Shown here piece after piece: positions 1-64,000 of a stretch of 64,000 nt of DNA. This DNA is from a virus. The notes below the pieces were generated by a model. The model had not been told where the DNA came from and did no database searches. It worked only from the letters and a program-made list of their open reading frames with translations. The stretch lies in the IMG/VR virus record IMGVR_UViG_3300027608_000021, positions 19,150-83,149 of that record. One strand, written 5' to 3'. Positions within the stretch are counted from its first letter, which is position 1. Each line of letters opens with the position of its first letter. The position numbers were made by a program, and so were the translations under genes.

Positions 1-392
1 GATACAAGGCGGCTCTGCTTATATTAGCGAGGGCGGTCACAAACGAAAAAATTTTGCTTCGCAAAGTCAGGCTGCATTACCACGAAGACCAGTACTGCGC
101 GGACGCGGGGTTCGCCGAGGACTGGGACCACAAGATCACGCTATGCTCTGCCGACATTGATACGGCACTCCACGAGCTAGCCCACGTCGCCACGCACTCC
201 GAGCATTCGAAGCGTTGGGCAAAGTTGCTATTCCGACTGCACAAGAAGTACATGTCACCAATCCAGTGCCAACGCTGGGACTTGCGGGTTGCCCGCGACT
301 ACCCCACCGCAGCACGGTACTATAAGCGGCGCTACAAGCGGGAACCAAGCCCGTTTACCAAGCGCCAGAAACAAGAGACACCAGATGTCTGA
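1..392 (+). CDS. HEXXH zinc-metalloprotease-like small protein (5'-truncated by window start)
   Basis: LHELAH motif followed by H..W; full-length homologue at 55239-55709. Confidence 0.55.
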   Translation, partial: YKAALLILARAVTNEKILLRKVRLHYHEDQYCADAGFAEDWDHKITLCSADIDTALHELAHVATHSEHSKRWAKLLFRLHKKYMSPIQCQRWDLRVARDYPTAARYYKRRYKREPSPFTKRQKQETPDV

Positions 393-942
393 TGAGACGA
401 TCGTTTCAAAAACCCAGGGTCAGCTCCGTCGTGGGCGACCATCTGGGGCACGAAATAAGCCAAAGCTTGATACCCACCAGCTCAACGAGCTGAAGGACAA
501 GATTGGCAGGTTCCTCCCGCAGGCAGACTGGAACTACCTCGCAGGCGTGCTCGAGGGTACGGATAAGCCAATTCTTGAAAAAGATTTGGACATCTTCCTA
601 ACCCTCCAGCTTAAAGCCCTCTTGCCACAACTGGCGCAAGAGATTGAGGGTGGACAGCTGACAAAGGAGGCGACACAGCGCTCGAGCACCATCAAAGAAC
701 TTCTCGCGTTGCGATTCCAAATGGAAAAGCATGAGAAGGGCGAAGATACGCCGAATGCCGTGACGTTTATACAAAATGTCTTTGAATCCCGTGGAATTGA
801 TCAAGCCCGTCTCGCAACTCTCGCAGGAGGATTTGGCGGGTCTATTGAAGGTATCTCCCGCCCTGTACCTAGAACTGCTGACGCAGACGAAGGGACAGCC
901 GACGATACTGGAACCCTACCAAGTGAACTTCCTGAACGATAG
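385..942 (+). CDS. Putative terminase small subunit
   Basis: Directly upstream of TerL; N-terminal GRPSGARNK motif; ATG at 385 matches the copy-2 start at 55702. Confidence 0.65.
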   Translation: MSDETIVSKTQGQLRRGRPSGARNKPKLDTHQLNELKDKIGRFLPQADWNYLAGVLEGTDKPILEKDLDIFLTLQLKALLPQLAQEIEGGQLTKEATQRSSTIKELLALRFQMEKHEKGEDTPNAVTFIQNVFESRGIDQARLATLAGGFGGSIEGISRPVPRTADADEGTADDTGTLPSELPER

Positions 943-2197
943 GAGTAAATTCCGACTCGTTGCTAAGTCACGACAGATTGGCTTCTCCTACATCATTTCT
1001 GGAGAAGGACTTCATAACATCTCTACCTCTGCTGGCAAGAAGGTCAACTACGTTTCCATCAATCAGAAGGAAGCGTCGGACAAGATCAGCTACGCCAAGC
1101 AGTTCTACTACTCTATCCCAGAGCAGTCTGGATTCAGGGCTCCCGTCTACACGTCGGCAGAGTTTGAGTTCAGCCTGCACAACCACCCTAATACTTCATA
1201 CATGATTAGCCAGCCCGCATCTGCTGCGGTCCGTGGTGGCGAGAAAGATGTCTACTTCGATGAGTTCGCGTTTATTCGTGATGCTCGCAAGTTGTACGAC
1301 GCTGCCATCCCTGCGACCACACGAGGCAATGGGCGACTGACCGTTGTATCTACACCTCTCGGACAAAGCGGTCTCTTCTTTGAGATGGCGAACGATCGGT
1401 CTCGCTACCCAGAATACTCAGTGCACATTGTGCCCTGGTGGGAATGCTCTATCATGTCCATCGATCCGTCCGAGAGTACGGCGCTTGCGCCAGACTTCGA
1501 TACCGACCAGCGCGTTAAGCGTTGGGGCACGGAATCGATTAAGTCAATTTACAATAACATGGGTCTCGACGCGTTCCAGCAGGAGTACGAGTGCTCCTTC
1601 GCGGATGAGTCGGTCAACTTTTACCCATGGGGTTTGATTGTTAACTGTGTAGACGACGAACTAAATCAGAAGGATTACGATCCTGCCCTCAACTACGTCA
1701 TAGGCATTGACATTGCTAAGAAGATTGACAAGACCGTAGTAACGGTTGCAACTGTCGATGAAGATACTGGCAACATTACAATCCACAAGACATTTGAGAC
1801 ACAGGATGATTATAGCAAACAAGTTGAATTCTTTAACAAGCTTATTGCAGACATTAAGCCTAACCGAGTTACCGTTGATGCTACTGGCGTTGGCGGTGTT
1901 ATTGCGGAACAGCTAGTCCAAAAGCATGGTGGGATCATTGAGGCTGTGACCTTTACGAACTCCAACAAAGAACGCTGGGCAACCACGTTCAAAGGTGACA
2001 TGCAGATGGGCAAGATCCGTTTTCCACGGAAGCGAGAACTTCTTGCAGAGATCCACGCGATTGAGCGCAAGAAGACTGAGGCTGGGAACTACCAGTTTAA
2101 GGCACGCTCTGATGCGCACGACGACTATTTCTGGTCGGCGATGCTCGCAATCTACGGCATGGGTCGCAAGGCTCCTGCTATCAACTTCGCATGGTAA
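776..2197 (+). CDS. terL: Terminase large subunit (true start uncertain, see findings)
   Basis: Walker A-like KSRQIGFS, Walker B YFDEFAF, motif III VSTPLG, nuclease GIDIA and HDDYFWS. Confidence 0.95.
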   Translation: MSLNPVELIKPVSQLSQEDLAGLLKVSPALYLELLTQTKGQPTILEPYQVNFLNDRSKFRLVAKSRQIGFSYIISGEGLHNISTSAGKKVNYVSINQKEASDKISYAKQFYYSIPEQSGFRAPVYTSAEFEFSLHNHPNTSYMISQPASAAVRGGEKDVYFDEFAFIRDARKLYDAAIPATTRGNGRLTVVSTPLGQSGLFFEMANDRSRYPEYSVHIVPWWECSIMSIDPSESTALAPDFDTDQRVKRWGTESIKSIYNNMGLDAFQQEYECSFADESVNFYPWGLIVNCVDDELNQKDYDPALNYVIGIDIAKKIDKTVVTVATVDEDTGNITIHKTFETQDDYSKQVEFFNKLIADIKPNRVTVDATGVGGVIAEQLVQKHGGIIEAVTFTNSNKERWATTFKGDMQMGKIRFPRKRELLAEIHAIERKKTEAGNYQFKARSDAHDDYFWSAMLAIYGMGRKAPAINFAW

Positions 2198-2221
2198 TTA
2201 GTCATAGGAATAACATCCCAT

Positions 2222-2285
2222 GACGGGCTGCTACTAAGCATTGCAAAGATGCAGGGTAACGGTCGAGCGCGTGGCTCCCCCCGTC
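2222..2285 (+). ncRNA. Candidate cis-regulatory multibranch RNA structure between terL and the Com-like gene
   Basis: GACGGG/CCCGTC closing stem encloses three hairpins. Copy 2 (57513-57579) keeps the stems with compensatory changes. Confidence 0.5.
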
Positions 2286-2314
2286 CTCATCCCTAATAGA
2301 ACAGAAGGTGCAAG

Positions 2315-2524
2315 ATGCCGAATTCGGTGAAGTGCGCGCACTGCGGCTCACTCTTCGGTATCGAAGGTGAGGACGGAGTACTGCGGATTAAGTTTAAGGA
2401 TCTCTATCGAGAGATTGAAGGTCGAGTCAGCGGTCCATGTCGCAAGTGTGCAATGACTGTTGTATGGCCCAATGAAGATGTAATCCTCATTGCAAAGAAG
2501 ACGAAGGAGGAAAGCCGTGGCTAA
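2315..2524 (+). CDS. Small zinc-ribbon protein (Mu Com-like)
   Basis: CAHC...CRKC pairs, 69 aa, AGAAGG RBS, near-identical in copy 2. Confidence 0.6.
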   Translation: MPNSVKCAHCGSLFGIEGEDGVLRIKFKDLYREIEGRVSGPCRKCAMTVVWPNEDVILIAKKTKEESRG

Positions 2525-3812
2525 CATCGAGCGAATCCCCGTAACTCGTTCAACAACTCCACCTCGCATTGAGGGGAGCCAAAGCCGTGAGACACCATTT
2601 AAGTCTCACTCAACGTACACGCGAATGTACAAGCAGCACCCAATTGTCCGTGCTGTTATTGACAAGATTTCGCGTACTGCAGTAGCAACTGGCTATCAAC
2701 TTGTTTCAGTTGATTCAGCTGAAGATCTTAATGATGCTAATGCAAAGAAAATTGATCTGACTTTCCGTCGGTCAAAAATCATTTCTCTGCTTCGCCAGAC
2801 CTACCAAGATCTTTTGATCTATGGTGATGCGTTCTGGTATATCCTCCCAGCGCGTGATGGCGTTCCTTTTCGATTCTATCGAATTGCGCCACAGCAAGTT
2901 AACTTGGTTATTGATACTGAAACTCGTGAAGTAACAAGCTACATTACTCGTGATCCAAAGAATGGACGCGAAGTTCAGTACAATCCAGACGAGTTCTTGC
3001 ACTTTAAGATCGCCGACCCTGACAACGACTTTTATGGGCTAAGCCCACTTGAGTCTCTTGGTTCAACGGTTGCGCAGGATCTATTTGCGCAAACCTACAA
3101 CGAAGCGTTCTTTGCCAACTCAGCCCAGACAGGCATTGTCTTCAATATGAAGAATGCCTCGAAGGAAGAAGTTGAGCGCAACCGAGAGTTCCTTAAGAAG
3201 GAATACACGTCTGCTGCAAATGCACATAAACCGCTCTTGCTTGAAGGCGACGTAGAAGTCAGCAAGTCCGTTTCTTCTCCTGCAGAGATGCAGTTTATTG
3301 AAGGACGACGACAGTTGACTATGGAGATCCTTGCGGTCTTTGATCTGCCGTACACCAAGCTCGGCGGAAGCTCTGAAAGCGCTAACCGATCCCAGAGCTC
3401 TGAAAACGATAAGACGTATCGTACTGAGACAATTCAACCGTTGCAATCAATTGTTGAAGAGATCATTAACGAGAACCTGCTACTCACAACCTTTGGTATT
3501 GACGACGTGCTTTTTGAGCACAAGGAAGTTGATACTCGAGACGAAGAGACGCAGATGAAGTTGTATATTGATGGAATGACACACGGGATCTACGATCTCA
3601 ACTACATCCGAAACCTTATTGGCGTTGCGCCAACTGAGGGCGGAGACGTTGCATTCTTCCAGACTTCGACTGGCTTGGTTCCAGTTTCTGAGGCGCTTGC
3701 TCCACGAGCAACCACACCTCAGGTAACAGAACAGCCTGGAGAAATATCAGCTCCACTTGATACAAACAATCCGACCCCTGCAATTGGAGGCACAGATGGA
3801 GAACCAGCCTGA
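2517..3812 (+). CDS. Portal protein (HK97-type)
   Basis: LLIYGDAF, LHFK...FYGLSPL, AVFDLP motifs; GTG start after GGAGG. Confidence 0.93.
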   Translation: MANIERIPVTRSTTPPRIEGSQSRETPFKSHSTYTRMYKQHPIVRAVIDKISRTAVATGYQLVSVDSAEDLNDANAKKIDLTFRRSKIISLLRQTYQDLLIYGDAFWYILPARDGVPFRFYRIAPQQVNLVIDTETREVTSYITRDPKNGREVQYNPDEFLHFKIADPDNDFYGLSPLESLGSTVAQDLFAQTYNEAFFANSAQTGIVFNMKNASKEEVERNREFLKKEYTSAANAHKPLLLEGDVEVSKSVSSPAEMQFIEGRRQLTMEILAVFDLPYTKLGGSSESANRSQSSENDKTYRTETIQPLQSIVEEIINENLLLTTFGIDDVLFEHKEVDTRDEETQMKLYIDGMTHGIYDLNYIRNLIGVAPTEGGDVAFFQTSTGLVPVSEALAPRATTPQVTEQPGEISAPLDTNNPTPAIGGTDGEPA

Positions 3813-5625
3813 CCTCCAGCGAGCAGATTCCTACAGTCCTCCAGAGGGCGTTCGTGCAGCTGCAAGGCGTGCATTGAAGTGGATCGAAGAGGGTAAGGCT
3901 GGAGACGGCTTTACTGACGTAGGTCGAAAGCGCGCAGCTGATCTTGCTCGAGGGGCTTCAATGTCACTTGAGACGATCAACCGAATGAAATCGTTCTTTG
4001 CTCGTCATGAAGTTGACAAGAAGGCTACTGGTTTCAGCTCAGGTGAAGAGGGTTATCCCTCACCAGGTCGAGTGGCTTGGGATGCTTGGGGTGGAGATCC
4101 TGGAAAGTCTTGGGCAAATAGTATTGCTACAGAGAAATCTGAAGGCAATGAAGAGCGCGCAATTCTTGGTGAGGTAACAGAGGGCAGTTTTGTCAGCTGG
4201 AACTCACCTACTGGTGTTGCAAACGGTCGCGTAGAGCACGTAATGCCTAACGGCGTTTACGGTTTGCCAGATTCTAACTTTGCACTTCAGGCTACGCCAG
4301 AAGATCCAGCATTGGGCATAAGAATTTATGTACCAGCTGGTGGAGGCTGGGTTGAGACTGAAGCAATGATCGGAAAGAAACTTTCCGAAGTCACAAAGAT
4401 CTCGCCGCTCTACACACCTAGGCAACGATCTGAGGAGCAAATAATGACAACTAACAGCTGGAAGATCACTATCCCAGTCGATCGTGCCGAAGAGCAGGAT
4501 GGCGGGCTGTTCCTCTATGGACAGGCATCAGGTCCCGAGCGAGATTCTCATGGGACTGAGATGGACCCCACTGCGATTCAGGACTTCGCGGATCAGATTG
4601 TATCTCGCGTATCTGATAGTGATCCACTACCTTACTTAGACCATCACATGAAAGATGGTGTCCTCCGCGAACTTGGAGAAGTTGTGGATGGATCTGTTTC
4701 TAGCGACTATAGGTTGAACATCAAAGTTCGCCTACACCCAGATAACCCTGCAGCGGCGTATCTACATAGCCGAATTAAGCAAGGTAAAAAGTATGGGATG
4801 TCGATCGCTGGAGATGGTGTCCAGTACCGCATGATTGATGACCCCTCCTCTGGAGAAAAGGTTATCCGATTCCTCAAGATTAAGTTGAAGGAAATTAGTA
4901 ACACGACGCGCCCCTCGTGGGTACCGTCGTTCGGCACTGTACTCGCTCGCTCTATTGAGGGCGAGGAGATTGGAGAAAATATGGCAGAAGAGCTCGTTAA
5001 GAGCGACGCAACCGAAGTGGTTGATAACGTCGTAGCAAATGAGTCTGCGGAACCCGTTGCCGCTCAGGTGACCGAGCAGACCGAAACCCCCGTCGTTGAC
5101 GTACCTGTTGCTGACGCTGCACCTGCAGCTGAAGTGGCTCCCGCTGTGGAGGCTGCGCCTGTTGAGGCTGCTGCTCCCGATGAGGAGAACGGTGAAGTCG
5201 AGCGTGCACGTATCGCCAAGCGCGATGCGCAAAAGCTCGTCGATGCGTTCAATGCGCTAAAGGGGCATCTCGAGACGCTCGGGGTATTTGAGCCCGACGC
5301 ACCGCAGACTGCAGAAGAGGCACCAGTCGCTAAGACTGAAGATGCTACTGCAGATGAGAATGTGGACTTTAATGGAGTTTCGGTTCGCCGCGACCTCGTT
5401 GAGGCTATTACCGCCTTTGTCACCTCTAAGGTTGACGAGAGCACGGCAGTCCTCCGCGAGACAGTCGAGAAGCAGGCTGAATACATCAAGAAGCTCGAAG
5501 AGCTTCCTGCTGGCAAGTTGCCTGCTGCCGTTGTCCGCGAAAAGTTTGAGACTGGACTTCCAGACCTCGGCTCAATGAGCAATGAGGATAAGTTGAAGTA
5601 CGCTCTCGGTAATATCTACAAGTAA
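3796..5625 (+). CDS. Prohead protease fused to extra N-terminal domains and a C-terminal acidic scaffold-like region
   Basis: HK97-protease-like LYGQAS..RDSHG, YLDHH, GMSIAG, LKEIS; Ala/Glu/Pro-rich tail then coiled coil; lies between portal and capsid. Confidence 0.8.
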   Translation: MENQPDLQRADSYSPPEGVRAAARRALKWIEEGKAGDGFTDVGRKRAADLARGASMSLETINRMKSFFARHEVDKKATGFSSGEEGYPSPGRVAWDAWGGDPGKSWANSIATEKSEGNEERAILGEVTEGSFVSWNSPTGVANGRVEHVMPNGVYGLPDSNFALQATPEDPALGIRIYVPAGGGWVETEAMIGKKLSEVTKISPLYTPRQRSEEQIMTTNSWKITIPVDRAEEQDGGLFLYGQASGPERDSHGTEMDPTAIQDFADQIVSRVSDSDPLPYLDHHMKDGVLRELGEVVDGSVSSDYRLNIKVRLHPDNPAAAYLHSRIKQGKKYGMSIAGDGVQYRMIDDPSSGEKVIRFLKIKLKEISNTTRPSWVPSFGTVLARSIEGEEIGENMAEELVKSDATEVVDNVVANESAEPVAAQVTEQTETPVVDVPVADAAPAAEVAPAVEAAPVEAAAPDEENGEVERARIAKRDAQKLVDAFNALKGHLETLGVFEPDAPQTAEEAPVAKTEDATADENVDFNGVSVRRDLVEAITAFVTSKVDESTAVLRETVEKQAEYIKKLEELPAGKLPAAVVREKFETGLPDLGSMSNEDKLKYALGNIYK

Positions 5626-5646
5626 TAATAATTAAGGAGACTTTCA

Positions 5647-6522
5647 ATGGCTGACATTGAGCGAGCTCTTAGCACGTCCGTCGCATCTACTGGTGCATAC
5701 CTCCTCCCAGAGGTAGTCGATCCAGTAATCCGCGATTACGTTGCCAAGGCTACACCTGTTCTTAGCGTTGTAACGCGTGTAAACTGGCCTACACAGACCT
5801 ATTACATCCGCAAGCGAAGCGGGCTTCCTACGGCTGCATTCAGCACCGATGGTGGTTCACTTCCAAGCGCTTCAAGCTCGACCTACGCTAAGGTCGCAAA
5901 GACCGTCAAGTACCTGTACACCCGTGGAGAAGTCACTGGTCCGCTTATTGCGGCTGCTGGTGGTGTTGTCAACGCGTTGCAGGAAGAGATTCGCGTCCAC
6001 TCGGGCGTGATTGCTGAGCGACTCGCTACGGCGATTTGCACAGGCGACGGAACCGAAGATACCAACTCTGGTATCATCGGCATCAAGCATCAGATCAATA
6101 CTTCGACCCCTGGCGATGAGGGTGGTACGACGGACGCTTCGGCTGCCGCTCTCACCCTTGCCATGTTGGACAAGGCTCTTGACGACACGAAGGGCGAGGC
6201 TGACGTTATCATGACGAGCCGCGCAGTTCGACGCAAGATCAGTGCCCTTCTTCAGGGTCAGCAGCGCTTCCTCGACCGAGTTGAGGTTGGCGCTGGCTTC
6301 CGCGTTCTTTCGTACGACGGCGTGCCGATCGTTACGGATGACCACTACGAGGAGAACGAGATTCTCGTCTTCCGACGTGCTGACGCGAAGCTTATCGTGA
6401 ACCAGGACTTCACGATGGAAATGCTTGCTAAGACCAAGGACGCTGAAGACTTCTACATCAAGGGGTACTTCGGTTTCGCTCTTGAGGGTCGCCCTGTGCG
6501 CCTCAAGAACTTCACGATCTAA
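5647..6522 (+). CDS. Major capsid protein (HK97 fold)
   Basis: 291 aa, strong AAGGAG RBS, GAYLLPE N-terminus, AICTGDG and YDGVPIV motifs, synteny. Confidence 0.9.
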   Translation: MADIERALSTSVASTGAYLLPEVVDPVIRDYVAKATPVLSVVTRVNWPTQTYYIRKRSGLPTAAFSTDGGSLPSASSSTYAKVAKTVKYLYTRGEVTGPLIAAAGGVVNALQEEIRVHSGVIAERLATAICTGDGTEDTNSGIIGIKHQINTSTPGDEGGTTDASAAALTLAMLDKALDDTKGEADVIMTSRAVRRKISALLQGQQRFLDRVEVGAGFRVLSYDGVPIVTDDHYEENEILVFRRADAKLIVNQDFTMEMLAKTKDAEDFYIKGYFGFALEGRPVRLKNFTI

Positions 6523-6547
6523 TTTTTTAGCGTGAACTAGGTGATGC

Positions 6548-6575
6548 TAGGGGGGTGGAGAAATCCATCCCCCTA
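6548..6575 (+). terminator. GC-rich stem-loop after the capsid gene (no U-tract; stabiliser or attenuator)
   Basis: TAGGGGGGTGGA-GAAA-TCCATCCCCCTA, identical in copy 2. Confidence 0.5.
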
Positions 6576-6598
6576 CCACACCACACAGAAGGAGGCAC

Positions 6599-6838
6599 AT
6601 GATGCCAAAGGCTAAGAAAGCTAGTATTGAGTTTATTACAGAAGATCTCGACAAGAGTCCAGCACAGGACCGAGAAGGTTTCATCAAGATGCTTTCACCA
6701 GAAAACTGGGAAAAAGTAAATTGCCTTGAAACGTTCTATGACGGAGAGGTCGAAGTAGTAGATGGGGTCGCCTACATTCCAGCTGAAAATACCCATTGGG
6801 TTAATCGGATGCGAATGAATGGGTATGAAGTAGCATGA
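6599..6838 (+). CDS. Hypothetical protein (head module)
   Basis: AGGAGG RBS; conserved in copy 2; ATGA-type overlap with the next gene. Confidence 0.75.
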   Translation: MMPKAKKASIEFITEDLDKSPAQDREGFIKMLSPENWEKVNCLETFYDGEVEVVDGVAYIPAENTHWVNRMRMNGYEVA

Positions 6839-8016
6839 AGATCCTCATGATCGGTGATTCACCGTTTGTTAAAACTGGTTTTGGAATCGTCAACTCAGTC
6901 GCTGTAGAGCACTTGAAGTCTGTCGGTCATCAGCTGGTGGTCATTGGAGGTCAAGATACGCAGAAGCGTGATCTTGGAAAAGGACATCACTACTATCCAA
7001 TTGAGTCAATTCAAAAAGACGCAATCGGATGGAAGAACGTTTCAATCACGCTGAAGAAGCACAAGATTGATGCGGTACATATCATCGCAGATCCAGCAAC
7101 AGTAGTTATGTGGCTACTCCGCAGGGATCTAATCAAGCTCCCGATTACGGTATACATGCCGATTGAAGGTGCTCCGATGAACTACAACTGGGTTCAGGTG
7201 CTTCAACAGACACCGAACTTGAAGATTATTACTTGCTCTCAATATGGCGTGGATGAACTCAAGCGAAATGGACTTGATTCAACAATGGCATATCATGGAG
7301 TATCAGATGACTTCTATCAGTATGAGCCAGAACACCGACGCTTCCTTCGGGAGTCCGTTGGTTGGGACGACAAGTTTGTCGTTATGAATGTTGCTCAAAA
7401 TGTTGAGCGTAAGCAGTGGCCTCGGCTATTCGAGGCGATTAAGATTGTAGCTTATAAGCACCCGCAAGTGGTGCTCTACGCGCACACCGTGCCGTTTGAT
7501 AACTACCATCTTGGTGGACACGATCTCCCTCAGCTTGCTCACCAACTCGAAATTGTGGATAACGTGCTCTTCTCTGGAAAGCACGCAAAGCACAATGACG
7601 CAGTTGCACTTACTTCCCATAACTATCCTGGTCTTGTTGATCTCTACAACATGGCTGACTGCTTTGTCCTGCCTTCGCAGGTGGAGGGATTTGGTCTCCC
7701 ACTTGTTGAGGCAATGGCATGTGGTCTCCCTGTTGCACACACAAACTACGGCGCTGGAGCTGAAGTTGTTGGTGAAGCTGGAGTACTGATCGAGCCGCAC
7801 GACTGGGTAGTCAATAAGAGTCACAGCCGATACGCGAATCTCAGCCCAGAGTCAATTGCGGCAGAGATTGAAAAAATGTTCGTAAGCCCTTCGTTGCGAG
7901 AGCAGCTTCGAGCCAAAGGAACACAGCGTGCAAAGCAGTTCTCATGGGAAGGCTACCGAACAGCGTTGTGGAGGGCATTTAATGGCGAAGTTAAGACCCT
8001 TTCTAAAAACAACTAA
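6835..8016 (+). CDS. GT-B fold family 4 glycosyltransferase
   Basis: MKILMIGDSP...TGFG N-terminus; NVAQNVERK; FVLPSQVEGFGLPLVEAMACGLPV signature. Confidence 0.93.
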   Translation: MKILMIGDSPFVKTGFGIVNSVAVEHLKSVGHQLVVIGGQDTQKRDLGKGHHYYPIESIQKDAIGWKNVSITLKKHKIDAVHIIADPATVVMWLLRRDLIKLPITVYMPIEGAPMNYNWVQVLQQTPNLKIITCSQYGVDELKRNGLDSTMAYHGVSDDFYQYEPEHRRFLRESVGWDDKFVVMNVAQNVERKQWPRLFEAIKIVAYKHPQVVLYAHTVPFDNYHLGGHDLPQLAHQLEIVDNVLFSGKHAKHNDAVALTSHNYPGLVDLYNMADCFVLPSQVEGFGLPLVEAMACGLPVAHTNYGAGAEVVGEAGVLIEPHDWVVNKSHSRYANLSPESIAAEIEKMFVSPSLREQLRAKGTQRAKQFSWEGYRTALWRAFNGEVKTLSKNN

Positions 8017-8188
8017 TAGGCGAAGACTTACTCGTAAGTTTGCCATTAACAAAAAGTTCTCTATCTCACCAAGGCGAAGGATTGCCTTCAAGCGACGAAG
8101 ACTGCGTTTGATTACTATAGCGCGACTTGCCGCTGCAAAGATGATTCCTGCTTCGTTTCGTAACAAGAAAAAGAGAAAAGTAAACTAA
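7982..8188 (+). CDS. Very basic Arg/Lys-rich small protein
   Basis: GGAGGG RBS before ATG 7982; 68 aa with no Asp/Glu; FKRRRLRLIT conserved in copy 2. Confidence 0.7.
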   Translation: MAKLRPFLKTTNRRRLTRKFAINKKFSISPRRRIAFKRRRLRLITIARLAAAKMIPASFRNKKKRKVN

Positions 8189-8197
8189 GGAGGCACA

Positions 8198-8764
8198 ATG
8201 GCGAGGAAGTACATTACCGCTACAGAGTTCAAAGATAAGCCTCTAGGTATTGCTCTTCGCCAGTACTCCAGTGATCAGCTAGACTCTTTGATTGAAATTG
8301 CAACCGAACAGGTTGAAACATTCTGCGAACGAGTATTTGAACAGGCAACGTACACAGAGACGTTCGTTGGCGATGGGTCTTCGACCTACTTGACGCTTCA
8401 GTACCCGTTGAGCTCAGTGACTTCAATCTCTGAAACAACGATTGCAACTACCCCAGTTACAACGACAATTACCCCTAGCACACTAGTTCGGACAACAGAG
8501 TCAGATAAGTTTGGTAAAGTTCTTCTTGGACCTGCCAGTGAAACAACCTTGTTCTCTCCAACGTCCAAGTACACTATTGTGTATACGGCTGGGTATGCCA
8601 CACTTCCGCCCGCTATTAAGCATGCCACTGCGCTCTTTATGAGCGAGTTGGTAAAGCCTGACTATGGTGGAGCTCAAGATACCACGCCAGAGATCATCCC
8701 TCTCAGCAGCCAACAGATTGCCGACTTGCTCAGCATCTACCGCCGCCGAAGGATTGGTGTTTAA
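8198..8764 (+). CDS. Head-to-tail adaptor / neck protein
   Basis: ATEQVETFCERVF, YTAGYATLPPAIKHA, LLSIYRR motifs typical of gp6/gp15-like connectors. Confidence 0.8.
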   Translation: MARKYITATEFKDKPLGIALRQYSSDQLDSLIEIATEQVETFCERVFEQATYTETFVGDGSSTYLTLQYPLSSVTSISETTIATTPVTTTITPSTLVRTTESDKFGKVLLGPASETTLFSPTSKYTIVYTAGYATLPPAIKHATALFMSELVKPDYGGAQDTTPEIIPLSSQQIADLLSIYRRRRIGV

Positions 8765-9525
8765 TGGCTTATACTCGTGGTCAAAACGTACCAGCATTTG
8801 GAATTCAACTAAAGCCTACTGTTGTAAGTGATAGGATGCGCAGATTTTTTGGCGTATCCATAGAACGAGAAGTTATCAAGTATAACAAGGGTAAACACCT
8901 TAACGACTTTAAAGAAAATTTAAAGCTTTGGTCGTATGGTTCTTTTGAAGATCTTTCAAGGTACGTTGGTTTAAAAGTTCAAGATTCTATTATAAATAGT
9001 AAAGATGCTACAACTGGTGCAAAGTTTAAACCACTTGCAAGAAAAACGATTGCAGCCCGTGCAATGATGAAAGGTAAACACGCAAAAAACAATGTTCCAT
9101 TGGCACTCACTGGGAAACTTTATGAGGTAGCTACTGGTCGTAGGATCAGGAATGCTGGTGGAAATGCTTCTAGCGGGAACGTCCAGAAAGACGGAATTCG
9201 CTTGCAGCAAAGGGTTAATTACCAGCCTGGAGAAGCTCAGGCTGTTGGTTCATTCTACTGGCAGCTTAGTGGTCCTAAGGTTCGGCACTTGTATGGGTAT
9301 TCACAAGTCTTTAACAACGTCCGTAAAGGCGGTAAAAATAAAGGCAAGTCAATGCCATTTGAAGCTAAGGTACCAGCTAGACCATTTATTCCTAAGTTTA
9401 CAAACAGTTTCTTTAAGATCTGGAAAGCTCAAATAGACAAAGAGTTTAGGAAAGTTATTAACGCTTCTGTTCAAGGCTCTAAGCCAATCGTAAAGAGCTA
9501 CGGGTACGTTGACAAATTCAAATAG
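8764..9525 (+). CDS. Basic virion morphogenesis / tail completion protein
   Basis: FKPLA..T and VPARPF motifs; position in the neck cluster. Confidence 0.6.
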   Translation: MAYTRGQNVPAFGIQLKPTVVSDRMRRFFGVSIEREVIKYNKGKHLNDFKENLKLWSYGSFEDLSRYVGLKVQDSIINSKDATTGAKFKPLARKTIAARAMMKGKHAKNNVPLALTGKLYEVATGRRIRNAGGNASSGNVQKDGIRLQQRVNYQPGEAQAVGSFYWQLSGPKVRHLYGYSQVFNNVRKGGKNKGKSMPFEAKVPARPFIPKFTNSFFKIWKAQIDKEFRKVINASVQGSKPIVKSYGYVDKFK

Positions 9526-9534
9526 GAGACACCC

Positions 9535-10005
9535 GTGGAAGAAATTATTGACCGTCTTATTGAAGAGATCAGAACATTGACGAGCTTGACTCGCGCCGAC
9601 GGTGGTCTCGCAGATGTCCTAGAAGTAAAGTCAGTCTATTTTGGAGATCCTGGCATCATCCCACAAAGCCTTATGCCTTGTGTGATGGTTGAGCCAATTG
9701 CTGAGTCTCCAAATGGAGAGACAACCTCTTATGACAAGAGGTTTATGGAGATCAACATCCTTTTGATGCTTGATGCTCGAGAGTACTTTGAAGTGGACGC
9801 TGAAGAGGCAATGGGAGATCGTAAACTCGTCCAGTCTGCCGCGCTGGTCTCCCGATATTTTAGGTCTCAGGACAAGCGACAGCTTGGCGGACTAGTCAAT
9901 GACATCATGGTGAATGATACCACCTATGATATTCAAGATCGTGGTAACGCGATCGTCAAAACAGCAAGGGTCAACCTTCAAATCATGAAGGCGTTTACCC
10001 GCTAA
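9535..10005 (+). CDS. Putative tail terminator
   Basis: Acidic, 156 aa, directly before the tail tube gene; GTG start after AGGAG. Confidence 0.6.
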   Translation: MEEIIDRLIEEIRTLTSLTRADGGLADVLEVKSVYFGDPGIIPQSLMPCVMVEPIAESPNGETTSYDKRFMEINILLMLDAREYFEVDAEEAMGDRKLVQSAALVSRYFRSQDKRQLGGLVNDIMVNDTTYDIQDRGNAIVKTARVNLQIMKAFTR

Positions 10006-10016
10006 GGAGAAAATAC

Positions 10017-11024
10017 ATGGCTAACAACATTGGCGTTGGCGCTCTAGGGTATATCGCCTACGGCAAGGAAACAACCGAGGGTACATTCGTTACCGCAGGT
10101 AAGTTCCTCGCTGCCAACAACTTTAACTTCGACGACACAAACGAATACCTCAGCCCGATGACAATTCGCGGTACTAAGGATATGACTCTTGCCATGCCTG
10201 CTCCGTTCAACGTGACGGGTACGCTTGAGATGCCTCTTGTTCCAGACGACATCGAACTGCTTCTTAAGTCTGCGTTCTCGGCTTCTACGGTTACGACCGC
10301 TGGCGCATCGAGCAGCTATTCACACGTCTTCACTCCTGGTGCTATCTCTCCAACGTTTACGTTTGAGGGTTACACGGGTGGTAGCGACGGTCTTACTACC
10401 GACGGCTTGATTCGCCAGTACGGTGGTGTTCGCGTGAACACGCTTGAGCTCCGCGCATCCTTCGGTGAAATCGTAACTGCTTCATTCGGTCTTGACGGTT
10501 CAACCCGCCAGACGAAGCCGCTTTCTGGTGGAAACCTTGATCCGCTCAGCCCAGTCTACGCAAGCACGTCACTGCAGCCATTCCACTTTAATGGTGCGAA
10601 GGTTCAGTTCGACGGTACTGATAAGGCAACCGTGAAGGATCTTACCTTCTCGATTAATAACAATGTGGAGCACATCGGTACCCTCCGCCAGACTCGTAAC
10701 TTCAGCCGTGTTGCCTCTGGTGCACGAGAAATTACGATGTCGATGTCCATGGACTTCCAGGACACAAGCGACTACCAGGCTCTCCTCGACGAGGACGAGT
10801 TTGGCGTAACGCTGGTATTCCGTGGCTCGCTGGTTGGCGGCTCGGTATACAACCAGCTTACTGTTGACCTTCCACGCGTGAAGTTCCGACGAGTCGGTGT
10901 GCCGATCTCTGCTGGCGACTTCATTACGCAGGATGTTGAGTGCACGGTCCTTAAGCCGAACGCATCAGACATTGCTACGGTAACGCTGGTCAACGGCAAG
11001 AGCGCTGCTCTCGCTGGTCTTTGA
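10017..11024 (+). CDS. Major tail tube protein
   Basis: YGKETTEGT start, YSHVFTP, PTFTFE, YGGVRVNTLEL, FSINNN motifs; synteny. Confidence 0.85.
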   Translation: MANNIGVGALGYIAYGKETTEGTFVTAGKFLAANNFNFDDTNEYLSPMTIRGTKDMTLAMPAPFNVTGTLEMPLVPDDIELLLKSAFSASTVTTAGASSSYSHVFTPGAISPTFTFEGYTGGSDGLTTDGLIRQYGGVRVNTLELRASFGEIVTASFGLDGSTRQTKPLSGGNLDPLSPVYASTSLQPFHFNGAKVQFDGTDKATVKDLTFSINNNVEHIGTLRQTRNFSRVASGAREITMSMSMDFQDTSDYQALLDEDEFGVTLVFRGSLVGGSVYNQLTVDLPRVKFRRVGVPISAGDFITQDVECTVLKPNASDIATVTLVNGKSAALAGL

Positions 11025-11060
11025 TCTGATATAGTATAAGAAAGAGGAGTTAAGACTTCC

Positions 11061-11435
11061 ATGACTGAAAATACTTCAAAGTTCCTTCGTCCTGTTGATA
11101 AGACGTTGACGAAGCGATACGAACACGACTCTGGCGACTGGATTGAACTTCGTCAGAATCTTTCAAAGCGTGAGGTTAATGCGATCCTTCGGGTCATGCC
11201 AACTGATGTTGCTGACAGTACGAAGGAAAAGAGCGGGGCTGAAATGGTAGACGTTCTTACGTCTGTCGCAGAGACCCTGTTCACAAACCTGGTTGTCGGC
11301 TGGTCAGTCGATGACTCCCCGAAGGTAGAGACCTACCTTTCCCTTCCAAGTGATGCTGCTAACTGGGTTGATAAGATCCTGTTTGAGCACTTCAACGGTC
11401 AGTCACTAAGTGGTGACGAAGCGGGAAAGCAGTAG
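11061..11435 (+). CDS. Tail assembly chaperone (gpG-like)
   Basis: Between tail tube and tape measure; ends at a G GGA AAG slippery site. Confidence 0.85.
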   Translation: MTENTSKFLRPVDKTLTKRYEHDSGDWIELRQNLSKREVNAILRVMPTDVADSTKEKSGAEMVDVLTSVAETLFTNLVVGWSVDDSPKVETYLSLPSDAANWVDKILFEHFNGQSLSGDEAGKQ

Positions 11436-11731
11436 ACCTCGCTAAGGCGGCGGCGGAAGGATACACAAGAGGAAACATTTTCCAAAAGTATCCACGTTTA
11501 GCTGAGGCGTACGCCCTATTTGATCAATGCCGAGTACGGCAACTAGTAGTTCATGAAGTACCGAAGCCTGGAGGCAAACAAACGGAGATCCGAATGGTCT
11601 ATGTACCAGTCGGATACTCCTTCTTGCCATACCAGGGAGGACTGCTCGATCAGCCTGCTTATATTGTTGATGCCTTTTCCCAGTTTATGCATGGGGAACG
11701 TATAGCATCCAATAAATCGCTGACGAAGTAG
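11423..11731 (+). CDS. -1 frameshift extension of the tail assembly chaperone (gpGT-like); absent from the ORF track
   Basis: GGGAAAG at 11423-11429 in X XXY YYZ phase; -1 frame open for 102 codons, containing LPYQGGLLDQP. Confidence 0.85.
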   Translation, partial: GKAVDLAKAAAEGYTRGNIFQKYPRLAEAYALFDQCRVRQLVVHEVPKPGGKQTEIRMVYVPVGYSFLPYQGGLLDQPAYIVDAFSQFMHGERIASNKSLTK

Positions 11732-11736
11732 CCACT

Positions 11737-11779
11737 AGATGCCCACACAGGCTCCCCCTGTGTGGGCATCTTTTTATTT
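11737..11779 (+). terminator. Intrinsic terminator upstream of the tape measure gene
   Basis: Perfect 15-bp stem AGATGCCCACACAGG/CCTGTGTGGGCATCT followed by TTTTATTT. Confidence 0.75.
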
Positions 11780-11792
11780 CTCTGGAGGTGAA

Positions 11793-14700
11793 ATGGCAGA
11801 CGTAAAATTTAATGCGCGAGTAGAAGCGGATCTAAGTCCTCTTTCCCAGGCAGCATCTAATATGGCTGGGATCTTTGCAAAATTCGCCCCAAAGGATCTG
11901 AAGAAGCAGTATGAAGAACTTGGTCGATTTATTGGTAAAGCTCTTGATCCACAACAGGGTCTAAAGAACGTACCAATTTCTGGTCGAGTAAAGATTGGAT
12001 CCGAAATTGCCAAGGGTATGGGTGAGGCGGAAAAAACCGTCAACAGTCTCGCAAGAAGCCTTGGTGGTAAACTCGGCAAAGAGTTCGAGTCTGTTAATAC
12101 TACTGTAAACAAGGTCAAGAGAACTACAAAAGACCTTGAGGCTAAAGCCCTTGAAAGAACGCTGCGGAATTCTGCTAATGAAGTTCCAAAGATTAGCACC
12201 GCGCTCTTCAAGGTTAACGGAGCATGGCGACAGATTTCTGCAGATGCAGAAGGATATCGAAAGAAGCTTAAAGATCAGGCTGTTCAGGTAGGAGAAATCC
12301 GCCAAAGAGTGTCAGATCTTCGCAAGGAATACGATCTTCGTGTTCCTCTTGCGACTAATGCAGCTGGCGTTAAAAAGCTTGGTGAAACCCAGGCACGTCT
12401 TAAGCGAGCAGAAGCCGAGCTCACTAAAGTTGTTACCAAGTATGGTGCTGAACAGAAAGCTCAAGAGAGCGAACGGAACCGCATCCTTGGAACAATTAAT
12501 AATACACTTAGTACTGGTCTTTCTACCCTTAAACTAACAAAGGCAGAAGAGGCTAAGCTAACAACAAGCGAGAAACTTCGTCTTGTTACGCAGAAACAAA
12601 TTACTGAAGAGCAGAAGCGTCAGACGCAAATTGCAACTGAACAAGCTCGAATTGACCAAGCTCGTAGGCAAGCATATGCCTTAACGATCGCTGGCGGTCA
12701 GCTCAAGAACTACGGCGATCAGCTACAAGTTCTTGGTAGAGAGTCATCTCAGGCATTTGGAGACGTTGAGTTCCAGGTCCTTCGCGCCGCAGCTGCAACA
12801 AGCGGTTCTAGGGACATGGTTGTTGAAATGACCGAAGAGTCGAAGCGACTCTCTGAGCAAATGGGTTATTTCAAGTCCGAAGAAATTGCCAGGGGCATGT
12901 ACTTCTTTGCATCAACAACTGGTTCTGCGGTCAATAGCGTTGAAGAGCTGAGCATAATGATGGGCCAACTTACGCCTATTATGCAAGCTGCAGCTATTAC
13001 GCAAAGCGACATGGAAACAACGATTAAGGGTGTCTACGGAATCCTTAACCAGTTCAGTCGACCTATGGAAGATGCAGCATCAGTAACTGAGATGCTGTAC
13101 TACGCAGCCCAAAAGACTGCAGCAGAGCTTCCAGACTTCGTTGAATCTTTGAAGATGCTTGGTCCTGTGGCAGCACAGGCTGGGGTAAGCTTTGAAGATA
13201 CGCTGAAAGCGCTTGCAATCCTTGCAGACAACGGAATTCGTGGAACGATGGCTGGACGCGCTGTTCGCCAAATGTTCCTTCAATTAAACGACCCAGCAGC
13301 AAGAGCAACCAAGGCACTGGATGGTGCAGTAAAATCGCAACTTGGATTGAACAAGAGCTTTAAGCAGCTTGTGTTCCCTAAGGGCGAATTTATCGGTATG
13401 GCTGGTTACATTCGCACGCTTGCGAAAGTAACTGCAAACATGAACGATGAGCAAAAAGGTAACATCATTGGTGTTATCGCAACTGCTGCAGAGGTTCCAG
13501 CACTTACAAAACTTATTGAAGCTGAAACCGAAGCAATGAAGCGTGGTACCAGTGCCATTAGTGATAACACTAAGGGTGTTGGAGACGCAACAAGAGCTCG
13601 TGAACTATTCGCACAATCAGTAGATCTTGTTGGGCAGTCAACAAAGGCTTCCCTCGGCAGGATCGATAACGCAATTCAAAATATTAAAGCAACGCTTGGT
13701 GCCGCACTAGCGCCAGCAATTGAAGAACTATCATTCCGAATAGCAGATATTGCTAAAAGGTTTGACGATTTTGCAAAAGCAAACCCAGAGTTGCTAAAGA
13801 CTTTAGCAACACTTACTGTACTTTCAGGAGTTGTGATGACAGCTGGAGGAGCAATCCTCGGTCTTGTCGGAGCTATCTTGCTTGTTGTACGAGTAGCATT
13901 TTCAGAGATTAGGCTGCTTGTTGGTGGACTTTCTAAGATTGGTCCAGCAGCAGCTGGTGCAGCCACAGCAGCAGAGGGAATGACAGCTGTTGCAGGTGGT
14001 GCAGTCAACGCACTTCGCGCAATTAATCCTTTTACTGCTACGTTTAAGTTCCTTAGTAAGCTTGTTACAGGACTAGGTAATAAGATTAAAGCTCCGTTTG
14101 TTGCACTAAGCGGAGGAGCAAAAGCTTCTACTGGCATTATGGCTGGTTTGGGCAAGACGTTAAGTGGTTTCCTTGGTGGAATTACCAAGTTCGCACGGTT
14201 TATTTCTATTACATGGCAAGCATTCCTAACGATTGCTGCTGGTATTTTTGTCGGGTTCTTCCAGGCAATTAGTGGTGGTAAGAAAGAGACTGACGCACTT
14301 TCAGGCGCGGTGAGTGTCCTTGGAGAAGTGTTCAAGTTTGTTAGCGGTGTCCTTGATGTCCTTACAGCTGGCTTTGGCTTGCTGTTTGAGGCTGCGAGAT
14401 TTGTAGGAATTCAGCTGGGAAAGATCTTTGGACCAGATGGTCCTCTTGGATTCCTTCCAGGTCTTATCGGAACAGTGTTTGGTGGAATTGGCGATCTCCT
14501 TGGTGGAATCGGTAATGCAATCAATACTGTTACAGCTGAGTTTAAGAAACTAAACGACGACTCTCTTGATCCTAATAAGGAAAAACTTAAAGAAATTGAA
14601 CTACAGATTGCTTCTTTAACGGAGCAGTCTTCCAGGTTCTACGGATCTGCAGCAGAAGATAATGCTGCCAGGATTAAGCAGCTACAAAATGAAAAGAAGT

Positions 14701-16460
14701 ATCTTGAAGATCTAATCAGCTCTACGTCTAGAACTGCTTTGGAGCAAGAGAAGAGAATCTCTCAAGCTAAAGAGATTCAGACACAGATTGATGTCCTTAC
14801 TGCGTCGATTAAGAGTCTTCGTGGTGAAGAAAAGAAAGCCGCAGAAGCTAGGATTAGCGCTCTTAACCTTGAGCGCGGTAAGTTGCTTGCAATCGTTGAA
14901 GCAACTCGCTTGGCAAACGCAGAGCGAACGTATTTCCTGGGAGGAAACCAGGACATCGTTGCAGCCAGAGAACGAGCAAATCAAAATCTGCTCGGTGGTG
15001 GTGGTGGCGGTGGAGGTGCTGGCGGAGGCGGAGGCAGTGGCGAGCAAAAGACAGCACGAGAGAAGGCTCTCGAGCTGGCTCAGCAAGCTGCAAGTCTTGC
15101 CGAAGCACTCTACAAGATCGAAGGAATTAATCTTAAGGAACTGATTAGGAAGACCATGGGCAAAGTGGCGGAAGCCATGAAGCTTGCGATTAATCTAACT
15201 GCTCCTTACGCTAAGGCGTTTAAGACAGCCACTCTCGAGAAGGTAGGAAATTTTGCTGGTGCTGTAGGAAGCGTTGCTTCCGCAGTTGGCGGCATGGTTG
15301 ATGCAGCTGAAAAGCTGGCTACCTACAAATCTCCAAGTGCGGCTAACCTAAAAAAGATTATCTCAGATATGTCTGTCGCAATGAAGTACATGATTGCTGA
15401 GGCGAAGAAGTTTGCTGGCAGTCAGGTGATTGCGGTTGAGGCATATTCTGCTGGCGCTCAAGCAGTTGTTGGATCTATTGCAGCTGCTGTTGATGCATTT
15501 AACTCGATGGCAACTGGTGTCTATCAACCGCCTGAGCGTGTGCTTAGGCAAGTTGCTGAAGACATTAGCAAAGCAGTGCAGGCTTTCGTAAGTAAGCTTA
15601 GCTCTGCGCCGACACAGCCAATGCTAGACAAAGCAAAGGCATTCGCTGAGGCAGCAAACGCTGTTCTTGGCACTATCGGTAGTGCTATCGGCTCGTTTAA
15701 AGATCTACGAAACTACGTCAAGCCGCTTGCAAGTGATCTTCAGGCGGTTGTGAACACCATTGAAACTGCTGTTCGACAGATGCTTGTTTCGATGGGTCGG
15801 TTCTCGCTGAACAAAGATCAATGGGAAGTTGTCAACACGTTCGCAAATGTAGCTAAGGCGATTGCTGATGCAGTCGGTGGAACTTACGATGCGTTTGTAA
15901 AGCAGATGGACTTCGTTGATCAGTTCAGGGAAGAAATTGATTACGATAAGGTCTTTGGTTGGATTGAAGACGGTATCCGCAAGATGGCAGATATCGCTTC
16001 TTCTATGCCAGTTGGAATGATTGCAATGGCAAGAGATGCCGCAGACGCTGCTAAGGCTATCGCCGAAGCGCTTGAAGCATTCTTTAACCTAGCAGTCAAT
16101 ACTGGTGGAGACCCAGCATTACTTGCTGACTCACTCCAAGGAGCTGTAAATTCAGTACTATCAATCATTGAAGCGTTTGCAACGACAAGTCAAATTGTCG
16201 GAGCACACTTTGTTGATAGTCTGATTGTGGGAATGCAGTCCCGTGAGTCTGCACTCGCAGCTGAGGCTAATCGGTTGACTCAGATTATGAGTGGGGCTGG
16301 AACGTCGATTACTCGACAGAACAACAACACCATGACAATCAACCATGTGGTCACTGACCCGAACGGCGTTCTCAAGAATGCTTCGGCTCAGGAAGTAGCA
16401 AGCCTGCTGAGCGGGGATGTATTTATTAACAACCTCGTTCACAGCATCAAAACGCAGTAA
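11793..16460 (+). CDS. Tape measure protein
   Basis: ~1555 aa Ala-rich helical protein; TP901-type core (LADNGIRGTMAGRAVR); hydrophobic segment; GGAGG RBS before ATG 11793. Confidence 0.95.
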   Translation: MADVKFNARVEADLSPLSQAASNMAGIFAKFAPKDLKKQYEELGRFIGKALDPQQGLKNVPISGRVKIGSEIAKGMGEAEKTVNSLARSLGGKLGKEFESVNTTVNKVKRTTKDLEAKALERTLRNSANEVPKISTALFKVNGAWRQISADAEGYRKKLKDQAVQVGEIRQRVSDLRKEYDLRVPLATNAAGVKKLGETQARLKRAEAELTKVVTKYGAEQKAQESERNRILGTINNTLSTGLSTLKLTKAEEAKLTTSEKLRLVTQKQITEEQKRQTQIATEQARIDQARRQAYALTIAGGQLKNYGDQLQVLGRESSQAFGDVEFQVLRAAAATSGSRDMVVEMTEESKRLSEQMGYFKSEEIARGMYFFASTTGSAVNSVEELSIMMGQLTPIMQAAAITQSDMETTIKGVYGILNQFSRPMEDAASVTEMLYYAAQKTAAELPDFVESLKMLGPVAAQAGVSFEDTLKALAILADNGIRGTMAGRAVRQMFLQLNDPAARATKALDGAVKSQLGLNKSFKQLVFPKGEFIGMAGYIRTLAKVTANMNDEQKGNIIGVIATAAEVPALTKLIEAETEAMKRGTSAISDNTKGVGDATRARELFAQSVDLVGQSTKASLGRIDNAIQNIKATLGAALAPAIEELSFRIADIAKRFDDFAKANPELLKTLATLTVLSGVVMTAGGAILGLVGAILLVVRVAFSEIRLLVGGLSKIGPAAAGAATAAEGMTAVAGGAVNALRAINPFTATFKFLSKLVTGLGNKIKAPFVALSGGAKASTGIMAGLGKTLSGFLGGITKFARFISITWQAFLTIAAGIFVGFFQAISGGKKETDALSGAVSVLGEVFKFVSGVLDVLTAGFGLLFEAARFVGIQLGKIFGPDGPLGFLPGLIGTVFGGIGDLLGGIGNAINTVTAEFKKLNDDSLDPNKEKLKEIELQIASLTEQSSRFYGSAAEDNAARIKQLQNEKKYLEDLISSTSRTALEQEKRISQAKEIQTQIDVLTASIKSLRGEEKKAAEARISALNLERGKLLAIVEATRLANAERTYFLGGNQDIVAARERANQNLLGGGGGGGGAGGGGGSGEQKTAREKALELAQQAASLAEALYKIEGINLKELIRKTMGKVAEAMKLAINLTAPYAKAFKTATLEKVGNFAGAVGSVASAVGGMVDAAEKLATYKSPSAANLKKIISDMSVAMKYMIAEAKKFAGSQVIAVEAYSAGAQAVVGSIAAAVDAFNSMATGVYQPPERVLRQVAEDISKAVQAFVSKLSSAPTQPMLDKAKAFAEAANAVLGTIGSAIGSFKDLRNYVKPLASDLQAVVNTIETAVRQMLVSMGRFSLNKDQWEVVNTFANVAKAIADAVGGTYDAFVKQMDFVDQFREEIDYDKVFGWIEDGIRKMADIASSMPVGMIAMARDAADAAKAIAEALEAFFNLAVNTGGDPALLADSLQGAVNSVLSIIEAFATTSQIVGAHFVDSLIVGMQSRESALAAEANRLTQIMSGAGTSITRQNNNTMTINHVVTDPNGVLKNASAQEVASLLSGDVFINNLVHSIKTQ

Positions 16461-16493
16461 TATACGGGGGAGGGGCTTTGGCTCCTCCCCCTA

Positions 16494-19466
16494 ATGGGGG
16501 TAGCAATGCCAGGTCCTTACAGTTGCTCAGAAGACGCAACCGCGATTAATAATCCAAATGGGTCTGGTTATACTTCAGACTGGAATGCCAATGGCGTAAT
16601 GTCTCCTATTGGGGTCAACACTAATGGCACAATCCTTTTCCGAGCGCGAATGCAATTCACTGGATTTTCAGCTACTGGAATCCAAAGCATTACCAATGCT
16701 AAGCTAAAGCTTTATTACTATCATAGTGGCACCTCTTCAAATAACGCTGGAAACTCTGGCACTAGCACAAATCGTATCGTGCAAGTATACTTGGCAAACA
16801 GTACAAACAGTATTGTGGACACTGGTGGTGGAACTCCATTTCCAGCTTCTGGCTGGACAAGCAAAAGTGGATACAACTGGGAAACGCAATTTGCCAACGG
16901 AACATACTATTCTGGAATCTCTGCTACAGAGACAATTAGCGGAGTAACTTCTAACGGAACACTCGTAGAAGTTGACGTTACAAATCTTATGCAGTACCTT
17001 ATCAGCAATCCAGGATTTACTTTCCGAGGATTTTTGCTGAAGCTTGACGCTGAAGGATCGAGCAATACAAACTCTTTTGTTCAATTCTACTCTAGGAACT
17101 CTTCATTTCCTCCAGTTCTTGAAACCACAGAAGTAACAAACACTGCTCCGAATGCACCGACAGGTCTTTCACCTACTGGTGGGGCTGTTGTTACATCTAA
17201 GGTTCTTAGCGGAACGCTAAGTGACCCTGATGCTTCGGATTCACTCTCAGCAGTACAAGTTCAAATTGCAAGTGATTCTGGATTTACATCAATCGTTTAC
17301 GATTCTGGAACAGTATCAGATACTGGAACTACATTTTCAGTAACCCATAACGCTTCTTTGACCTACAACACAACTTATTATTGGCGAGCTCGAACAAAAG
17401 ATCTTGCTGGTCTTTGGGGTCCGTATTCTTCTGGTGATACTTTCAGGCAGAATACAAAGCCAAACACACCAAGTGGTCTTACGCCTACTGGCGGAGTTCT
17501 TGTTCCAAGCCTTACACCGACGTTTAGCGGTCAAGGATCAGATCCTGACCCAGGCGACTCACTTGCTACGGCAAGAATCCTAGTATACCGTACCAGTGAT
17601 AACACGCTGATGTGGGATAGTGGAGACTTTGCTTCTGGAGTTGCTTCGTTCACTAAGCAGTACGGAAATGGTGGAACTGTTTACTTTAACTTGAGCTACG
17701 GCACATCGTACTACTGGAATGCAACAGTTAAAGACACAAACAGTGCTTCTTCATCGACATCCTCGTCATCTACATTTGTAACAGATATCGCTGGTGTTAC
17801 AGACATGACACCTAACATTACGAATGGTACGACTGGTTGGGTTAAGACGCTAACTCCATCTTTTAACTTTGTAACTCCAGCAAATATGAATCAGTATACG
17901 TTAAAATTCTATGATACAAATAATACTCTTATTAGTACAATTGGACCAACTGCGGTAAGCCCAGTAGCCACAACTCTGGCAACTGCTTACACCTACAGCG
18001 GGTCCCCAGCGCTAGAGTATGGCACAAGATATCAATGGACTGTAACCTGGAGGGATACAAGCAATGTAACCCAGCCAGAATCTGTAAAAGCTGCGTTTTG
18101 GATCAATGCTGCACCAGTTGCAAATAATGTTAGTCCGAGCAATAATCAGGCAGTTACATCAATTAACCCTGTTATTCAAACAGCTTTTGCTGATCAGGAT
18201 CTTGCAAACGGATTTGAAGATTCCCCAACAGCTCTGTCAATCGAAGTAAGTCGAGCAAGCGATAGCGTTGTTATGTATACCATGACTAAAACCGCATCTT
18301 TGGAAAGTGGTGTTAACTCACTGTTTCAAGGCGCTTCTGGTGTAACTACTACTGCTGGGGCTGGCGGCACTACACTTACTAAGAATGTTCAGTATCGTTA
18401 CCGAAGCCAGTACACGGACAACTCTGGTGCTTCAAACGCACAAGGTTCCTATACTGACTATGTGTTTTTTAAGCCAACAGACGGTCCTACAATTTCTTCC
18501 CTTGCGGTGGATGCAAGTGACCTAACAACTGGAAAAATCAATAACGCGGTTCCTCTTCTAAGTTACACATATACTGCGGCGTTTGGTAAGGCTCAAAAGA
18601 GCCGACGCTTGAGGATTATTGAAACAAGTTCTGGCAATTCTGTGCGGTACGACAGTGGGTTTATTCTTACTGCGGATGCATCATTTGATTCGCCAGCTGA
18701 TATCATCCTTAACAACGCTACCTATAAGTTCGAAGTAACAGTACAGGATAGCGACGACATCGAGTCCTCTACGATTTCTGTAACTTACGTTGCCTTGTGG
18801 AATGCACCAGCAGTTATTACTGGGCTTAGCATTGAGCAGGGCAACGGAACTTTAAAGTTGACATGGGACCAGTCATCTGATGCATCTTTCACAAAGTACA
18901 ATGTGTACCGTCGAGACTACGGTAGCTCTGTACCTTATGAATTCATTACAAGCATTCAAGATATTGGAACAGTAAACTACACAGACTTCTCTGCTGGAAT
19001 TGGTGCAAGGTATGAGTATAAAGTTACTCAGACTTCTACTCCAGTAGGCTCCAATCCAGTTGATTCCGATATCGATGCGACGACCCTTACGGTTGGAGCC
19101 TCAATCTACGACAACTGGTTTATTGTCTATGACGGCAATGAGGCGCTTGGAGTTGAGCTTTATGTTGACTCCGAGGACCGAACTAATCCATATCAAGAAG
19201 AGATCTTTGAACCGTTTGGTCGATCCAAAAAGGTTGTGGTCCGATATGGTCAGTATGGTGTAGAGGGAAACATTTCAGCATACATTCCTAACGATGAGGT
19301 CGAGGTTAAGCTATCAAAGATCAAGCAGCTTTTTGAGCTGAGTGTTCCTCTTTACCTAAAAACACCATTTGGTGATGTATACAAGGTTTATTTTAGCACT
19401 CCATCCTACCAGTACGCAACTGGTGGAACTGTAAAAATTTCAGTAGGATATATTGAGGTTGACTAA
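16494..19466 (+). CDS. Large minor tail protein: N-terminal carbohydrate-binding-like domain, Fn3/Ig-like repeats, C-terminal Dit-like region
   Basis: Repeated NTAPNAPTGLSP...YYW units; C-terminal LYLKTPFGDVY; directly follows the tape measure gene. Confidence 0.7.
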   Translation: MGVAMPGPYSCSEDATAINNPNGSGYTSDWNANGVMSPIGVNTNGTILFRARMQFTGFSATGIQSITNAKLKLYYYHSGTSSNNAGNSGTSTNRIVQVYLANSTNSIVDTGGGTPFPASGWTSKSGYNWETQFANGTYYSGISATETISGVTSNGTLVEVDVTNLMQYLISNPGFTFRGFLLKLDAEGSSNTNSFVQFYSRNSSFPPVLETTEVTNTAPNAPTGLSPTGGAVVTSKVLSGTLSDPDASDSLSAVQVQIASDSGFTSIVYDSGTVSDTGTTFSVTHNASLTYNTTYYWRARTKDLAGLWGPYSSGDTFRQNTKPNTPSGLTPTGGVLVPSLTPTFSGQGSDPDPGDSLATARILVYRTSDNTLMWDSGDFASGVASFTKQYGNGGTVYFNLSYGTSYYWNATVKDTNSASSSTSSSSTFVTDIAGVTDMTPNITNGTTGWVKTLTPSFNFVTPANMNQYTLKFYDTNNTLISTIGPTAVSPVATTLATAYTYSGSPALEYGTRYQWTVTWRDTSNVTQPESVKAAFWINAAPVANNVSPSNNQAVTSINPVIQTAFADQDLANGFEDSPTALSIEVSRASDSVVMYTMTKTASLESGVNSLFQGASGVTTTAGAGGTTLTKNVQYRYRSQYTDNSGASNAQGSYTDYVFFKPTDGPTISSLAVDASDLTTGKINNAVPLLSYTYTAAFGKAQKSRRLRIIETSSGNSVRYDSGFILTADASFDSPADIILNNATYKFEVTVQDSDDIESSTISVTYVALWNAPAVITGLSIEQGNGTLKLTWDQSSDASFTKYNVYRRDYGSSVPYEFITSIQDIGTVNYTDFSAGIGARYEYKVTQTSTPVGSNPVDSDIDATTLTVGASIYDNWFIVYDGNEALGVELYVDSEDRTNPYQEEIFEPFGRSKKVVVRYGQYGVEGNISAYIPNDEVEVKLSKIKQLFELSVPLYLKTPFGDVYKVYFSTPSYQYATGGTVKISVGYIEVD

Positions 19467-20671
19467 TGTATAGTGGTATCCCGAATCTCAACGAATTCAA
19501 AGAAGCGCTGCTTGCGCCAATCCGAGACGTTAAGATTCGGGTTACTGCTTTAAATAGCAGTCTGGTGCCAATTCAGGAGGTTACCGCCTCCACAATTGAA
19601 GGAACAGTATACGTCGATACGTCGAGGGCAACACGGCGAACGTGTCAGCTCCGACTCATTGATAAGAACGGCGAGTACACGCCAAAAGATTCTAGCTCAG
19701 TCTTCTACTGGGACAAACTGATCAAGATTGAGTATGGACTGAAGATCGATGGTGAGTACACATATGTACCCCTAGGTGTCTTTACGATTGACCGATCTGA
19801 GATAATTGCAGAGAACGGCGCAGCTGTTATCAACATTGATGGCAGCGACCAGTGGGATTCGTTCTCTATGGCAACTTTCACCAGCAATAGTGGATGGGCA
19901 AGCGGAACTTCTATTAACCAGATTATCTCCGATACAGCAAGCCTGTGTGGATTACCTTTGACAAGAATTACCCTTGACCCACTAGGAAGTCGAAGTGCGA
20001 CCGAAAAGCAAGTCAACGTAACCTGGAAGTATTTTATTGGCGATAATATCGGTCAGAAGCTAAAAGACTGGGCTCAGGACTGGTCAATCGATATCTACTT
20101 TGATGTCAATGGCAACCTTGTCACCCATGACATGACCCTGCCACCATACACTGGTACCTCCAACAGCGCACCAGATGCATCATTCGCAGTTGGTGACAAT
20201 GCTATTATGCTTGGTATCCAAAAGGCTCAATCATCTCACACAATCTTTAACCACATTGTAGTTACTGGAGATACCTCCGATGGTACAGCAGCGGTTCGCG
20301 GCGAGTATATTGAAGGTACTGGTACAAATGTCAACACTTCACCGCTGAAGAGGACCTACAACGGTCGAGTAGGAACTGGTCTTACAATTCAAGAACTTGG
20401 ATCAAAGATTCTTGTAATTCGAACTACTACGCTTAAAACTTCTCAGCAGTGCCTCGACCGAGCAAAAGTTGAGCTGTCTAAGAATCTTGTCGTTGAGGAA
20501 ACGATTCAGTTGCCGACCATTGTAAACCCTTTATTTGAAGGTCACGATGTTATTGAGATTACTGAGCAGAACACTGGTCTCCAGCAGCAGAAATATACAC
20601 TAGATTCTTTTGATATTCCAATGCGCTCTAGCCGACAAGTTCTGAACGTCAAGAAGATGAGGGCACTCTAA
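19466..20671 (+). CDS. Baseplate hub / Tal-like minor tail protein
   Basis: TRRTCQL, YVPLGVF, IYFDVNG, FNHIVVTG motifs; synteny. Confidence 0.7.
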   Translation: MYSGIPNLNEFKEALLAPIRDVKIRVTALNSSLVPIQEVTASTIEGTVYVDTSRATRRTCQLRLIDKNGEYTPKDSSSVFYWDKLIKIEYGLKIDGEYTYVPLGVFTIDRSEIIAENGAAVINIDGSDQWDSFSMATFTSNSGWASGTSINQIISDTASLCGLPLTRITLDPLGSRSATEKQVNVTWKYFIGDNIGQKLKDWAQDWSIDIYFDVNGNLVTHDMTLPPYTGTSNSAPDASFAVGDNAIMLGIQKAQSSHTIFNHIVVTGDTSDGTAAVRGEYIEGTGTNVNTSPLKRTYNGRVGTGLTIQELGSKILVIRTTTLKTSQQCLDRAKVELSKNLVVEETIQLPTIVNPLFEGHDVIEITEQNTGLQQQKYTLDSFDIPMRSSRQVLNVKKMRAL

Positions 20672-21726
20672 TGGCAGATATTGGCGATAAGTCGTTTACC
20701 ACAGACATGATTCAGCTGATCAAAGATGCTGTTAAAGCAGAGCTTGGCACAAATGCATTTATTAACCGCTATCTTGCAGAAGTTACCGTAGTTAACTCTA
20801 CAACCTCTGAGATTACTGTAAAACTATCTGGATCAGACGTAGCAACTGATGGATTCCGCTCAAGAGGGTTGCAACTACCATCTGTTGGAGATCAAGTAAT
20901 TGCATGCGTAGATGGTCAAGACCGCTGGATTGAATCGGTGGTTCGCCCAGCAACAAGTACACCATATCTGCAAATCTCCTCTGGTGCTATTACTGGAGTC
21001 GCTGGAGCACCAACTGGCTCTGTTCTTGGGTGGCTCACTGGAACGGCTCCTACGGGCTGGCTTTTCTGCGATGGCACTTCATACGCATATGACACCTACC
21101 CAGCCTTAGGAGCGCTCCTAGGGGGGTCTGCGGGGGGAAATTTCAACGTCCCAGACATGAGGGATCGATTTCTCGGGTCTTTGGCTGCTGTCGGCACATG
21201 GTCCAATACCACAGGGGCAATTGGACCAAATAGCACGATTACAAATAGCCGTGCACATACACATTCAACATCTCACAGCCATAACCACAATCATACATTC
21301 AGTGGATCGTCTCATACCCATGGAGCTGGAACATATAATCCAACTGCAACAACAATTGGAGCACTAGCAACCACTCAAGCTGGATTGCATAGCCACACAG
21401 CGCCGATAGTAACTGAATCAAGCGGTTCACCATCCTCAACGGTTAACAGGGACTCTGGAGGAACTGCGGCTGCAACTGCATCGTCGACGCATACACACAG
21501 TTATACCGCTGGCGCATGGACAACTACAACTGCAACTTCTCATGACCATGATGTAACAGTTCCTTCTCACGACCACGGATTTAACGGAGATAGTGGAGGA
21601 GCTACACCATCAGGAACAATCGGTTCTGATAGCACAGTAGACACAACTGATACTGGCGCAGCAACGTATAGCGGATCTGACATTTCACCGAAAGCAACAA
21701 GACTAAACTTTATTATTAAAACCTAA
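20671..21726 (+). CDS. Tail fibre/spike with tail-collar domain and HxH-rich needle
   Basis: APTGWLFCDG...YPALGALLG...FNVPDMRDRF collar motif; many HxH; terminal LNFIIKT. Confidence 0.8.
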   Translation: MADIGDKSFTTDMIQLIKDAVKAELGTNAFINRYLAEVTVVNSTTSEITVKLSGSDVATDGFRSRGLQLPSVGDQVIACVDGQDRWIESVVRPATSTPYLQISSGAITGVAGAPTGSVLGWLTGTAPTGWLFCDGTSYAYDTYPALGALLGGSAGGNFNVPDMRDRFLGSLAAVGTWSNTTGAIGPNSTITNSRAHTHSTSHSHNHNHTFSGSSHTHGAGTYNPTATTIGALATTQAGLHSHTAPIVTESSGSPSSTVNRDSGGTAAATASSTHTHSYTAGAWTTTTATSHDHDVTVPSHDHGFNGDSGGATPSGTIGSDSTVDTTDTGAATYSGSDISPKATRLNFIIKT

Positions 21727-21735
21727 GGAGGGCTT

Positions 21736-22089
21736 ATGCCTGCTGGAAAGCATGACATTATTATCGAGCAAGGGGCTACCTTTCGACGGGTTATTACCTG
21801 GAAGGACTCGGCTGGAGCCGCAATTAATCTTACTGGCTATACTGCCAAGATGCAAGTACGAGAGCGTGTCCGTGATACGGACGTTGTGCTTGAGTGCAGC
21901 ACTGCAAATGGTCGGATTACGCTTGGAGGTAATCTTGGAACAATTACCATTGTTGCACAAGATGAAATTACAGCAACTCTCAGCGAGATGCCAAAGGCTG
22001 TCTATGACCTTGAACTTACCTCGGCTGGCGGAGAAGTTACACGCCTGCTTCGCGGGTACGCACAGATCGTTCCAGAGGTGACAAGATGA
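21736..22089 (+). CDS. Beta-sandwich tail/baseplate adaptor
   Basis: IEQGATF, INLTGYTAKMQVR, YDLEL, RLLRG...PEVTR pattern. Confidence 0.65.
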   Translation: MPAGKHDIIIEQGATFRRVITWKDSAGAAINLTGYTAKMQVRERVRDTDVVLECSTANGRITLGGNLGTITIVAQDEITATLSEMPKAVYDLELTSAGGEVTRLLRGYAQIVPEVTR

Positions 22090-22427
22090 CAGATATTGTA
22101 AACATTGAGAGCCCGAACACGGTTGTAGAAATAGATGAAACGAACCTAGAAGTAACGATGGCTGCAGCAGGACCGCAAGGTCCATCTGGCGCTGCTGGAG
22201 CTCAAGGACCTGCAGGTGCTGCTGGAGCATCACACTCTACATATGTACATAACCAGAATGTACCCGCAAGTTTTTGGGACATCACCCACAATCTTGTTTC
22301 ATACCCTTCAGTATCGGTTATTGATAGTACGGGCGGTTTCGTCGTTGGCGATATCAGCTACGTGTCGAATAACCGTCTAACAATCACTTTCTCTGGGTCT
22401 TTCTCAGGGCAAGCATTTTTGAATTAA
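22086..22427 (+). CDS. Small structural protein with short collagen-like segment
   Basis: GPQGPSGAAGAQGPAGAAG; WDITHNL..YPSVSVID domain. Confidence 0.65.
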   Translation: MTDIVNIESPNTVVEIDETNLEVTMAAAGPQGPSGAAGAQGPAGAAGASHSTYVHNQNVPASFWDITHNLVSYPSVSVIDSTGGFVVGDISYVSNNRLTITFSGSFSGQAFLN

Positions 22428-22436
22428 GGAGATACC

Positions 22437-23789
22437 ATGGCTACAAAGTTTCTTGCTAATATTAACCTAAGTCAGAACGAACTCCAGAACGCTCGAGTCC
22501 AGAACCTGACAACGACACAGATCAACGCGATCTCTGCTCCAGTTGAGGGTCAGATTGCTTATGATACGACGCTTGATGTACTGAAGTATTATAACGGTAC
22601 TGCTTGGACCGCACTTTCTAGTGGTGCTGGAACCGTCACTGCCGTTACTGGTACTGGCGCAATCTCATCGACTGGCGGAACAACCCCAGCGATCAGCATT
22701 GCCGACGCAACAACCAGCGTCAAGGGCGCTGTGCAACTCAGCGATTCTACGAGCACGACGAGCAGCATCCTTGCTGCAACCCCTACTGCGGTAAAGGCTG
22801 CGTACGACGCGGCTGCTGCTAAGGTAGCCAGCGTTACTGCTGGGTCTGCGCGAGTAACGATCGGCGGAACTGCAACTGCACCTACGGTGGATGTTGCTGC
22901 TGCTACAACCAGTGTTGCTGGTATCGTTGCACTCTCTGACTCAACCAGCACGACGAGCAGCGTACTTGCTGCTACGCCAACTGCTGTAAAGGCTGCGTAT
23001 GACCTCGCCGCTGGTAAGGCAAACACTTCCGACAAACTGAGCGTCTTTGCTGCGACCACCTCTGCCGAACTTGCTGGTGTCATCTCTGATGAGACTGGTA
23101 CTGGCGCGCTGGTCTTTGCAAACACTCCTACCCTCGTTACGCCAAACATTGGCGTAGCGACTGGTACGAGCCTTGTGCTTTCTGGCGACCTGACGGTCAA
23201 CGGAACCACGACGACCGTAAACTCCACAACCGTAACGGTTGACGACAAGAACCTTGAACTTGGTTCTGTTGCAAGCCCAACGGATGCTGGTGCTGACGGC
23301 GGAGGTATTACCCTCAAGGGTACGACTGATAAGACAATTTCCTGGGTAGATGCTACGGATGCATGGACTCTCTCTGAGCATGCAGACCTTGCTGCTGCCA
23401 AGGAATACAAGATCGCTGGAGCAAGCGTGCTCAGCGCATCGACTCTTGGAAGCGGCGTAACTGGCTCAAGCCTTACGTCGGTTGGAACGATTGCCACAGG
23501 CGTGTGGAATGGTACTGACATCGCTGTCGCAGACGGCGGTACTGGTTCTGGCACGGCTGCTGGTGCTAAGACGAACCTTGGCTTTATGACCCGCTACGCG
23601 GTCACGGCAACGTGGACCGCTGGCGAAAACAAGACCATTACGCACGCCCTTGGAACCAAGGATGTGACGTTTAGCGTCTACGATTCTTCAGATAACTACG
23701 TCATTGCTGACGTTGTTACTGCAACTACAAATACTATTACGGTAATGTGCAGCGTTGCTGGCGATTACCGAGTAGTAGTAATCGGCTGA
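22437..23789 (+). CDS. Tail fibre protein
   Basis: Two G.VQLSDSTSTTSS.LAATPTAVKAAYD phage-fibre repeats; Thr/Ala/Gly-rich. Confidence 0.8.
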   Translation: MATKFLANINLSQNELQNARVQNLTTTQINAISAPVEGQIAYDTTLDVLKYYNGTAWTALSSGAGTVTAVTGTGAISSTGGTTPAISIADATTSVKGAVQLSDSTSTTSSILAATPTAVKAAYDAAAAKVASVTAGSARVTIGGTATAPTVDVAAATTSVAGIVALSDSTSTTSSVLAATPTAVKAAYDLAAGKANTSDKLSVFAATTSAELAGVISDETGTGALVFANTPTLVTPNIGVATGTSLVLSGDLTVNGTTTTVNSTTVTVDDKNLELGSVASPTDAGADGGGITLKGTTDKTISWVDATDAWTLSEHADLAAAKEYKIAGASVLSASTLGSGVTGSSLTSVGTIATGVWNGTDIAVADGGTGSGTAAGAKTNLGFMTRYAVTATWTAGENKTITHALGTKDVTFSVYDSSDNYVIADVVTATTNTITVMCSVAGDYRVVVIG

Positions 23790-23807
23790 TAACCGAAGGA
23801 GGTTTAC

Positions 23808-24389
23808 ATGCCTAAGTTTACTGCGTCATTAAATCTCCCGAAGTACGCCACGGCTCCAGCGAGTCCTGTGGACGGAGACGTTTACTACAACACGACTGAC
23901 AACAAGGTCTACTCACGCATCAATGGTGCGTGGGTAGACCTTGCTGCTTCTGGTGGTGGTGGTGGTGGTAATGCCGTGTACTATCAGACAACTGCTCCAG
24001 CAACTGGAAATGATGGGGACATCTGGATTGACTCTGATACATTTACCGTAGAGGCTAGCGGAGCAAACGGAGTTAACGCTTACAATGTTCCGATCACAAC
24101 ACAAGCAACTGCAAGGGATATTGCCCTAACAGATCTTGGAAAAATGATTGAGTCAACTTCTGCAACTGCAGTAACAATTACAGTTCGTTCAGATGGTGTC
24201 GTCCCTGGTTTTATTGCTGGTGATCAGATTATGATTCTTCAGTCTGGGGCTGGGCAGGTTACAATTGCTGGTAACGGTGCAACTATTAACGGCACACCTG
24301 GTTTGAAATTGAGGACCCAGTGGTCTTCAGCAACGCTTATTAAGCGAGACGCAAACACTTGGGTACTTATTGGGGATACAACGCCATGA
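23808..24389 (+). CDS. Fibre adaptor protein A
   Basis: C-terminal Q.GAGQVTI...GLKLRTQWSSATLIK...W.LIGD domain; paralogue of 25440-25931. Confidence 0.6.
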   Translation: MPKFTASLNLPKYATAPASPVDGDVYYNTTDNKVYSRINGAWVDLAASGGGGGGNAVYYQTTAPATGNDGDIWIDSDTFTVEASGANGVNAYNVPITTQATARDIALTDLGKMIESTSATAVTITVRSDGVVPGFIAGDQIMILQSGAGQVTIAGNGATINGTPGLKLRTQWSSATLIKRDANTWVLIGDTTP

Positions 24390-25411
24390 TTTCCGCAACC
24401 TCTTCAATGACTCAAAGTATTCAGACAGGTTTTCCCGCTATTGCCGTTTCGCATAACACTACCCCATTCATTGCCGCCTACCCTTGGACTGGTGCGTTTG
24501 GAACCAAGGTTGCCAACCCAGCAACGCTGCCTGGAAGCAATGGGCAAGGAGTCACGTTTACCCCATCAGGTAGCCATATTGCCATATCGTACGGCACAAG
24601 TCCATACATTTCCGTCTACCCTTGGCGGGGGTTGTTTGGAACAAAGGTTGCAAACGCAGCAACACTGGTTGCAGGCAGCGGTTTCAGCGTAGCCTTCACT
24701 CCGTCAGGCGACCATATCGCTGTAGCGCATAGCACCACCCCATTCATCTCCGTTTACCCTTGGACAGGAGATTTTGGGACCAAGGTTGCTAATCCAGCAA
24801 CGCTGCCTGCAGCCACTGGCAACGGCGTAGCCTTCACCGCATCAGGTAGTTATATTGCCACGGCGGAATTTAACTCCCCATATGTCGGTGTCTACCCTTG
24901 GAATGGATCGTTTGGGACAAGGGTTGGCAATCCTGCAACGCTGCCTGCGGGCACTGGTCGCTCCGTAGCCTTCACCCCATCAGGTGATTATATTGCCGTT
25001 GGGCATAACACCACCCCATACATTTCCGCTTACCCTTGGACTGGTGCGTTTGGGACAAAGGTTGCTGATCCAGGAACCCTGCCTGCAAGCACTGGCAACG
25101 GCGTAGCCTTCACCCCGTCAGGTAGTTATATTGCCGTTGCGCACGCCACCACCCCATACATTGCCGCCTACCCTTGGACTGGTGCGTTTGGAACCAAGGT
25201 TGCCAACCCAGCAACTACTCCTTCAAGCACTGGCAGCGGCGTAGCCTTCACCTCGTCAGGCGACCATATCGCCGTAGCCCACACAGGCACTCCGTTCATC
25301 GCCGTCTATCCTTGGACAGGAGCATTTGGGACGAAGGTTGCTAATCCAGCCGTGTCACCTGCACAGGCTGGGTACAACGTAGCCTTCAAGGCAAGTACGG
25401 GAAAGCAATAA
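24386..25411 (+). CDS. Seven-bladed beta-propeller protein A (putative receptor-binding protein)
   Basis: Seven 46-aa repeats (IAV.H...P.I..YPW.G.FGTKVANPATLP...G..VAFTPSG); ATGA overlap with adaptor A. Confidence 0.75.
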   Translation: MISATSSMTQSIQTGFPAIAVSHNTTPFIAAYPWTGAFGTKVANPATLPGSNGQGVTFTPSGSHIAISYGTSPYISVYPWRGLFGTKVANAATLVAGSGFSVAFTPSGDHIAVAHSTTPFISVYPWTGDFGTKVANPATLPAATGNGVAFTASGSYIATAEFNSPYVGVYPWNGSFGTRVGNPATLPAGTGRSVAFTPSGDYIAVGHNTTPYISAYPWTGAFGTKVADPGTLPASTGNGVAFTPSGSYIAVAHATTPYIAAYPWTGAFGTKVANPATTPSSTGSGVAFTSSGDHIAVAHTGTPFIAVYPWTGAFGTKVANPAVSPAQAGYNVAFKASTGKQ

Positions 25412-25439
25412 AGTAGAATGAAAAAAATTTGGAGGTTAC

Positions 25440-25931
25440 ATGGGAAATAAGATGTATGTTAGGAGCGCTGGTTCATGGGTAGAAACAACTGCTGGTTCTG
25501 CAGTTACTACTTCTGCGTCTATTCCTTCTAGCCCAGTTACTGGACAAACATATTTTAATACTACTGAAGATGTTCTATATGTTTACGATGGATCAGCTTG
25601 GTATCCTGCGGCAAATAAAGATTTGAATATTGAACAAAGGACCAGTTCTCAGGTGCTTGCGCTTGCAGACAAAAATCTTCTTATTGAAATGAACGTCGCA
25701 ACTGGAAATACGGTTTCAATCCCAACTGATGCGTCTGTTTCTTTTCCAATTGGAACACAAATTAATATCTCCCAACTTGGTATTGGTCAAACAACTATTC
25801 AGGCAGTAACTTCAGGAACTACTACCGTTGTCGGATCTCCAGGTCTTAAACTTCGTGCGCAGTATTCGTTTGTAACGTGTATTAAGCGCGCTGCAAACTT
25901 CTGGATTGTAGTTGGAGATACAGCAGCATGA
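25440..25931 (+). CDS. Fibre adaptor protein B
   Basis: Same C-terminal domain as adaptor A (GLKLRAQYS...W.VVGD); GGAGG RBS. Confidence 0.6.
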   Translation: MGNKMYVRSAGSWVETTAGSAVTTSASIPSSPVTGQTYFNTTEDVLYVYDGSAWYPAANKDLNIEQRTSSQVLALADKNLLIEMNVATGNTVSIPTDASVSFPIGTQINISQLGIGQTTIQAVTSGTTTVVGSPGLKLRAQYSFVTCIKRAANFWIVVGDTAA

Positions 25932-26947
25932 TTCCTGGAGTTGTTGCACAGAATATTCAAACAGGATTTCCGTCTATCGTCATCGGTAATTCAACGAGCA
26001 CATTTATTCACGCCTATCCTTGGGCGGGTGGGTTTAAAACAAAGGTTGCTGATCCAGAAACCATGCCTGCTGGTGAGATTAGTGGCATAGCATTCACGCC
26101 ATCTGGTAGTCATATCGCCGTATCACACACAGGCTCTCCATTTGTTTCCTCCTACCTTTGGCGTGGTGCATTCGGAACCAAGGTTTCCGATCCATCAACC
26201 CTTCCTGCGGGGGATGGGCGAGGCGTAGCCTTCACCCCATCAGGTGATAACATCGCCGTTGCGTACAACGGCTCACCAGGAGTTTCGGTGTATCCTTGGA
26301 CTGGAGCTTTTGGAACCAAGGTTGCCAACCCAGCAATACTGCCTGGAGTTACAAACAGCGTGACCTTCACCGCATCAGGTAGTTATATTGCCACGGCGGA
26401 ATTTAGCTCTTCATATATCGGTGTCTACCCTTGGAATGGATCGTGGGGGACAAGGGTTGCTAATCCAGCAACGCTGCCTGTAAGCATTGGTAACGATGTA
26501 GCATTCACGCCATCTGGTAGTCATATCGCCCTTGCGCATAACTCCACCCCATTTATTGCCGTTTACCCATTTGCTGGGACGTTTGGAACCAAGGTTGCTA
26601 ATCCTGCAACGCTGCCTGTGGGCAATGGGCGAGGCGTAGCCTTCACCCCGTCAGGTAGTTATATTGCCGTTGCGAGCCAAACCACCCCATTCATCTCCGT
26701 TTATCCCTGGACTGGTGCGTTTGGAACCAAGGTTGCTAATCCAGCGTCGGGGATTCCAAGCAGTGGGCAAAAGGTGCAGTTTGACTACTCTGGTAGTTAT
26801 ATTGCCATTGCGCACGACTCCAGCCCATTTGTTTCCGTTTACCCTTGGACGGGAACATTCGGGACAAAGGTTGCCAACCCAACAGTACTTCCAGGTGGCA
26901 CTACGGGGAAAAACGTAACCTTTAAGGGAAACACTGGTAAGTTATAG
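25928..26947 (+). CDS. Seven-bladed beta-propeller protein B
   Basis: Paralogue of propeller A with the same ~46-aa repeat; ATGA overlap with adaptor B. Confidence 0.75.
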   Translation: MIPGVVAQNIQTGFPSIVIGNSTSTFIHAYPWAGGFKTKVADPETMPAGEISGIAFTPSGSHIAVSHTGSPFVSSYLWRGAFGTKVSDPSTLPAGDGRGVAFTPSGDNIAVAYNGSPGVSVYPWTGAFGTKVANPAILPGVTNSVTFTASGSYIATAEFSSSYIGVYPWNGSWGTRVANPATLPVSIGNDVAFTPSGSHIALAHNSTPFIAVYPFAGTFGTKVANPATLPVGNGRGVAFTPSGSYIAVASQTTPFISVYPWTGAFGTKVANPASGIPSSGQKVQFDYSGSYIAIAHDSSPFVSVYPWTGTFGTKVANPTVLPGGTTGKNVTFKGNTGKL

Positions 26948-27012
26948 TGTATAATTAACCCACCAAAAAACTTTTGGTGGGTAATATAGTGCCGAAAGGC
27001 AAGGAGTATATC

Positions 27013-27396
27013 GTGATTGTTACAGACGAGAAGAAGATCCAAGACCTCGCAGACAACGTAGTCATGCGAACGCACGAAGTGTATCAGTACGATCTGAACA
27101 TTTCTAATTATCAGACAATTCTATCCGCAAGCGACGGCTCTTACCCAGCACACCTTCGCGCCTTGATTAACCTTTCGGACGATCAGGCTGTTGAGCAGTG
27201 TCCGATTGGAGATCTCGCAGAACTTGCAGAGCTCCAGCAGTATACTCGAGTCTCAAAGCTTATCCGCTCAGAGATCGTAGAGCGAACAAAGACAAACAGC
27301 ATCTTGAGCGTAATCGCCGCACAACTTCACACACTTCTTCCTTCAACCGAAGATTACGATGCTGCTATTGATGCTGCAGTCGCCCGAAGGGGATAA
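27013..27396 (+). CDS. Hypothetical protein (possible fibre chaperone)
   Basis: AAGGAG RBS before GTG 27013; helical acidic ORF after the fibre genes. Confidence 0.6.
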   Translation: MIVTDEKKIQDLADNVVMRTHEVYQYDLNISNYQTILSASDGSYPAHLRALINLSDDQAVEQCPIGDLAELAELQQYTRVSKLIRSEIVERTKTNSILSVIAAQLHTLLPSTEDYDAAIDAAVARRG

Positions 27397-27418
27397 TCAA
27401 AGTAATTAGGAGTACCCT

Positions 27419-27604
27419 ATGACTAAAGGTCAAGCAGATCTTATCCTTGAACGGCTTGACCGAATTGAGGGTGATCTCACACTGATCAAACTAGAGATGG
27501 CTGAAACACGAGGCGCATATCGGCTTGCTAAGTTTGTGATTGCCCTTCTGGGCGTAAGCGGACTAGGCGGCGTTACCGCGTGGCTCGCAGGGCAGGGCAA
27601 ATAA
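27419..27604 (+). CDS. Small coiled-coil + single-TM protein (holin/antiholin-like)
   Basis: LERLDRIEGDL coiled coil then hydrophobic helix; AGGAG RBS. Confidence 0.55.
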   Translation: MTKGQADLILERLDRIEGDLTLIKLEMAETRGAYRLAKFVIALLGVSGLGGVTAWLAGQGK

Positions 27605-27852
27605 TGACAACAGAAGTAATTTGGTGGGTGACCTACCACGATAACTACCCTGGAAGAGAAGGCATGATGCATGGATACTTTGCCAATGCAGATTGTGGAA
27701 CCAGCGAACTAAGGAATGCTCCTATTGAACTTCATCCAGCAAGTGGATGTCTAATTGACCATGAGTCAAGAATTGCAGAAGTAGAAATTCCACAATGGAT
27801 TAAGACTGATTTAGAGCGAAACCACTGGGAAAAAGAAAACAACAACTCGTAA
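27604..27852 (+). CDS. Hypothetical protein
   Basis: TAATG overlap with the upstream stop; co-oriented. Confidence 0.55.
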   Translation: MTTEVIWWVTYHDNYPGREGMMHGYFANADCGTSELRNAPIELHPASGCLIDHESRIAEVEIPQWIKTDLERNHWEKENNNS

Positions 27853-27873
27853 ACATACCCTGAGGAGGTGCGT

Positions 27874-29064
27874 ATGAACCGACTCAGAGTTACTATAGTA
27901 ACCACGATTATCTTCACCGCCGCGTTTACTGCGGCACTATTCTCCGCCACCCCAGTCAAGGGACTGGAAGATGCGGATACCTGGGATCAGCAGGTTGATG
28001 CCAATGGCACAATCACGCTGGAAGAAGGCTCTGTCGTAATCAACGGGTCGAACAATCCGTTGACAGGGCAGCCTTGGCAGAATACTTCAACGCAAATCAC
28101 CACCGACTCTTCGGTCGGTGAGACAGTCGTTTTTGACTGGTCTTATTTCACAACAGACGGCTCGTTTTATGACAAGCCTCAGGTTGCCTGGAACGGCGAG
28201 TGGTATAACCTCGTTGAAGGAAATGCTCAAGCAGGAAGCGGAACAATTACTGGATATATCACCGCTGGTGGTATTTTCGGGTTTAGAGTTCTGTCTACCG
28301 ACTCCTGCTGTGGCGTAGGGACGCTTACGATTACGAATACTTCTTGGATTGTCGGACTTCCGCCAACTCCAGAGCCGACTCCTGAACCAACCCCAGAACC
28401 AACCCCGACTCCTGAGCCGACACCAGAGCCAACGCCTGAGCCGACACCGACTCCTGAGCCTACGCCTGAGCCCACGCCAGAGCCAACACTGCCACCAACT
28501 CCTGAGCCCACGCCTGAGCCAGAACCAGAGCCGACTGTAGAGCCGACTCCTGAGCCAGAGCCAGAGCCAGAGCCAACGGCAGAACCAAGCGAGGAGCCGT
28601 CAATTGAACCAGAACCAGAGCCAGAGCCGTCTACCGAACCCGAACCGTCGCCCGAAGAAACAGAGGAGCCTGAAGAGTCTCCTGTGGTATCTCCTGATCC
28701 CACTGATGTACCTGATCCTAAACCCGAATCCGATTTGCCAGATCTAGGCGAAGTAGGAGAAGCGGTTGAGGCTGTGGCAGAGGCTATCGGAGAAACATTT
28801 GAAGCTATCGGAGAAACATTCGGAGAGGCTTTAGAAACGGTGGTAAATCTTGGCGCTGACCTTTCCGAAGAGGAGAGGCAAGAAGTCCAAGCGCCAATTG
28901 TATCAGCGATTATCGTAACGCAAGTCGCTCAAGCGGCTGTCTCGATGGCTATTGCTGCACGACCAACACCTCCAAGCGCACCAACCCCAACGCCTTCAGG
29001 CGGTGGCGGAGCGCCTGTCGGTGATGCAAAAAGTAGTGGATCAACGAAGAGGAGCCGTCAATGA
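27874..29064 (+). CDS. Secreted/membrane protein: signal peptide, beta-rich domain, long (PEPT)n linker, C-terminal hydrophobic helix
   Basis: Hydrophobic N-terminus, ~100 aa Pro/Glu/Thr repeat, [21 protein letters not shown]; GAGGAGG RBS. Confidence 0.75.
28362..28655 (+). repeat. Degenerate coding tandem repeat (PTPE/PE units)
   Basis: Repeated CCNACNCCNGAR and CCAGAG units. Confidence 0.85.
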
Positions 29065-29231
29065 TTAAGAAGATCATTAATGAAATCGTAGCAACTGGCT
29101 GGACTGTTTTTGGTCTTGCTATTGCATGGGCAGTTCTGCCCGATGGAGCAACCCGCGACTTTGTTGGCGCGACTTTGTTGTTCCTGACACTAATCTGGGG
29201 TCTTACGATGCCCCTTCGCATCAAGGAATAG
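29061..29231 (+). CDS. Two-TM small membrane protein (56 aa, below the ORF-track cutoff)
   Basis: [56 protein letters not shown]; GAGGAG RBS; ATGA overlap. Confidence 0.7.
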
Positions 29232-29240
29232 GAGAGACTC

Positions 29241-29855
29241 ATGAAGTTTAAGGTCAAGTCACAACTCGACCACGTTGAAAAGGGCGGCATTCTTGACGAC
29301 TGCGGTCCTTCTAGTGCCGCTGCCGCTGTTGCTTGGGCAACCAAGTACAAGTTGGACCCAAGTGCTGGAGACGGCATCAAGGCGAAGGAGCGCGCTACTG
29401 GCTTCGTCGAGAAGCAGGGCGTATCCGACAACGGTTCGTCTCTCGGCGACCTCGTTAAGACGGTCAAGCAACTTGGTGCAACCGCCCGACCTGCAAAGTC
29501 TTGGGACGATGTTGTCGCATCTGCCGCTCGCGGTGCTGCGCTAATCGTCTGGGTACAGCAGGCTGTTGGATATCCAGATGTGGAGATCTCGCAGTGGCAC
29601 AAGAAGTGGGAGACCTACTGGAAGAAGGCTGGACCATCACACATCAAGGAAGGCTACGGTCATATGACTGCGGCTTGCTTTGATGCGGTGGAAGGCTGGC
29701 AGTGGGCATGCCCGACTCGCTCAGGCAAGGGCAAGGAACAGTTTGCCGTGAAGGTGACGGAAGCGCAGTTGAAGGCTATCGCAGACTCCAAGAGGGTCTC
29801 TGGCAAGGACAAGGCTCTTCCTCACAAGCACGTCGTCATTGTAGAAGTAAAGTAG
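29241..29855 (+). CDS. Putative endolysin, papain-like (C39-like) cysteine peptidase
   Basis: SQLD...DCGPSSAAAA catalytic-Cys motif, GH motif, next to the holin. Confidence 0.6.
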   Translation: MKFKVKSQLDHVEKGGILDDCGPSSAAAAVAWATKYKLDPSAGDGIKAKERATGFVEKQGVSDNGSSLGDLVKTVKQLGATARPAKSWDDVVASAARGAALIVWVQQAVGYPDVEISQWHKKWETYWKKAGPSHIKEGYGHMTAACFDAVEGWQWACPTRSGKGKEQFAVKVTEAQLKAIADSKRVSGKDKALPHKHVVIVEVK

Positions 29856-29864
29856 GAGTATTGA

Positions 29865-30158
29865 ATGTATCAGGACATTAAGAACGGTATTCGCTGGGTA
29901 ATTGATAACACTGGCGTTGATGAGGCTCTGATTGAGTTCTTCCGAACATTTATCACGGTATCAATCTCAGTTGCGCTCGGACTTGGCATCCCGCTCCTTG
30001 ACATTTCTGGCGGAGACTTCCGAACAGTTTTGTCGGCTGGTCTTGCTTCAGGACTTCAGGTTCTTATCAAGTTCCTAGATCCTAAGAACACACAGTTCGG
30101 GATCAAGGAGAAGAGCAAGGACGAATCGGTGGACGACACCAAGCAGTTCCAGATCTAA
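29865..30158 (+). CDS. Holin-like protein
   Basis: Two hydrophobic helices, then LDPKNTQFG as in actinophage-type holins. Confidence 0.65.
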   Translation: MYQDIKNGIRWVIDNTGVDEALIEFFRTFITVSISVALGLGIPLLDISGGDFRTVLSAGLASGLQVLIKFLDPKNTQFGIKEKSKDESVDDTKQFQI

Positions 30159-30166
30159 TCTAAACG

Positions 30167-30209
30167 AAACTCGCCCCTCTCAGGCTTCGTGCTTGAGGGG
30201 GGCAGTTTT
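30167..30209. terminator. Hairpin terminator between convergent transcription units
   Basis: AAAC-GCCCCTCTCAGGC...GCTTGAGGGGGGC-AGTTTT at the convergence point. Confidence 0.6.
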
Positions 30210-30836
30210 GTGTTTCCTGTAGATAAAGAAGCGACCGACCCAATCTGTCCCGCCAAACGCCTCGTCCATTGCTGCTTCGCTGCGTTGGATTGGCAGCAAC
30301 TCTGGGTGTAGTTCTGCGATCTTCTTCTCCCACCACTCACGGGTACGCATCGTCACATGGGTAGCGTCCACATCATCGTGCGCGGAAGCACCGTCAGAGA
30401 GGGCGATCCGCATCCAGAGTTCTCCGCTGTCCTTGAGGACTCGCAGCATTTCGCTGAGGATTCCTGGAATCTTGTCCTCGTCAATGTGCTCAAAGAACTC
30501 CCATGAGGCAACAACATCAAACATCCCTGTGGTATACGGCAAGCCATCAGCGGCATCTGCGCAGACGAGCGCACCTTTTGCAAATGGGGCACAGTTCTTT
30601 ACAGCGTATTCGCTGATGTCTATGCCGAGCGCCTCGTGTCCACGAACGTTGGCATGGTGCACGAACCATCCCTTTGCTGCGCCCACATCAAGGATAGTCA
30701 ATCCACGGTTGGCGTGGGGATACTCAATCTGCTCAACGATAGGAACCCAGCGTGGGTCATCGGAGTAGTTGAGGTAGTTGGAGCCTTCGGCTCGCTCAAA
30801 GTACCCTTCGCCGTATCGTGGGTCGTGAGTCATTCT
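30180..30836 (-). CDS. Class I SAM-dependent methyltransferase
   Basis: ILDVGAAKG, GIDISEYA, FDVVASWEFFEHI, RVLK motifs. Start uncertain (30863 or ~30833). Confidence 0.85.
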   Translation of the reverse strand, partial: RMTHDPRYGEGYFERAEGSNYLNYSDDPRWVPIVEQIEYPHANRGLTILDVGAAKGWFVHHANVRGHEALGIDISEYAVKNCAPFAKGALVCADAADGLPYTTGMFDVVASWEFFEHIDEDKIPGILSEMLRVLKDSGELWMRIALSDGASAHDDVDATHVTMRTREWWEKKIAELHPELLPIQRSEAAMDEAFGGTDWVGRFFIYRKHKTAPLKHEA

Positions 30837-31015
30837 TCCCTTCTCCGATCTTTCTTTGCCCATCCTTCGCCCTTGTACCTAACTGCAGGTACAGAGAAAA
30901 TGCGCTTCATTTTTGTGTTGTCATCTGGGCAACGGACTTCTTTTACGACGCTCATTGAATGCTCCTGCTCTATGATCAGGTCGCACTTCTTGCAGATGTA
31001 TTCGTATGTTGGCAT
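30830..31015 (-). CDS. FmdB-family zinc-ribbon protein
   Basis: MPTYEYICKKC...CP...MKRIFS.P.V.YKGEGW signature. Confidence 0.85.
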   Translation of the reverse strand: MPTYEYICKKCDLIIEQEHSMSVVKEVRCPDDNTKMKRIFSVPAVRYKGEGWAKKDRRREE

Positions 31016-31174
31016 ATTATTTTATATTAATTAGAGCGGCCAATGTTACAATATGAATAACCAGAGCGGTGTTCCTCGCAGCCAAAGATTCTCCTTCCTT
31101 GTGCTGCATGTATGCCCTAGCAAAGCCGATGCTCTGGAATAGCCAAATAATAACTAGCCATGCATACCAAAAAT

Positions 31175-31687
31175 TCATCGTGGATCCTCCATCTTATCTA
31201 GAATCGCAAGGGTAATCTTCATAACCCCACGACTCTTTGGGACACCCAGTGCGTCCCAGACTGCTGGAGCAAGGTCAATGAGACGCTCGTCTCCCTTTGC
31301 CTTACGTCCCTTGCACTCGCAGTAATCCACCACCCAGACTAGCACGCTGCGCTCTGTCAGGAGAGAAGTGACGAGGACTGGATATGGCTTCATTGCAAAC
31401 CTAAAGTTGTGATGAAGCCTCAACTCTGGTCCTGCCGCCCCGTAGAACTCGTACGGACCCTTGTCCTGATTGCGTGCTGGACCCCCCTGTTCTCGCGTGT
31501 ACCAAGCATTGTTCTTAGAAGCATCATAGTGCGTAGCAAGACCTTTGAGCATCACAATATCCTTAATGGTGACCTCTGGAGTTGGAGTAGGTTCTGGAGT
31601 CGGTGCTGGAGCAAGCGGTCTCGGTAGCGTATTGGAAAACGCCACTACGAAGATCGCCGTCAGCAGCGAACTCAGTAAGAACCTCAT
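31175..31687 (-). CDS. Secreted RlpA-like double-psi beta-barrel protein (possible lytic transglycosylase/expansin-like)
   Basis: Signal peptide, PTPEPTP linker, GLATHY, V.VVDYC, LIDLAPAVWDALG. Confidence 0.7.
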   Translation of the reverse strand: MRFLLSSLLTAIFVVAFSNTLPRPLAPAPTPEPTPTPEVTIKDIVMLKGLATHYDASKNNAWYTREQGGPARNQDKGPYEFYGAAGPELRLHHNFRFAMKPYPVLVTSLLTERSVLVWVVDYCECKGRKAKGDERLIDLAPAVWDALGVPKSRGVMKITLAILDKMEDPR

Positions 31688-32043
31688 TAGTCGCTGAACC
31701 CTTGCCACGAAGGAGTGTCAATCTTATCTACAAATACTGGCATACATGCACCATCCTTTGCTGCATATGCCCCAGCAACATTGAAGTCAAAGTACTCCTC
31801 TGCCTCCAATCGGAAGTCCCGATCCGCCCCGTCAAAGGGGAACGAGTCTTTTGCACTCTCGCGGAACTCTTGCTCAAGCATATCTATGATCTTATCACGG
31901 TCGTAGATTGCCACATTCTGGTGACCGTGGCTTGCCGTAAAGTGGCTCCCAAAGCCGATCAGAGCATCACGGAATTGATCCATGATAACTGTACCAGCAT
32001 ACTGCTCGTGCAGTTCTTTCTCTCGCTCAGTCTGCTCAGTCAT
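31687..32043 (-). CDS. Conserved phage hypothetical protein
   Basis: DALIG...AIYDRDKII...EAEEYFDFNVAGAY pattern; GGGAG RBS. Confidence 0.6.
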   Translation of the reverse strand: MTEQTEREKELHEQYAGTVIMDQFRDALIGFGSHFTASHGHQNVAIYDRDKIIDMLEQEFRESAKDSFPFDGADRDFRLEAEEYFDFNVAGAYAAKDGACMPVFVDKIDTPSWQGFSD

Positions 32044-32044
32044 G

Positions 32045-32497
32045 CTAGAACTCCCTGCGCTTGTATCGCGGAGCCTGCTCGTCCTCTCCATAAAGATCCT
32101 CAATGGAGATGTTCAGGATCTCAAGCAAGGCTGGGATCATGTTAGAGCGGGGCGTAGTTCGCCCATGCTCCCACAAACTCAACGCTGCCTGAGTGATCCC
32201 AAGAGAATCTGCAACCTGCTTCTGCGATACATTTGCTGTCTTTCGGTACCTTCGGATATTGTTTCCGATCGTCGTAGCTGTTTGAGCAACGTCAAGGGAT
32301 CGGACCCGATACTGCGGCGTTTCGTACCCCTTGACCTGATCTGTGTTTACAACGACTGGATCTTTTGACCCTGCAATGCGAACGACATAGTAGTCCACAG
32401 AAGCGCCATCTTCGGTGGTTGCAGTCATGCGCTCCTTGAGTATCTCCGCCCTAACGGAAACGATCTTCCCGCTCTTAAATGAAAAGTCTACGGACAT
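32045..32497 (-). CDS. XRE-family HTH transcriptional regulator with N-terminal extension
   Basis: IGNNIRRYRKTANVSQKQVADSLGITQAALSLWEHGRTTP. Confidence 0.9.
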   Translation of the reverse strand: MSVDFSFKSGKIVSVRAEILKERMTATTEDGASVDYYVVRIAGSKDPVVVNTDQVKGYETPQYRVRSLDVAQTATTIGNNIRRYRKTANVSQKQVADSLGITQAALSLWEHGRTTPRSNMIPALLEILNISIEDLYGEDEQAPRYKRREF

Positions 32498-32514
32498 CTA
32501 GTGCCTCTCTTTCT

Positions 32515-33141
32515 CTACCGACGAAATGTGTGCGTCTCTGGGTATCCATCCACTTCCGTTGTTGGAGTTGGTCGGATGCCCTTAGCGTACCTGAAAATCT
32601 GTTCCATTGCTTCTTCTTGCGCGACATAGTTCTTGTGCCCCTCTGCCTCAACGGACAGTGCCCACACGAAATCAATCGGGTCTACCTTACCAAGAGAATC
32701 CCAGTCCTTTGAAAAGCCTAGGCAATACTGCTTGGTGATATGACCATCGTATGTCTTGCCGTTAATGTAACTGCGCTTTGAATCCCTGACCTTGATGTAT
32801 CCATTGAAGACAACGTTCACGAAGTCTTTCACGAACATCTGTTCTCCGTCCGCTTCTCTCGCGGCTTTATGCAGATCCGCTATCGTCGCCTTCCCGCTCG
32901 TCACCCTCGTCCGAATACGAGATGCCATATCCGAGAGATAAGCCAAGCGCTTCTTCTGTTCGTCGGTAAGCGGCATCAAGATCTTCAAATCGCCCAACAG
33001 TCGTCGGACTTCCGCAAGTGACGCGGGGACACCATGCCCATGATCCATTGCCACTACTCTTGGCAAGGACGTAGGTGTTGTCTCCGCAGACCGAACAAGT
33101 GGGACCGTCACCGAGTTGCCGAACTTTAAGTTTTCGCTCAT
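32515..33141 (-). CDS. Hypothetical protein
   Basis: 208 aa ORF coupled to the upstream gene; no motif recognised. Confidence 0.6.
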   Translation of the reverse strand: MSENLKFGNSVTVPLVRSAETTPTSLPRVVAMDHGHGVPASLAEVRRLLGDLKILMPLTDEQKKRLAYLSDMASRIRTRVTSGKATIADLHKAAREADGEQMFVKDFVNVVFNGYIKVRDSKRSYINGKTYDGHITKQYCLGFSKDWDSLGKVDPIDFVWALSVEAEGHKNYVAQEEAMEQIFRYAKGIRPTPTTEVDGYPETHTFRR

Positions 33142-33380
33142 TCTTCACAATCTCCATCGCAATCCTCGTTACTGCAGTTGTTCGTGCATTCCCATGCGCA
33201 ATCTACTTCTAGATTCCAATCACAGGCTACACAATCACATTGCCTAACTTTGACGACTGGCTGCTCGTCCAAATCCTCCGCTGGGGATTCCTTGGACGAG
33301 CGTCGCCCTTCATCTTCCTCAGCAACGACAGCAATAATTACTTGCTCATCGTCTAGGCTGAGTTCAGACCAATCAGTCAC
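33138..33380 (-). CDS. Small acidic protein with Cys-rich C-terminus
   Basis: Overlapping start/stop with both neighbours; eight Cys in the last ~35 aa. Confidence 0.5.
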   Translation of the reverse strand: MTDWSELSLDDEQVIIAVVAEEDEGRRSSKESPAEDLDEQPVVKVRQCDCVACDWNLEVDCAWECTNNCSNEDCDGDCEE

Positions 33381-33945
33381 CGTTTACCAGAGAAGCGACA
33401 GCCGCAGCATACGCTGGGTCAATCGTCGGTGCGGTGTTTGTTGGAGACTGGCTAATCTCCGCAGATGCTCCGCTTCGGCGACCGCCAAGTGGCTTAATCG
33501 CAACGACACGGTTCTTCTGCTTGCCGTCATTCTTTCCGAGGTAGACAATCAGCGAGAGGCGAACCTCACGACCGACCAACTCCTCCGTGTCTCCCGACGG
33601 AATCTTGGAGTTAAGATCCGCAATGCCATTTGCTGCGAGGAAGAACTGGCGAGCAATGCTTGCCGTGCCGTCCTGCTTGAACCCCATGCGGCTTGGATCA
33701 ACGTCCTTCCAGATCCAGCGTGACTCAACCTTGTTGCCGTCAATGTCCTCAATCGGAGCACCGTCAGCGAATGAAAGAATGTCAAACTTAATAGTGAAGA
33801 CATCAATGATCTTCCCCTCAAAGTTTGGCTTAGCCTGCTGCTTGATCTCAATGATCTTGGCACGATAGTCTTCGTTTCCTGGAAGTGCCTTTCGGTCTTC
33901 CACTCCACTAAACTCGTCTGCCCCAGGAACTGAATAGTTAGCCAT
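33373..33945 (-). CDS. Putative single-stranded DNA-binding protein (DUF669-like OB fold)
   Basis: ALP..DYRAKIIEIK, FTIKFDIL, ELVGREVRL, KNRVVAIKP; flexible C-tail. Confidence 0.6.
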   Translation of the reverse strand: MANYSVPGADEFSGVEDRKALPGNEDYRAKIIEIKQQAKPNFEGKIIDVFTIKFDILSFADGAPIEDIDGNKVESRWIWKDVDPSRMGFKQDGTASIARQFFLAANGIADLNSKIPSGDTEELVGREVRLSLIVYLGKNDGKQKNRVVAIKPLGGRRSGASAEISQSPTNTAPTIDPAYAAAVASLVNGD

Positions 33946-34006
33946 TCTAACTTACCTGCCTTTCTTTTCTCTCTCTATCTATCTTACCTGTTATTCAGGT
34001 CAGCCC

Positions 34007-34035
34007 AGTATAAGGGATAACAAATCCGCTGTCAA
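34007..34035 (-). promoter_or_regulatory. Consensus housekeeping sigma70 promoter driving the leftward SSB-XRE operon
   Basis: Minus strand TTGACA-17 bp-TATACT. Confidence 0.85.
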
Positions 34036-34105
34036 CACACTCTACAATTTTACTTATATAAACCACCCCTTCCACAAGTTATAAGTATAACATATCCACA
34101 ACCAG

Positions 34106-34116
34106 TGTGGTACAGT
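34106..34116 (+). promoter_or_regulatory. Possible extended -10 promoter for the rightward replication operon
   Basis: TGTGG-TACAGT about 35 bp upstream of ATG 34151. Confidence 0.4.
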
Positions 34117-34150
34117 GCCTCCGTCAAGCAATACAGCGATAGGAGGTTCT

Positions 34151-35083
34151 ATGCCAGTAATCGGGTTCATATCGTCGGACGGTACATCAGATCAGCCAGA
34201 AGGTCAAGGGCACTGCTCATTTGAGTTTGCCCTCCAACTGGCTAAGGATCGTCATGGGGCGTTTCCTTATCCGTACCCACTCCTCAAAGGAATCGTAGAC
34301 TCCGTTCAGAATCGGGGCGACTACATCAGCGCGACTTCCGTGCTGCACTGTCTCCGCGCTGACTACATGAAGCGGAAGGAAAACTACTACTCCACGGTGG
34401 AGTCAATGTATCCGTCGTTCCGTGGGACGCTGTTCCATGGGCTGCTGGAAAAGAACGCGCCAGACAATGCGCGGATTGAAGAAAAACTTAAGCGAACCTA
34501 CAAAGGCATTGAGATCGGTGGAACATTTGACTCGGTGCTTTGCTTCCCTGACGATGCGGACAAGAAATATATTATTCAGGACTGGAAGACGACGGAAAAT
34601 TTGCCGAAGTACGACAGCCCATACTCGTCGCACATCGTCCAAGTAAACCTCTATCGCTGGCTGCTTGGGTTCAAGCCTGAAGATGTCGTGATGGAAGTTC
34701 ATTACTTCTCCATGAAGGGTCATAAGGTCTGCCAACTTAAAGACGGCACAGGCATTGCTCGTGGCGGACGATCTCCAGTCAACCAGCATTGGTCTGACGA
34801 AAAGGTGGAGTCGTACCTAGACGACCGACTGATCAAACTCAAAGCCTCAATGGTCGCTGGGATGCCAATGCCATACAACATGGTTGGAGAGGACGAGAAG
34901 TGGGAGTGCGAGTACTGCCCAGTTCGGCAGAAGTGCGCAACACTTGCTCGCAGCGAGGAAGAGGCAACTTGGCGCAAGCGCGCTGGCTTGCCACCGACTG
35001 GTGCTGAGGGCGAAGATTCAGTAGCGTGGGTAGAACTCATCAAGGGCGTAGAGGCTCGCATCTCTAAGGCTGGTGCAAAGTGA
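34151..35083 (+). CDS. PD-(D/E)XK Cas4/RecB-like exonuclease
   Basis: ISATSVLHC, RGTLFH, GTFD, IQDWKT, QVNLY, C..C....C cluster. Confidence 0.85.
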   Translation: MPVIGFISSDGTSDQPEGQGHCSFEFALQLAKDRHGAFPYPYPLLKGIVDSVQNRGDYISATSVLHCLRADYMKRKENYYSTVESMYPSFRGTLFHGLLEKNAPDNARIEEKLKRTYKGIEIGGTFDSVLCFPDDADKKYIIQDWKTTENLPKYDSPYSSHIVQVNLYRWLLGFKPEDVVMEVHYFSMKGHKVCQLKDGTGIARGGRSPVNQHWSDEKVESYLDDRLIKLKASMVAGMPMPYNMVGEDEKWECEYCPVRQKCATLARSEEEATWRKRAGLPPTGAEGEDSVAWVELIKGVEARISKAGAK

Positions 35084-36435
35084 ACGCCACTGCTGCAGTA
35101 GGCACCACGCCGCACAGCAAGGAGGCAGAGGCTTCCTTCCTCGCGTCGTGTCTCATTGACGAGAACGCGATAGAGATTGGTCTGGACTTGGACATGAAGC
35201 CAGAGGACTTCTTCTCGCCAGCGCACGCTGACATTTGGAAGGTGATGACCAGCCTGAAGAACAACCGCAAGGTCGTTGATATGGTCACGGTCTCCGATGC
35301 CTTGCAAGGATGCGCGAGCATTGAGTTTCCTGCGACATTCATCACGGACTTGAGCCGAGCCAACGCTGGGCTTTCGTACAACGCAAAGGATTACGCGCAG
35401 ATCGTCCGAGATAAAGCGAGCCGACGCGCTCTGCTCACTGCCACCCAGCAAATCGCTGGGCTGGCGTACGACGAGAGCCGTCATGTGGATGTGATCTTTG
35501 ATCAGGCTGACGCGACATTCCGTCGGGTCACCGCAAAGGTCGTGGACACTGGTGTAGACCCAAGCCCTGCTGCGGTCATTGAGCGCATGGAGCAAACCAA
35601 GTCCAGCGGAGTCCCAGTGAAGTTCCCGCGACTCAACCAGATTACTGGCGGTCTCGTGAAGGGTCATCTCTGGGTCGTCGGTGGCTTCTCGTCCACAGGT
35701 AAGAGCGCATTCGCGGTCAATCTGCTGGACGATGTTGCTCGTGCTGGACAGGCTTCGGTGATGTTCTCCACGGAGATGAGCGCGGAGCAGTACATGCACC
35801 GTATGATCTCCCTGACGAGCCAGATCCCGCAGCGCGTGCTGAAGAACGGCGCGATGACGCTGGAAGAAAGCACGCAATACAAACTGGCGACTGACTTCTG
35901 GAAGTCCAAGAAGGTCATGATCTACGATAGCCTCTACACGGTCACCAAGATCCGACGCGCTGCCAAGCGCATCAAGGAACAGCAGGGGCTGGATGTCGTC
36001 TTTGTGGACTTCATTCAGAACCTGTCGGAGACTGGCGATGAGGTCAAGGACGCTCGCCTTGCCGCGATCCAACTGCAAGCGATGGCGAAGGAACTGGATG
36101 TCTGCGTCGTTGCGCTGAGCCAGATCTCCAACGCCCAAGCGATGCAGCAGAACGAGACTGGTGCGATGGGTAACTACTACGCCTTCAAGGGCAGCGGGGC
36201 GATCAAGGATGCCGCCGATGTTGCCATCATGCTTGACCGCGACCGCGTGAACAAGCCTGATGTTCTCTGGGTGAATGTCGTCAAGAACCGACACGACTCC
36301 ATTGACCGAATGGCTGCGTGGTTTGATCTCTCCACTGGTACAATCCGAACCATGAGCATTGACGAACAACTTGCGGCTGATCCAAACAGCGGTCGCCGCT
36401 CCAAGCAAAAGGAGAGCAGCGATGAAGTTTCCTGA
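35080..36435 (+). CDS. dnaB: Replicative DnaB-like helicase
   Basis: PHSKEAEASFL N-domain, GFSSTGKS, FSTEMS, VFVDFIQ, ALSQIS, GSGAIKDAAD, KNRH. Confidence 0.95.
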   Translation: MNATAAVGTTPHSKEAEASFLASCLIDENAIEIGLDLDMKPEDFFSPAHADIWKVMTSLKNNRKVVDMVTVSDALQGCASIEFPATFITDLSRANAGLSYNAKDYAQIVRDKASRRALLTATQQIAGLAYDESRHVDVIFDQADATFRRVTAKVVDTGVDPSPAAVIERMEQTKSSGVPVKFPRLNQITGGLVKGHLWVVGGFSSTGKSAFAVNLLDDVARAGQASVMFSTEMSAEQYMHRMISLTSQIPQRVLKNGAMTLEESTQYKLATDFWKSKKVMIYDSLYTVTKIRRAAKRIKEQQGLDVVFVDFIQNLSETGDEVKDARLAAIQLQAMAKELDVCVVALSQISNAQAMQQNETGAMGNYYAFKGSGAIKDAADVAIMLDRDRVNKPDVLWVNVVKNRHDSIDRMAAWFDLSTGTIRTMSIDEQLAADPNSGRRSKQKESSDEVS

Positions 36436-36667
36436 AGGCGTAACCGTAGAGCAGGTGTTCACTGAGAACTCTGGAGACTTGACATCAGAAGCACGGCGAG
36501 CCATTGACGAGTTGGTGAACAAGGACATCCTGATCACGCTAAAGGGAAGGGTAAAGTTCGTCGGTAGCCGAGTACTTACCTTCCAAGCGACAGATGCATA
36601 CGACAAGGTGGATACCATCGGAGTCAGGGCAAGCGATATCGTGGGGCTGGAGTTCCCAAATGAGTAA
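36422..36667 (+). CDS. Hypothetical protein
   Basis: GGAG RBS; operonic overlap. Confidence 0.55.
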   Translation: MKFPEGVTVEQVFTENSGDLTSEARRAIDELVNKDILITLKGRVKFVGSRVLTFQATDAYDKVDTIGVRASDIVGLEFPNE

Positions 36668-37046
36668 CCAGATAACGCAGAGCGAGCAGGAACTGCTGGC
36701 TCATGTCCTGCAAATGCTTGGAACAGGTCAGGCAACAACACAGAATCTTGACGACTACTTAATTGGATACGCCGTGCTAGGGCGTATTGTAGCCATTGCA
36801 CAGGGTGAGTCAGAGCGGTCGGAGCAGGAGCGAAAGATCGCATGGGCACGCGCATTTGCTGACGCAAAGTCATCACCAGAAAAGACGAGTGACAAACTCG
36901 CCGAAGTGAAAGCAGACCTCGTGGTAGAGAGCCTACGGCTCAAGGAAATAAATGCCCGTGAGCGACTGACCAACCTTCGCAATACTTGGCAAGCGGTGGA
37001 GCAAGCCATCAACGCCATCAAGTTCTTGGGAAGGAACGGTGCGTAG
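36660..37046 (+). CDS. Helical coiled-coil protein (possible recombination mediator)
   Basis: All-helical 128 aa in the replication operon; function is a guess. Confidence 0.45.
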   Translation: MSNQITQSEQELLAHVLQMLGTGQATTQNLDDYLIGYAVLGRIVAIAQGESERSEQERKIAWARAFADAKSSPEKTSDKLAEVKADLVVESLRLKEINARERLTNLRNTWQAVEQAINAIKFLGRNGA

Positions 37047-37442
37047 GTGAAAGACCCATTCCGAAAGCCGCCAGTAAACGCTGGGTCTGGGGTGGTGTGC
37101 GTAGACTTTGACGGCACGCTATTTCCATACCGACCGCTATACGAACTGAACCCACCAATCAACGGCGCGGTTGAGGCGGTGCGCTGGATGAAGGCACAGG
37201 GGTACAGGATCGTGATCTTTACCTCTCGCTGCTCTACAACTTGGTGCGAGCAGTCAGGAGAGAGCCTCTCCGCAAACCTCATCTGGGTCATTGACCGACT
37301 CATTGAGAATGGTATTCCATACGACGACATCACGGCAGAGAAAATCCCAGCAGAGTTTTATATTGACGACCGAGCGATTGAGTTCCGAGGAGATTGGAAC
37401 GAAGTCCTAGAGCGAATGAAGTCAGAACGGAGGGTGCATTGA
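37047..37442 (+). CDS. HAD-superfamily phosphatase-like protein
   Basis: CVDFDGTL, IFTSR, K...YIDDRA. Confidence 0.85.
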   Translation: MKDPFRKPPVNAGSGVVCVDFDGTLFPYRPLYELNPPINGAVEAVRWMKAQGYRIVIFTSRCSTTWCEQSGESLSANLIWVIDRLIENGIPYDDITAEKIPAEFYIDDRAIEFRGDWNEVLERMKSERRVH

Positions 37443-38053
37443 AAAACATCGGTATCGCTGGCAAGTTCGCTGTCGGCAAGACGAGTGTTGCGAACATTCT
37501 AGAAGCCAACCACGGGTATGTGAGGATGTCCATTGCGTCCTCGCTCAAGCAGTTTGTCAACGAAATGTACGCCCGAGATGTGTATGGCACGGACGAGGGC
37601 GCGACCCTGCAGAAGTCCGACTCCATTACGGTGAACACTCCAGACGGCAGACGAATGGTGACGGTTCGCCAGTTGCTGCAGGACATTGGCAATCAAATGA
37701 AACTGATTGACCAAGACATTTGGCTGCGTGGTGTTCGGCATCAGGTACTCCTTTGGAATGAAATGGGGAAGTCGGTTGTCATTGACGATGTTCGTTTCCC
37801 GCGAGAAGCAGAGTACCTCAAGAACATTGGCTTCATAAATGTCCGACTCACCGCGAGCGAGGATACTCGCCTTGAGAGGTACTTCAGGACATACGGCATC
37901 AACCCGAGCCGACAAGAGATCAACGACAAAAGCGAGACGCTCGTGGATTCTATCATCCCTGACTATGACCTAGATGGTGAACGCTCCGCAGAGGAGTTGG
38001 CTGATGTTCTTGCAGCCATCGCTGTGGAGCATACATATGATCTACTGTACTAG
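37439..38053 (+). CDS. Deoxynucleoside monophosphate kinase
   Basis: IGIAGKFAVGKT P-loop, RQLLQDIG, VIDDVRFPREA. Confidence 0.85.
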   Translation: MKNIGIAGKFAVGKTSVANILEANHGYVRMSIASSLKQFVNEMYARDVYGTDEGATLQKSDSITVNTPDGRRMVTVRQLLQDIGNQMKLIDQDIWLRGVRHQVLLWNEMGKSVVIDDVRFPREAEYLKNIGFINVRLTASEDTRLERYFRTYGINPSRQEINDKSETLVDSIIPDYDLDGERSAEELADVLAAIAVEHTYDLLY

Positions 38054-38165
38054 GTGCAGAAAGAAGTTTAATGGCATGGAAGCCGCAATGAGAAAGTTTG
38101 GAAAGAGCAAGAAGGTTCAATGCCCCTTCTGTTCGGAATGGATTGAGTATGCTAAAGCCGTTTGA
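38037..38165 (+). CDS. Small zinc-ribbon protein
   Basis: CTRC...CPFC; GGAG RBS. Confidence 0.55.
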   Translation: MIYCTRCRKKFNGMEAAMRKFGKSKKVQCPFCSEWIEYAKAV

Positions 38166-38532
38166 CGAGGGAGAAGTCATTCGCATTGAAAGCATTGTGT
38201 TCTCCTTAGATGGCGACATTGACTACATCAAGTTTCTGATCGCCGAACAACCCTACATAAGAAGTGCGATGCTTGCAACTAGCCCACCTAGCGACCCAGA
38301 GGAATGGACTGGGCGTTATCCAACCACCATTGGGAACGCCCTTCATTGTGACCTCGTTGAGTTGGAGGCTTGGCTTGAGACTCTCTCCCAGATTGACCGA
38401 GAGATTCTTACTGAATGGGCGAACCGCCAGAAGGCGAAGCCCTACTTTGCTGCTGCCAAGATCAGGCGCGTGAAGCACCTGATTGGTAAGTTCCCACAGG
38501 CGAGCCGTCGCCGAAGGAGCGGCAGTGCGTAA
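38149..38532 (+). CDS. Hypothetical protein, weak sigma region-4.1-like segment
   Basis: DLVELEAWLETLSQIDREIL; weak resemblance only. Confidence 0.4.
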   Translation: MLKPFDEGEVIRIESIVFSLDGDIDYIKFLIAEQPYIRSAMLATSPPSDPEEWTGRYPTTIGNALHCDLVELEAWLETLSQIDREILTEWANRQKAKPYFAAAKIRRVKHLIGKFPQASRRRRSGSA

Positions 38533-38728
38533 TAACTTTGCAGGAGACCAAGCACTCAAGTTTTTGTACGAGAAGTATTTGGAGGATCGTGAGAAGTCAG
38601 GCAAGAAAGTCAGTTTCCATAAATGGTTGAAGGCACGAGGCATCCTCTCTCCCGATGCGGAGCAGATGATTCGCCAGAACGAAGTGTCACTATCAGAAGA
38701 AGGATATGAAAATGAGGAGAAATCATAA
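38525..38728 (+). CDS. Hypothetical protein
   Basis: AAGGAG RBS before GTG; TAATG overlap with the next gene. Confidence 0.55.
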   Translation: MRNNFAGDQALKFLYEKYLEDREKSGKKVSFHKWLKARGILSPDAEQMIRQNEVSLSEEGYENEEKS

Positions 38729-39822
38729 TGCCGAACAGTGGATTCTTTTGGACTCAGGAGATGATAAAGAAACTTCTGACCGTTACCAAAGAGCAGTTCT
38801 TGGGTGACCATCCAGAAGTTACTAAGCACGCCTATCGTCAGCGATTGGCAGAGGAGTTGAAAACGATGAAAGACAAGGCGAAGGTAGCGGTCGTAGATGT
38901 GCCGCTTGTCCAAGTGCACCACGAGATTGCGCCTGTGACCCCAGTCAAGTACTCGTACATTGACAAGATTGGTAAGCCGATTGAGAAGCGTGGCGAGATT
39001 GTGGTCGCGGCTGGTGACTTCCAGTTCCCCTTTGAGGATCCAGAAGTCTTTGCTGCGTTCTTGACTTTCATTGCTACCGAGAAGCCAGAACGCATCGTGC
39101 TGACTGGCGACATCCTTGACCTGACTAGCGTCTCCGCATTTGAGCGAGACCCTCGTCTTGGGCTTCCTGTTCAGGATGAGTTGAATCACGCGCATAAGCG
39201 ACTAGCCGAGATCCGCGCAGCGGCTGGCAAGAAGGCTAAGATTCTGTTCATCTACGGAAACCACGAAGCGCGCTTCTCCAAGTGGCTGTCCCGCAAGGCT
39301 CCCGATCTTGTTGGACTTCACGATGCGAATGGTGTTGAGATGCTTTCGCTCGCCAACCTCTTGAGGCTGGATGCTTTGGACATCACTCCTTGCATCTCCG
39401 ATGGTGTTGCCTACAGTGGTCCTGAGCACCTGCGTTCGTACTATAAAATCACCGAGGACTTGATTGCCACACACGGAACTTACTCGCGTACTGCTGGTGG
39501 TGCTGCGTCCATTATTCCGATTTGTGAGGCTGCGGGCGTTTCCGTTGTCGGCGGGCACGATCATTCGCAAGGGATGGCGTTCCGCACTGTCGGTGGTTTC
39601 GCCGAACTGGAGGAGAAGCGAATGGTCGCCATCTCCACTGGTATGATGTGCCGCCGTACCGAACTGGGATACCTCGCCCAGCACCAAGTCGCTCGCTGGG
39701 CTGCTGGCTTCGCGGTCATTGAACTGTGGGGCGACAAGGCTGGTGAGTGGCAGCCCGACTTCGCGTCTTGGACTGGCACTGCTCTGGTCTGGCGCGGCAA
39801 GCGATATGCGGGGAAGCCGTGA
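38728..39822 (+). CDS. Calcineurin-like metallophosphoesterase
   Basis: GDFQ, LTGDILD, YGNHE, THG, GGHDH motifs. Confidence 0.9.
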   Translation: MPNSGFFWTQEMIKKLLTVTKEQFLGDHPEVTKHAYRQRLAEELKTMKDKAKVAVVDVPLVQVHHEIAPVTPVKYSYIDKIGKPIEKRGEIVVAAGDFQFPFEDPEVFAAFLTFIATEKPERIVLTGDILDLTSVSAFERDPRLGLPVQDELNHAHKRLAEIRAAAGKKAKILFIYGNHEARFSKWLSRKAPDLVGLHDANGVEMLSLANLLRLDALDITPCISDGVAYSGPEHLRSYYKITEDLIATHGTYSRTAGGAASIIPICEAAGVSVVGGHDHSQGMAFRTVGGFAELEEKRMVAISTGMMCRRTELGYLAQHQVARWAAGFAVIELWGDKAGEWQPDFASWTGTALVWRGKRYAGKP

Positions 39823-40382
39823 AGTCTCGCGGACGAGATAGCGGTATGTTGCGTGATCCATTCGGTAAGCCGCTTGTGAAAACCGAATCACAATCCACCC
39901 CCGAACAAAAGAAATCCAAGCGTGCGCTGCTTCGCCGATCCAAAGATGTGGAGCGGGAGTTTGCGCGCTGGCTTACTAGTGAGGACGGCTTTGATGAGAA
40001 GTACCGAAACCTCACTTCGTCCACTGGTCGTATCGGTCAGATCACTGGTATTCAAGCAGACATCCTTTCTGTTCACTATTTGGGTGAAGCGAAGAATGAG
40101 AAATTTCCACTGAAGTGGCTACGATATTGGCACAAGATTGTCCAAAAATCTACGGAGTGGAGGAAGGATCCAATCCTTCTGATCCTCCCTCCTAACCGAG
40201 CCGAAGTAGATCCGAAACTACCTGCGCTCCACATCATTACGCCTGAGCGTCACGCAGAACTTCTCCGCAAAGAGAAGTACTACGACGAACACGATGGTGA
40301 TGCGGAAGCAAAGTTCATCCAGCCAATCAACCCTAACCCAGTTACCAAGATTGTAAAGGAGATAAAGAATGGCGGGAAGTAA
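39819..40382 (+). CDS. Putative Holliday junction resolvase (PD-(D/E)XK)
   Basis: SKDVEREFARWL, ADIL, GEAKNE. Confidence 0.55.
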   Translation: MKSRGRDSGMLRDPFGKPLVKTESQSTPEQKKSKRALLRRSKDVEREFARWLTSEDGFDEKYRNLTSSTGRIGQITGIQADILSVHYLGEAKNEKFPLKWLRYWHKIVQKSTEWRKDPILLILPPNRAEVDPKLPALHIITPERHAELLRKEKYYDEHDGDAEAKFIQPINPNPVTKIVKEIKNGGK

Positions 40383-40569
40383 GAAGCCAGCCAAGATCGC
40401 GGTCAAGGGAAACTCCGCGAGTAAGGCGTTCCCAATCAAACTCTGTGCAAAGTGCAACAAGACCATCACCGCTGCGAAGGATTATGTCCCGCTTCAAGAG
40501 ATGTCGTGGGATAATAATCGCTTCTCGCGTAGGCAACTTGATTGTCACCGAGCGTGCATCAAGATCTAG
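40369..40569 (+). CDS. Small basic zinc-binding protein
   Basis: CAKC...HRAC; AAGGAG RBS. Confidence 0.55.
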   Translation: MAGSKKPAKIAVKGNSASKAFPIKLCAKCNKTITAAKDYVPLQEMSWDNNRFSRRQLDCHRACIKI

Positions 40570-41057
40570 GCTCCTCGCCCATCAAGTTGTGGGTGAGACG
40601 GCGCACCGCCGTACTCGTGGCGACGCTTGTAGTTGTACTTGCGTTGGTAAAACAAATGCTTGTTCACCATCTCAAGTGCGCGGCTCGCATCGCTGCGATC
40701 CCATCCCTCAACCATAATGCTGCCCTGCTCCGCTTGCGACGCTGGCAAGACCAAGACACTCCCGACAAGGAATGACTTGACATCCAGTTCGTCAAGGAGT
40801 GCGGTGGCATTGCGGTTGAGTTGATTGATCGGCTCCCACAGAGCCTCAGGGTCGCCGTAAATAGTTACGAGCATCCCCTTGCTGGGGTCTACAATCTCTG
40901 GCAGCCAGATGTCGCGGAATAGAATCCCAGCATCAGGGGCGGTGATCAACTTCTTGATGGTACTGATCCACGCCTTATGACTGAGCGTCTGCTCGTCAGA
41001 GAACCGCACGATCTCTGGCTCGCTGGTTGCACCAATAAACAATCCGTACTTACTCAT
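40566..41057 (-). CDS. Hypothetical protein (DUF3846-like)
   Basis: LNRNATALL...LVGSVLV pattern; GGAGGAG RBS. Confidence 0.5.
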   Translation of the reverse strand: MSKYGLFIGATSEPEIVRFSDEQTLSHKAWISTIKKLITAPDAGILFRDIWLPEIVDPSKGMLVTIYGDPEALWEPINQLNRNATALLDELDVKSFLVGSVLVLPASQAEQGSIMVEGWDRSDASRALEMVNKHLFYQRKYNYKRRHEYGGAPSHPQLDGRGA

Positions 41058-41071
41058 CTCTCCTCCTTCCA

Positions 41072-43255
41072 CTATCCGATCATCCCACGCTGGGTAAGTT
41101 TGCGCAAGAGGCTCGCCATCTTAGTAGGCAACTCCGATGGATCATTGCAGTCAATGAACTCCTGATACAGGCGACGATTGTCCTCGTCTGCACCATAGAC
41201 TCCGATGCCTACACCGATCACGATGCCGCCCTCGCGCTTGATGTCATTGACTAGATCCTTGACATTCTCTGCAACCGCTCCGTCCGTGAACTGGATGACC
41301 ACTCGCCTCTTGGCATCCACGCCCTTGAGCCGCTCCCACGCCATAGCCAGACCTTCTGCCGCTGGCGTACCGCCACCACCCCACATCCACATATTGGCGA
41401 GGGTTTCGTGCGTTAGCGGATCATTGAACCGCTTAGCGATACCTACGCGCCAGTCAGAGAATGTGTGTACCTCGTGAGGAATGTTAGAGCGCGACAGCGC
41501 GCTAGACATTAGAGCCGTGGACTGGATTGCATAGTAGAGCGGCGGGATAATCCCACGGCGACCATACATTTCTTTGCGCGCTGCGTCCATATCAAGTGTG
41601 CTCTTGTGACCATTGTTGATCCAGTCCTGCGCGAGCCTGAACACTGATGCCTCGTGGCTAATAACTTGCTCAGCAAAATCCTTCAGCATATTGGTGTGAG
41701 CCGCGCCCTCCGTCATTGAGCCGCTGAGATCCACCGACAGAACAAACGCGCTGCCGCCGTTGCGACCAGTGTGAGGCTCGCGGAATATATCCAACTTACC
41801 CAGCGTACCCTGCGATGCGCGGCGTGTATCCAACTTACCGCTGCGTGCAAACTGCCGACTCTTGCGACCAGCATTTGTCTGAGAGAATGTCCGCATCTGC
41901 ATTGCCAGCGCATTTGCGTATCCACCAACCTGTGCCACCATATTCGCAGCACCAGCCTTATCCTGCTTGACGATCTCCTCTGATGACTCGTAATACTCTG
42001 ACCGCCCAACAGCGACAACATTCACATACTTGCCGTCATAACCGACCTTACCGCTACCGATTGAAACCTTGACGCGACCGTGCTCATCCGTGCCGCTCTT
42101 GAGATCCCAGTCCAACTTGTTGATCGGGCTATTCGTAGCGAGCGGCGTAGCAGCGACATTGGTCTGCGGCGCGAAGTAAGTGGACTGCTCCACATTGTCG
42201 CTCCACAGCGTTGCCTCTGGCTTGAGTGCGTTCAACTTCTTGGCGAGTGAGCGAGCACGGCGGCGAATAGAATCGCTCGTCGCACCACCGATTACCTTGT
42301 CGTTCTTGCCGTCTCCGTTGATTTCGCCGTGTGATTGGTTGACTTGCGACTGAACTCCCATACGGCTCGCAGCCTCCTGCTCGTGCCGACGCTCATCCGC
42401 ATCGTAGGTCGTGCTTTCGGTCTCGCTTACTTGACCTGTGCTTGGATTGCTGCCAAGCCCTCCCGCTCCTGCGGATGGTGTCTGCCCACTTTCGGGTCTA
42501 GGAGAGGCGTTCTGGCTGGGGGAGCCGTCAGACCCCACCCCCTGAGACTGCGCCCCGCTCCGTGGCTCCTGCCCCCCTGTACGAAGGTTAGGATTGCCCC
42601 ACGGGGCGTTTCTGGCTTGCTCAACTGGGCTGATTTGTGGCTGTGCAGCAGCCTTTGCTTTCCGACCACGGCTGGCGATCTGATCTGCGACTTCATCAAA
42701 GAGAGGGAACACCCGCTCTACGATTGGCAGCAACTCCTCCGTTGTCTTTGCAGCACGAGCCGCATCACGCAGACCAGCGGCGCGAAACTTCTTGACAAAC
42801 TCACGCGCTCGTGGCTTGAGATTCTGTTCATCATATTCATATCCTGCTACCTCTAGATACATTGACTTGATTGCCTGAATGATCCACGCTTCGCCCTTGA
42901 TTTGTGGCATCGTCTGATCCACAAGGTTGCGCTGGAACTGCACGCGCAGACCACGCTTCTTGTGGAACGAGCGTCGCTCCATACGCCCATCCTCAAGAGA
43001 GTTGAGCAGCATCATAGTACCCTCGTCCAAATAGCGAGCCGCTGTTGGCGAAGTGCTTGTGATGTGCAGAGCCTCGTGCGCTGCCAAGTCTTGCGCGAAT
43101 GGCGACCCGACTGGCAGACTCACGACGCGCTGAGGAATGTGTGTGTTGGCTCCGTGCTCAATGTCACGGATCGCAACTGACTCGCCCTTGTTGCCAGCAA
43201 AAGCGTCAATGTACGCAGCCAACTGGGTGCGATTGAAGCGATACTTCTTAGGCAT
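41072..43255 (-). CDS. VWA-domain protein (CobT/NorD-like partner) with N-terminal HExxH domain
   Basis: AHEALH..NSLEDGRME; RSGKLD; MIDAS motif VDLSGSM...GGTP...FTDG. Confidence 0.88.
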   Translation of the reverse strand: MPKKYRFNRTQLAAYIDAFAGNKGESVAIRDIEHGANTHIPQRVVSLPVGSPFAQDLAAHEALHITSTSPTAARYLDEGTMMLLNSLEDGRMERRSFHKKRGLRVQFQRNLVDQTMPQIKGEAWIIQAIKSMYLEVAGYEYDEQNLKPRAREFVKKFRAAGLRDAARAAKTTEELLPIVERVFPLFDEVADQIASRGRKAKAAAQPQISPVEQARNAPWGNPNLRTGGQEPRSGAQSQGVGSDGSPSQNASPRPESGQTPSAGAGGLGSNPSTGQVSETESTTYDADERRHEQEAASRMGVQSQVNQSHGEINGDGKNDKVIGGATSDSIRRRARSLAKKLNALKPEATLWSDNVEQSTYFAPQTNVAATPLATNSPINKLDWDLKSGTDEHGRVKVSIGSGKVGYDGKYVNVVAVGRSEYYESSEEIVKQDKAGAANMVAQVGGYANALAMQMRTFSQTNAGRKSRQFARSGKLDTRRASQGTLGKLDIFREPHTGRNGGSAFVLSVDLSGSMTEGAAHTNMLKDFAEQVISHEASVFRLAQDWINNGHKSTLDMDAARKEMYGRRGIIPPLYYAIQSTALMSSALSRSNIPHEVHTFSDWRVGIAKRFNDPLTHETLANMWMWGGGGTPAAEGLAMAWERLKGVDAKRRVVIQFTDGAVAENVKDLVNDIKREGGIVIGVGIGVYGADEDNRRLYQEFIDCNDPSELPTKMASLLRKLTQRGMIG

Positions 43256-44240
43256 TAGCCACCTCCTCAACTACAGGCTGGTTCTCATCGTCACCAGCGA
43301 ACGCATCCAAGAACAACTTGTGCACGACAGGACGATCCTCGCCGTTGATCTTATTGGTGAACGCAATCTCCACCGCAGCCATAATGCTGATCTCCGTTGA
43401 GAGCAGCGCAATGTCAATCGCACGGCGTGTACTTGCAGTCACGAACATTGAGAGCGGCTGTTGCGTAACCTTCTGGGTCTCTGTGCCATCCTCATTCTTG
43501 ATGGTCTCCAGTACAGGCTCGCCAAGACCAGCCGCACGGCGCACGCTGTTGAATACCTCAACGATGCGAGTCGCACGAGAGTGCTTGATCTTTCCAGCCC
43601 GAGCGATGACCGCTGCTTCCTTCTCAGGATTCTCTAGCCCGAGATACGCAACCTCTGCCACAATGAAGCGGTCAAGAGTTGCCTCGTTGAGAATGCGAGC
43701 ACCAGCGTACTGACCGCTGTCTGCAGGGTTCGCTGTAGCCACCAACATAAATGCTGGATGCGGCTCAATGAACTCTGCACCATCTGGCTTCTCATAGATA
43801 TTGAGTCGGTACTCTGTTGCCAAGAAATCGTGCAGTCGCATTAGCGTCCGCTCGTCGGCAGCGTTGATCTCGTCCAACACGAGGATGCCACCCTGACGCA
43901 AAGCATTAGGCAGCGCGCCATCACGCCACTCCACAGCGATGCCGTTCTTACCAGATACAGGGATCGGCATACCAATCAACTGATCCGTCGTCGTGCCTTC
44001 AGCCAGCGAGACAACATAGACAGGCAGCCCCAACTGATGCGCGAACCAACGCACAGCAGCGTTCTTGCCAGTACCAGTATGCCCACTCAGCAACACAGGT
44101 CGCTTGTGCTTGAACCCTAGAGCGAGAGCCGTAGCCTCCTCACCCTGAACCTCGTAATCCTCCGCAGCAGGGATCAAATGCTCCCCACCTGAAACCTTTG
44201 GCTTCTCCAACGAGATGCCCTGAATCTGAACTTCTGCCAT
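43248..44240 (-). CDS. MoxR-type AAA+ ATPase (CobS/CbbQ/NorQ-like)
   Basis: GHTGTGKN, WRDGAL, LVLDEIN, VATANP, LNEATLDRF, STR. Confidence 0.92.
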   Translation of the reverse strand: MAEVQIQGISLEKPKVSGGEHLIPAAEDYEVQGEEATALALGFKHKRPVLLSGHTGTGKNAAVRWFAHQLGLPVYVVSLAEGTTTDQLIGMPIPVSGKNGIAVEWRDGALPNALRQGGILVLDEINAADERTLMRLHDFLATEYRLNIYEKPDGAEFIEPHPAFMLVATANPADSGQYAGARILNEATLDRFIVAEVAYLGLENPEKEAAVIARAGKIKHSRATRIVEVFNSVRRAAGLGEPVLETIKNEDGTETQKVTQQPLSMFVTASTRRAIDIALLSTEISIMAAVEIAFTNKINGEDRPVVHKLFLDAFAGDDENQPVVEEVANA

Positions 44241-44296
44241 ACTACCTCCTTCATTGCTACACCTTCCTATCCTCTAGCCGAAACCATTTCATAGAT

Positions 44297-44620
44297 CTCC
44301 ATCCTTACTTGTTGCTGGTTTGTGAGGGGTGCACTCTTACTACAAAGTCCTCACCGACCAATCTTGAGGCATATGAACCAAAGGTTCGCCTCAGCAGAAG
44401 TGTGTCCGTTAGTAGCGTCTGCCACCTCGCTATTGGTGCGACCCCTTTTATTGGAGACCTTTCACCGAGAGCGGCGCATCTGGCTTATCTAGAATCCACC
44501 AGATACTATTGCTCAGGGTTACCACGAGTCCCAAAAGGATCGCACCCAGACAGAGAACCTTACGATTCTCTGGCGAGTGGGGTGTTCTAAGTCCCACTCA
44601 CCAGAGACCATATTGTCTCC
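44297..44620 (-). ncRNA. Candidate ~320-nt structured non-coding RNA
   Basis: Between two element copies, with no long minus-strand ORF. Stems: 44567-44581/44593-44607, 44435-44449/44533-44546, 44476-44483/44499-44506, 44365-44393, 44322-44354. Confidence 0.6.
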
Positions 44621-44678
44621 TACCCTCTAGCCGAAAGTGTTTCACATATCCCTTTCGGTAAAGAGATTATAAATATTT

Positions 44679-44876
44679 CTAAATGTTTAGTCCGTATCTG
44701 CGAAGATCTCGCTTGAGATTCTGCACGGCTCGCCCATCGCTAGGCGTGAACGACGAGAACACCTTCACGCCAGTCGGGGAGACCCACGACAGATGCGTGT
44801 TCTTTCTCTGCTCCACGCGCCAGCCCTGAGCCACCGCGATCTCAAACAAATCCCTATAAACCTTAGGCACTTTCAT
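44679..44876 (-). CDS. HicA-like (dsRBD-fold) small protein
   Basis: QGWRVEQRKNTHLSWVSPTG...TPSD.RAVQNLKRDLRRYG. Confidence 0.65.
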   Translation of the reverse strand: MKVPKVYRDLFEIAVAQGWRVEQRKNTHLSWVSPTGVKVFSSFTPSDGRAVQNLKRDLRRYGLNI

Positions 44877-45013
44877 TTGATAGCCGTCCAAATGATTACG
44901 CCGAAAGTGATGAGCGCGCACACCACGATGGTGGCATCCTGCCGCTCTCGTGTCTTGCGAGCCTCCTTCACATAGTATGACTCAATGTTGCGAACCTTCT
45001 TGCGTGTCCTCAT
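44873..45013 (-). CDS. Small C-terminal-TM protein (46 aa)
   Basis: ATGA overlaps at both ends; basic N-terminus then hydrophobic helix. Confidence 0.55.
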   Translation of the reverse strand: MRTRKKVRNIESYYVKEARKTRERQDATIVVCALITFGVIIWTAIK

Positions 45014-45381
45014 TCTCCACCTCCATTCTCCAAGTCCAAGTAGCGAGACTTCTTACCCACTACGAAATCTAGTTGCGTCTGCAACCTTTTTGCCTCGTCC
45101 AGTTTGAGACGGATCGGCATCAGGTCGTCAGCCAGATCCCGATTGTTCTGTGGGCTTGAGACCCAGATCGTGACGAGCGCATCCTGACCAAGTTCGTGCT
45201 GCTCGTCAAAGTCAGCATCAACCCACAGGGAAATCTGACCGACAACACCAACGAACGGATCGCTGTGTGTTGGTACTTCGTCCCCGAATGAGAACACATT
45301 CTTATCGTTCTCTTGTCGCTCAATAGTTGCGTGAACAGATTCCTGAATCACCAACGGAAAATCTTTCGCGTTCATACTCAA
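45010..45381 (-). CDS. Hypothetical protein
   Basis: GGAGG RBS; operonic overlap. Confidence 0.65.
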   Translation of the reverse strand: MSMNAKDFPLVIQESVHATIERQENDKNVFSFGDEVPTHSDPFVGVVGQISLWVDADFDEQHELGQDALVTIWVSSPQNNRDLADDLMPIRLKLDEAKRLQTQLDFVVGKKSRYLDLENGGGE

Positions 45382-46133
45382 CCTCCAATCCCCATAAAGC
45401 CTTCGTCATTCCAAAGGCGCATACCATTATCGTAATACTCCTTGCTGATCACCCGCTTAGGGTCGTCCTCCCAGAACGGATCAACCTCAATAGTATCGCC
45501 CTCGTCCTCAACGCTCCAGAACCCTTCGTTCGTGCATTCTCCTGCGATGAAAGTATTCTCGCCAATGAAGCCCATTCCCATCTCAGCGAACTTGATATGC
45601 ACCACAGCATCAGGGTACTTCGCCGACAGAGCCTCTACGATTCGCATCGGTGGAGACCACGCCGTATCAAAGTTCACGAACGCAGACTTGCCAGACTTGC
45701 CGATATGAACATCGTCTCCACCAACGCTCCACTTCGTGCCCCAGTTTGCAATGTTCCAGTTCCACCAGAACAGAGGATGCTCCGACACCTTGATTCCCAA
45801 ATGATCAGGACAACGCTCAACAGCAGAGCCAATCTCGCTGGCAAATGATCCGTCAATCTTGGAGTGATCCTTGAGTGGCGGCTTGCCATTGACTAGCCAC
45901 ACACCATTAGGAGTCTCGCCCACATATTCAGACTTGCACTCGCAGCCCACATAAGAGTGCTGCGACGGCTCGCCCTTATAAATCCGCTCATCCTCTGGGT
46001 CGCCAATCGGCGGCGGTACAATCTTGGCGAAGTCAAAGTCAGAGTGATCCGACTTGATCTCCCCAAGAATCTCCGCGATTCTCTCCTCGCTCTTTGCCGT
46101 GAGCGTGATCTCGTTGCCGCACCAGTTAGGCAT
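45378..46133 (-). CDS. DUF1281/YubB-like ferredoxin-fold protein
   Basis: MPNWCGN, FDFAKIVP, WNIANWGTKW, FDTAWSPP, F.E.G.GF.G. Confidence 0.85.
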   Translation of the reverse strand: MPNWCGNEITLTAKSEERIAEILGEIKSDHSDFDFAKIVPPPIGDPEDERIYKGEPSQHSYVGCECKSEYVGETPNGVWLVNGKPPLKDHSKIDGSFASEIGSAVERCPDHLGIKVSEHPLFWWNWNIANWGTKWSVGGDDVHIGKSGKSAFVNFDTAWSPPMRIVEALSAKYPDAVVHIKFAEMGMGFIGENTFIAGECTNEGFWSVEDEGDTIEVDPFWEDDPKRVISKEYYDNGMRLWNDEGFMGIGG

Positions 46134-46336
46134 TACTCCCACTCCTTTCGCTTCTTGGCGTAGCGACTAGCCAACGCCACATCCACCTTATCGTAAACAA
46201 AGTACGCTACAACCAGCGCACCAAGACCAGCGAGACCTCCGACGATAAGACCGAGAGAGTTCCCGCCACTTAGCCCTGCGATAAACCCACCACCGAATAT
46301 AAACACCACCATTAGAAACTTCTCTGACTTGCTCAT
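46133..46336 (-). CDS. Small two-TM membrane protein
   Basis: Two hydrophobic Gly-rich helices; AAGGAGG RBS; directly downstream of an element copy. Confidence 0.7.
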   Translation of the reverse strand: MSKSEKFLMVVFIFGGGFIAGLSGGNSLGLIVGGLAGLGALVVAYFVYDKVDVALASRYAKKRKEWE

Positions 46337-46392
46337 ACTACCTCCTTCTATATATATCTATCTAACCTCTAGCCGAAACCATTTCACAGAGT

Positions 46393-46803
46393 CTATTCCC
46401 AAACATACGGCAAGTCGTTTGACTCGTGCCACCCAAACTTGCTGTAATAATCTGCGTCCTTGCGGAGCAGATTGCTACGATGCGACTCGTGGAAGTCGTC
46501 GCGTCCCAACCACGGCGGCACTACGACAGCCGTTTCGTAGTCGCGGTACGCCAGAATCTTGTCGCGGCAAGTGTCCTTGTACCCGCGCTTGATCCACTCG
46601 TCGCACATCGCTACGCCATAAACCACGAGGCAGTTCTCATACCCTCGCCACATCTTTGCAGCGGGGTGATTGACCCACCCTTTTGTCTCGCCCTTGAGAG
46701 CCTTGAGCAGTTGGAGCGTCTCCACTCGCTGCTTGCCTAGTCTCTGTCTGTCAAGAACCTGAGCAGACTTCACGAAGTCATTGTATGGCAGGAATGTTTG
46801 CAT
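46393..46803 (-). CDS. Pyrimidine-dimer DNA glycosylase / endonuclease V-like protein (MSMEG_6728-type)
   Basis: MQTFLPY, LDRQRLGKQRVE, HPAAKMWRGY, EW..RGY.D, PPWLG, SHRSNLLRKD. Confidence 0.85.
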   Translation of the reverse strand: MQTFLPYNDFVKSAQVLDRQRLGKQRVETLQLLKALKGETKGWVNHPAAKMWRGYENCLVVYGVAMCDEWIKRGYKDTCRDKILAYRDYETAVVVPPWLGRDDFHESHRSNLLRKDADYYSKFGWHESNDLPYVWE

Positions 46804-47216
46804 CAGTCCCACCACCAGAGCACAGAGTCTCCGCGATCCTCAAACTCGTCGGCTCCCAACGCAGAGCCTCGCACGGATGCCTTCATCCGCTTGTATTCGT
46901 CTGCGCTGTATGCGTTCAGACCTTCTAGCGAAAGCCGTGCGTCCTCTCGCCCACAGCCAACCAAGTAGCCGTGATACTTCACCTCAATACCTTCCGCTTC
47001 TAGTCGCCCTGCTTCTTTGATCAGAGCAAGCGTGCCGATGAAGTTATTCCAAAGTTGGTAGTCGGTAAGAGCACCTCCTGCCAACAGAGCCTCCTCCATC
47101 TTATCCCACGGCACATCGCTGAACCGACGGAGACCGCCAGACCAGTCATCGTGCGTGAAGTACGGAGACAGAATCTGCTCTACCTGATCTACAATCTGCT
47201 GCTTCTCGTCAGTCAT
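46803..47216 (-). CDS. Hypothetical protein
   Basis: GAGGAGG RBS; coupled start/stop; ends LWWWD. Confidence 0.7.
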   Translation of the reverse strand: MTDEKQQIVDQVEQILSPYFTHDDWSGGLRRFSDVPWDKMEEALLAGGALTDYQLWNNFIGTLALIKEAGRLEAEGIEVKYHGYLVGCGREDARLSLEGLNAYSADEYKRMKASVRGSALGADEFEDRGDSVLWWWD

Positions 47217-47419
47217 TACTCCACCTCCTCATCTAAATCCTCAAACCCAGAGACAAGAGCCTCCCCGACAATCTGTCGCGGATCGCTATCGTAAGCCACA
47301 GGAACGGCTCGGTCAATAACCTTGTCGTCCTCCTGAACCACGATCACATCCAGCCCCTCAATATCGGTCGTCGCCTCTGCGACTAGACCACCACGAATCT
47401 GAACCACAATCACAGGCAT
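47216..47419 (-). CDS. Hypothetical acidic protein
   Basis: Directly downstream of an element copy with AGGAGG. Confidence 0.7.
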   Translation of the reverse strand: MPVIVVQIRGGLVAEATTDIEGLDVIVVQEDDKVIDRAVPVAYDSDPRQIVGEALVSGFEDLDEEVE

Positions 47420-47449
47420 ATCTACCTCCTCTCTACCCTCTAGCCGAAA

Positions 47450-47791
47450 CTATTTCACAGATGCTTCTTGCTCGCTTGGCACACACCCAACGCAGTACGG
47501 CTCACCCCTGTCGGTATCAAGTCGCCCTGTCTCTGGGTTGTACCAAACAATATCGTCCTCCACTACAACGCTGTCGCAGACCGCGCAGTTCTCAATGTCG
47601 TCAAACTTGTCCGCTCTACGATCCTCGCATCCGCGACAATAAATCATTGCCACACCAGACCAGTTCTTTGCGCTTACAAAGTATTCCTTGCCAACAAAGT
47701 CGTCTGCTAACTTCTCGTCGCATTGGTCGCACTTAGTCGGCTCAATGCTTTTGAGTATCTTTCTCCCTAGTTGCGGCGAAACTCTGCTCAT
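47450..47791 (-). CDS. Multi-CxxC zinc-binding protein
   Basis: Four CxxC pairs; stop codon lies inside the downstream element. Confidence 0.7.
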   Translation of the reverse strand: MSRVSPQLGRKILKSIEPTKCDQCDEKLADDFVGKEYFVSAKNWSGVAMIYCRGCEDRRADKFDDIENCAVCDSVVVEDDIVWYNPETGRLDTDRGEPYCVGCVPSEQEASVK

Positions 47792-47793
47792 TG

Positions 47794-48000
47794 CTACTCC
47801 TCCTCGTAGCCGTCAAACCACGCGCCATACTTATCGGTGTGTGCTTTGCCAGCCTCGCTAGTTGCCGTGCTGCTGCTCGTATCAGGATCATTACACCAAT
47901 GCTGAGCCTGTTCTAGAGTCTTACCTCTAGCCAGTACCCGCGTAGGATACTCGTCGCTGAAATACATTCGTACTACCCGATACTTCTTGCCGTCAGACAT
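47794..48000 (-). CDS. Conserved phage hypothetical protein
   Basis: GKTLEQAQHWCNDPDTSS...WFDGY; AAGGAG RBS. Confidence 0.7.
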   Translation of the reverse strand: MSDGKKYRVVRMYFSDEYPTRVLARGKTLEQAQHWCNDPDTSSSTATSEAGKAHTDKYGAWFDGYEEE

Positions 48001-48217
48001 TCGTCTCCTCCTTATCACCCGCTAGGGTAATCCAGTCAATCTTTCCTGCCCCGAACAGGATTGCCTTTGGGTCAATATTGTATGACTGAGCAACATACTG
48101 AGCCATACCTTCCTCCGATCCGCAGTCGCTGCATACCATCGTCTTGTTATCGTATCGGGATAGTGCCCCTCTGATTGCGTCAAACTCCTTGCCACAGCCA
48201 TTGCATTCCTGAATCAT
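47993..48217 (-). CDS. Small zinc-finger protein
   Basis: CNGC...ALSRYDN...CSDCG; follows an element copy. Confidence 0.7.
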   Translation of the reverse strand: MIQECNGCGKEFDAIRGALSRYDNKTMVCSDCGSEEGMAQYVAQSYNIDPKAILFGAGKIDWITLAGDKEETNV

Positions 48218-48248
48218 TTCTGCACCTCCTTCTACTCTCTAGCCGAAA

Positions 48249-48614
48249 TCATTTCACAGATTCCTTCTCAACGCTTTTGTTTGACCCGCATTGGTGGCAG
48301 CGGTAGGTCTTGCCATCCCACTTGCCGACCTCTGGCTGAACCTCTACGCCTCCTGTGTCGGTCGTAGCGAATCCGTCCTTGTGGACATCGTTGCCACACT
48401 CACACACGAGGAAGTCGCCCTCGTACCTGATGGCGTGCTCCTGATGGTCGTAGGCTCGTCCTACCTGAACCGCGTGGATATCCTCCTCCCACCACTCTGA
48501 GACTTCCATATCCTGTGCGATTGCGACAGCCTTGTCCATCGCCTCCGCTGCGGTCTTTGCCTCTACTCTGATCTCAACATCCGCAACCTTGCGAACCTCT
48601 ACTTCCCAAATCAT
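48249..48614 (-). CDS. Hypothetical protein with C-terminal zinc ribbon
   Basis: CECGN...CHQCG; stop codon inside the downstream element. Confidence 0.7.
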   Translation of the reverse strand: MIWEVEVRKVADVEIRVEAKTAAEAMDKAVAIAQDMEVSEWWEEDIHAVQVGRAYDHQEHAIRYEGDFLVCECGNDVHKDGFATTDTGGVEVQPEVGKWDGKTYRCHQCGSNKSVEKESVK

Positions 48615-48886
48615 TAGTTCACCTCCTCGTCAATGAAACCTTCTAGATGAAACTCGTCCACGATTATAAATGCGGGAACCTCCGTGCCGTACTTCTTGTG
48701 AACCACCCCATCAGGCATCGGAATGTCCTCAAAGTTGTCGCCGCTGCGGTATGCCTGAATCGCCTTCTTTGCTACCTCAATCATAAAGCGTGGCGGTGCG
48801 GGGTACAGGTTGCTCGTCATATGCCACTCCAATGCGACATCCTCGCTCGCTGCCTCGCGCATCCCCATCAGTCCTGCGTATCCCAT
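48614..48886 (-). CDS. Hypothetical protein
   Basis: Element + AAGGAGG upstream. Confidence 0.7.
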   Translation of the reverse strand: MGYAGLMGMREAASEDVALEWHMTSNLYPAPPRFMIEVAKKAIQAYRSGDNFEDIPMPDGVVHKKYGTEVPAFIIVDEFHLEGFIDEEVN

Positions 48887-48930
48887 ATGACCTCCTTCCT
48901 ACTCTCTAGCCGAAACTATTACATACTTGA

Positions 48931-49230
48931 TCAGTTGTAGTCGGTGCTCCAAATAACTTCTGAGATTCCTCCGTCGTGAAGCATCCACTCAACTTCTGTG
49001 AGTATCCTCCCCTTGACTTCCTTTGTTGCAAACTCCTCCTCACAATCCGAGCACCAGAGAGACTCTACTTCTGTGCCGTCCACAAAGATGTCGTCTCGTG
49101 GCTCCTCAACCCAGAACGCTCTACCCGCGTCGTCAATAGGCTTCAGGTTTGCCAGTACCTTTGCCGTGATCGTGATCCCCGAAGCCTCATCACCCGCTAC
49201 CTTAGCCCGATCACAAGTGTGCTTGTACAT
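48931..49230 (-). CDS. Hypothetical protein
   Basis: Element + AAGGAGG upstream. Confidence 0.7.
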   Translation of the reverse strand: MYKHTCDRAKVAGDEASGITITAKVLANLKPIDDAGRAFWVEEPRDDIFVDGTEVESLWCSDCEEEFATKEVKGRILTEVEWMLHDGGISEVIWSTDYN

Positions 49231-49274
49231 AGACACCTCCTTCTAGCCTCTAGCCGAAACTATTTCACAGATCT

Positions 49275-49541
49275 CTACTTCGTGGGAAACTTGGCTGAGA
49301 GCCACTCGTAGGCTTCCTTAGCCTCCTCGTCCCCTTGTGCCATTGCGTTTCCCAGATGCCCTGCAATGTTGATGACTGATCCGATCAAAGCACGAGCATC
49401 CTCGCGCTTCTTGCGACCCGCAGCCAAGAACACCACATTATCTGCAAAGAGTGCAGCCATCGCCGCGTACCCCTGCTTCGTGGGAGTCAGGTCAATGAGA
49501 CCATTCTCCTGTTTGATTGCCTCGTCCTTCATCACGCTCAT
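49275..49541 (-). CDS. Hypothetical protein
   Basis: Element + AAGGAGG upstream. Confidence 0.7.
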   Translation of the reverse strand: MSVMKDEAIKQENGLIDLTPTKQGYAAMAALFADNVVFLAAGRKKREDARALIGSVINIAGHLGNAMAQGDEEAKEAYEWLSAKFPTK

Positions 49542-49583
49542 ACTTACCTCCTTCACACTCTAGCCGAAACTATTTCACAGATC

Positions 49584-49814
49584 CTATCGCTTGCCAAGAG
49601 CCTCGTCGGTCAGGTTCATCCCCATCTGCGTATGAATCTTGAGCCGATCCGTGTCGCCGTGCTTGTCGTACTCCTCCAATGCCAGACCATACGCTACCGC
49701 TGCGTCCACGAACGCACGCGCCGCCCTGCCGTCCTGCGTGGTCAGCGAGTTCAGAAACGCGAAGTCCCGCCGACCTTCCAAGAATCCTCTAAGCATCCCA
49801 TTGTCTGCTGCCAT
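49584..49814 (-). CDS. Hypothetical protein
   Basis: Element + AAGGAGG upstream. Confidence 0.7.
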   Translation of the reverse strand: MAADNGMLRGFLEGRRDFAFLNSLTTQDGRAARAFVDAAVAYGLALEEYDKHGDTDRLKIHTQMGMNLTDEALGKR

Positions 49815-49907
49815 AGTCGCACCTCCTTCTACTCTCTAGCCGAAATCATTTCACAGATTCCTTGCCGTTGGGGGGATCAGTCGCCCGACCCCCCCCCACC
49901 GATACCC

Positions 49908-50327
49908 CTAGTCCATCCTTGATCGGAACCCTACGCCCTTGTAGCCCTTGCTCGTGAGGTAGCGTGCCACCGCTCCTGCTGCCGCCTCCTTGCGAGACAT
50001 AGACTGACCGAATCCTGAGACCCAGAGATCTACCCCGCCGTCGTAAGAGTTCTTGTGAGCAGAGAATACTCCACCCCTAGCGTCCCCATAGTTCCTGAGG
50101 ATCGCCTTGCCAAGAGCCGTATTGAGCGGCACATTGACCCACGCGAATCCACACGCTCCCCCTGAGACATCCCAGCGTTGCCCAGTTGCGGAGTCCACCA
50201 CTACCATCGGTGTAGGGCTGTCTCCCAGTCCTGCGGCGCAACCCTGAGCGATTGCCTCAATGAGATCCTGCTCAATGACGAGCCGCTGAGCCTTCGCTGC
50301 TCTAATCTTATCCTTCACATAACCCAT
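49908..50327 (-). CDS. Conserved phage hypothetical protein (CGFAWV motif)
   Basis: GACGFAWV...QSMSRKEA pattern; element + hairpin + GGGAGG upstream. Confidence 0.75.
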   Translation of the reverse strand: MGYVKDKIRAAKAQRLVIEQDLIEAIAQGCAAGLGDSPTPMVVVDSATGQRWDVSGGACGFAWVNVPLNTALGKAILRNYGDARGGVFSAHKNSYDGGVDLWVSGFGQSMSRKEAAAGAVARYLTSKGYKGVGFRSRMD

Positions 50328-50402
50328 ACCATTACCTCCCACTATCAGGGGATCAGATTGTCTGACCCTCCTACCCTCTAGCCGACATCATTTCACAGAT
50401 CC

Positions 50403-50576
50403 TTACTTCTCCAATCGTACTGGAGTTTCGGTGGACTGATCAAAGCCAACCTTCGCACCAAGCCATACGAAATCCTCGTGATCGCGCACGAGTTTCGCGC
50501 ACTTCGCCTGATCGTTAGCAGCCGCTGCTGCCTCCATCTCCTGCTCAATCTGATCCAGTTTCTCCTGAATGGTCAT
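50403..50576 (-). CDS. Small helical hypothetical protein
   Basis: Element + hairpin + AGGAGG upstream. Confidence 0.65.
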   Translation of the reverse strand: MTIQEKLDQIEQEMEAAAAANDQAKCAKLVRDHEDFVWLGAKVGFDQSTETPVRLEK

Positions 50577-50716
50577 CCCTACCTCCTGCTCTGAGGGGAT
50601 CATCCCCTCCTACCCTCTAGCCGACATCATTTCACATATGTTTAGCATAAAATATTAGTATTATATTACACATATATACCCCAGAAAATCGCCCGAAATA
50701 CCCTATTTATATCAAC

Positions 50717-50890
50717 TCACAGGGGAGTCTGCTTCCCTCTCCTAGCCGATTCTGCTTCCTGCTCTCTACGCTTCTGGCGTGCTTTCTCCATCAGTTCATT
50801 ATGGAGTCGGAGCGTGCCCTTCCCACTCATCACCATACGGAATGAGCGTGAATCCACCTTATTGTCTCTATTGCTCTTGATGTAGTCCAT
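50717..50890 (-). CDS. Small basic protein (57 aa, not in ORF track)
   Basis: MDYIKSNRDNKVDSRSFRMVMSGKG...; element + AGGAGG upstream. Confidence 0.6.
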   Translation of the reverse strand: MDYIKSNRDNKVDSRSFRMVMSGKGTLRLHNELMEKARQKRREQEAESARRGKQTPL

Positions 50891-51287
50891 CAGTCTATCC
50901 TCCTACTCTCTAGCCGAGATCATTACATAGATGACCTCAGTCCATACCCCTCAATACTAGGCGACGCTCGCCGCGTGCTTATTTGTTGTGCTGCCCTCTA
51001 CCCTCTAGCCGAGAACATTACACATTTGCCCAGTCTTGGCAAGCCTTTCCCACCAGAGCCAAAAGCATTTCACATATCCCACCCGCGTGAATGGTACATC
51101 TGTTCTATTCGCCACTAGCAAGGGGGTTATCCACATATGTGAAACAATCCTGTGAAACATTACACATATACCACCCCCCTGAAACGGAGCCATAATCATT
51201 TCACATATAAGTATAAGAGAATGGACAGAGAGGGGTAGGAGTCCCTCCCTGTCCTAGTGTCTTTGTGCTTCTCCTACTTCGGCGGAC

Positions 51288-51611
51288 TTAGCGGACGATT
51301 GCGGAGACCGCTCCTCGTGGCAACCCTACGCCCTGCCGCACCACGCTCTGGTGTCGCCCTGTCGTGTGGCTGTACTTCTCCGCTGGCACAACCCACTCGC
51401 CCCGCTTCGTGTACCACGCGATTGGTGTGCTGTACGAGTAGACTACATACGAGACTTCTCCCGCTGTGATGTCTGCCAGCCACAACTCCTGCGCCCTGCC
51501 GTAGATGATCCCTGATCCGTTAGGGCTGCGCGTTGCCCAGATGCTGTTGCCTCTGAACTCTGCACGCTGCGCCACTTTACCAATGGCATCGTGCCGTGTC
51601 GTGTATCCCAT
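51288..51611 (-). CDS. Conserved phage hypothetical protein (YSYxTPIA...YSxTTxRHQ motif)
   Basis: Motif pattern; element + hairpin + AGGAGG upstream; hairpin downstream at ~51223-51253. Confidence 0.75.
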   Translation of the reverse strand: MGYTTRHDAIGKVAQRAEFRGNSIWATRSPNGSGIIYGRAQELWLADITAGEVSYVVYSYSTPIAWYTKRGEWVVPAEKYSHTTGRHQSVVRQGVGLPRGAVSAIVR

Positions 51612-51715
51612 TTGACCTCCTACTATCTGAGGGGAACTTCCCCTCCTACCCTCTAGCCGAGAACATTTCACATATCCTTATGACAGCCAGAGCCAACATC
51701 ATTTCACATATATGG

Positions 51716-51950
51716 AGAAAAAGCAAGGGGGGAGCACCCCGTCGGATACTCCCCCCCTGTATCGGGTTGATTCCTACACCCCCCGTCGGGGATGTGCTCC
51801 TCGCCACCCTACCGCTCCCAGATTTACAGAGTCTGCCCTAGCGGTCATCGCTCCACCTGCATCTCCAATACCCGCATTTGAGGCTGCGGCATTTTGATCG
51901 CTCGTCCGATCGCCTCACCTTAGGGAGAGAGTTCCTAGGATCTCTCCTCC
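51716..51950 (-). ncRNA. Candidate ~230-nt structured non-coding RNA with its own terminator
   Basis: Between an element copy and a U-tailed terminator; no convincing ORF; six successive hairpins. Confidence 0.6.
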
Positions 51951-52032
51951 TACCCTCTAGCCGTAATCATTTCACATATGGATAGAACAGATGTTCTATT
52001 TGGCCAGAGCCACAATCATTTCACATATAATA

Positions 52033-52068
52033 TAAAAGAAAAGGGGAGGGCTGCCCACCCTCCCCTTC
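52033..52068 (-). terminator. Intrinsic terminator
   Basis: AAGGGGAGGG/CCCTCCCCTT stem followed by a U-rich tail on the minus strand. Confidence 0.75.
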
Positions 52069-52070
52069 CC

Positions 52071-52310
52071 TTAGACCTTCTTGCTGATTGTTCTAATGGC
52101 TGCCAGATCCCAGAAGCCATCACCTCGTGCCTGATCATTGAGGAGGATCCTCCCCGAGATCAACGCGCCCTTGTTCTTGTACTCCCCTGCGGCTGCTGCT
52201 GCGGCGTACCGCATCACCTCCGCACTTGGTGCAATATTGGTGAGTGTACGCTTCGCGTGTCCACCCTTCCCGAACTGCGCCCAACGCTTCAGACCCCAGA
52301 CCTTACGCAT
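52071..52310 (-). CDS. Small basic hypothetical protein
   Basis: Element + AGGAGG upstream; terminator downstream. Confidence 0.7.
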   Translation of the reverse strand: MRKVWGLKRWAQFGKGGHAKRTLTNIAPSAEVMRYAAAAAAGEYKNKGALISGRILLNDQARGDGFWDLAAIRTISKKV

Positions 52311-52548
52311 CTTGACCCTCCTACTAGTGGTGGCGTATCTCGCCTCCTACCCTCTAGCCGAGATCGTTTCACATTAGATAACTAATAAAGAGAGCCAGAA
52401 CCATTTCACATATGCTACTAGAATCATTACACATATAAAATAATAAAACGCCGATATGTGAAATGATTATAAAAATACATCCCTAATGTGAAATGATAGT
52501 GGCACGGGGGTTCGGGAGGAGGCTCCTGCCTCCCCCCTCCCCTCCCTC

Positions 52549-52848
52549 TTAGAAGTGCGGATCCATATACTCTCGCGCTTCTCCGAGTGTGAGTCCGTAC
52601 ACGCTTGCTCCTGGAACGTAGAACTCCGTGCCTCGCTTTGTATCCTTCAGTCTGAACTTCATCTCTCGCCCGTTGAGTCCGCCGCTTGTAATGTATCGCA
52701 CCACGACCTCTTTTGTGAGCCGCCCGTTGCGCTTGGCTGCCGCTTCTGTTGCGAAGGGTACGATCCTCACAACCTCTGCCGCGTATGAGTCCGATCCGCA
52801 ATGGATCGTTGCTGGCATCCCCAGCGCGAGTCCTTTGTACCAGTCCAT
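52549..52848 (-). CDS. Conserved phage hypothetical protein (ends DPHF)
   Basis: GMPATIHCGSDSY...GEAREYMDPHF; element + hairpin + RBS upstream. Confidence 0.75.
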   Translation of the reverse strand: MDWYKGLALGMPATIHCGSDSYAAEVVRIVPFATEAAAKRNGRLTKEVVVRYITSGGLNGREMKFRLKDTKRGTEFYVPGASVYGLTLGEAREYMDPHF

Positions 52849-53109
52849 CTGACCCTCCTACTCTGAGGGGAACTGCCCCTCACCCTCTAGCCGCAATCAT
52901 TACATATATAGCGGAGCCACAAGTATTTCACATATACGCCACTAGTTGAGGGTATATTCTTTGATTGTGCCACTAGTTATGTGAAATAGTCTCATATTTC
53001 GTGCGTGCCAACATCATTTCACATATACTAGTCAAAACAAATAAATCATTTCACATATTGCCAGACGCTGCCAAGTTTCGCCCAAATGTGGCACGATCAT
53101 TTCACATAT

Positions 53110-53143
53110 GATAGGGGAGGGTGATTGTCCACCCTCCCCTATC
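53110..53143 (-). terminator. Hairpin after gene 53146-53484
   Basis: GATAGGGGAGGGTG/CACCCTCCCCTATC 14-bp perfect stem. Confidence 0.65.
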
Positions 53144-53145
53144 CC

Positions 53146-53484
53146 CTAGATCGTGATCGTCTGACCCTTTGCCAGATTGTAGATCGCCATCTGGCGATTC
53201 TCCCTCCCGAGTCTCATAGCATCCCGCTTCGTGCGGACGATTGTCGTAGGATCCAGATGGATTGTATCGCCATCCACCCACGCTCCCAGATGCCGAGTCC
53301 CGAACCGATACCAGATGAGGAACAATGCCTGACGGATTGTCGTCTCCGTTGCCGTGATCGGGAGCCTGATTGCCGTCTCCGTCGTGGCTCCTACGGCATA
53401 CCCCCGCTTCGGGGTGATCGGGGTGAGGGTGCGACTCTTGATCGTCGCTCCGCCATCCCGCAGGATTCTATCGCGTAGATTCAT
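53146..53484 (-). CDS. Conserved phage hypothetical protein
   Basis: GGAT, GYAVG, LGAWVD...HLD, A..LG....Q.AIY pattern; element upstream. Confidence 0.75.
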   Translation of the reverse strand: MNLRDRILRDGGATIKSRTLTPITPKRGYAVGATTETAIRLPITATETTIRQALFLIWYRFGTRHLGAWVDGDTIHLDPTTIVRTKRDAMRLGRENRQMAIYNLAKGQTITI

Positions 53485-53596
53485 CTCCTGATCCTCCTAC
53501 TAGTGGAGTGCTCTTGCCCTCCTACCCTCTAGCCGAGATCGTTTCACATAGCATAAAAAATATGCGGAGCCACAATCATTTCACATATAACACAAT

Positions 53597-53632
53597 AAAA
53601 AAGGCAGGGAGGTACGCTGACCCCCCTGCCTT
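53597..53632 (-). terminator. Intrinsic terminator
   Basis: AAGGCAGGG/CCCTGCCTT stem plus A-run on the + strand. Confidence 0.7.
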
Positions 53633-53636
53633 CTTG

Positions 53637-53801
53637 TTAGATTCTGCCGTCTCGTCGTGCCTTCTCGTATAGTGCCGCACGACTCTCCAAGTAGTCCTGA
53701 CGATCCTGATACTGCTCAATCTTTTGGATGATTAGCATCCCTGTGAGTACGAATAGTGCACCACCTGTGAACGCCGTCAAGATTGCCGAGATCTCTACCA
53801 T
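53637..53801 (-). CDS. Small N-terminal-TM protein (54 aa, not in ORF track)
   Basis: MVEISAILTAFTGGALFVLTGMLIIQKIEQYQDRQDYLESRAALYEKARRDGRI; element + hairpin + AGGAGG. Confidence 0.65.
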   Translation of the reverse strand: MVEISAILTAFTGGALFVLTGMLIIQKIEQYQDRQDYLESRAALYEKARRDGRI

Positions 53802-53992
53802 TGCCGTTTCCTCCTACTAGTGGAGAGCACTTCTCTCCTACCCTCTAGCCGAGATCATTTCACATATCCGCGTGATGGAATACCTTAAAAGCAAGCCACT
53901 AGAAGAAGCATATGTGAAACAATCTCAGACTCATAATCATTACACATATAAGATTGTGTGCGGTGCCAGAATCATTTCACATATGAATGAGC

Positions 53993-54037
53993 AAAAAAAA
54001 AGGGAGACCAGGGCAGCCTCGCCGCCCTGATCTCCCT
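53993..54037 (-). terminator. Intrinsic terminator of the sigma-like gene
   Basis: AGGGAGA-CAGGGC stem with a 9-nt U tract on the minus strand. Confidence 0.8.
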
Positions 54038-54058
54038 CTTGCCGTAGCAGCCTCGCTG

Positions 54059-54694
54059 CTAGTCTCGGCTGGAGTGTGCACCGCCTTCGGTGCGTGCCTT
54101 CGCACGATTCACCGCTACTCGCACCGCGTTAGCGGTGGTGCGGATCCCTCGTGCGCGCAGGTTCGCAGCGACCTTCGCAGCGTACCCGTAGTGTGCACCG
54201 CCGACTGCCTCCAGTTCGGCGAGAATCGCAGCATCATTCGCTGCGCCTCGTGCACCGTTAGCAGCACCGCGTGCCGCCAGTTCTGCACCGTGTGCAGCGA
54301 CCGTGTGAGAGTGTCGCACCGCGACCACCGCTGCGACCAGTGCGCTACGCTCCGCATCCGCACCGCGCACCGCGTGCGCATTGTCTGCGACCTGATCGGC
54401 CAGCACAGATCCCAGATCCGTCATCTCGCCATCCTTGCCGCTCACCGCTTGCGAGAGATAGGCGAAGCGCACCGCTGCGCCATCCCCTAGCCGCTCCTCA
54501 CGGTTGGCATTGTACGCAGCGCGCACCGCTGCAGCGACCGTAGCCGCAGGATCAGTCGCGAGAATCATGAGCGCATCCTGCGCCATATCCTCACGATCGG
54601 CATACCCTCTAAGGCTGCCAGTATGGAGCGCGGCAACGGCTGCCGATACCTCGCGGATAATCTCCGCCGTGATCCTCTTGTGAGACATATTCAT
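54059..54694 (-). CDS. Divergent sigma70-family (ECF-like) RNA polymerase sigma factor / transcription factor
   Basis: Region-2-like DREDMAQDALMIL; sigma-finger-like YLSQAVSGKDGEMTDLGSVLAD; region-4.2-like YAAKVAANL...TANAVRVAVNRAKAR. Confidence 0.6.
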   Translation of the reverse strand: MNMSHKRITAEIIREVSAAVAALHTGSLRGYADREDMAQDALMILATDPAATVAAAVRAAYNANREERLGDGAAVRFAYLSQAVSGKDGEMTDLGSVLADQVADNAHAVRGADAERSALVAAVVAVRHSHTVAAHGAELAARGAANGARGAANDAAILAELEAVGGAHYGYAAKVAANLRARGIRTTANAVRVAVNRAKARTEGGAHSSRD

Positions 54695-54763
54695 GTCTCC
54701 CTTCTCCCTCGTCTATAGGCAGCGAGGGGCTGCAGCAGATCGGAGACCCGACCTGATGCCATC

Positions 54764-54777
54764 AGTATAGCCGAAAA
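54764..54777 (-). promoter_or_regulatory. Probable -10 element of the sigma-like gene
   Basis: Minus strand TTTTCGGC-TATACT, followed by a hairpin leader and an AAGGGAG RBS. Confidence 0.55.
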
Positions 54778-54996
54778 GCAAGAAGCGCGTTTTCGTGAAT
54801 ATTCATCAGGTTTCGTGCTTAATATTCATAAAAAAACGAGAATATGCACCCCCTCCGCACCGCTCCACGACAGGCGTGCGGGCACCTATTAAGTACCTAG
54901 AGGAAATATATACAGAATCTGAAATATTATATAAGTAAGAACTTATGTTGGAAGCACAAAGACAGCATCGCTTGACGATGCACACGCAAAGACACC

Positions 54997-55213
54997 TAAT
55001 CTAACCCAGGTCGACCGTGGGGAAACTCTACGAAACGCTCTCTGGAACTTGACTCCTACCCCTCCTCCCCTAAGAAAATAACCCAGGCTAACCTGGTATA
55101 TGTTATAAAATATAAGTGGTACTATTATATGAGACCAAAATACCCTCAAAAAGCGCGTATAGAGTGAAGGGTAAATTTCTTAACAGTAAGATAATCTAAC
55201 CCAGTTAACCCAG
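54997..55213 (+). repeat. TAACCCAG direct repeats in the AT-rich region upstream of the packaging operon
   Basis: Copies at 55002, 55079, 55197 and 55206, plus TAACCTGG at 55089; TAATCTAACCCAG occurs twice. Confidence 0.6.
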
Positions 55214-55238
55214 CTAATGAGTATATGGGAGTATATCC

Positions 55239-55709
55239 ATGAGACATCCAGATTGGTTTTCCAGTCTACCATTTAAGGTGGTATGCGGGAAAGGCATGAC
55301 AAAGGATTATCTCAAGAGGTATAAGCCAGCTCTGCTTATCATGGCGAGGGCGGTCACAGACCATAAAATTTTTTTGCGCCAGGTCAGCCTGCATTACCAC
55401 GCTGACCAGATGTGCCGCGACGCGGGGTTCGCCGAGGACTGGGTTCACAAACTTACCCTCTGCTCCGCCGACATTGACACGGCTCTCCACGAACTAGCAC
55501 ACGTCGCCACCCGATCGGAACACTCCAAGCGGTGGGCGAAGTACCTGTTCCGACTGCATAAGCAGTATATGTCACCGATTCAGTGCCGACGCTGGGACTT
55601 GCGGGTTGCCCGTGACTATCCAGTAGCCGTGCGCTACTATAAGCGGCGATACAAGCGGGACCCAAGCCCGCTTCGCAAGCGACCAAGAAAAGAGACACCA
55701 GATGTCTGA
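55239..55709 (+). CDS. HEXXH metalloprotease-like protein (copy 2)
   Basis: LHELAH; GGGAG RBS; homologue of 1-392. Confidence 0.6.
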   Translation: MRHPDWFSSLPFKVVCGKGMTKDYLKRYKPALLIMARAVTDHKIFLRQVSLHYHADQMCRDAGFAEDWVHKLTLCSADIDTALHELAHVATRSEHSKRWAKYLFRLHKQYMSPIQCRRWDLRVARDYPVAVRYYKRRYKRDPSPLRKRPRKETPDV

Positions 55710-56265
55710 TGAGACGATCGTTTCCAAGACCCAAGGGCAGCTCCGTCGTGGGCGACCCTCTGGGGCAAGAAATAAGCCAAAGCTTGATACCCAGCAGCTC
55801 AACGAGCTCAAGGACAAGGTTGGCAGGTTCCTCCCGCAGGCAGACTGGAACTACCTCGCAGGCGTGCTCGAGGGTACAGATAAGCCAGTTCTTGAGAAAG
55901 ATCTGGACATCTTCCTTACCCTCCAGCTTAAAGCCCTCTTGCCACAACTGGCGCAAGAGATTGAGGGTGGACAGCTGACAAAGGAGGCGACACAGCGCTC
56001 GAGCACTATCAAAGAACTTCTCGCGTTGCGATTCCAGATGGAGAAGCACGAGAAGGGCGAAGATACGCCGAATGCCGTGACGTTTATACAAAATGTCTTT
56101 GAATCACGAGGAATCGACCAAGCTCGGCTCGCAACTCTCGCAGGAGGATTTGGCGGGTCTATTGAAGGTATCGCCCGCCCTCTACCTGGAACTTCTCACG
56201 AAGACCAAGGGGGAGCCGACGAAGCTAGAGCCGTATCAGATCAACTTCCTGAACGATCGGAGTAA
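55702..56265 (+). CDS. Putative terminase small subunit (copy 2)
   Basis: Homologue of 385-942. Confidence 0.65.
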   Translation: MSDETIVSKTQGQLRRGRPSGARNKPKLDTQQLNELKDKVGRFLPQADWNYLAGVLEGTDKPVLEKDLDIFLTLQLKALLPQLAQEIEGGQLTKEATQRSSTIKELLALRFQMEKHEKGEDTPNAVTFIQNVFESRGIDQARLATLAGGFGGSIEGIARPLPGTSHEDQGGADEARAVSDQLPERSE

Positions 56266-57514
56266 GTTCCGTCTTGTCGCTAAGTCGCGTCAGATTGGAT
56301 TCTCCTACATCATTTCAGGAGAGGGTCTGCACCGCGTTGCTACCTCGACTGGCAAGAAGGTTAACTACGTTTCCATCAATCAGAAGGAAGCGTCGGACAA
56401 GATCAACTATGCCAAACAATTCTACTACTCAATCCCTGATAAGTCTGGCTTCAAGTCTGCCGTCTACACGTCTGCAGAGTTTGAGTTCAGCCTTCACGAT
56501 CACCCGAATACTTCATACATGATCAGCCAGCCCGCTTCTGCAGCGGTCCGTGGCGGCGAGAAAGATGTCTACTTCGATGAGTTCGCATTTGTGCGAGACG
56601 CTCGAAAGCTCTACGACGCTGCCATACCTGCGACTACTCGAGGCGATGGTCGGCTGACCGTTGTATCTACACCTCTCGGACAAAGCGGTCTCTTCTTTGA
56701 GATGGCGAACGATCGGTCTCGCTACCCAGAATACTCAGTGCACATTGTGCCCTGGTGGGAATGCTCTATCATGACCATCGATCCAGCCGAGAGCACGGCG
56801 CTTGCGCCAGACTTCGATACCGACCAGCGCGTAAAGCGGTGGGGTACGGATTCGATTAAGTCCATTTACAATAACATGGGTCTCGACGCGTTCCAACAGG
56901 AGTACGAGTGCTCCTTCGCGGATGAGTCGGTCAACTTTTACCCATGGGGTTTGATTGTTAACTGTGTAGATGACGAACTAAACCAGAAAGACTACGACCC
57001 TAATCTCAGTTACGTTATCGGAATTGACATTGCCAAGAAGATCGATAAGACTGTAGTCACTGTGGCTACAATCGACGATGACACTGGCAACATCACTATC
57101 CACAAGACATTTGAGACACAGGATGACTATAGCAAACAAGTTGAGTTTTTCAACAAACTTATTGCAGACATTAAGCCTAACCGAGTTACCATTGACGCTA
57201 CTGGCGTTGGTGGTGTTATTGCGGAGCAGCTAGTTTCTAAGCATGGTGGCATCGTTGAGGCTGTGACCTTTACGAACTCTAACAAGGAACGATGGGCGAC
57301 AACCTTTAAAGGCGATATGCAGATGGGCAAGGTTCGCTTCCCTCGCAAGCGCGAGCTCCTCGCGGAGATCCACGCCATTGAGCGCAAGAAGACCGAGGCT
57401 GGTAACTACCAGTTCAAAGCTCGCTCCGATGGGCACGACGACTATTTCTGGTCGGCGATGCTCGCAATTTACGGTATGGGTCGCAAGGCTCCTGCCATCA
57501 ACTTTGCATGGTGA
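56093..57514 (+). CDS. terL: Terminase large subunit (copy 2)
   Basis: Same motifs as 776-2197. Confidence 0.95.
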   Translation: MSLNHEESTKLGSQLSQEDLAGLLKVSPALYLELLTKTKGEPTKLEPYQINFLNDRSKFRLVAKSRQIGFSYIISGEGLHRVATSTGKKVNYVSINQKEASDKINYAKQFYYSIPDKSGFKSAVYTSAEFEFSLHDHPNTSYMISQPASAAVRGGEKDVYFDEFAFVRDARKLYDAAIPATTRGDGRLTVVSTPLGQSGLFFEMANDRSRYPEYSVHIVPWWECSIMTIDPAESTALAPDFDTDQRVKRWGTDSIKSIYNNMGLDAFQQEYECSFADESVNFYPWGLIVNCVDDELNQKDYDPNLSYVIGIDIAKKIDKTVVTVATIDDDTGNITIHKTFETQDDYSKQVEFFNKLIADIKPNRVTIDATGVGGVIAEQLVSKHGGIVEAVTFTNSNKERWATTFKGDMQMGKVRFPRKRELLAEIHAIERKKTEAGNYQFKARSDGHDDYFWSAMLAIYGMGRKAPAINFAW

Positions 57515-57608
57515 CGGGCTGCTCTCCGAGCATTGCAAGGGCGCAGGGTAACGGTTGAGACGCGTGGTCTCCCCCCGTCCACCAACACATATAGACAGAA
57601 GGTGCAGG

Positions 57609-57818
57609 ATGCCGAATTCGGTGAAGTGCGCGCACTGCGGCTCACTCTTCGGTATCGAAGGTGAGGACGGAGTACTGCGCATCAAGTTTAAGGATCTCTA
57701 TCGAGAGATTGAAGGTCGAGTCAGCGGTCCATGTCGCAAATGCGCAATGACCGTTGTCTGGCCCAATGAGGATGTAATCCTTGTTGCAAAGAAGACCAAG
57801 GAGGAAAGCCGTGGCTAA
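57609..57818 (+). CDS. Com-like zinc-ribbon protein (copy 2)
   Basis: Near-identical to 2315-2524. Confidence 0.6.
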   Translation: MPNSVKCAHCGSLFGIEGEDGVLRIKFKDLYREIEGRVSGPCRKCAMTVVWPNEDVILVAKKTKEESRG

Positions 57819-59079
57819 CATCGAGCGAATCCCCGTAGTCCGTTCACAGACTCCACCTCGGATCGAGGGGAATCAAAACCGCGAGACACCCTTTAAGTCT
57901 CACTCAACTTACACGCGAATGTACAAGCAGCACCCTATTGTCCGTGCTGTTATTGACAAGATTTCGCGCACTGCCGTTGCGACTGGCTATCAGCTGTCCC
58001 CCGTTGATTCAAAGGACGAGCTGAACGAGTCAAACGCCCAGAAGATAGACCTGACTTTTCGTCGGTCAAAGATTATCTCACTTCTGCGCCAGACCTACCA
58101 AGATCTTCTGATCTACGGTGATGCGTTCTGGTATATTCTCCCAGCGCGTGATGGCGTTCCGTTCCGATTCTATCGTATCGCGCCACAGCAGGTAAACCTT
58201 GTCATCGATACTGAGACCCGTGAGGTGATGAGCTACATCACCCGCGATCCAAAGAATGGACGCGAGACTCAGTACGAGCCAGATGAGTTCCTGCACTTCA
58301 AGATCGCGGACCCAGACAACGACTTCTACGGGCTAAGCCCGCTTGAGTCGCTTGGCTCAACCGTCGCGCAAGATCTGTTCGCGCAGACGTACAACGAATC
58401 ATTTTTTGCTAACTCAGCCCAGACAGGCATTGTCTTCAACATGAAGAATGCCTCGAAGGAAGAGGTCGAGCGCAACCGAGAGTTCCTTAAGAAGGAATAC
58501 ACTTCGGCTGCGAACGCACACAAGCCGCTCCTTTTGGAGGGCGATGTGGAAGTCAGCAAGTCCGTTTCCTCACCTGCAGAGATGCAGTTTATCGAGGGTC
58601 GTCGTCAACTGACTATGGAGATCCTTGCGGTCTTCGACCTACCATACACCAAGCTCGGCGGAACCTCTGAAAGCGCAAACCGCTCACAGAGTGCTGAGAA
58701 CGACAAGACCTATCGAACGGAGACAATCTCTCCTTTGCAAGGTATTGTTGAAGAAGTGATTAATGAAAACTTAATCCTGACAACGTTTGGTATTGATGAC
58801 GTGATGTTTGAACATCGTGAAGTTGACACCCGAGACGAAGCGACTCAGATGAAGTTGTACATTGATGCACTAACTCATGGAATCTACGACTTGAACTACA
58901 TTCGTAACCAGCTAGGATTGGCTGCAATTCCGAACGGAAGCGAGCCGTTTATTCAAACCTCGACTGGTATCTTGCCAGTATCTCAGCTTCTTGGTGGAGC
59001 TCCACAGCCAAACACGCCAGCCCCAGCAGAACCTGTTGGAGATGCGACTGACGATGTAGTGGAGGACCCTGATGTCTAA
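57811..59079 (+). CDS. Portal protein (copy 2)
   Basis: Homologue of 2517-3812 with a different C-terminal tail. Confidence 0.93.
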   Translation: MANIERIPVVRSQTPPRIEGNQNRETPFKSHSTYTRMYKQHPIVRAVIDKISRTAVATGYQLSPVDSKDELNESNAQKIDLTFRRSKIISLLRQTYQDLLIYGDAFWYILPARDGVPFRFYRIAPQQVNLVIDTETREVMSYITRDPKNGRETQYEPDEFLHFKIADPDNDFYGLSPLESLGSTVAQDLFAQTYNESFFANSAQTGIVFNMKNASKEEVERNREFLKKEYTSAANAHKPLLLEGDVEVSKSVSSPAEMQFIEGRRQLTMEILAVFDLPYTKLGGTSESANRSQSAENDKTYRTETISPLQGIVEEVINENLILTTFGIDDVMFEHREVDTRDEATQMKLYIDALTHGIYDLNYIRNQLGLAAIPNGSEPFIQTSTGILPVSQLLGGAPQPNTPAPAEPVGDATDDVVEDPDV

Positions 59080-60892
59080 GATCGAACGAGCAGAATCATA
59101 CAGTCCTCCAGAGGGCGTTCGGGCAGCTGCAAAGCGTGCACTGAAGTGGATCGAAGAAGGAAAAGCTGGAAGCGGCTTTACTGACGTAGGTCGAAAACGC
59201 GCAGCAGATCTTGCTCGTGGAGCAGAGATCTCTGTTGCAACACTTGGACGAATGAAATCGTTCTTCGCTCGACACGAAGTTGACAAGAAGGCTACAGGCT
59301 TTAGTTCAGGAGAAGAGGGATACCCCTCTCCTGGTCGAGTTGCTTGGGATGCTTGGGGCGGAGACGCTGGTCAATCGTGGGCTAATAGCACTGTTAAGGA
59401 CGAAAGGTCTGAAGACGATGAGGAAGAGCGTGCAATGGCAGGAGAAGTAAAAGAAGGCGATTTTGTCAGTTGGTATTCACCATCTGGTCTCGCTAGTGGT
59501 CGCGTAGAACATCTAATGCTTGACGGCATTTATGGTCTACCAGACTCAAATTTTGCACTCCCAGCAAGTCCAGAAAACCCAGCACTGGCAATTAGGATTT
59601 ATCAGCCAGCTGGTGAGGGATGGATTGAAACTGAAATGAGCATCGGCAAGAAAATGTCTGATGTCACGAAGATCAATCCTCTTATGAGCATGCGCTCTGA
59701 GGAGCCACAAATGACAACTAACAACTGGAAAATCACTATCCCAGTCGATCGTGCCGAAGAGCAGGATGGCGGACTGTTCCTCTATGGACAGGCATCAGGT
59801 CCCGAGCGAGATTCTCATGGGACTGAGATGGACCCCACTGCGATTCAAGACTTCGCGGATCAGATTGTATCTCGCACAAACGATGGTGATCCACTACCTT
59901 ACCTAGACCATCACATGAAAGATGGTGTCCTCCGCGAACTTGGAGAAGTTGTGGATGGCTCTGTTTCTAGCGACTACAGGTTGAACATCAAAGTTCGCCT
60001 ACACCCAGATAACCCCGCAGCGGCGTATTTGCATAGCCGAATTAAGCGTGGTAAGAAGTATGGGATGTCGATTGCTGGAGATGGTGTCCAGTACCGCATG
60101 GTTGATGACCCCTCCTCTGGAGAAAAGGTTATCCGATTCCTCAAGATTAAGTTGAAGGAAATTAGTAACACGACGCGCCCCTCGTGGGTACCGTCGTTCG
60201 GCACTGTGCTCGCTCGCTCCATCGAGGGCGAGGAGATTGGAGAAAATATGGCAGAAGAGCTCGTTAAGAGCGACGCAACCGAAGTGGTTGAGAACGTCGC
60301 CGCAAATGAGTCTGTGGAACCCGTTGCCGCTCAGGTGACCGAGCAGACCGAAGCCCCCGTTGTTGAAGCACCCGTTGCTGACGCTGCACCTGCAGCTGAA
60401 TCAGCTCCCGTCGTGGAGGCTGCGCCTGTAGAGGCTGCTGCTCCCGCTGAGGAGAACGGTGAAGTCGAGCGTGCACGCATCGCCAAGCGCGATGCTGAGA
60501 AGCTTGTCGAAGCATTCAACGCGTTGAAGGGGCAACTCGAAACGCTCGGGGTATTTGAGCCCGACGCACCACAGGCTGCAGCAGAAGTACCAGTAGCTAA
60601 TACTGAAGATGCTCCTGCAGATGAGAACGTGGACTTTAATGGGGTTTCGGTTCGCCGCGACCTCGCTGAGGCTATTACCGCCTTTGTCACCTCTAAGGTT
60701 GACGAGAGCACGGCAGTCCTCCGTGAGACAGTCGAGAAGCAGGCTGATTACATCAAGAAGCTCGAAGAGCTTCCTGCTGGCAAGTTGCCTGCTGCCGTTG
60801 TCCGCGAAAAGTTTGAGACTGGACTTCCAGACCTCGGCTCAATGAGCAATGAGGATAAGTTGAAGTACGCTCTCGGTAATATCTACAAGTAA
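59072..60892 (+). CDS. Prohead protease/scaffold fusion (copy 2)
   Basis: Homologue of 3796-5625. Confidence 0.8.
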   Translation: MSKIERAESYSPPEGVRAAAKRALKWIEEGKAGSGFTDVGRKRAADLARGAEISVATLGRMKSFFARHEVDKKATGFSSGEEGYPSPGRVAWDAWGGDAGQSWANSTVKDERSEDDEEERAMAGEVKEGDFVSWYSPSGLASGRVEHLMLDGIYGLPDSNFALPASPENPALAIRIYQPAGEGWIETEMSIGKKMSDVTKINPLMSMRSEEPQMTTNNWKITIPVDRAEEQDGGLFLYGQASGPERDSHGTEMDPTAIQDFADQIVSRTNDGDPLPYLDHHMKDGVLRELGEVVDGSVSSDYRLNIKVRLHPDNPAAAYLHSRIKRGKKYGMSIAGDGVQYRMVDDPSSGEKVIRFLKIKLKEISNTTRPSWVPSFGTVLARSIEGEEIGENMAEELVKSDATEVVENVAANESVEPVAAQVTEQTEAPVVEAPVADAAPAAESAPVVEAAPVEAAAPAEENGEVERARIAKRDAEKLVEAFNALKGQLETLGVFEPDAPQAAAEVPVANTEDAPADENVDFNGVSVRRDLAEAITAFVTSKVDESTAVLRETVEKQADYIKKLEELPAGKLPAAVVREKFETGLPDLGSMSNEDKLKYALGNIYK

Positions 60893-60913
60893 TAATAATT
60901 AAGGAGACTTTCA

Positions 60914-61789
60914 ATGGCTGACATTGAGCGAGCTCTTAGCACGTCCGTCGCATCTACTGGTGCATACCTCCTCCCAGAGGTAGTCGATCCAGTAATCCGC
61001 GATTACGTTGCCAAGGCTACACCTGTTCTTAGCGTTGTAACGCGTGTAAACTGGCCTACACAGACCTATTACATCCGCAAGCGAAGCGGGCTTCCTACGG
61101 CTGCATTCAGCACCGATGGTGGTTCACTTCCAAGCGCTTCAAGCTCGACCTACGCTAAGGTCGCAAAGACCGTCAAGTACCTGTACACCCGTGGAGAAGT
61201 CACTGGTCCGCTTATTGCGGCTGCTGGTGGTGTTGTCAACGCGTTGCAGGAAGAGATTCGCGTCCACTCGGGCGTGATTGCTGAGCGACTCGCTACGGCG
61301 ATTTGCACAGGCGACGGAACCGAAGATACCAACTCTGGTATCATCGGCATCAAGCATCAGATCAATACTTCGACCCCTGGCGATGAGGGTGGTACGACGG
61401 ACGCTTCGGCTGCCGCTCTCACCCTTGCCATGTTGGACAAGGCTCTTGACGACACGAAGGGCGAGGCTGACGTTATCATGACGAGCCGCGCAGTTCGACG
61501 CAAGATCAGTGCCCTTCTGCAGGGTCAGCAGCGCTTCCTCGACCGAGTTGAGGTTGGCGCTGGCTTCCGCGTTCTTTCGTACGACGGCGTGCCGATCGTT
61601 ACGGATGACCACTACGAGGAGAACGAGCTTCTCGTCTTCCGACGTGCTGACGCGAAGCTTATCGTGAACCAGGACTTCACGATGGAGATGCTTGCTAAGA
61701 CGAAGGATGCTGAAGACTTCTACATTAAGGGGTACTTCGGCTTCGCTCTTGAGGGTCGCCCTGTGCGCCTCAAGAACTTCACGATCTAA
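60914..61789 (+). CDS. Major capsid protein (copy 2)
   Basis: One amino-acid difference from copy 1 (ENEIL vs ENELL). Confidence 0.9.
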   Translation: MADIERALSTSVASTGAYLLPEVVDPVIRDYVAKATPVLSVVTRVNWPTQTYYIRKRSGLPTAAFSTDGGSLPSASSSTYAKVAKTVKYLYTRGEVTGPLIAAAGGVVNALQEEIRVHSGVIAERLATAICTGDGTEDTNSGIIGIKHQINTSTPGDEGGTTDASAAALTLAMLDKALDDTKGEADVIMTSRAVRRKISALLQGQQRFLDRVEVGAGFRVLSYDGVPIVTDDHYEENELLVFRRADAKLIVNQDFTMEMLAKTKDAEDFYIKGYFGFALEGRPVRLKNFTI

Positions 61790-61865
61790 TTTTTTAGCGT
61801 GAACTAGGTGCTGCTAGGGGGGTGGAGAAATCCATCCCCCTACCACACCCTATAGAAGGAGGCAC

Positions 61866-62105
61866 ATGATGCCAAAGGCTAAGAAAGCTAGTATTGAGTT
61901 CATCACAGAAGATCTCGACAAGAGTGCAACACAGGACCGAGAAGGTTTTGTTAAGATGCTCGCTCCAGAGAACTGGGCAAAAGTAAATTGCCTTGAAACA
62001 TTCTACGACGGCGAGGTCGAAGTAGTGGATGGAGTCGCCTACATTCCAATCGAGAACACCCACTGGGTTAATCGGATGCGAATGAATGGGTACGAAGTAG
62101 CATGA
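61866..62105 (+). CDS. Hypothetical protein (copy 2)
   Basis: Homologue of 6599-6838. Confidence 0.75.
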   Translation: MMPKAKKASIEFITEDLDKSATQDREGFVKMLAPENWAKVNCLETFYDGEVEVVDGVAYIPIENTHWVNRMRMNGYEVA

Positions 62106-63277
62106 AGATCCTCATGCTCGGTGATTCACCGTTTATTAAAACTGGTTTTGGAATCGTCAACTCAGTTGCTGTAGAGCATCTGAAGTCTAGCGGTCACCAG
62201 CTGGTGGTCATTGGAGGTCAAGACACGCAGAAGCGTGATCTTGGCAAAGGGCATTACTACTATCCGATTGAGTCTATGTCTAAAGATTCTCTTGGATGGA
62301 AGAACGTATCTATCACGCTGAAGAAGCACAAGATTGATGCCGTACACATTATTGCAGATCCAGCAACTGTATGTACGTGGCTACTTCGCCGAGATCTGAT
62401 CAAGTTCCCTATTACGGTATATATGCCGATTGAGGGTGCTCCGATGAACTATAACTGGGTTCAGATTCTACATCAAACACCTAACCTAAAAATCATTACA
62501 TGCTCGCAGTACGGAGTTGAAGAACTTAAGCGAAATGGGCTTGAGTCAACAATGGCGTATCACGGAGTATCTGATGACTTTTACCAGTATGAGCCAGAGC
62601 ATCGACGGTTCCTTCGGGAGTCCGTTGGATGGGATGACAAGTTTGTTGTCATGAATGTGGCTCAGAACGTTGAGCGTAAGCAGTGGCCTCGGCTATTCGA
62701 GGCAATCAAGATTGTAGCTTACAAGCACCCGCAAGTGGTGCTCTACGCGCACACCGTGCCGTTTGATAACTACCATCTTGGTGGACACGATCTCCCTCAG
62801 CTTGCTCACCAACTGGACATTGTACAGAACGTGCTATTCTCAGGAAGGCACGCAAAACACAATGACTCAGTTGCTTTAAGCTCTCAAAACTACCCTGGTC
62901 TTGTTGACCTTTACAACATGGCTGACTGCTTTGTTCTACCTTCGCAGGTAGAAGGATTTGGTCTCCCACTTGTTGAGGCAATGGCTTGCGGTCTTCCAGT
63001 CGCTCACACAAACTACGGCGCAGGTGCTGAAGTTGTGGGAGATGCTGGTGCACTCATTGAGCCGAATGACTGGGTAGTGAATAAGAGTCATAGTCGATAC
63101 GGAAATCTCAGCCCAGAGTCGATCGCGGCAGAGATTGAGAAGATGTTCCTTAGCCCGTCACTGCGAGAGCAGATGCGAGAGAAGGGACTGAGCCGTGCAA
63201 AGCACTTCTCATGGGATGGCTACCGAACAGCGTTATGGAGGGCATTCAATGGCGAAAGCTCGACCGTTTACGAATAA
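62102..63277 (+). CDS. GT4 glycosyltransferase (copy 2)
   Basis: EGFGLPLVEAMACG signature. Confidence 0.93.
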   Translation: MKILMLGDSPFIKTGFGIVNSVAVEHLKSSGHQLVVIGGQDTQKRDLGKGHYYYPIESMSKDSLGWKNVSITLKKHKIDAVHIIADPATVCTWLLRRDLIKFPITVYMPIEGAPMNYNWVQILHQTPNLKIITCSQYGVEELKRNGLESTMAYHGVSDDFYQYEPEHRRFLRESVGWDDKFVVMNVAQNVERKQWPRLFEAIKIVAYKHPQVVLYAHTVPFDNYHLGGHDLPQLAHQLDIVQNVLFSGRHAKHNDSVALSSQNYPGLVDLYNMADCFVLPSQVEGFGLPLVEAMACGLPVAHTNYGAGAEVVGDAGALIEPNDWVVNKSHSRYGNLSPESIAAEIEKMFLSPSLREQMREKGLSRAKHFSWDGYRTALWRAFNGESSTVYE

Positions 63278-63452
63278 AACTAATACCAAGTCGCTTGTCC
63301 GTAAGTTTGCGGTCAATAAGCGATTCAGCCTTTCCCTTCGTGGACGACTCCGCTTTAAGCGGCGTAGGTTGCGCTTGATTACTCGAGCACGACTTGCAGC
63401 AATGAAGTTTATTACTGCACCGTTCTCTGGAAAGAAAAAGAAGAAAGTCTAA
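63249..63452 (+). CDS. Very basic small protein (copy 2)
   Basis: Homologue of 7982-8188. Confidence 0.7.
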   Translation: MAKARPFTNKTNTKSLVRKFAVNKRFSLSLRGRLRFKRRRLRLITRARLAAMKFITAPFSGKKKKKV

Positions 63453-63461
63453 GGAGGAATC

Positions 63462-64000
63462 ATGGCGCGACAGTATATTACTGCTACGGAGTTTAAGGAT
63501 AAGCCCCTGGGCATTGCTTTGCGTCAGTATTCTACCGACCAGCTAGAGTCTCTTATCGAGATTGCTACTGAGCAAGTTGAGAGTTTCTGTGAGCGAGTCT
63601 TTCAACAGACAACCTACACAGAGACCTTTGTTGGCGATGGGTCGACAACGTACCTGACGCTTCAGTATCCCTTGATTTCTGTTACGTCTATTACGCAAGT
63701 AACAATTGCAACTACTCCAGTAACGACATCTGTTACGCAGAGTACGCTAGTTCGTACAACTGAGACAGATAAGTTTGGGAAAGTCTTGCTGGGTCCATCT
63801 AGCGAGATTGATACGTTTGCACCAGACTCTAAGTACACTATTGTGTATAGTGCTGGCTACGCAACGCTACCGCCAGCGGTCAAGCACGCTACTGCGCTGT
63901 TCGTCAGCGAGCTAGTAAAGCCTGACTACGGTGGAGCGCAAGATACTACTCCAGAAATTATTCCTATGAGCAGTCAGCAGATTGCGGACTTGCTCAGCAT
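63462..64000 (+). CDS. Head-to-tail adaptor (copy 2, 3'-truncated by window end)
   Basis: AAGGAGG RBS; MARQYITATEFKDKPLG matches 8198-8764. Confidence 0.8.
   Translation, partial: MARQYITATEFKDKPLGIALRQYSTDQLESLIEIATEQVESFCERVFQQTTYTETFVGDGSTTYLTLQYPLISVTSITQVTIATTPVTTSVTQSTLVRTTETDKFGKVLLGPSSEIDTFAPDSKYTIVYSAGYATLPPAVKHATALFVSELVKPDYGGAQDTTPEIIPMSSQQIADLLS

What the first reader, a model, noticed from the sequence alone, without database searches (positions are those of the whole stretch)
44297..44620. ~320-nt highly structured RNA expressed from its own copy of the element
Seen: the unit between the elements at 44625 and 44272 has only a 30-codon minus-strand ORF buried in a 15-bp stem. 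It folds into many helices: the 15-bp hairpin (with a mutually exclusive CAGAGAA/UUCUCUG alternative), a 14-bp long-range stem (GGUGCGAUCCUUUU with AAAGGGGUCGCACC) closing a multiloop of three hairpins, and three more 3' hairpins. The 5' GGAGAC can also pair with GUCUCC at 44453-44458. G-U pairs favour the minus strand. I do not recognise it as tRNA, tmRNA, RNase P or an intron. Inference: a possibly new phage ncRNA class (decoy, antitoxin or scaffold).
Basis: partly seen in the sequence, partly recalled or inferred. Interest (0 to 1): 0.75.

Follow-up and report, generated by a model that had tools for sequence, protein, structure and literature searches.

The report
New structured RNA gene in lake phages
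An uncultured lake phage carries a gene for an elaborately folded RNA of about 250-320 bases that matches no catalogued RNA family, turns up in lake RNA libraries, and has an unknown function.

Summary
The flagged stretch is a real non-coding RNA gene on the minus strand. It folds far better than shuffles (z -5.96; core -4.21). No reading frame is kept in relatives. It matches none of 4227 Rfam families. I found six further distinct versions: a sister copy on the same chimeric contig, and copies in related ~57-kb lake-phage contigs. On the six close versions, 94 proposed pairs are 97% paired, 22 show changes on both sides, and 0 of 500 shuffles reach this. A distant relative (L010) confirms an H-type pseudoknot, with 3 of 5 pairs changed on both sides. 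It also confirms helices P2-P4 and P8. G-U cells outnumber A-C cells 58 to 6, so the minus strand is the RNA. Four lake RNA libraries from three studies each hold one 206-247-nt contig lying inside 44314-44566. This is a hint of a stable ~245-nt core without the optional 5' hairpin. An apical loop keeps a 6-nt palindrome in three spellings, which suggests a kissing-loop dimer. The RNA always sits between phage promoter-like elements, directly upstream of a CobS/MoxR-like ATPase and a CobT-like VWA gene. Function is unknown. My best guess is a trans-acting, protein-binding or self-associating RNA. This scan had already noted the sister copy on this same contig, but nothing on other DNA.

The parts
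44617..44651 (-). Upstream promoter-like element of the RNA unit (phage-specific, about 33 nt)
   Evidence: one of 19 co-oriented copies at 44271-53854. The others are each followed by a short leader, an SD and a start codon. Sister phages have a different element at the same place, in 1-3 tandem copies. Promoter function is inferred, not shown.
44568..44606 (-). P0, optional 5' hairpin (14-15 bp), with an overlapping alternative hairpin CAGAGAA/UUCUCUG (44551-44572)
   Evidence: 14 pairs, 100% paired in the 4 of 6 close sequences that have it, 3 pairs changed on both sides. Absent from L009 and L018. Not covered by the RNA-library contigs.
44314..44561 (-). Conserved RNA core (about 248 nt)
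   Evidence: Conserved block in 6 close relatives. z -4.21. Four RNA-library contigs lie at 44314-44556, 44316-44561, 44326-44566 and 44330-44530.
44404..44551 (-). Pa: GUCUG (44547-44551) with CGGAC (44404-44408). It encloses the P1-P5 arm and the P6 hairpin in a three-way junction.
   Evidence: 5 pairs, 90% paired, 2 changed on both sides. L010 has GUCA/UGAC at the matching places.
44435..44546 (-). P1, long-range stem (44535-44546 with 44435-44446)
   Evidence: 11 pairs, 8 with changes on both sides. L009 and L018 keep the stem with an almost entirely different sequence.
44452..44534 (-). P2 (44527-44534 with 44452-44459), plus the conserved internal loop CGYGGUA (44520-44526) opposite GAAA (44460-44463)
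   Evidence: L010 keeps CUCGCGGUAGCC and GGCGAAAAGUUUC, with P2 as CAGAGGCU/AGUUUCUG.
44464..44519 (-). P3 (ACC/GGU) and P4 (GAGC/GCUC)
   Evidence: Invariant in the 6 close sequences. L010 has GCC/GGC and CGC/GCG in the same order in its own independent MFE fold.
44476..44506 (-). P5 hairpin (9 bp) with a 13-nt apical loop (44485-44497) that holds the palindrome UCUAGA (44488-44493)
   Evidence: The loop is UCUAGA in 5 of 6 and UGUACA in L009 (mirror positions changed to complementary bases). The L010 apical loop in the same domain holds UGAUCA. A kissing-loop dimer is inferred.
44412..44433 (-). P6 hairpin (AUAGCG/CGCUAC) with the 10-nt loop AGGUGGCAGA
   Evidence: 5 of 6 pairs changed on both sides among the close relatives. 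L010 has a 7-bp stem with a 10-nt loop in the same columns.
44394..44422 (-). PK, H-type pseudoknot: loop GCAGA (44418-44422) with UCUGC (44394-44398)
   Evidence: on a plain MAFFT alignment: 5 pairs, 100% paired in 6 distinct rows, 3 pairs changed on both sides (L010 has GUCUA/UAGAC).
44365..44393 (-). P7/P7a hairpin
   Evidence: invariant among the close relatives apart from G-U/A-U changes. L010 has a shorter hairpin at the same place.
44316..44364 (-). Conserved junction AGAUUGGUCG (44355-44364), then P8 (GUGAGG/CCUCAC), P8a and P9 (UGGU/ACCA)
   Evidence: UCAAGAUWGGKCG is shared with L010. P8 in L010 is ACUCUG/CAGAGU. P9 and P8a are not kept in L010.
44262..44296 (-). Second promoter-like element, between the RNA and the ATPase gene
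   Evidence: Present in all relatives in their own spelling.
43248..44240 (-). CobS/MoxR-like AAA+ ATPase gene (330 aa), always directly downstream of the RNA
   Evidence: AAA_5 2.1e-19, weak CbbQ_C; best phage matches are CobS-annotated at 25-32% identity; synteny.
41072..43270 (-). CobT-like protein with a C-terminal VWA domain (732 aa)
   Evidence: VWA 3.6e-5; nearest Atlas clusters carry the VWA, CobT_C and CobT families; 42% identical in L010 and in the same order.

Best explanation
This is a stand-alone gene for a stable, trans-acting structured RNA of a new family. SHOWN: it is non-coding. Its fold is conserved by compensatory change: an outer helix Pa, a long arm P1-P5, a hairpin P6 whose loop forms an H-type pseudoknot, then P7 and P8. 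The minus strand is the RNA strand. It lies in related ~57-kb lake phages, always between two phage-specific promoter-like elements and just upstream of a CobS/MoxR-like AAA+ ATPase and a CobT-like VWA gene. Short contigs from RNA libraries coincide with its core. INFERRED: it is transcribed from its own promoter, present in up to three tandem copies in sister phages. It accumulates as a core of about 245 nt, with the 5' hairpin and the 3' read-through trimmed by host RNases. It pairs with a second copy of itself through the palindromic P5 loop. It works as a folded RNA that binds protein. The co-inherited CobS/CobT-like motor is the first candidate partner (about 0.25) and a host factor or defence protein the second (about 0.25). 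The stated confidence is for 'stand-alone, stable, trans-acting structural RNA'. That it is a real conserved structured ncRNA I put at about 0.9.
For: Fold: z -5.96, and -4.21 for the core. Six close versions: 94 pairs, 97% paired, 22 pairs changed on both sides, 0 of 500 shuffles as high, slid controls 39-46% paired. Pseudoknot: 5 of 5 pairs kept, 3 changed on both sides. L010's own MFE fold reproduces P2, P3 and P4. G-U 58 against A-C 6. No conserved ORF. The RNA is 90% identical between the sister copies against about 80% for the flanks. It has its own promoter-like element, in three tandem copies in B/L015 and L009, and a further element separates the RNA from the ATPase gene in all 7 sequences. 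There is no terminator-like site and no SD-masking. Four of 4 RNA libraries laid (3 studies) each hold one whole contig of 206-247 nt inside 44314-44566, with word depth up to 156. Palindromic loop: UCUAGA, UGUACA and UGAUCA. The same logic was used for the OLE and GOLLD kissing loops (PMC12286853, passages read). The RNA-ATPase-VWA order is kept in L010 although the upstream genes differ.
Against: No experiment or stranded read shows the transcript, its ends or its level. The RNA-library data are contigs. Their ends may reflect strain variation, DNA can sit in RNA libraries, and I laid no DNA run for comparison (caveats). Only 7 distinct sequences from two lineages exist, and the 3' domain is almost invariant among the close six, so several helices (P5, P7, P8a, P9) rest on little or no covariation. 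P9 and P8a are not kept in L010. The dimer idea rests on one compensatory event plus one loop whose homology is only positional. Nothing links the RNA physically to the ATPase or VWA proteins. CobS/CobT-like pairs are common in phages, and the three distant loci checked have no such spacer. With no terminator, read-through into the ATPase gene is expected, which also fits a leader.
Confidence: 0.5

Rival explanations
1. Cis-acting leader of the CobS/CobT-like operon: a long structured 5' UTR (riboswitch, processing or stability element) transcribed from an upstream tandem promoter. The ~245-nt species would be its stable decay product.
For: Same strand as the ATPase gene and directly upstream of it in both lineages. 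No terminator-like site between them. Tandem elements do occur elsewhere in the array, for example at 50919 and 51014. cob-type genes are classic riboswitch targets (established knowledge).
Against: A separate promoter-like element plus SD sits between the RNA and the gene in all 7 sequences. There is no pairing to the SD and no expression platform. No cobalamin or other riboswitch model matches, even at E up to 10. The RNA-library contigs end about 75-90 nt before the ATPase start codon (weak). Three distant cobS-like phage loci have no upstream spacer.
Confidence: 0.2
2. Self-processing ribozyme: the complex pseudoknotted fold cuts itself out of the primary transcript, which would explain a defined core without a terminator.
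For: Pseudoknot and multi-helix junction. No terminator. The contigs stop near the ends of the core.
Against: No match to any self-cleaving ribozyme or intron model in Rfam 15. The contig ends differ by 5-36 nt between runs, which does not suggest one cut site. L009 and L018 start the core right at the promoter-like element, with nothing to remove at the 5' side.
Confidence: 0.07
3. Replication-related element: an origin region or a primer/R-loop transcript (ColE1 RNA II- or T4 ori-like) driven by strong tandem promoters.
For: Non-coding, strongly transcribed by inference, with tandem promoter-like copies. It lies about 4 kb from the junction with the DnaB-helicase module.
Against: Compensatory changes with a 58:6 G-U over A-C bias point to selection on one RNA strand, not on DNA. 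A pseudoknot and a conserved loop are not needed for a primer. No AT-rich unwinding stretch or iterons lie next to it.
Confidence: 0.05
4. Small protein gene or chance structure: a micro-ORF (30 or 49 codons) or plain spacer DNA.
For: ORFs of 30 and 49 codons exist on the minus strand.
Against: The start codon is lost in the sister copy. Indels of 1 and 2 nt occur. Two relatives lack the region altogether. The substitutions are paired, not codon-periodic.
Confidence: 0.02

Closest known systems
GOLLD and ROOL (also OLE and the manA motif): ornate RNAs of phages, prophages and bacteria that self-assemble
   Same: Phage-encoded, non-coding, own transcription unit, pseudoknots, function unknown. 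A palindromic apical loop changes while staying palindromic, which is the signature used to support symmetric kissing loops in OLE and GOLLD (PMC12286853, passages read). Short phage-associated RNAs can also multimerise (10.64898/2026.07.01.735769, abstract and outline only).
   Different: No covariance-model match. About 245-320 nt rather than more than 500-800 nt. No tRNA genes anywhere in the window, whereas GOLLD and ROOL sit near tRNA islands. So far a very small clade. Fixed linkage to a CobS/CobT-like gene pair.
phi29-type packaging RNA (pRNA)
   Same: From my own knowledge, not tested here: a phage-encoded structured RNA, made early, that oligomerises by loop-loop pairing and docks an ATPase. 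It is the precedent for an RNA scaffold working with a ring ATPase in a phage.
   Different: No Rfam match. The neighbouring ATPase is MoxR/CobS-class, not the packaging enzyme, and a T4-type terminase lies elsewhere at 776-2197. A self-complementary loop predicts dimers, not rings.
Cobalamin riboswitches
   Same: A structured RNA upstream of cob-type genes. Viral cobST is thought to boost cobalamin synthesis (PMC8651126, passage read).
   Different: No match to the cobalamin models at E up to 10. There is a promoter-like element between the RNA and the gene. No terminator or SD-masking platform.
Ro60-Y RNA particles
   Same: A VWA/MIDAS protein paired with a dedicated small structured RNA (own knowledge). 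This is the analogy for an RNA partner of the VWA protein.
   Different: No TROVE domain was found in the 732-aa protein. Its nearest clusters are CobT-like. No Y RNA model matches.
Retron-like RT + structured RNA + MoxR + VWA modules noted earlier by this scan (e1-800882, e1-694793, e1-4270767)
   Same: A structured RNA next to a MoxR-type ATPase and a VWA protein.
   Different: No reverse transcriptase anywhere on the 83-kb record (0 matches to PF00078 at E up to 1). A single RNA copy, not an array.

Membership tests
Any Rfam 15 family (4227 models) | Covariance-model score at or above the family's gathering score | tested here: not met
   0 matches in the whole window; only chance rows (snoU13 at 13.9 bits against a gathering score of 46; JPX_2 at 15.3 against 48); 0 for the L010 version.
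Cobalamin riboswitch | Match to the cobalamin/AdoCbl models, and an expression platform (terminator or SD masking) ahead of the regulated gene | tested here: not met
   no such row at E up to 10; 0 terminator-like sites. A promoter-like element separates the RNA from the gene. Ligand binding cannot be tested here.
GOLLD / ROOL | Model match; length above about 500 nt; neighbourhood of tRNA genes in phages or prophages | tested here: not met
   no match. The core is 248 nt and the whole unit 324 nt; no tRNA gene in 64 kb.
GOLLD / ROOL / OLE kind (self-assembling RNA) | Homo-oligomer held by symmetric kissing loops | tested here: inconclusive
   The P5 loop palindrome is UCUAGA (5 of 6), UGUACA (L009) and UGAUCA (L010). 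That is one clear compensatory event.
phi29 pRNA | Model match; partner is the DNA-packaging ATPase and portal | tested here: not met
   no match. The neighbouring ATPase is AAA_5/CobS-like. The terminase is at 776-2197.
Retron msr-msd RNA | A cognate reverse transcriptase in the element | tested here: not met
   no PF00078 match on the whole 83-kb record. The same search rings in 4 of 14 control genomes.
Type III antitoxin RNA (ToxI-like) | Tandem direct repeats processed by an adjacent endoribonuclease toxin | tested here: not met
   no tandem repeat at 44200-44720. The neighbouring proteins have no toxin family match. The 80-aa upstream protein is absent from the L010 locus.
Ro60-Y RNA | TROVE-domain protein next to the RNA | tested here: not met
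   only VWA and VWA_CoxE on the 732-aa protein at E up to 0.01. CobT-like clusters.
Group I / group II intron | Model match and interrupted host gene | tested here: not met
   no match. The flanking genes are complete, with their own stop, SD and start.

The most novel reading that the evidence does not exclude
The RNA is the dedicated partner of the phage CobS/CobT-like AAA+/VWA motor: a dimeric RNA scaffold or substrate that the motor binds or remodels. That would mean at least some viral 'cobST' pairs are ribonucleoprotein machines rather than cobalt-chelatase helpers. It would be a second phage example, after pRNA, of a structured RNA working with a ring ATPase.
Probability: 0.15. Interest if true: 0.85.

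Novelty: new variant of a known kind. Interest (0 to 1): 0.62.

Why it matters
Orphan structured RNAs of phages (GOLLD, ROOL, manA) have recently been shown to build RNA-only assemblies, yet their functions are unknown and few families are described. This one is compact (about 245 nt). It has a well-defined pseudoknotted fold, a likely dimerisation loop and a fixed genetic partner, the widespread but functionally unexplained viral CobS/CobT-like pair. Its size and sequence set make it directly testable by in vitro transcription, native gels, cryo-EM and pull-downs. If it partners with the ATPase and VWA proteins, the reading of viral cobST genes would change.

Tried and rejected
Known families: three further Rfam runs at E up to 10 gave only chance rows. 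ARAGORN found no tRNA or tmRNA.

Coding: rejected.

Homologue hunting gave little.
- blastn of 521 nt against 50,697 phage records: no match.
- An exact 24-mer in viral contigs: 0.
- Protein-guided scans of viral contigs, metagenome contigs and genome contigs: only the loci listed, plus distant cobS-like loci without the RNA.
- The degenerate 3'-domain pattern gave 61 loci. Model R1 hit only 3 of the 66 sources searched, all on known contigs, so the other pattern matches are chance.
- R1 found exactly one copy in the window and in each close relative.

An early eye-alignment of ACUCGU in A to ACUCGUAUUA in L010 was wrong. The true counterpart is CUCGCGGUAGCC.

Pairings rejected or doubtful:
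- 5' GGAGAC with GUCUCC: not conserved.
- CCAAU with AUUGG, and CACUU with GAGUG: not kept across relatives.
- Closing stem Pc (44557-44559 with 44313-44315): in L009 and L018 its 5' half falls inside the promoter-like element.
- RNAalifold's UCU/AGA pairs at A4 columns 239-241 with 273-275: replaced by the pseudoknot.

Other readings tried:
- Retron reading: no RT.
- CsrB-like GGA sponge and SD decoy: considered by eye and dropped, because the GGA count is near expectation and the L010 loop is not SD-like.
- PDB sequence search with the VWA protein: nothing.

Absence of cover: the RNA-library contigs do not cover the flanking genes within 43900-44950.

Literature: searches found no description of an RNA upstream of viral cobS/cobT or of this motif. 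That is the whole basis for saying it is not in print. Supplements are closed. Supplementary Tables 1-2 and the Extended Data of PMC12286853, and S6 Table of PMC8651126, might bear on loop covariation rules and on the distribution of cobST.

Full report
WHAT IS THERE. The window is bases 19150-83149 of an 83,149-base virus record. A self-comparison shows that bases 1-27885 of the record match 57209-83149 at 74-86% identity. The record is therefore about 1.45 units of a ~57.2-kb phage genome, with its two overlapping ends coming from two related phages. Related contigs are 57,186 to 58,132 bases long. The flagged unit lies on the minus strand at the far end of a leftward array of small genes. 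Each gene or short operon in that array is headed by a ~33-nt element, of which 19 co-oriented copies lie at 44271-53854. The unit is bounded by two of these elements. It is followed by a CobS/MoxR-like AAA+ ATPase gene (43248-44240; AAA_5 2.1e-19) and a 732-aa protein with a C-terminal VWA domain (41072-43270). The nearest Atlas clusters to that protein carry CobT families. The array then meets a rightward replication module that includes a PD-(D/E)XK nuclease, a DnaB helicase and a dNMP kinase.

The 324-nt minus-strand sequence folds at -136.5 kcal/mol with z -5.96. The plus strand gives z -4.04 and the 248-nt core z -4.21. The sister copy loses the ATG and differs by 1- and 2-nt indels, and two relatives lack the 5' part altogether. 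Rfam 15 gives nothing at gathering score and only chance rows at E up to 10. There is no tRNA or tmRNA, no tandem repeat and no terminator-like site.

RELATIVES. I found the following versions:
- a second copy on the same record, 90% identical over 294 nt while the flanks are about 80% identical;
- two IMG/VR contigs, L009 and L010;
- four metagenome contigs, L015, L018, L019 and L020.
L020 has the same RNA sequence as L018. That gives six distinct close versions (A, B, L015, L019, L009, L018) and one distant version, L010, whose ATPase is 69-73% and whose VWA protein is 42% identical. Cultured-phage records hold nothing similar, and their best ATPase matches are CobS-annotated at under 33% identity. 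Further scans added nothing.

STRUCTURE. On the MAFFT alignment of the six close versions, RNAalifold predicts 95 pairs, 22 of them with compensatory change. My refined model drops the apical pairs of P5 and adds a pseudoknot. It has 94 pairs in 13 helices. Of 536 cells, 97.0% pair, 22 pairs change on both sides, and 0 of 500 shuffles reach any of the five measures. When the partners are slid by 1-3 columns, only 39-46% pair.

The strongest support by helix:
- P6: 5 of 6 pairs changed on both sides.
- P0: 3 of 14.
- Pa: 2 of 5.
P3, P4, P7, P8a and P9 do not vary among the close six.

The distant L010 settles several of these. In a near-gapless MAFFT alignment of the 3' domain (122-125 nt in all seven), the 3' half of the 10-nt P6 loop pairs with a segment 11-14 nt downstream. 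That pairing is GCAGA/UCUGC in the close group and GUCUA/UAGAC in L010. All 5 pairs are kept and 3 are changed on both sides. P8 is GUGAGG/CCUCAC against ACUCUG/CAGAGU. The junction UCAAGAUWGGKCG is shared. In the 5' domain, L010's own minimum-energy fold gives the same order of elements: P2 (CAGAGGCU/AGUUUCUG), the loop CGCGGUA opposite GAAA, P3 (GCC/GGC) and P4 (CGC/GCG). It then has an extra three-way arm and a hairpin with a palindromic loop. G-U cells outnumber A-C cells 58 to 6, so the selected strand is the minus strand. By recall only, the CGYGGUA/GAAA internal loop looks like a loop-E or sarcin-ricin-type motif. I did not test this.

A POSSIBLE DIMER. The 13-nt apical loop of P5 holds UCUAGA in five close versions and UGUACA in L009. 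The second and fifth letters changed to complementary bases, which breaks the intra-loop pairs RNAalifold had drawn but keeps the palindrome. The L010 apical loop in the same domain holds UGAUCA. Adjacent bases of one loop cannot pair with each other. The cryo-EM study of OLE and GOLLD read such palindrome-to-palindrome switches as evidence for symmetric kissing loops (PMC12286853, passages read). Here the support is one clear event plus one positional match. It is a lead, not a result.

EXPRESSION. Of 24 runs listed for a 1051-nt query, 14 DNA-type runs from 12 study codes hold at least 0.67 of the sampled words. By their labels these are lake water, freshwater and estuary samples, plus one labelled fungus metagenome. 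I did not lay them. Six RNA libraries hold small shares. I laid four of these, from three studies. Each has one contig of 245, 247, 241 or 206 nt whose whole length lies at 44314-44556, 44316-44561, 44326-44566 or 44330-44530. They carry 4-8 differences and word depths of 156, 14, 15 and 2.7. The differences reproduce states seen in relatives, for example CGCGGUA in the internal loop and UGGGGC in P7. So what was assembled from RNA libraries is the conserved core, without P0 and without the downstream gene. This fits a stable, abundant ~245-nt RNA. However, contigs show neither strand nor true ends, strain variation can break contigs at exactly these borders, and no DNA run was laid alongside. 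I rate it a fair hint.

WHAT IT IS AND HOW IT MAY WORK. Shown: a conserved, non-coding, pseudoknotted RNA fold on the minus strand, present in a small clade of lake phages and always in the order element, RNA, element, ATPase, VWA. Inferred: it is its own transcription unit. Sister phages carry three tandem copies of their own element in front of it, and all seven have another element behind it. With no terminator, it would be trimmed to the core, and it would act in trans as a folded and perhaps dimeric RNA. The only genetic clue to a partner is the linkage to the CobS/CobT-like pair. That linkage survives in L010 even though the upstream genes there are different.

Viral cobST pairs are widespread and are thought to help cobalamin synthesis (PMC8651126, passage read). 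The three distant cobS-like loci I could check have no spacer upstream, so the RNA is a speciality of this clade. I therefore give the RNA-motor partnership only about 0.25. A host-directed decoy gets about the same, a cis-acting leader or riboswitch 0.2, and ribozyme and origin readings less. A retron-like reading was prompted by earlier notes of this scan on RT-RNA-MoxR-VWA modules. It fails because the record has no reverse transcriptase.

NOVELTY AND VERDICT. The RNA belongs to no catalogued family. My four literature searches found no description of it. In kind it joins the orphan structured RNAs of phages, but with a new fold, a small size and a new genetic context. This scan had already noted the sister copy and its covariation on the same record (e1-6134216), and nothing on other DNA. 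Real structured ncRNA: about 0.9. Mechanism: open. Interest 0.62.

Noticed in passing
whole record G000:C1 (window = 19150-83149); window 38060-64000 matches record 1-27885: The 83-kb record is about 1.45 units of a ~57.2-kb genome. Its two overlapping ends are only 74-86% identical, so it is most likely an assembly that runs from one phage strain into a related one. The CheckV completeness estimate of 63% is therefore misleading.
   Followed up: partly
window 44271-53854 (-); L002, L009, L010, L015, L018, L019 upstream of the RNA: The ~33-nt promoter-like element is spelled quite differently in each related phage at the same positions: four spellings seen. This fits a phage-specific transcription factor co-evolving with its sites. 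The candidate sigma-like gene at 54059-54694 has no Pfam match at E up to 0.1.
   Followed up: partly
L018:1040-1130 and L020 (same sequence): In this relative, two or three inverted copies of its own element lie just upstream of the forward copy that heads the RNA. They may be divergent promoters or operator-like sites.
   Followed up: no
window 50387-53854 (-): Most units at the right-hand side of the array carry a short GC-rich hairpin directly after the element and before the SD (for example at 50626, 51662, 52896). This may be a 5' stabiliser or a translational control hairpin.
   Followed up: no
window 46393-46815 (-) and L010:1541-1948: The DenV-type pyrimidine-dimer glycosylase (Pyr_excise 1.5e-26) is 88% identical between the two lineages, far more than its neighbours at 40-70%. 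This points to strong constraint or a recent exchange.
   Followed up: no
window 44679-44921 (-): The 80-aa protein just upstream of the RNA matches only PHROG 2089/2053 (unknown function). By eye (recall) it resembles small HicA-like RNA-binding toxins, and Pfam gives no match. It is absent from the L010 locus.
   Followed up: partly
Model R1 does not hit it, so it is unrelated to the RNA studied here.
   Followed up: no
window 40400-40570: The leftward early array (ending with the 168-aa gene at 40566-41072) converges here on a rightward module with a PD-(D/E)XK nuclease, a DnaB helicase, a dNMP kinase and a metallophosphatase (34115-40382).
   Followed up: no
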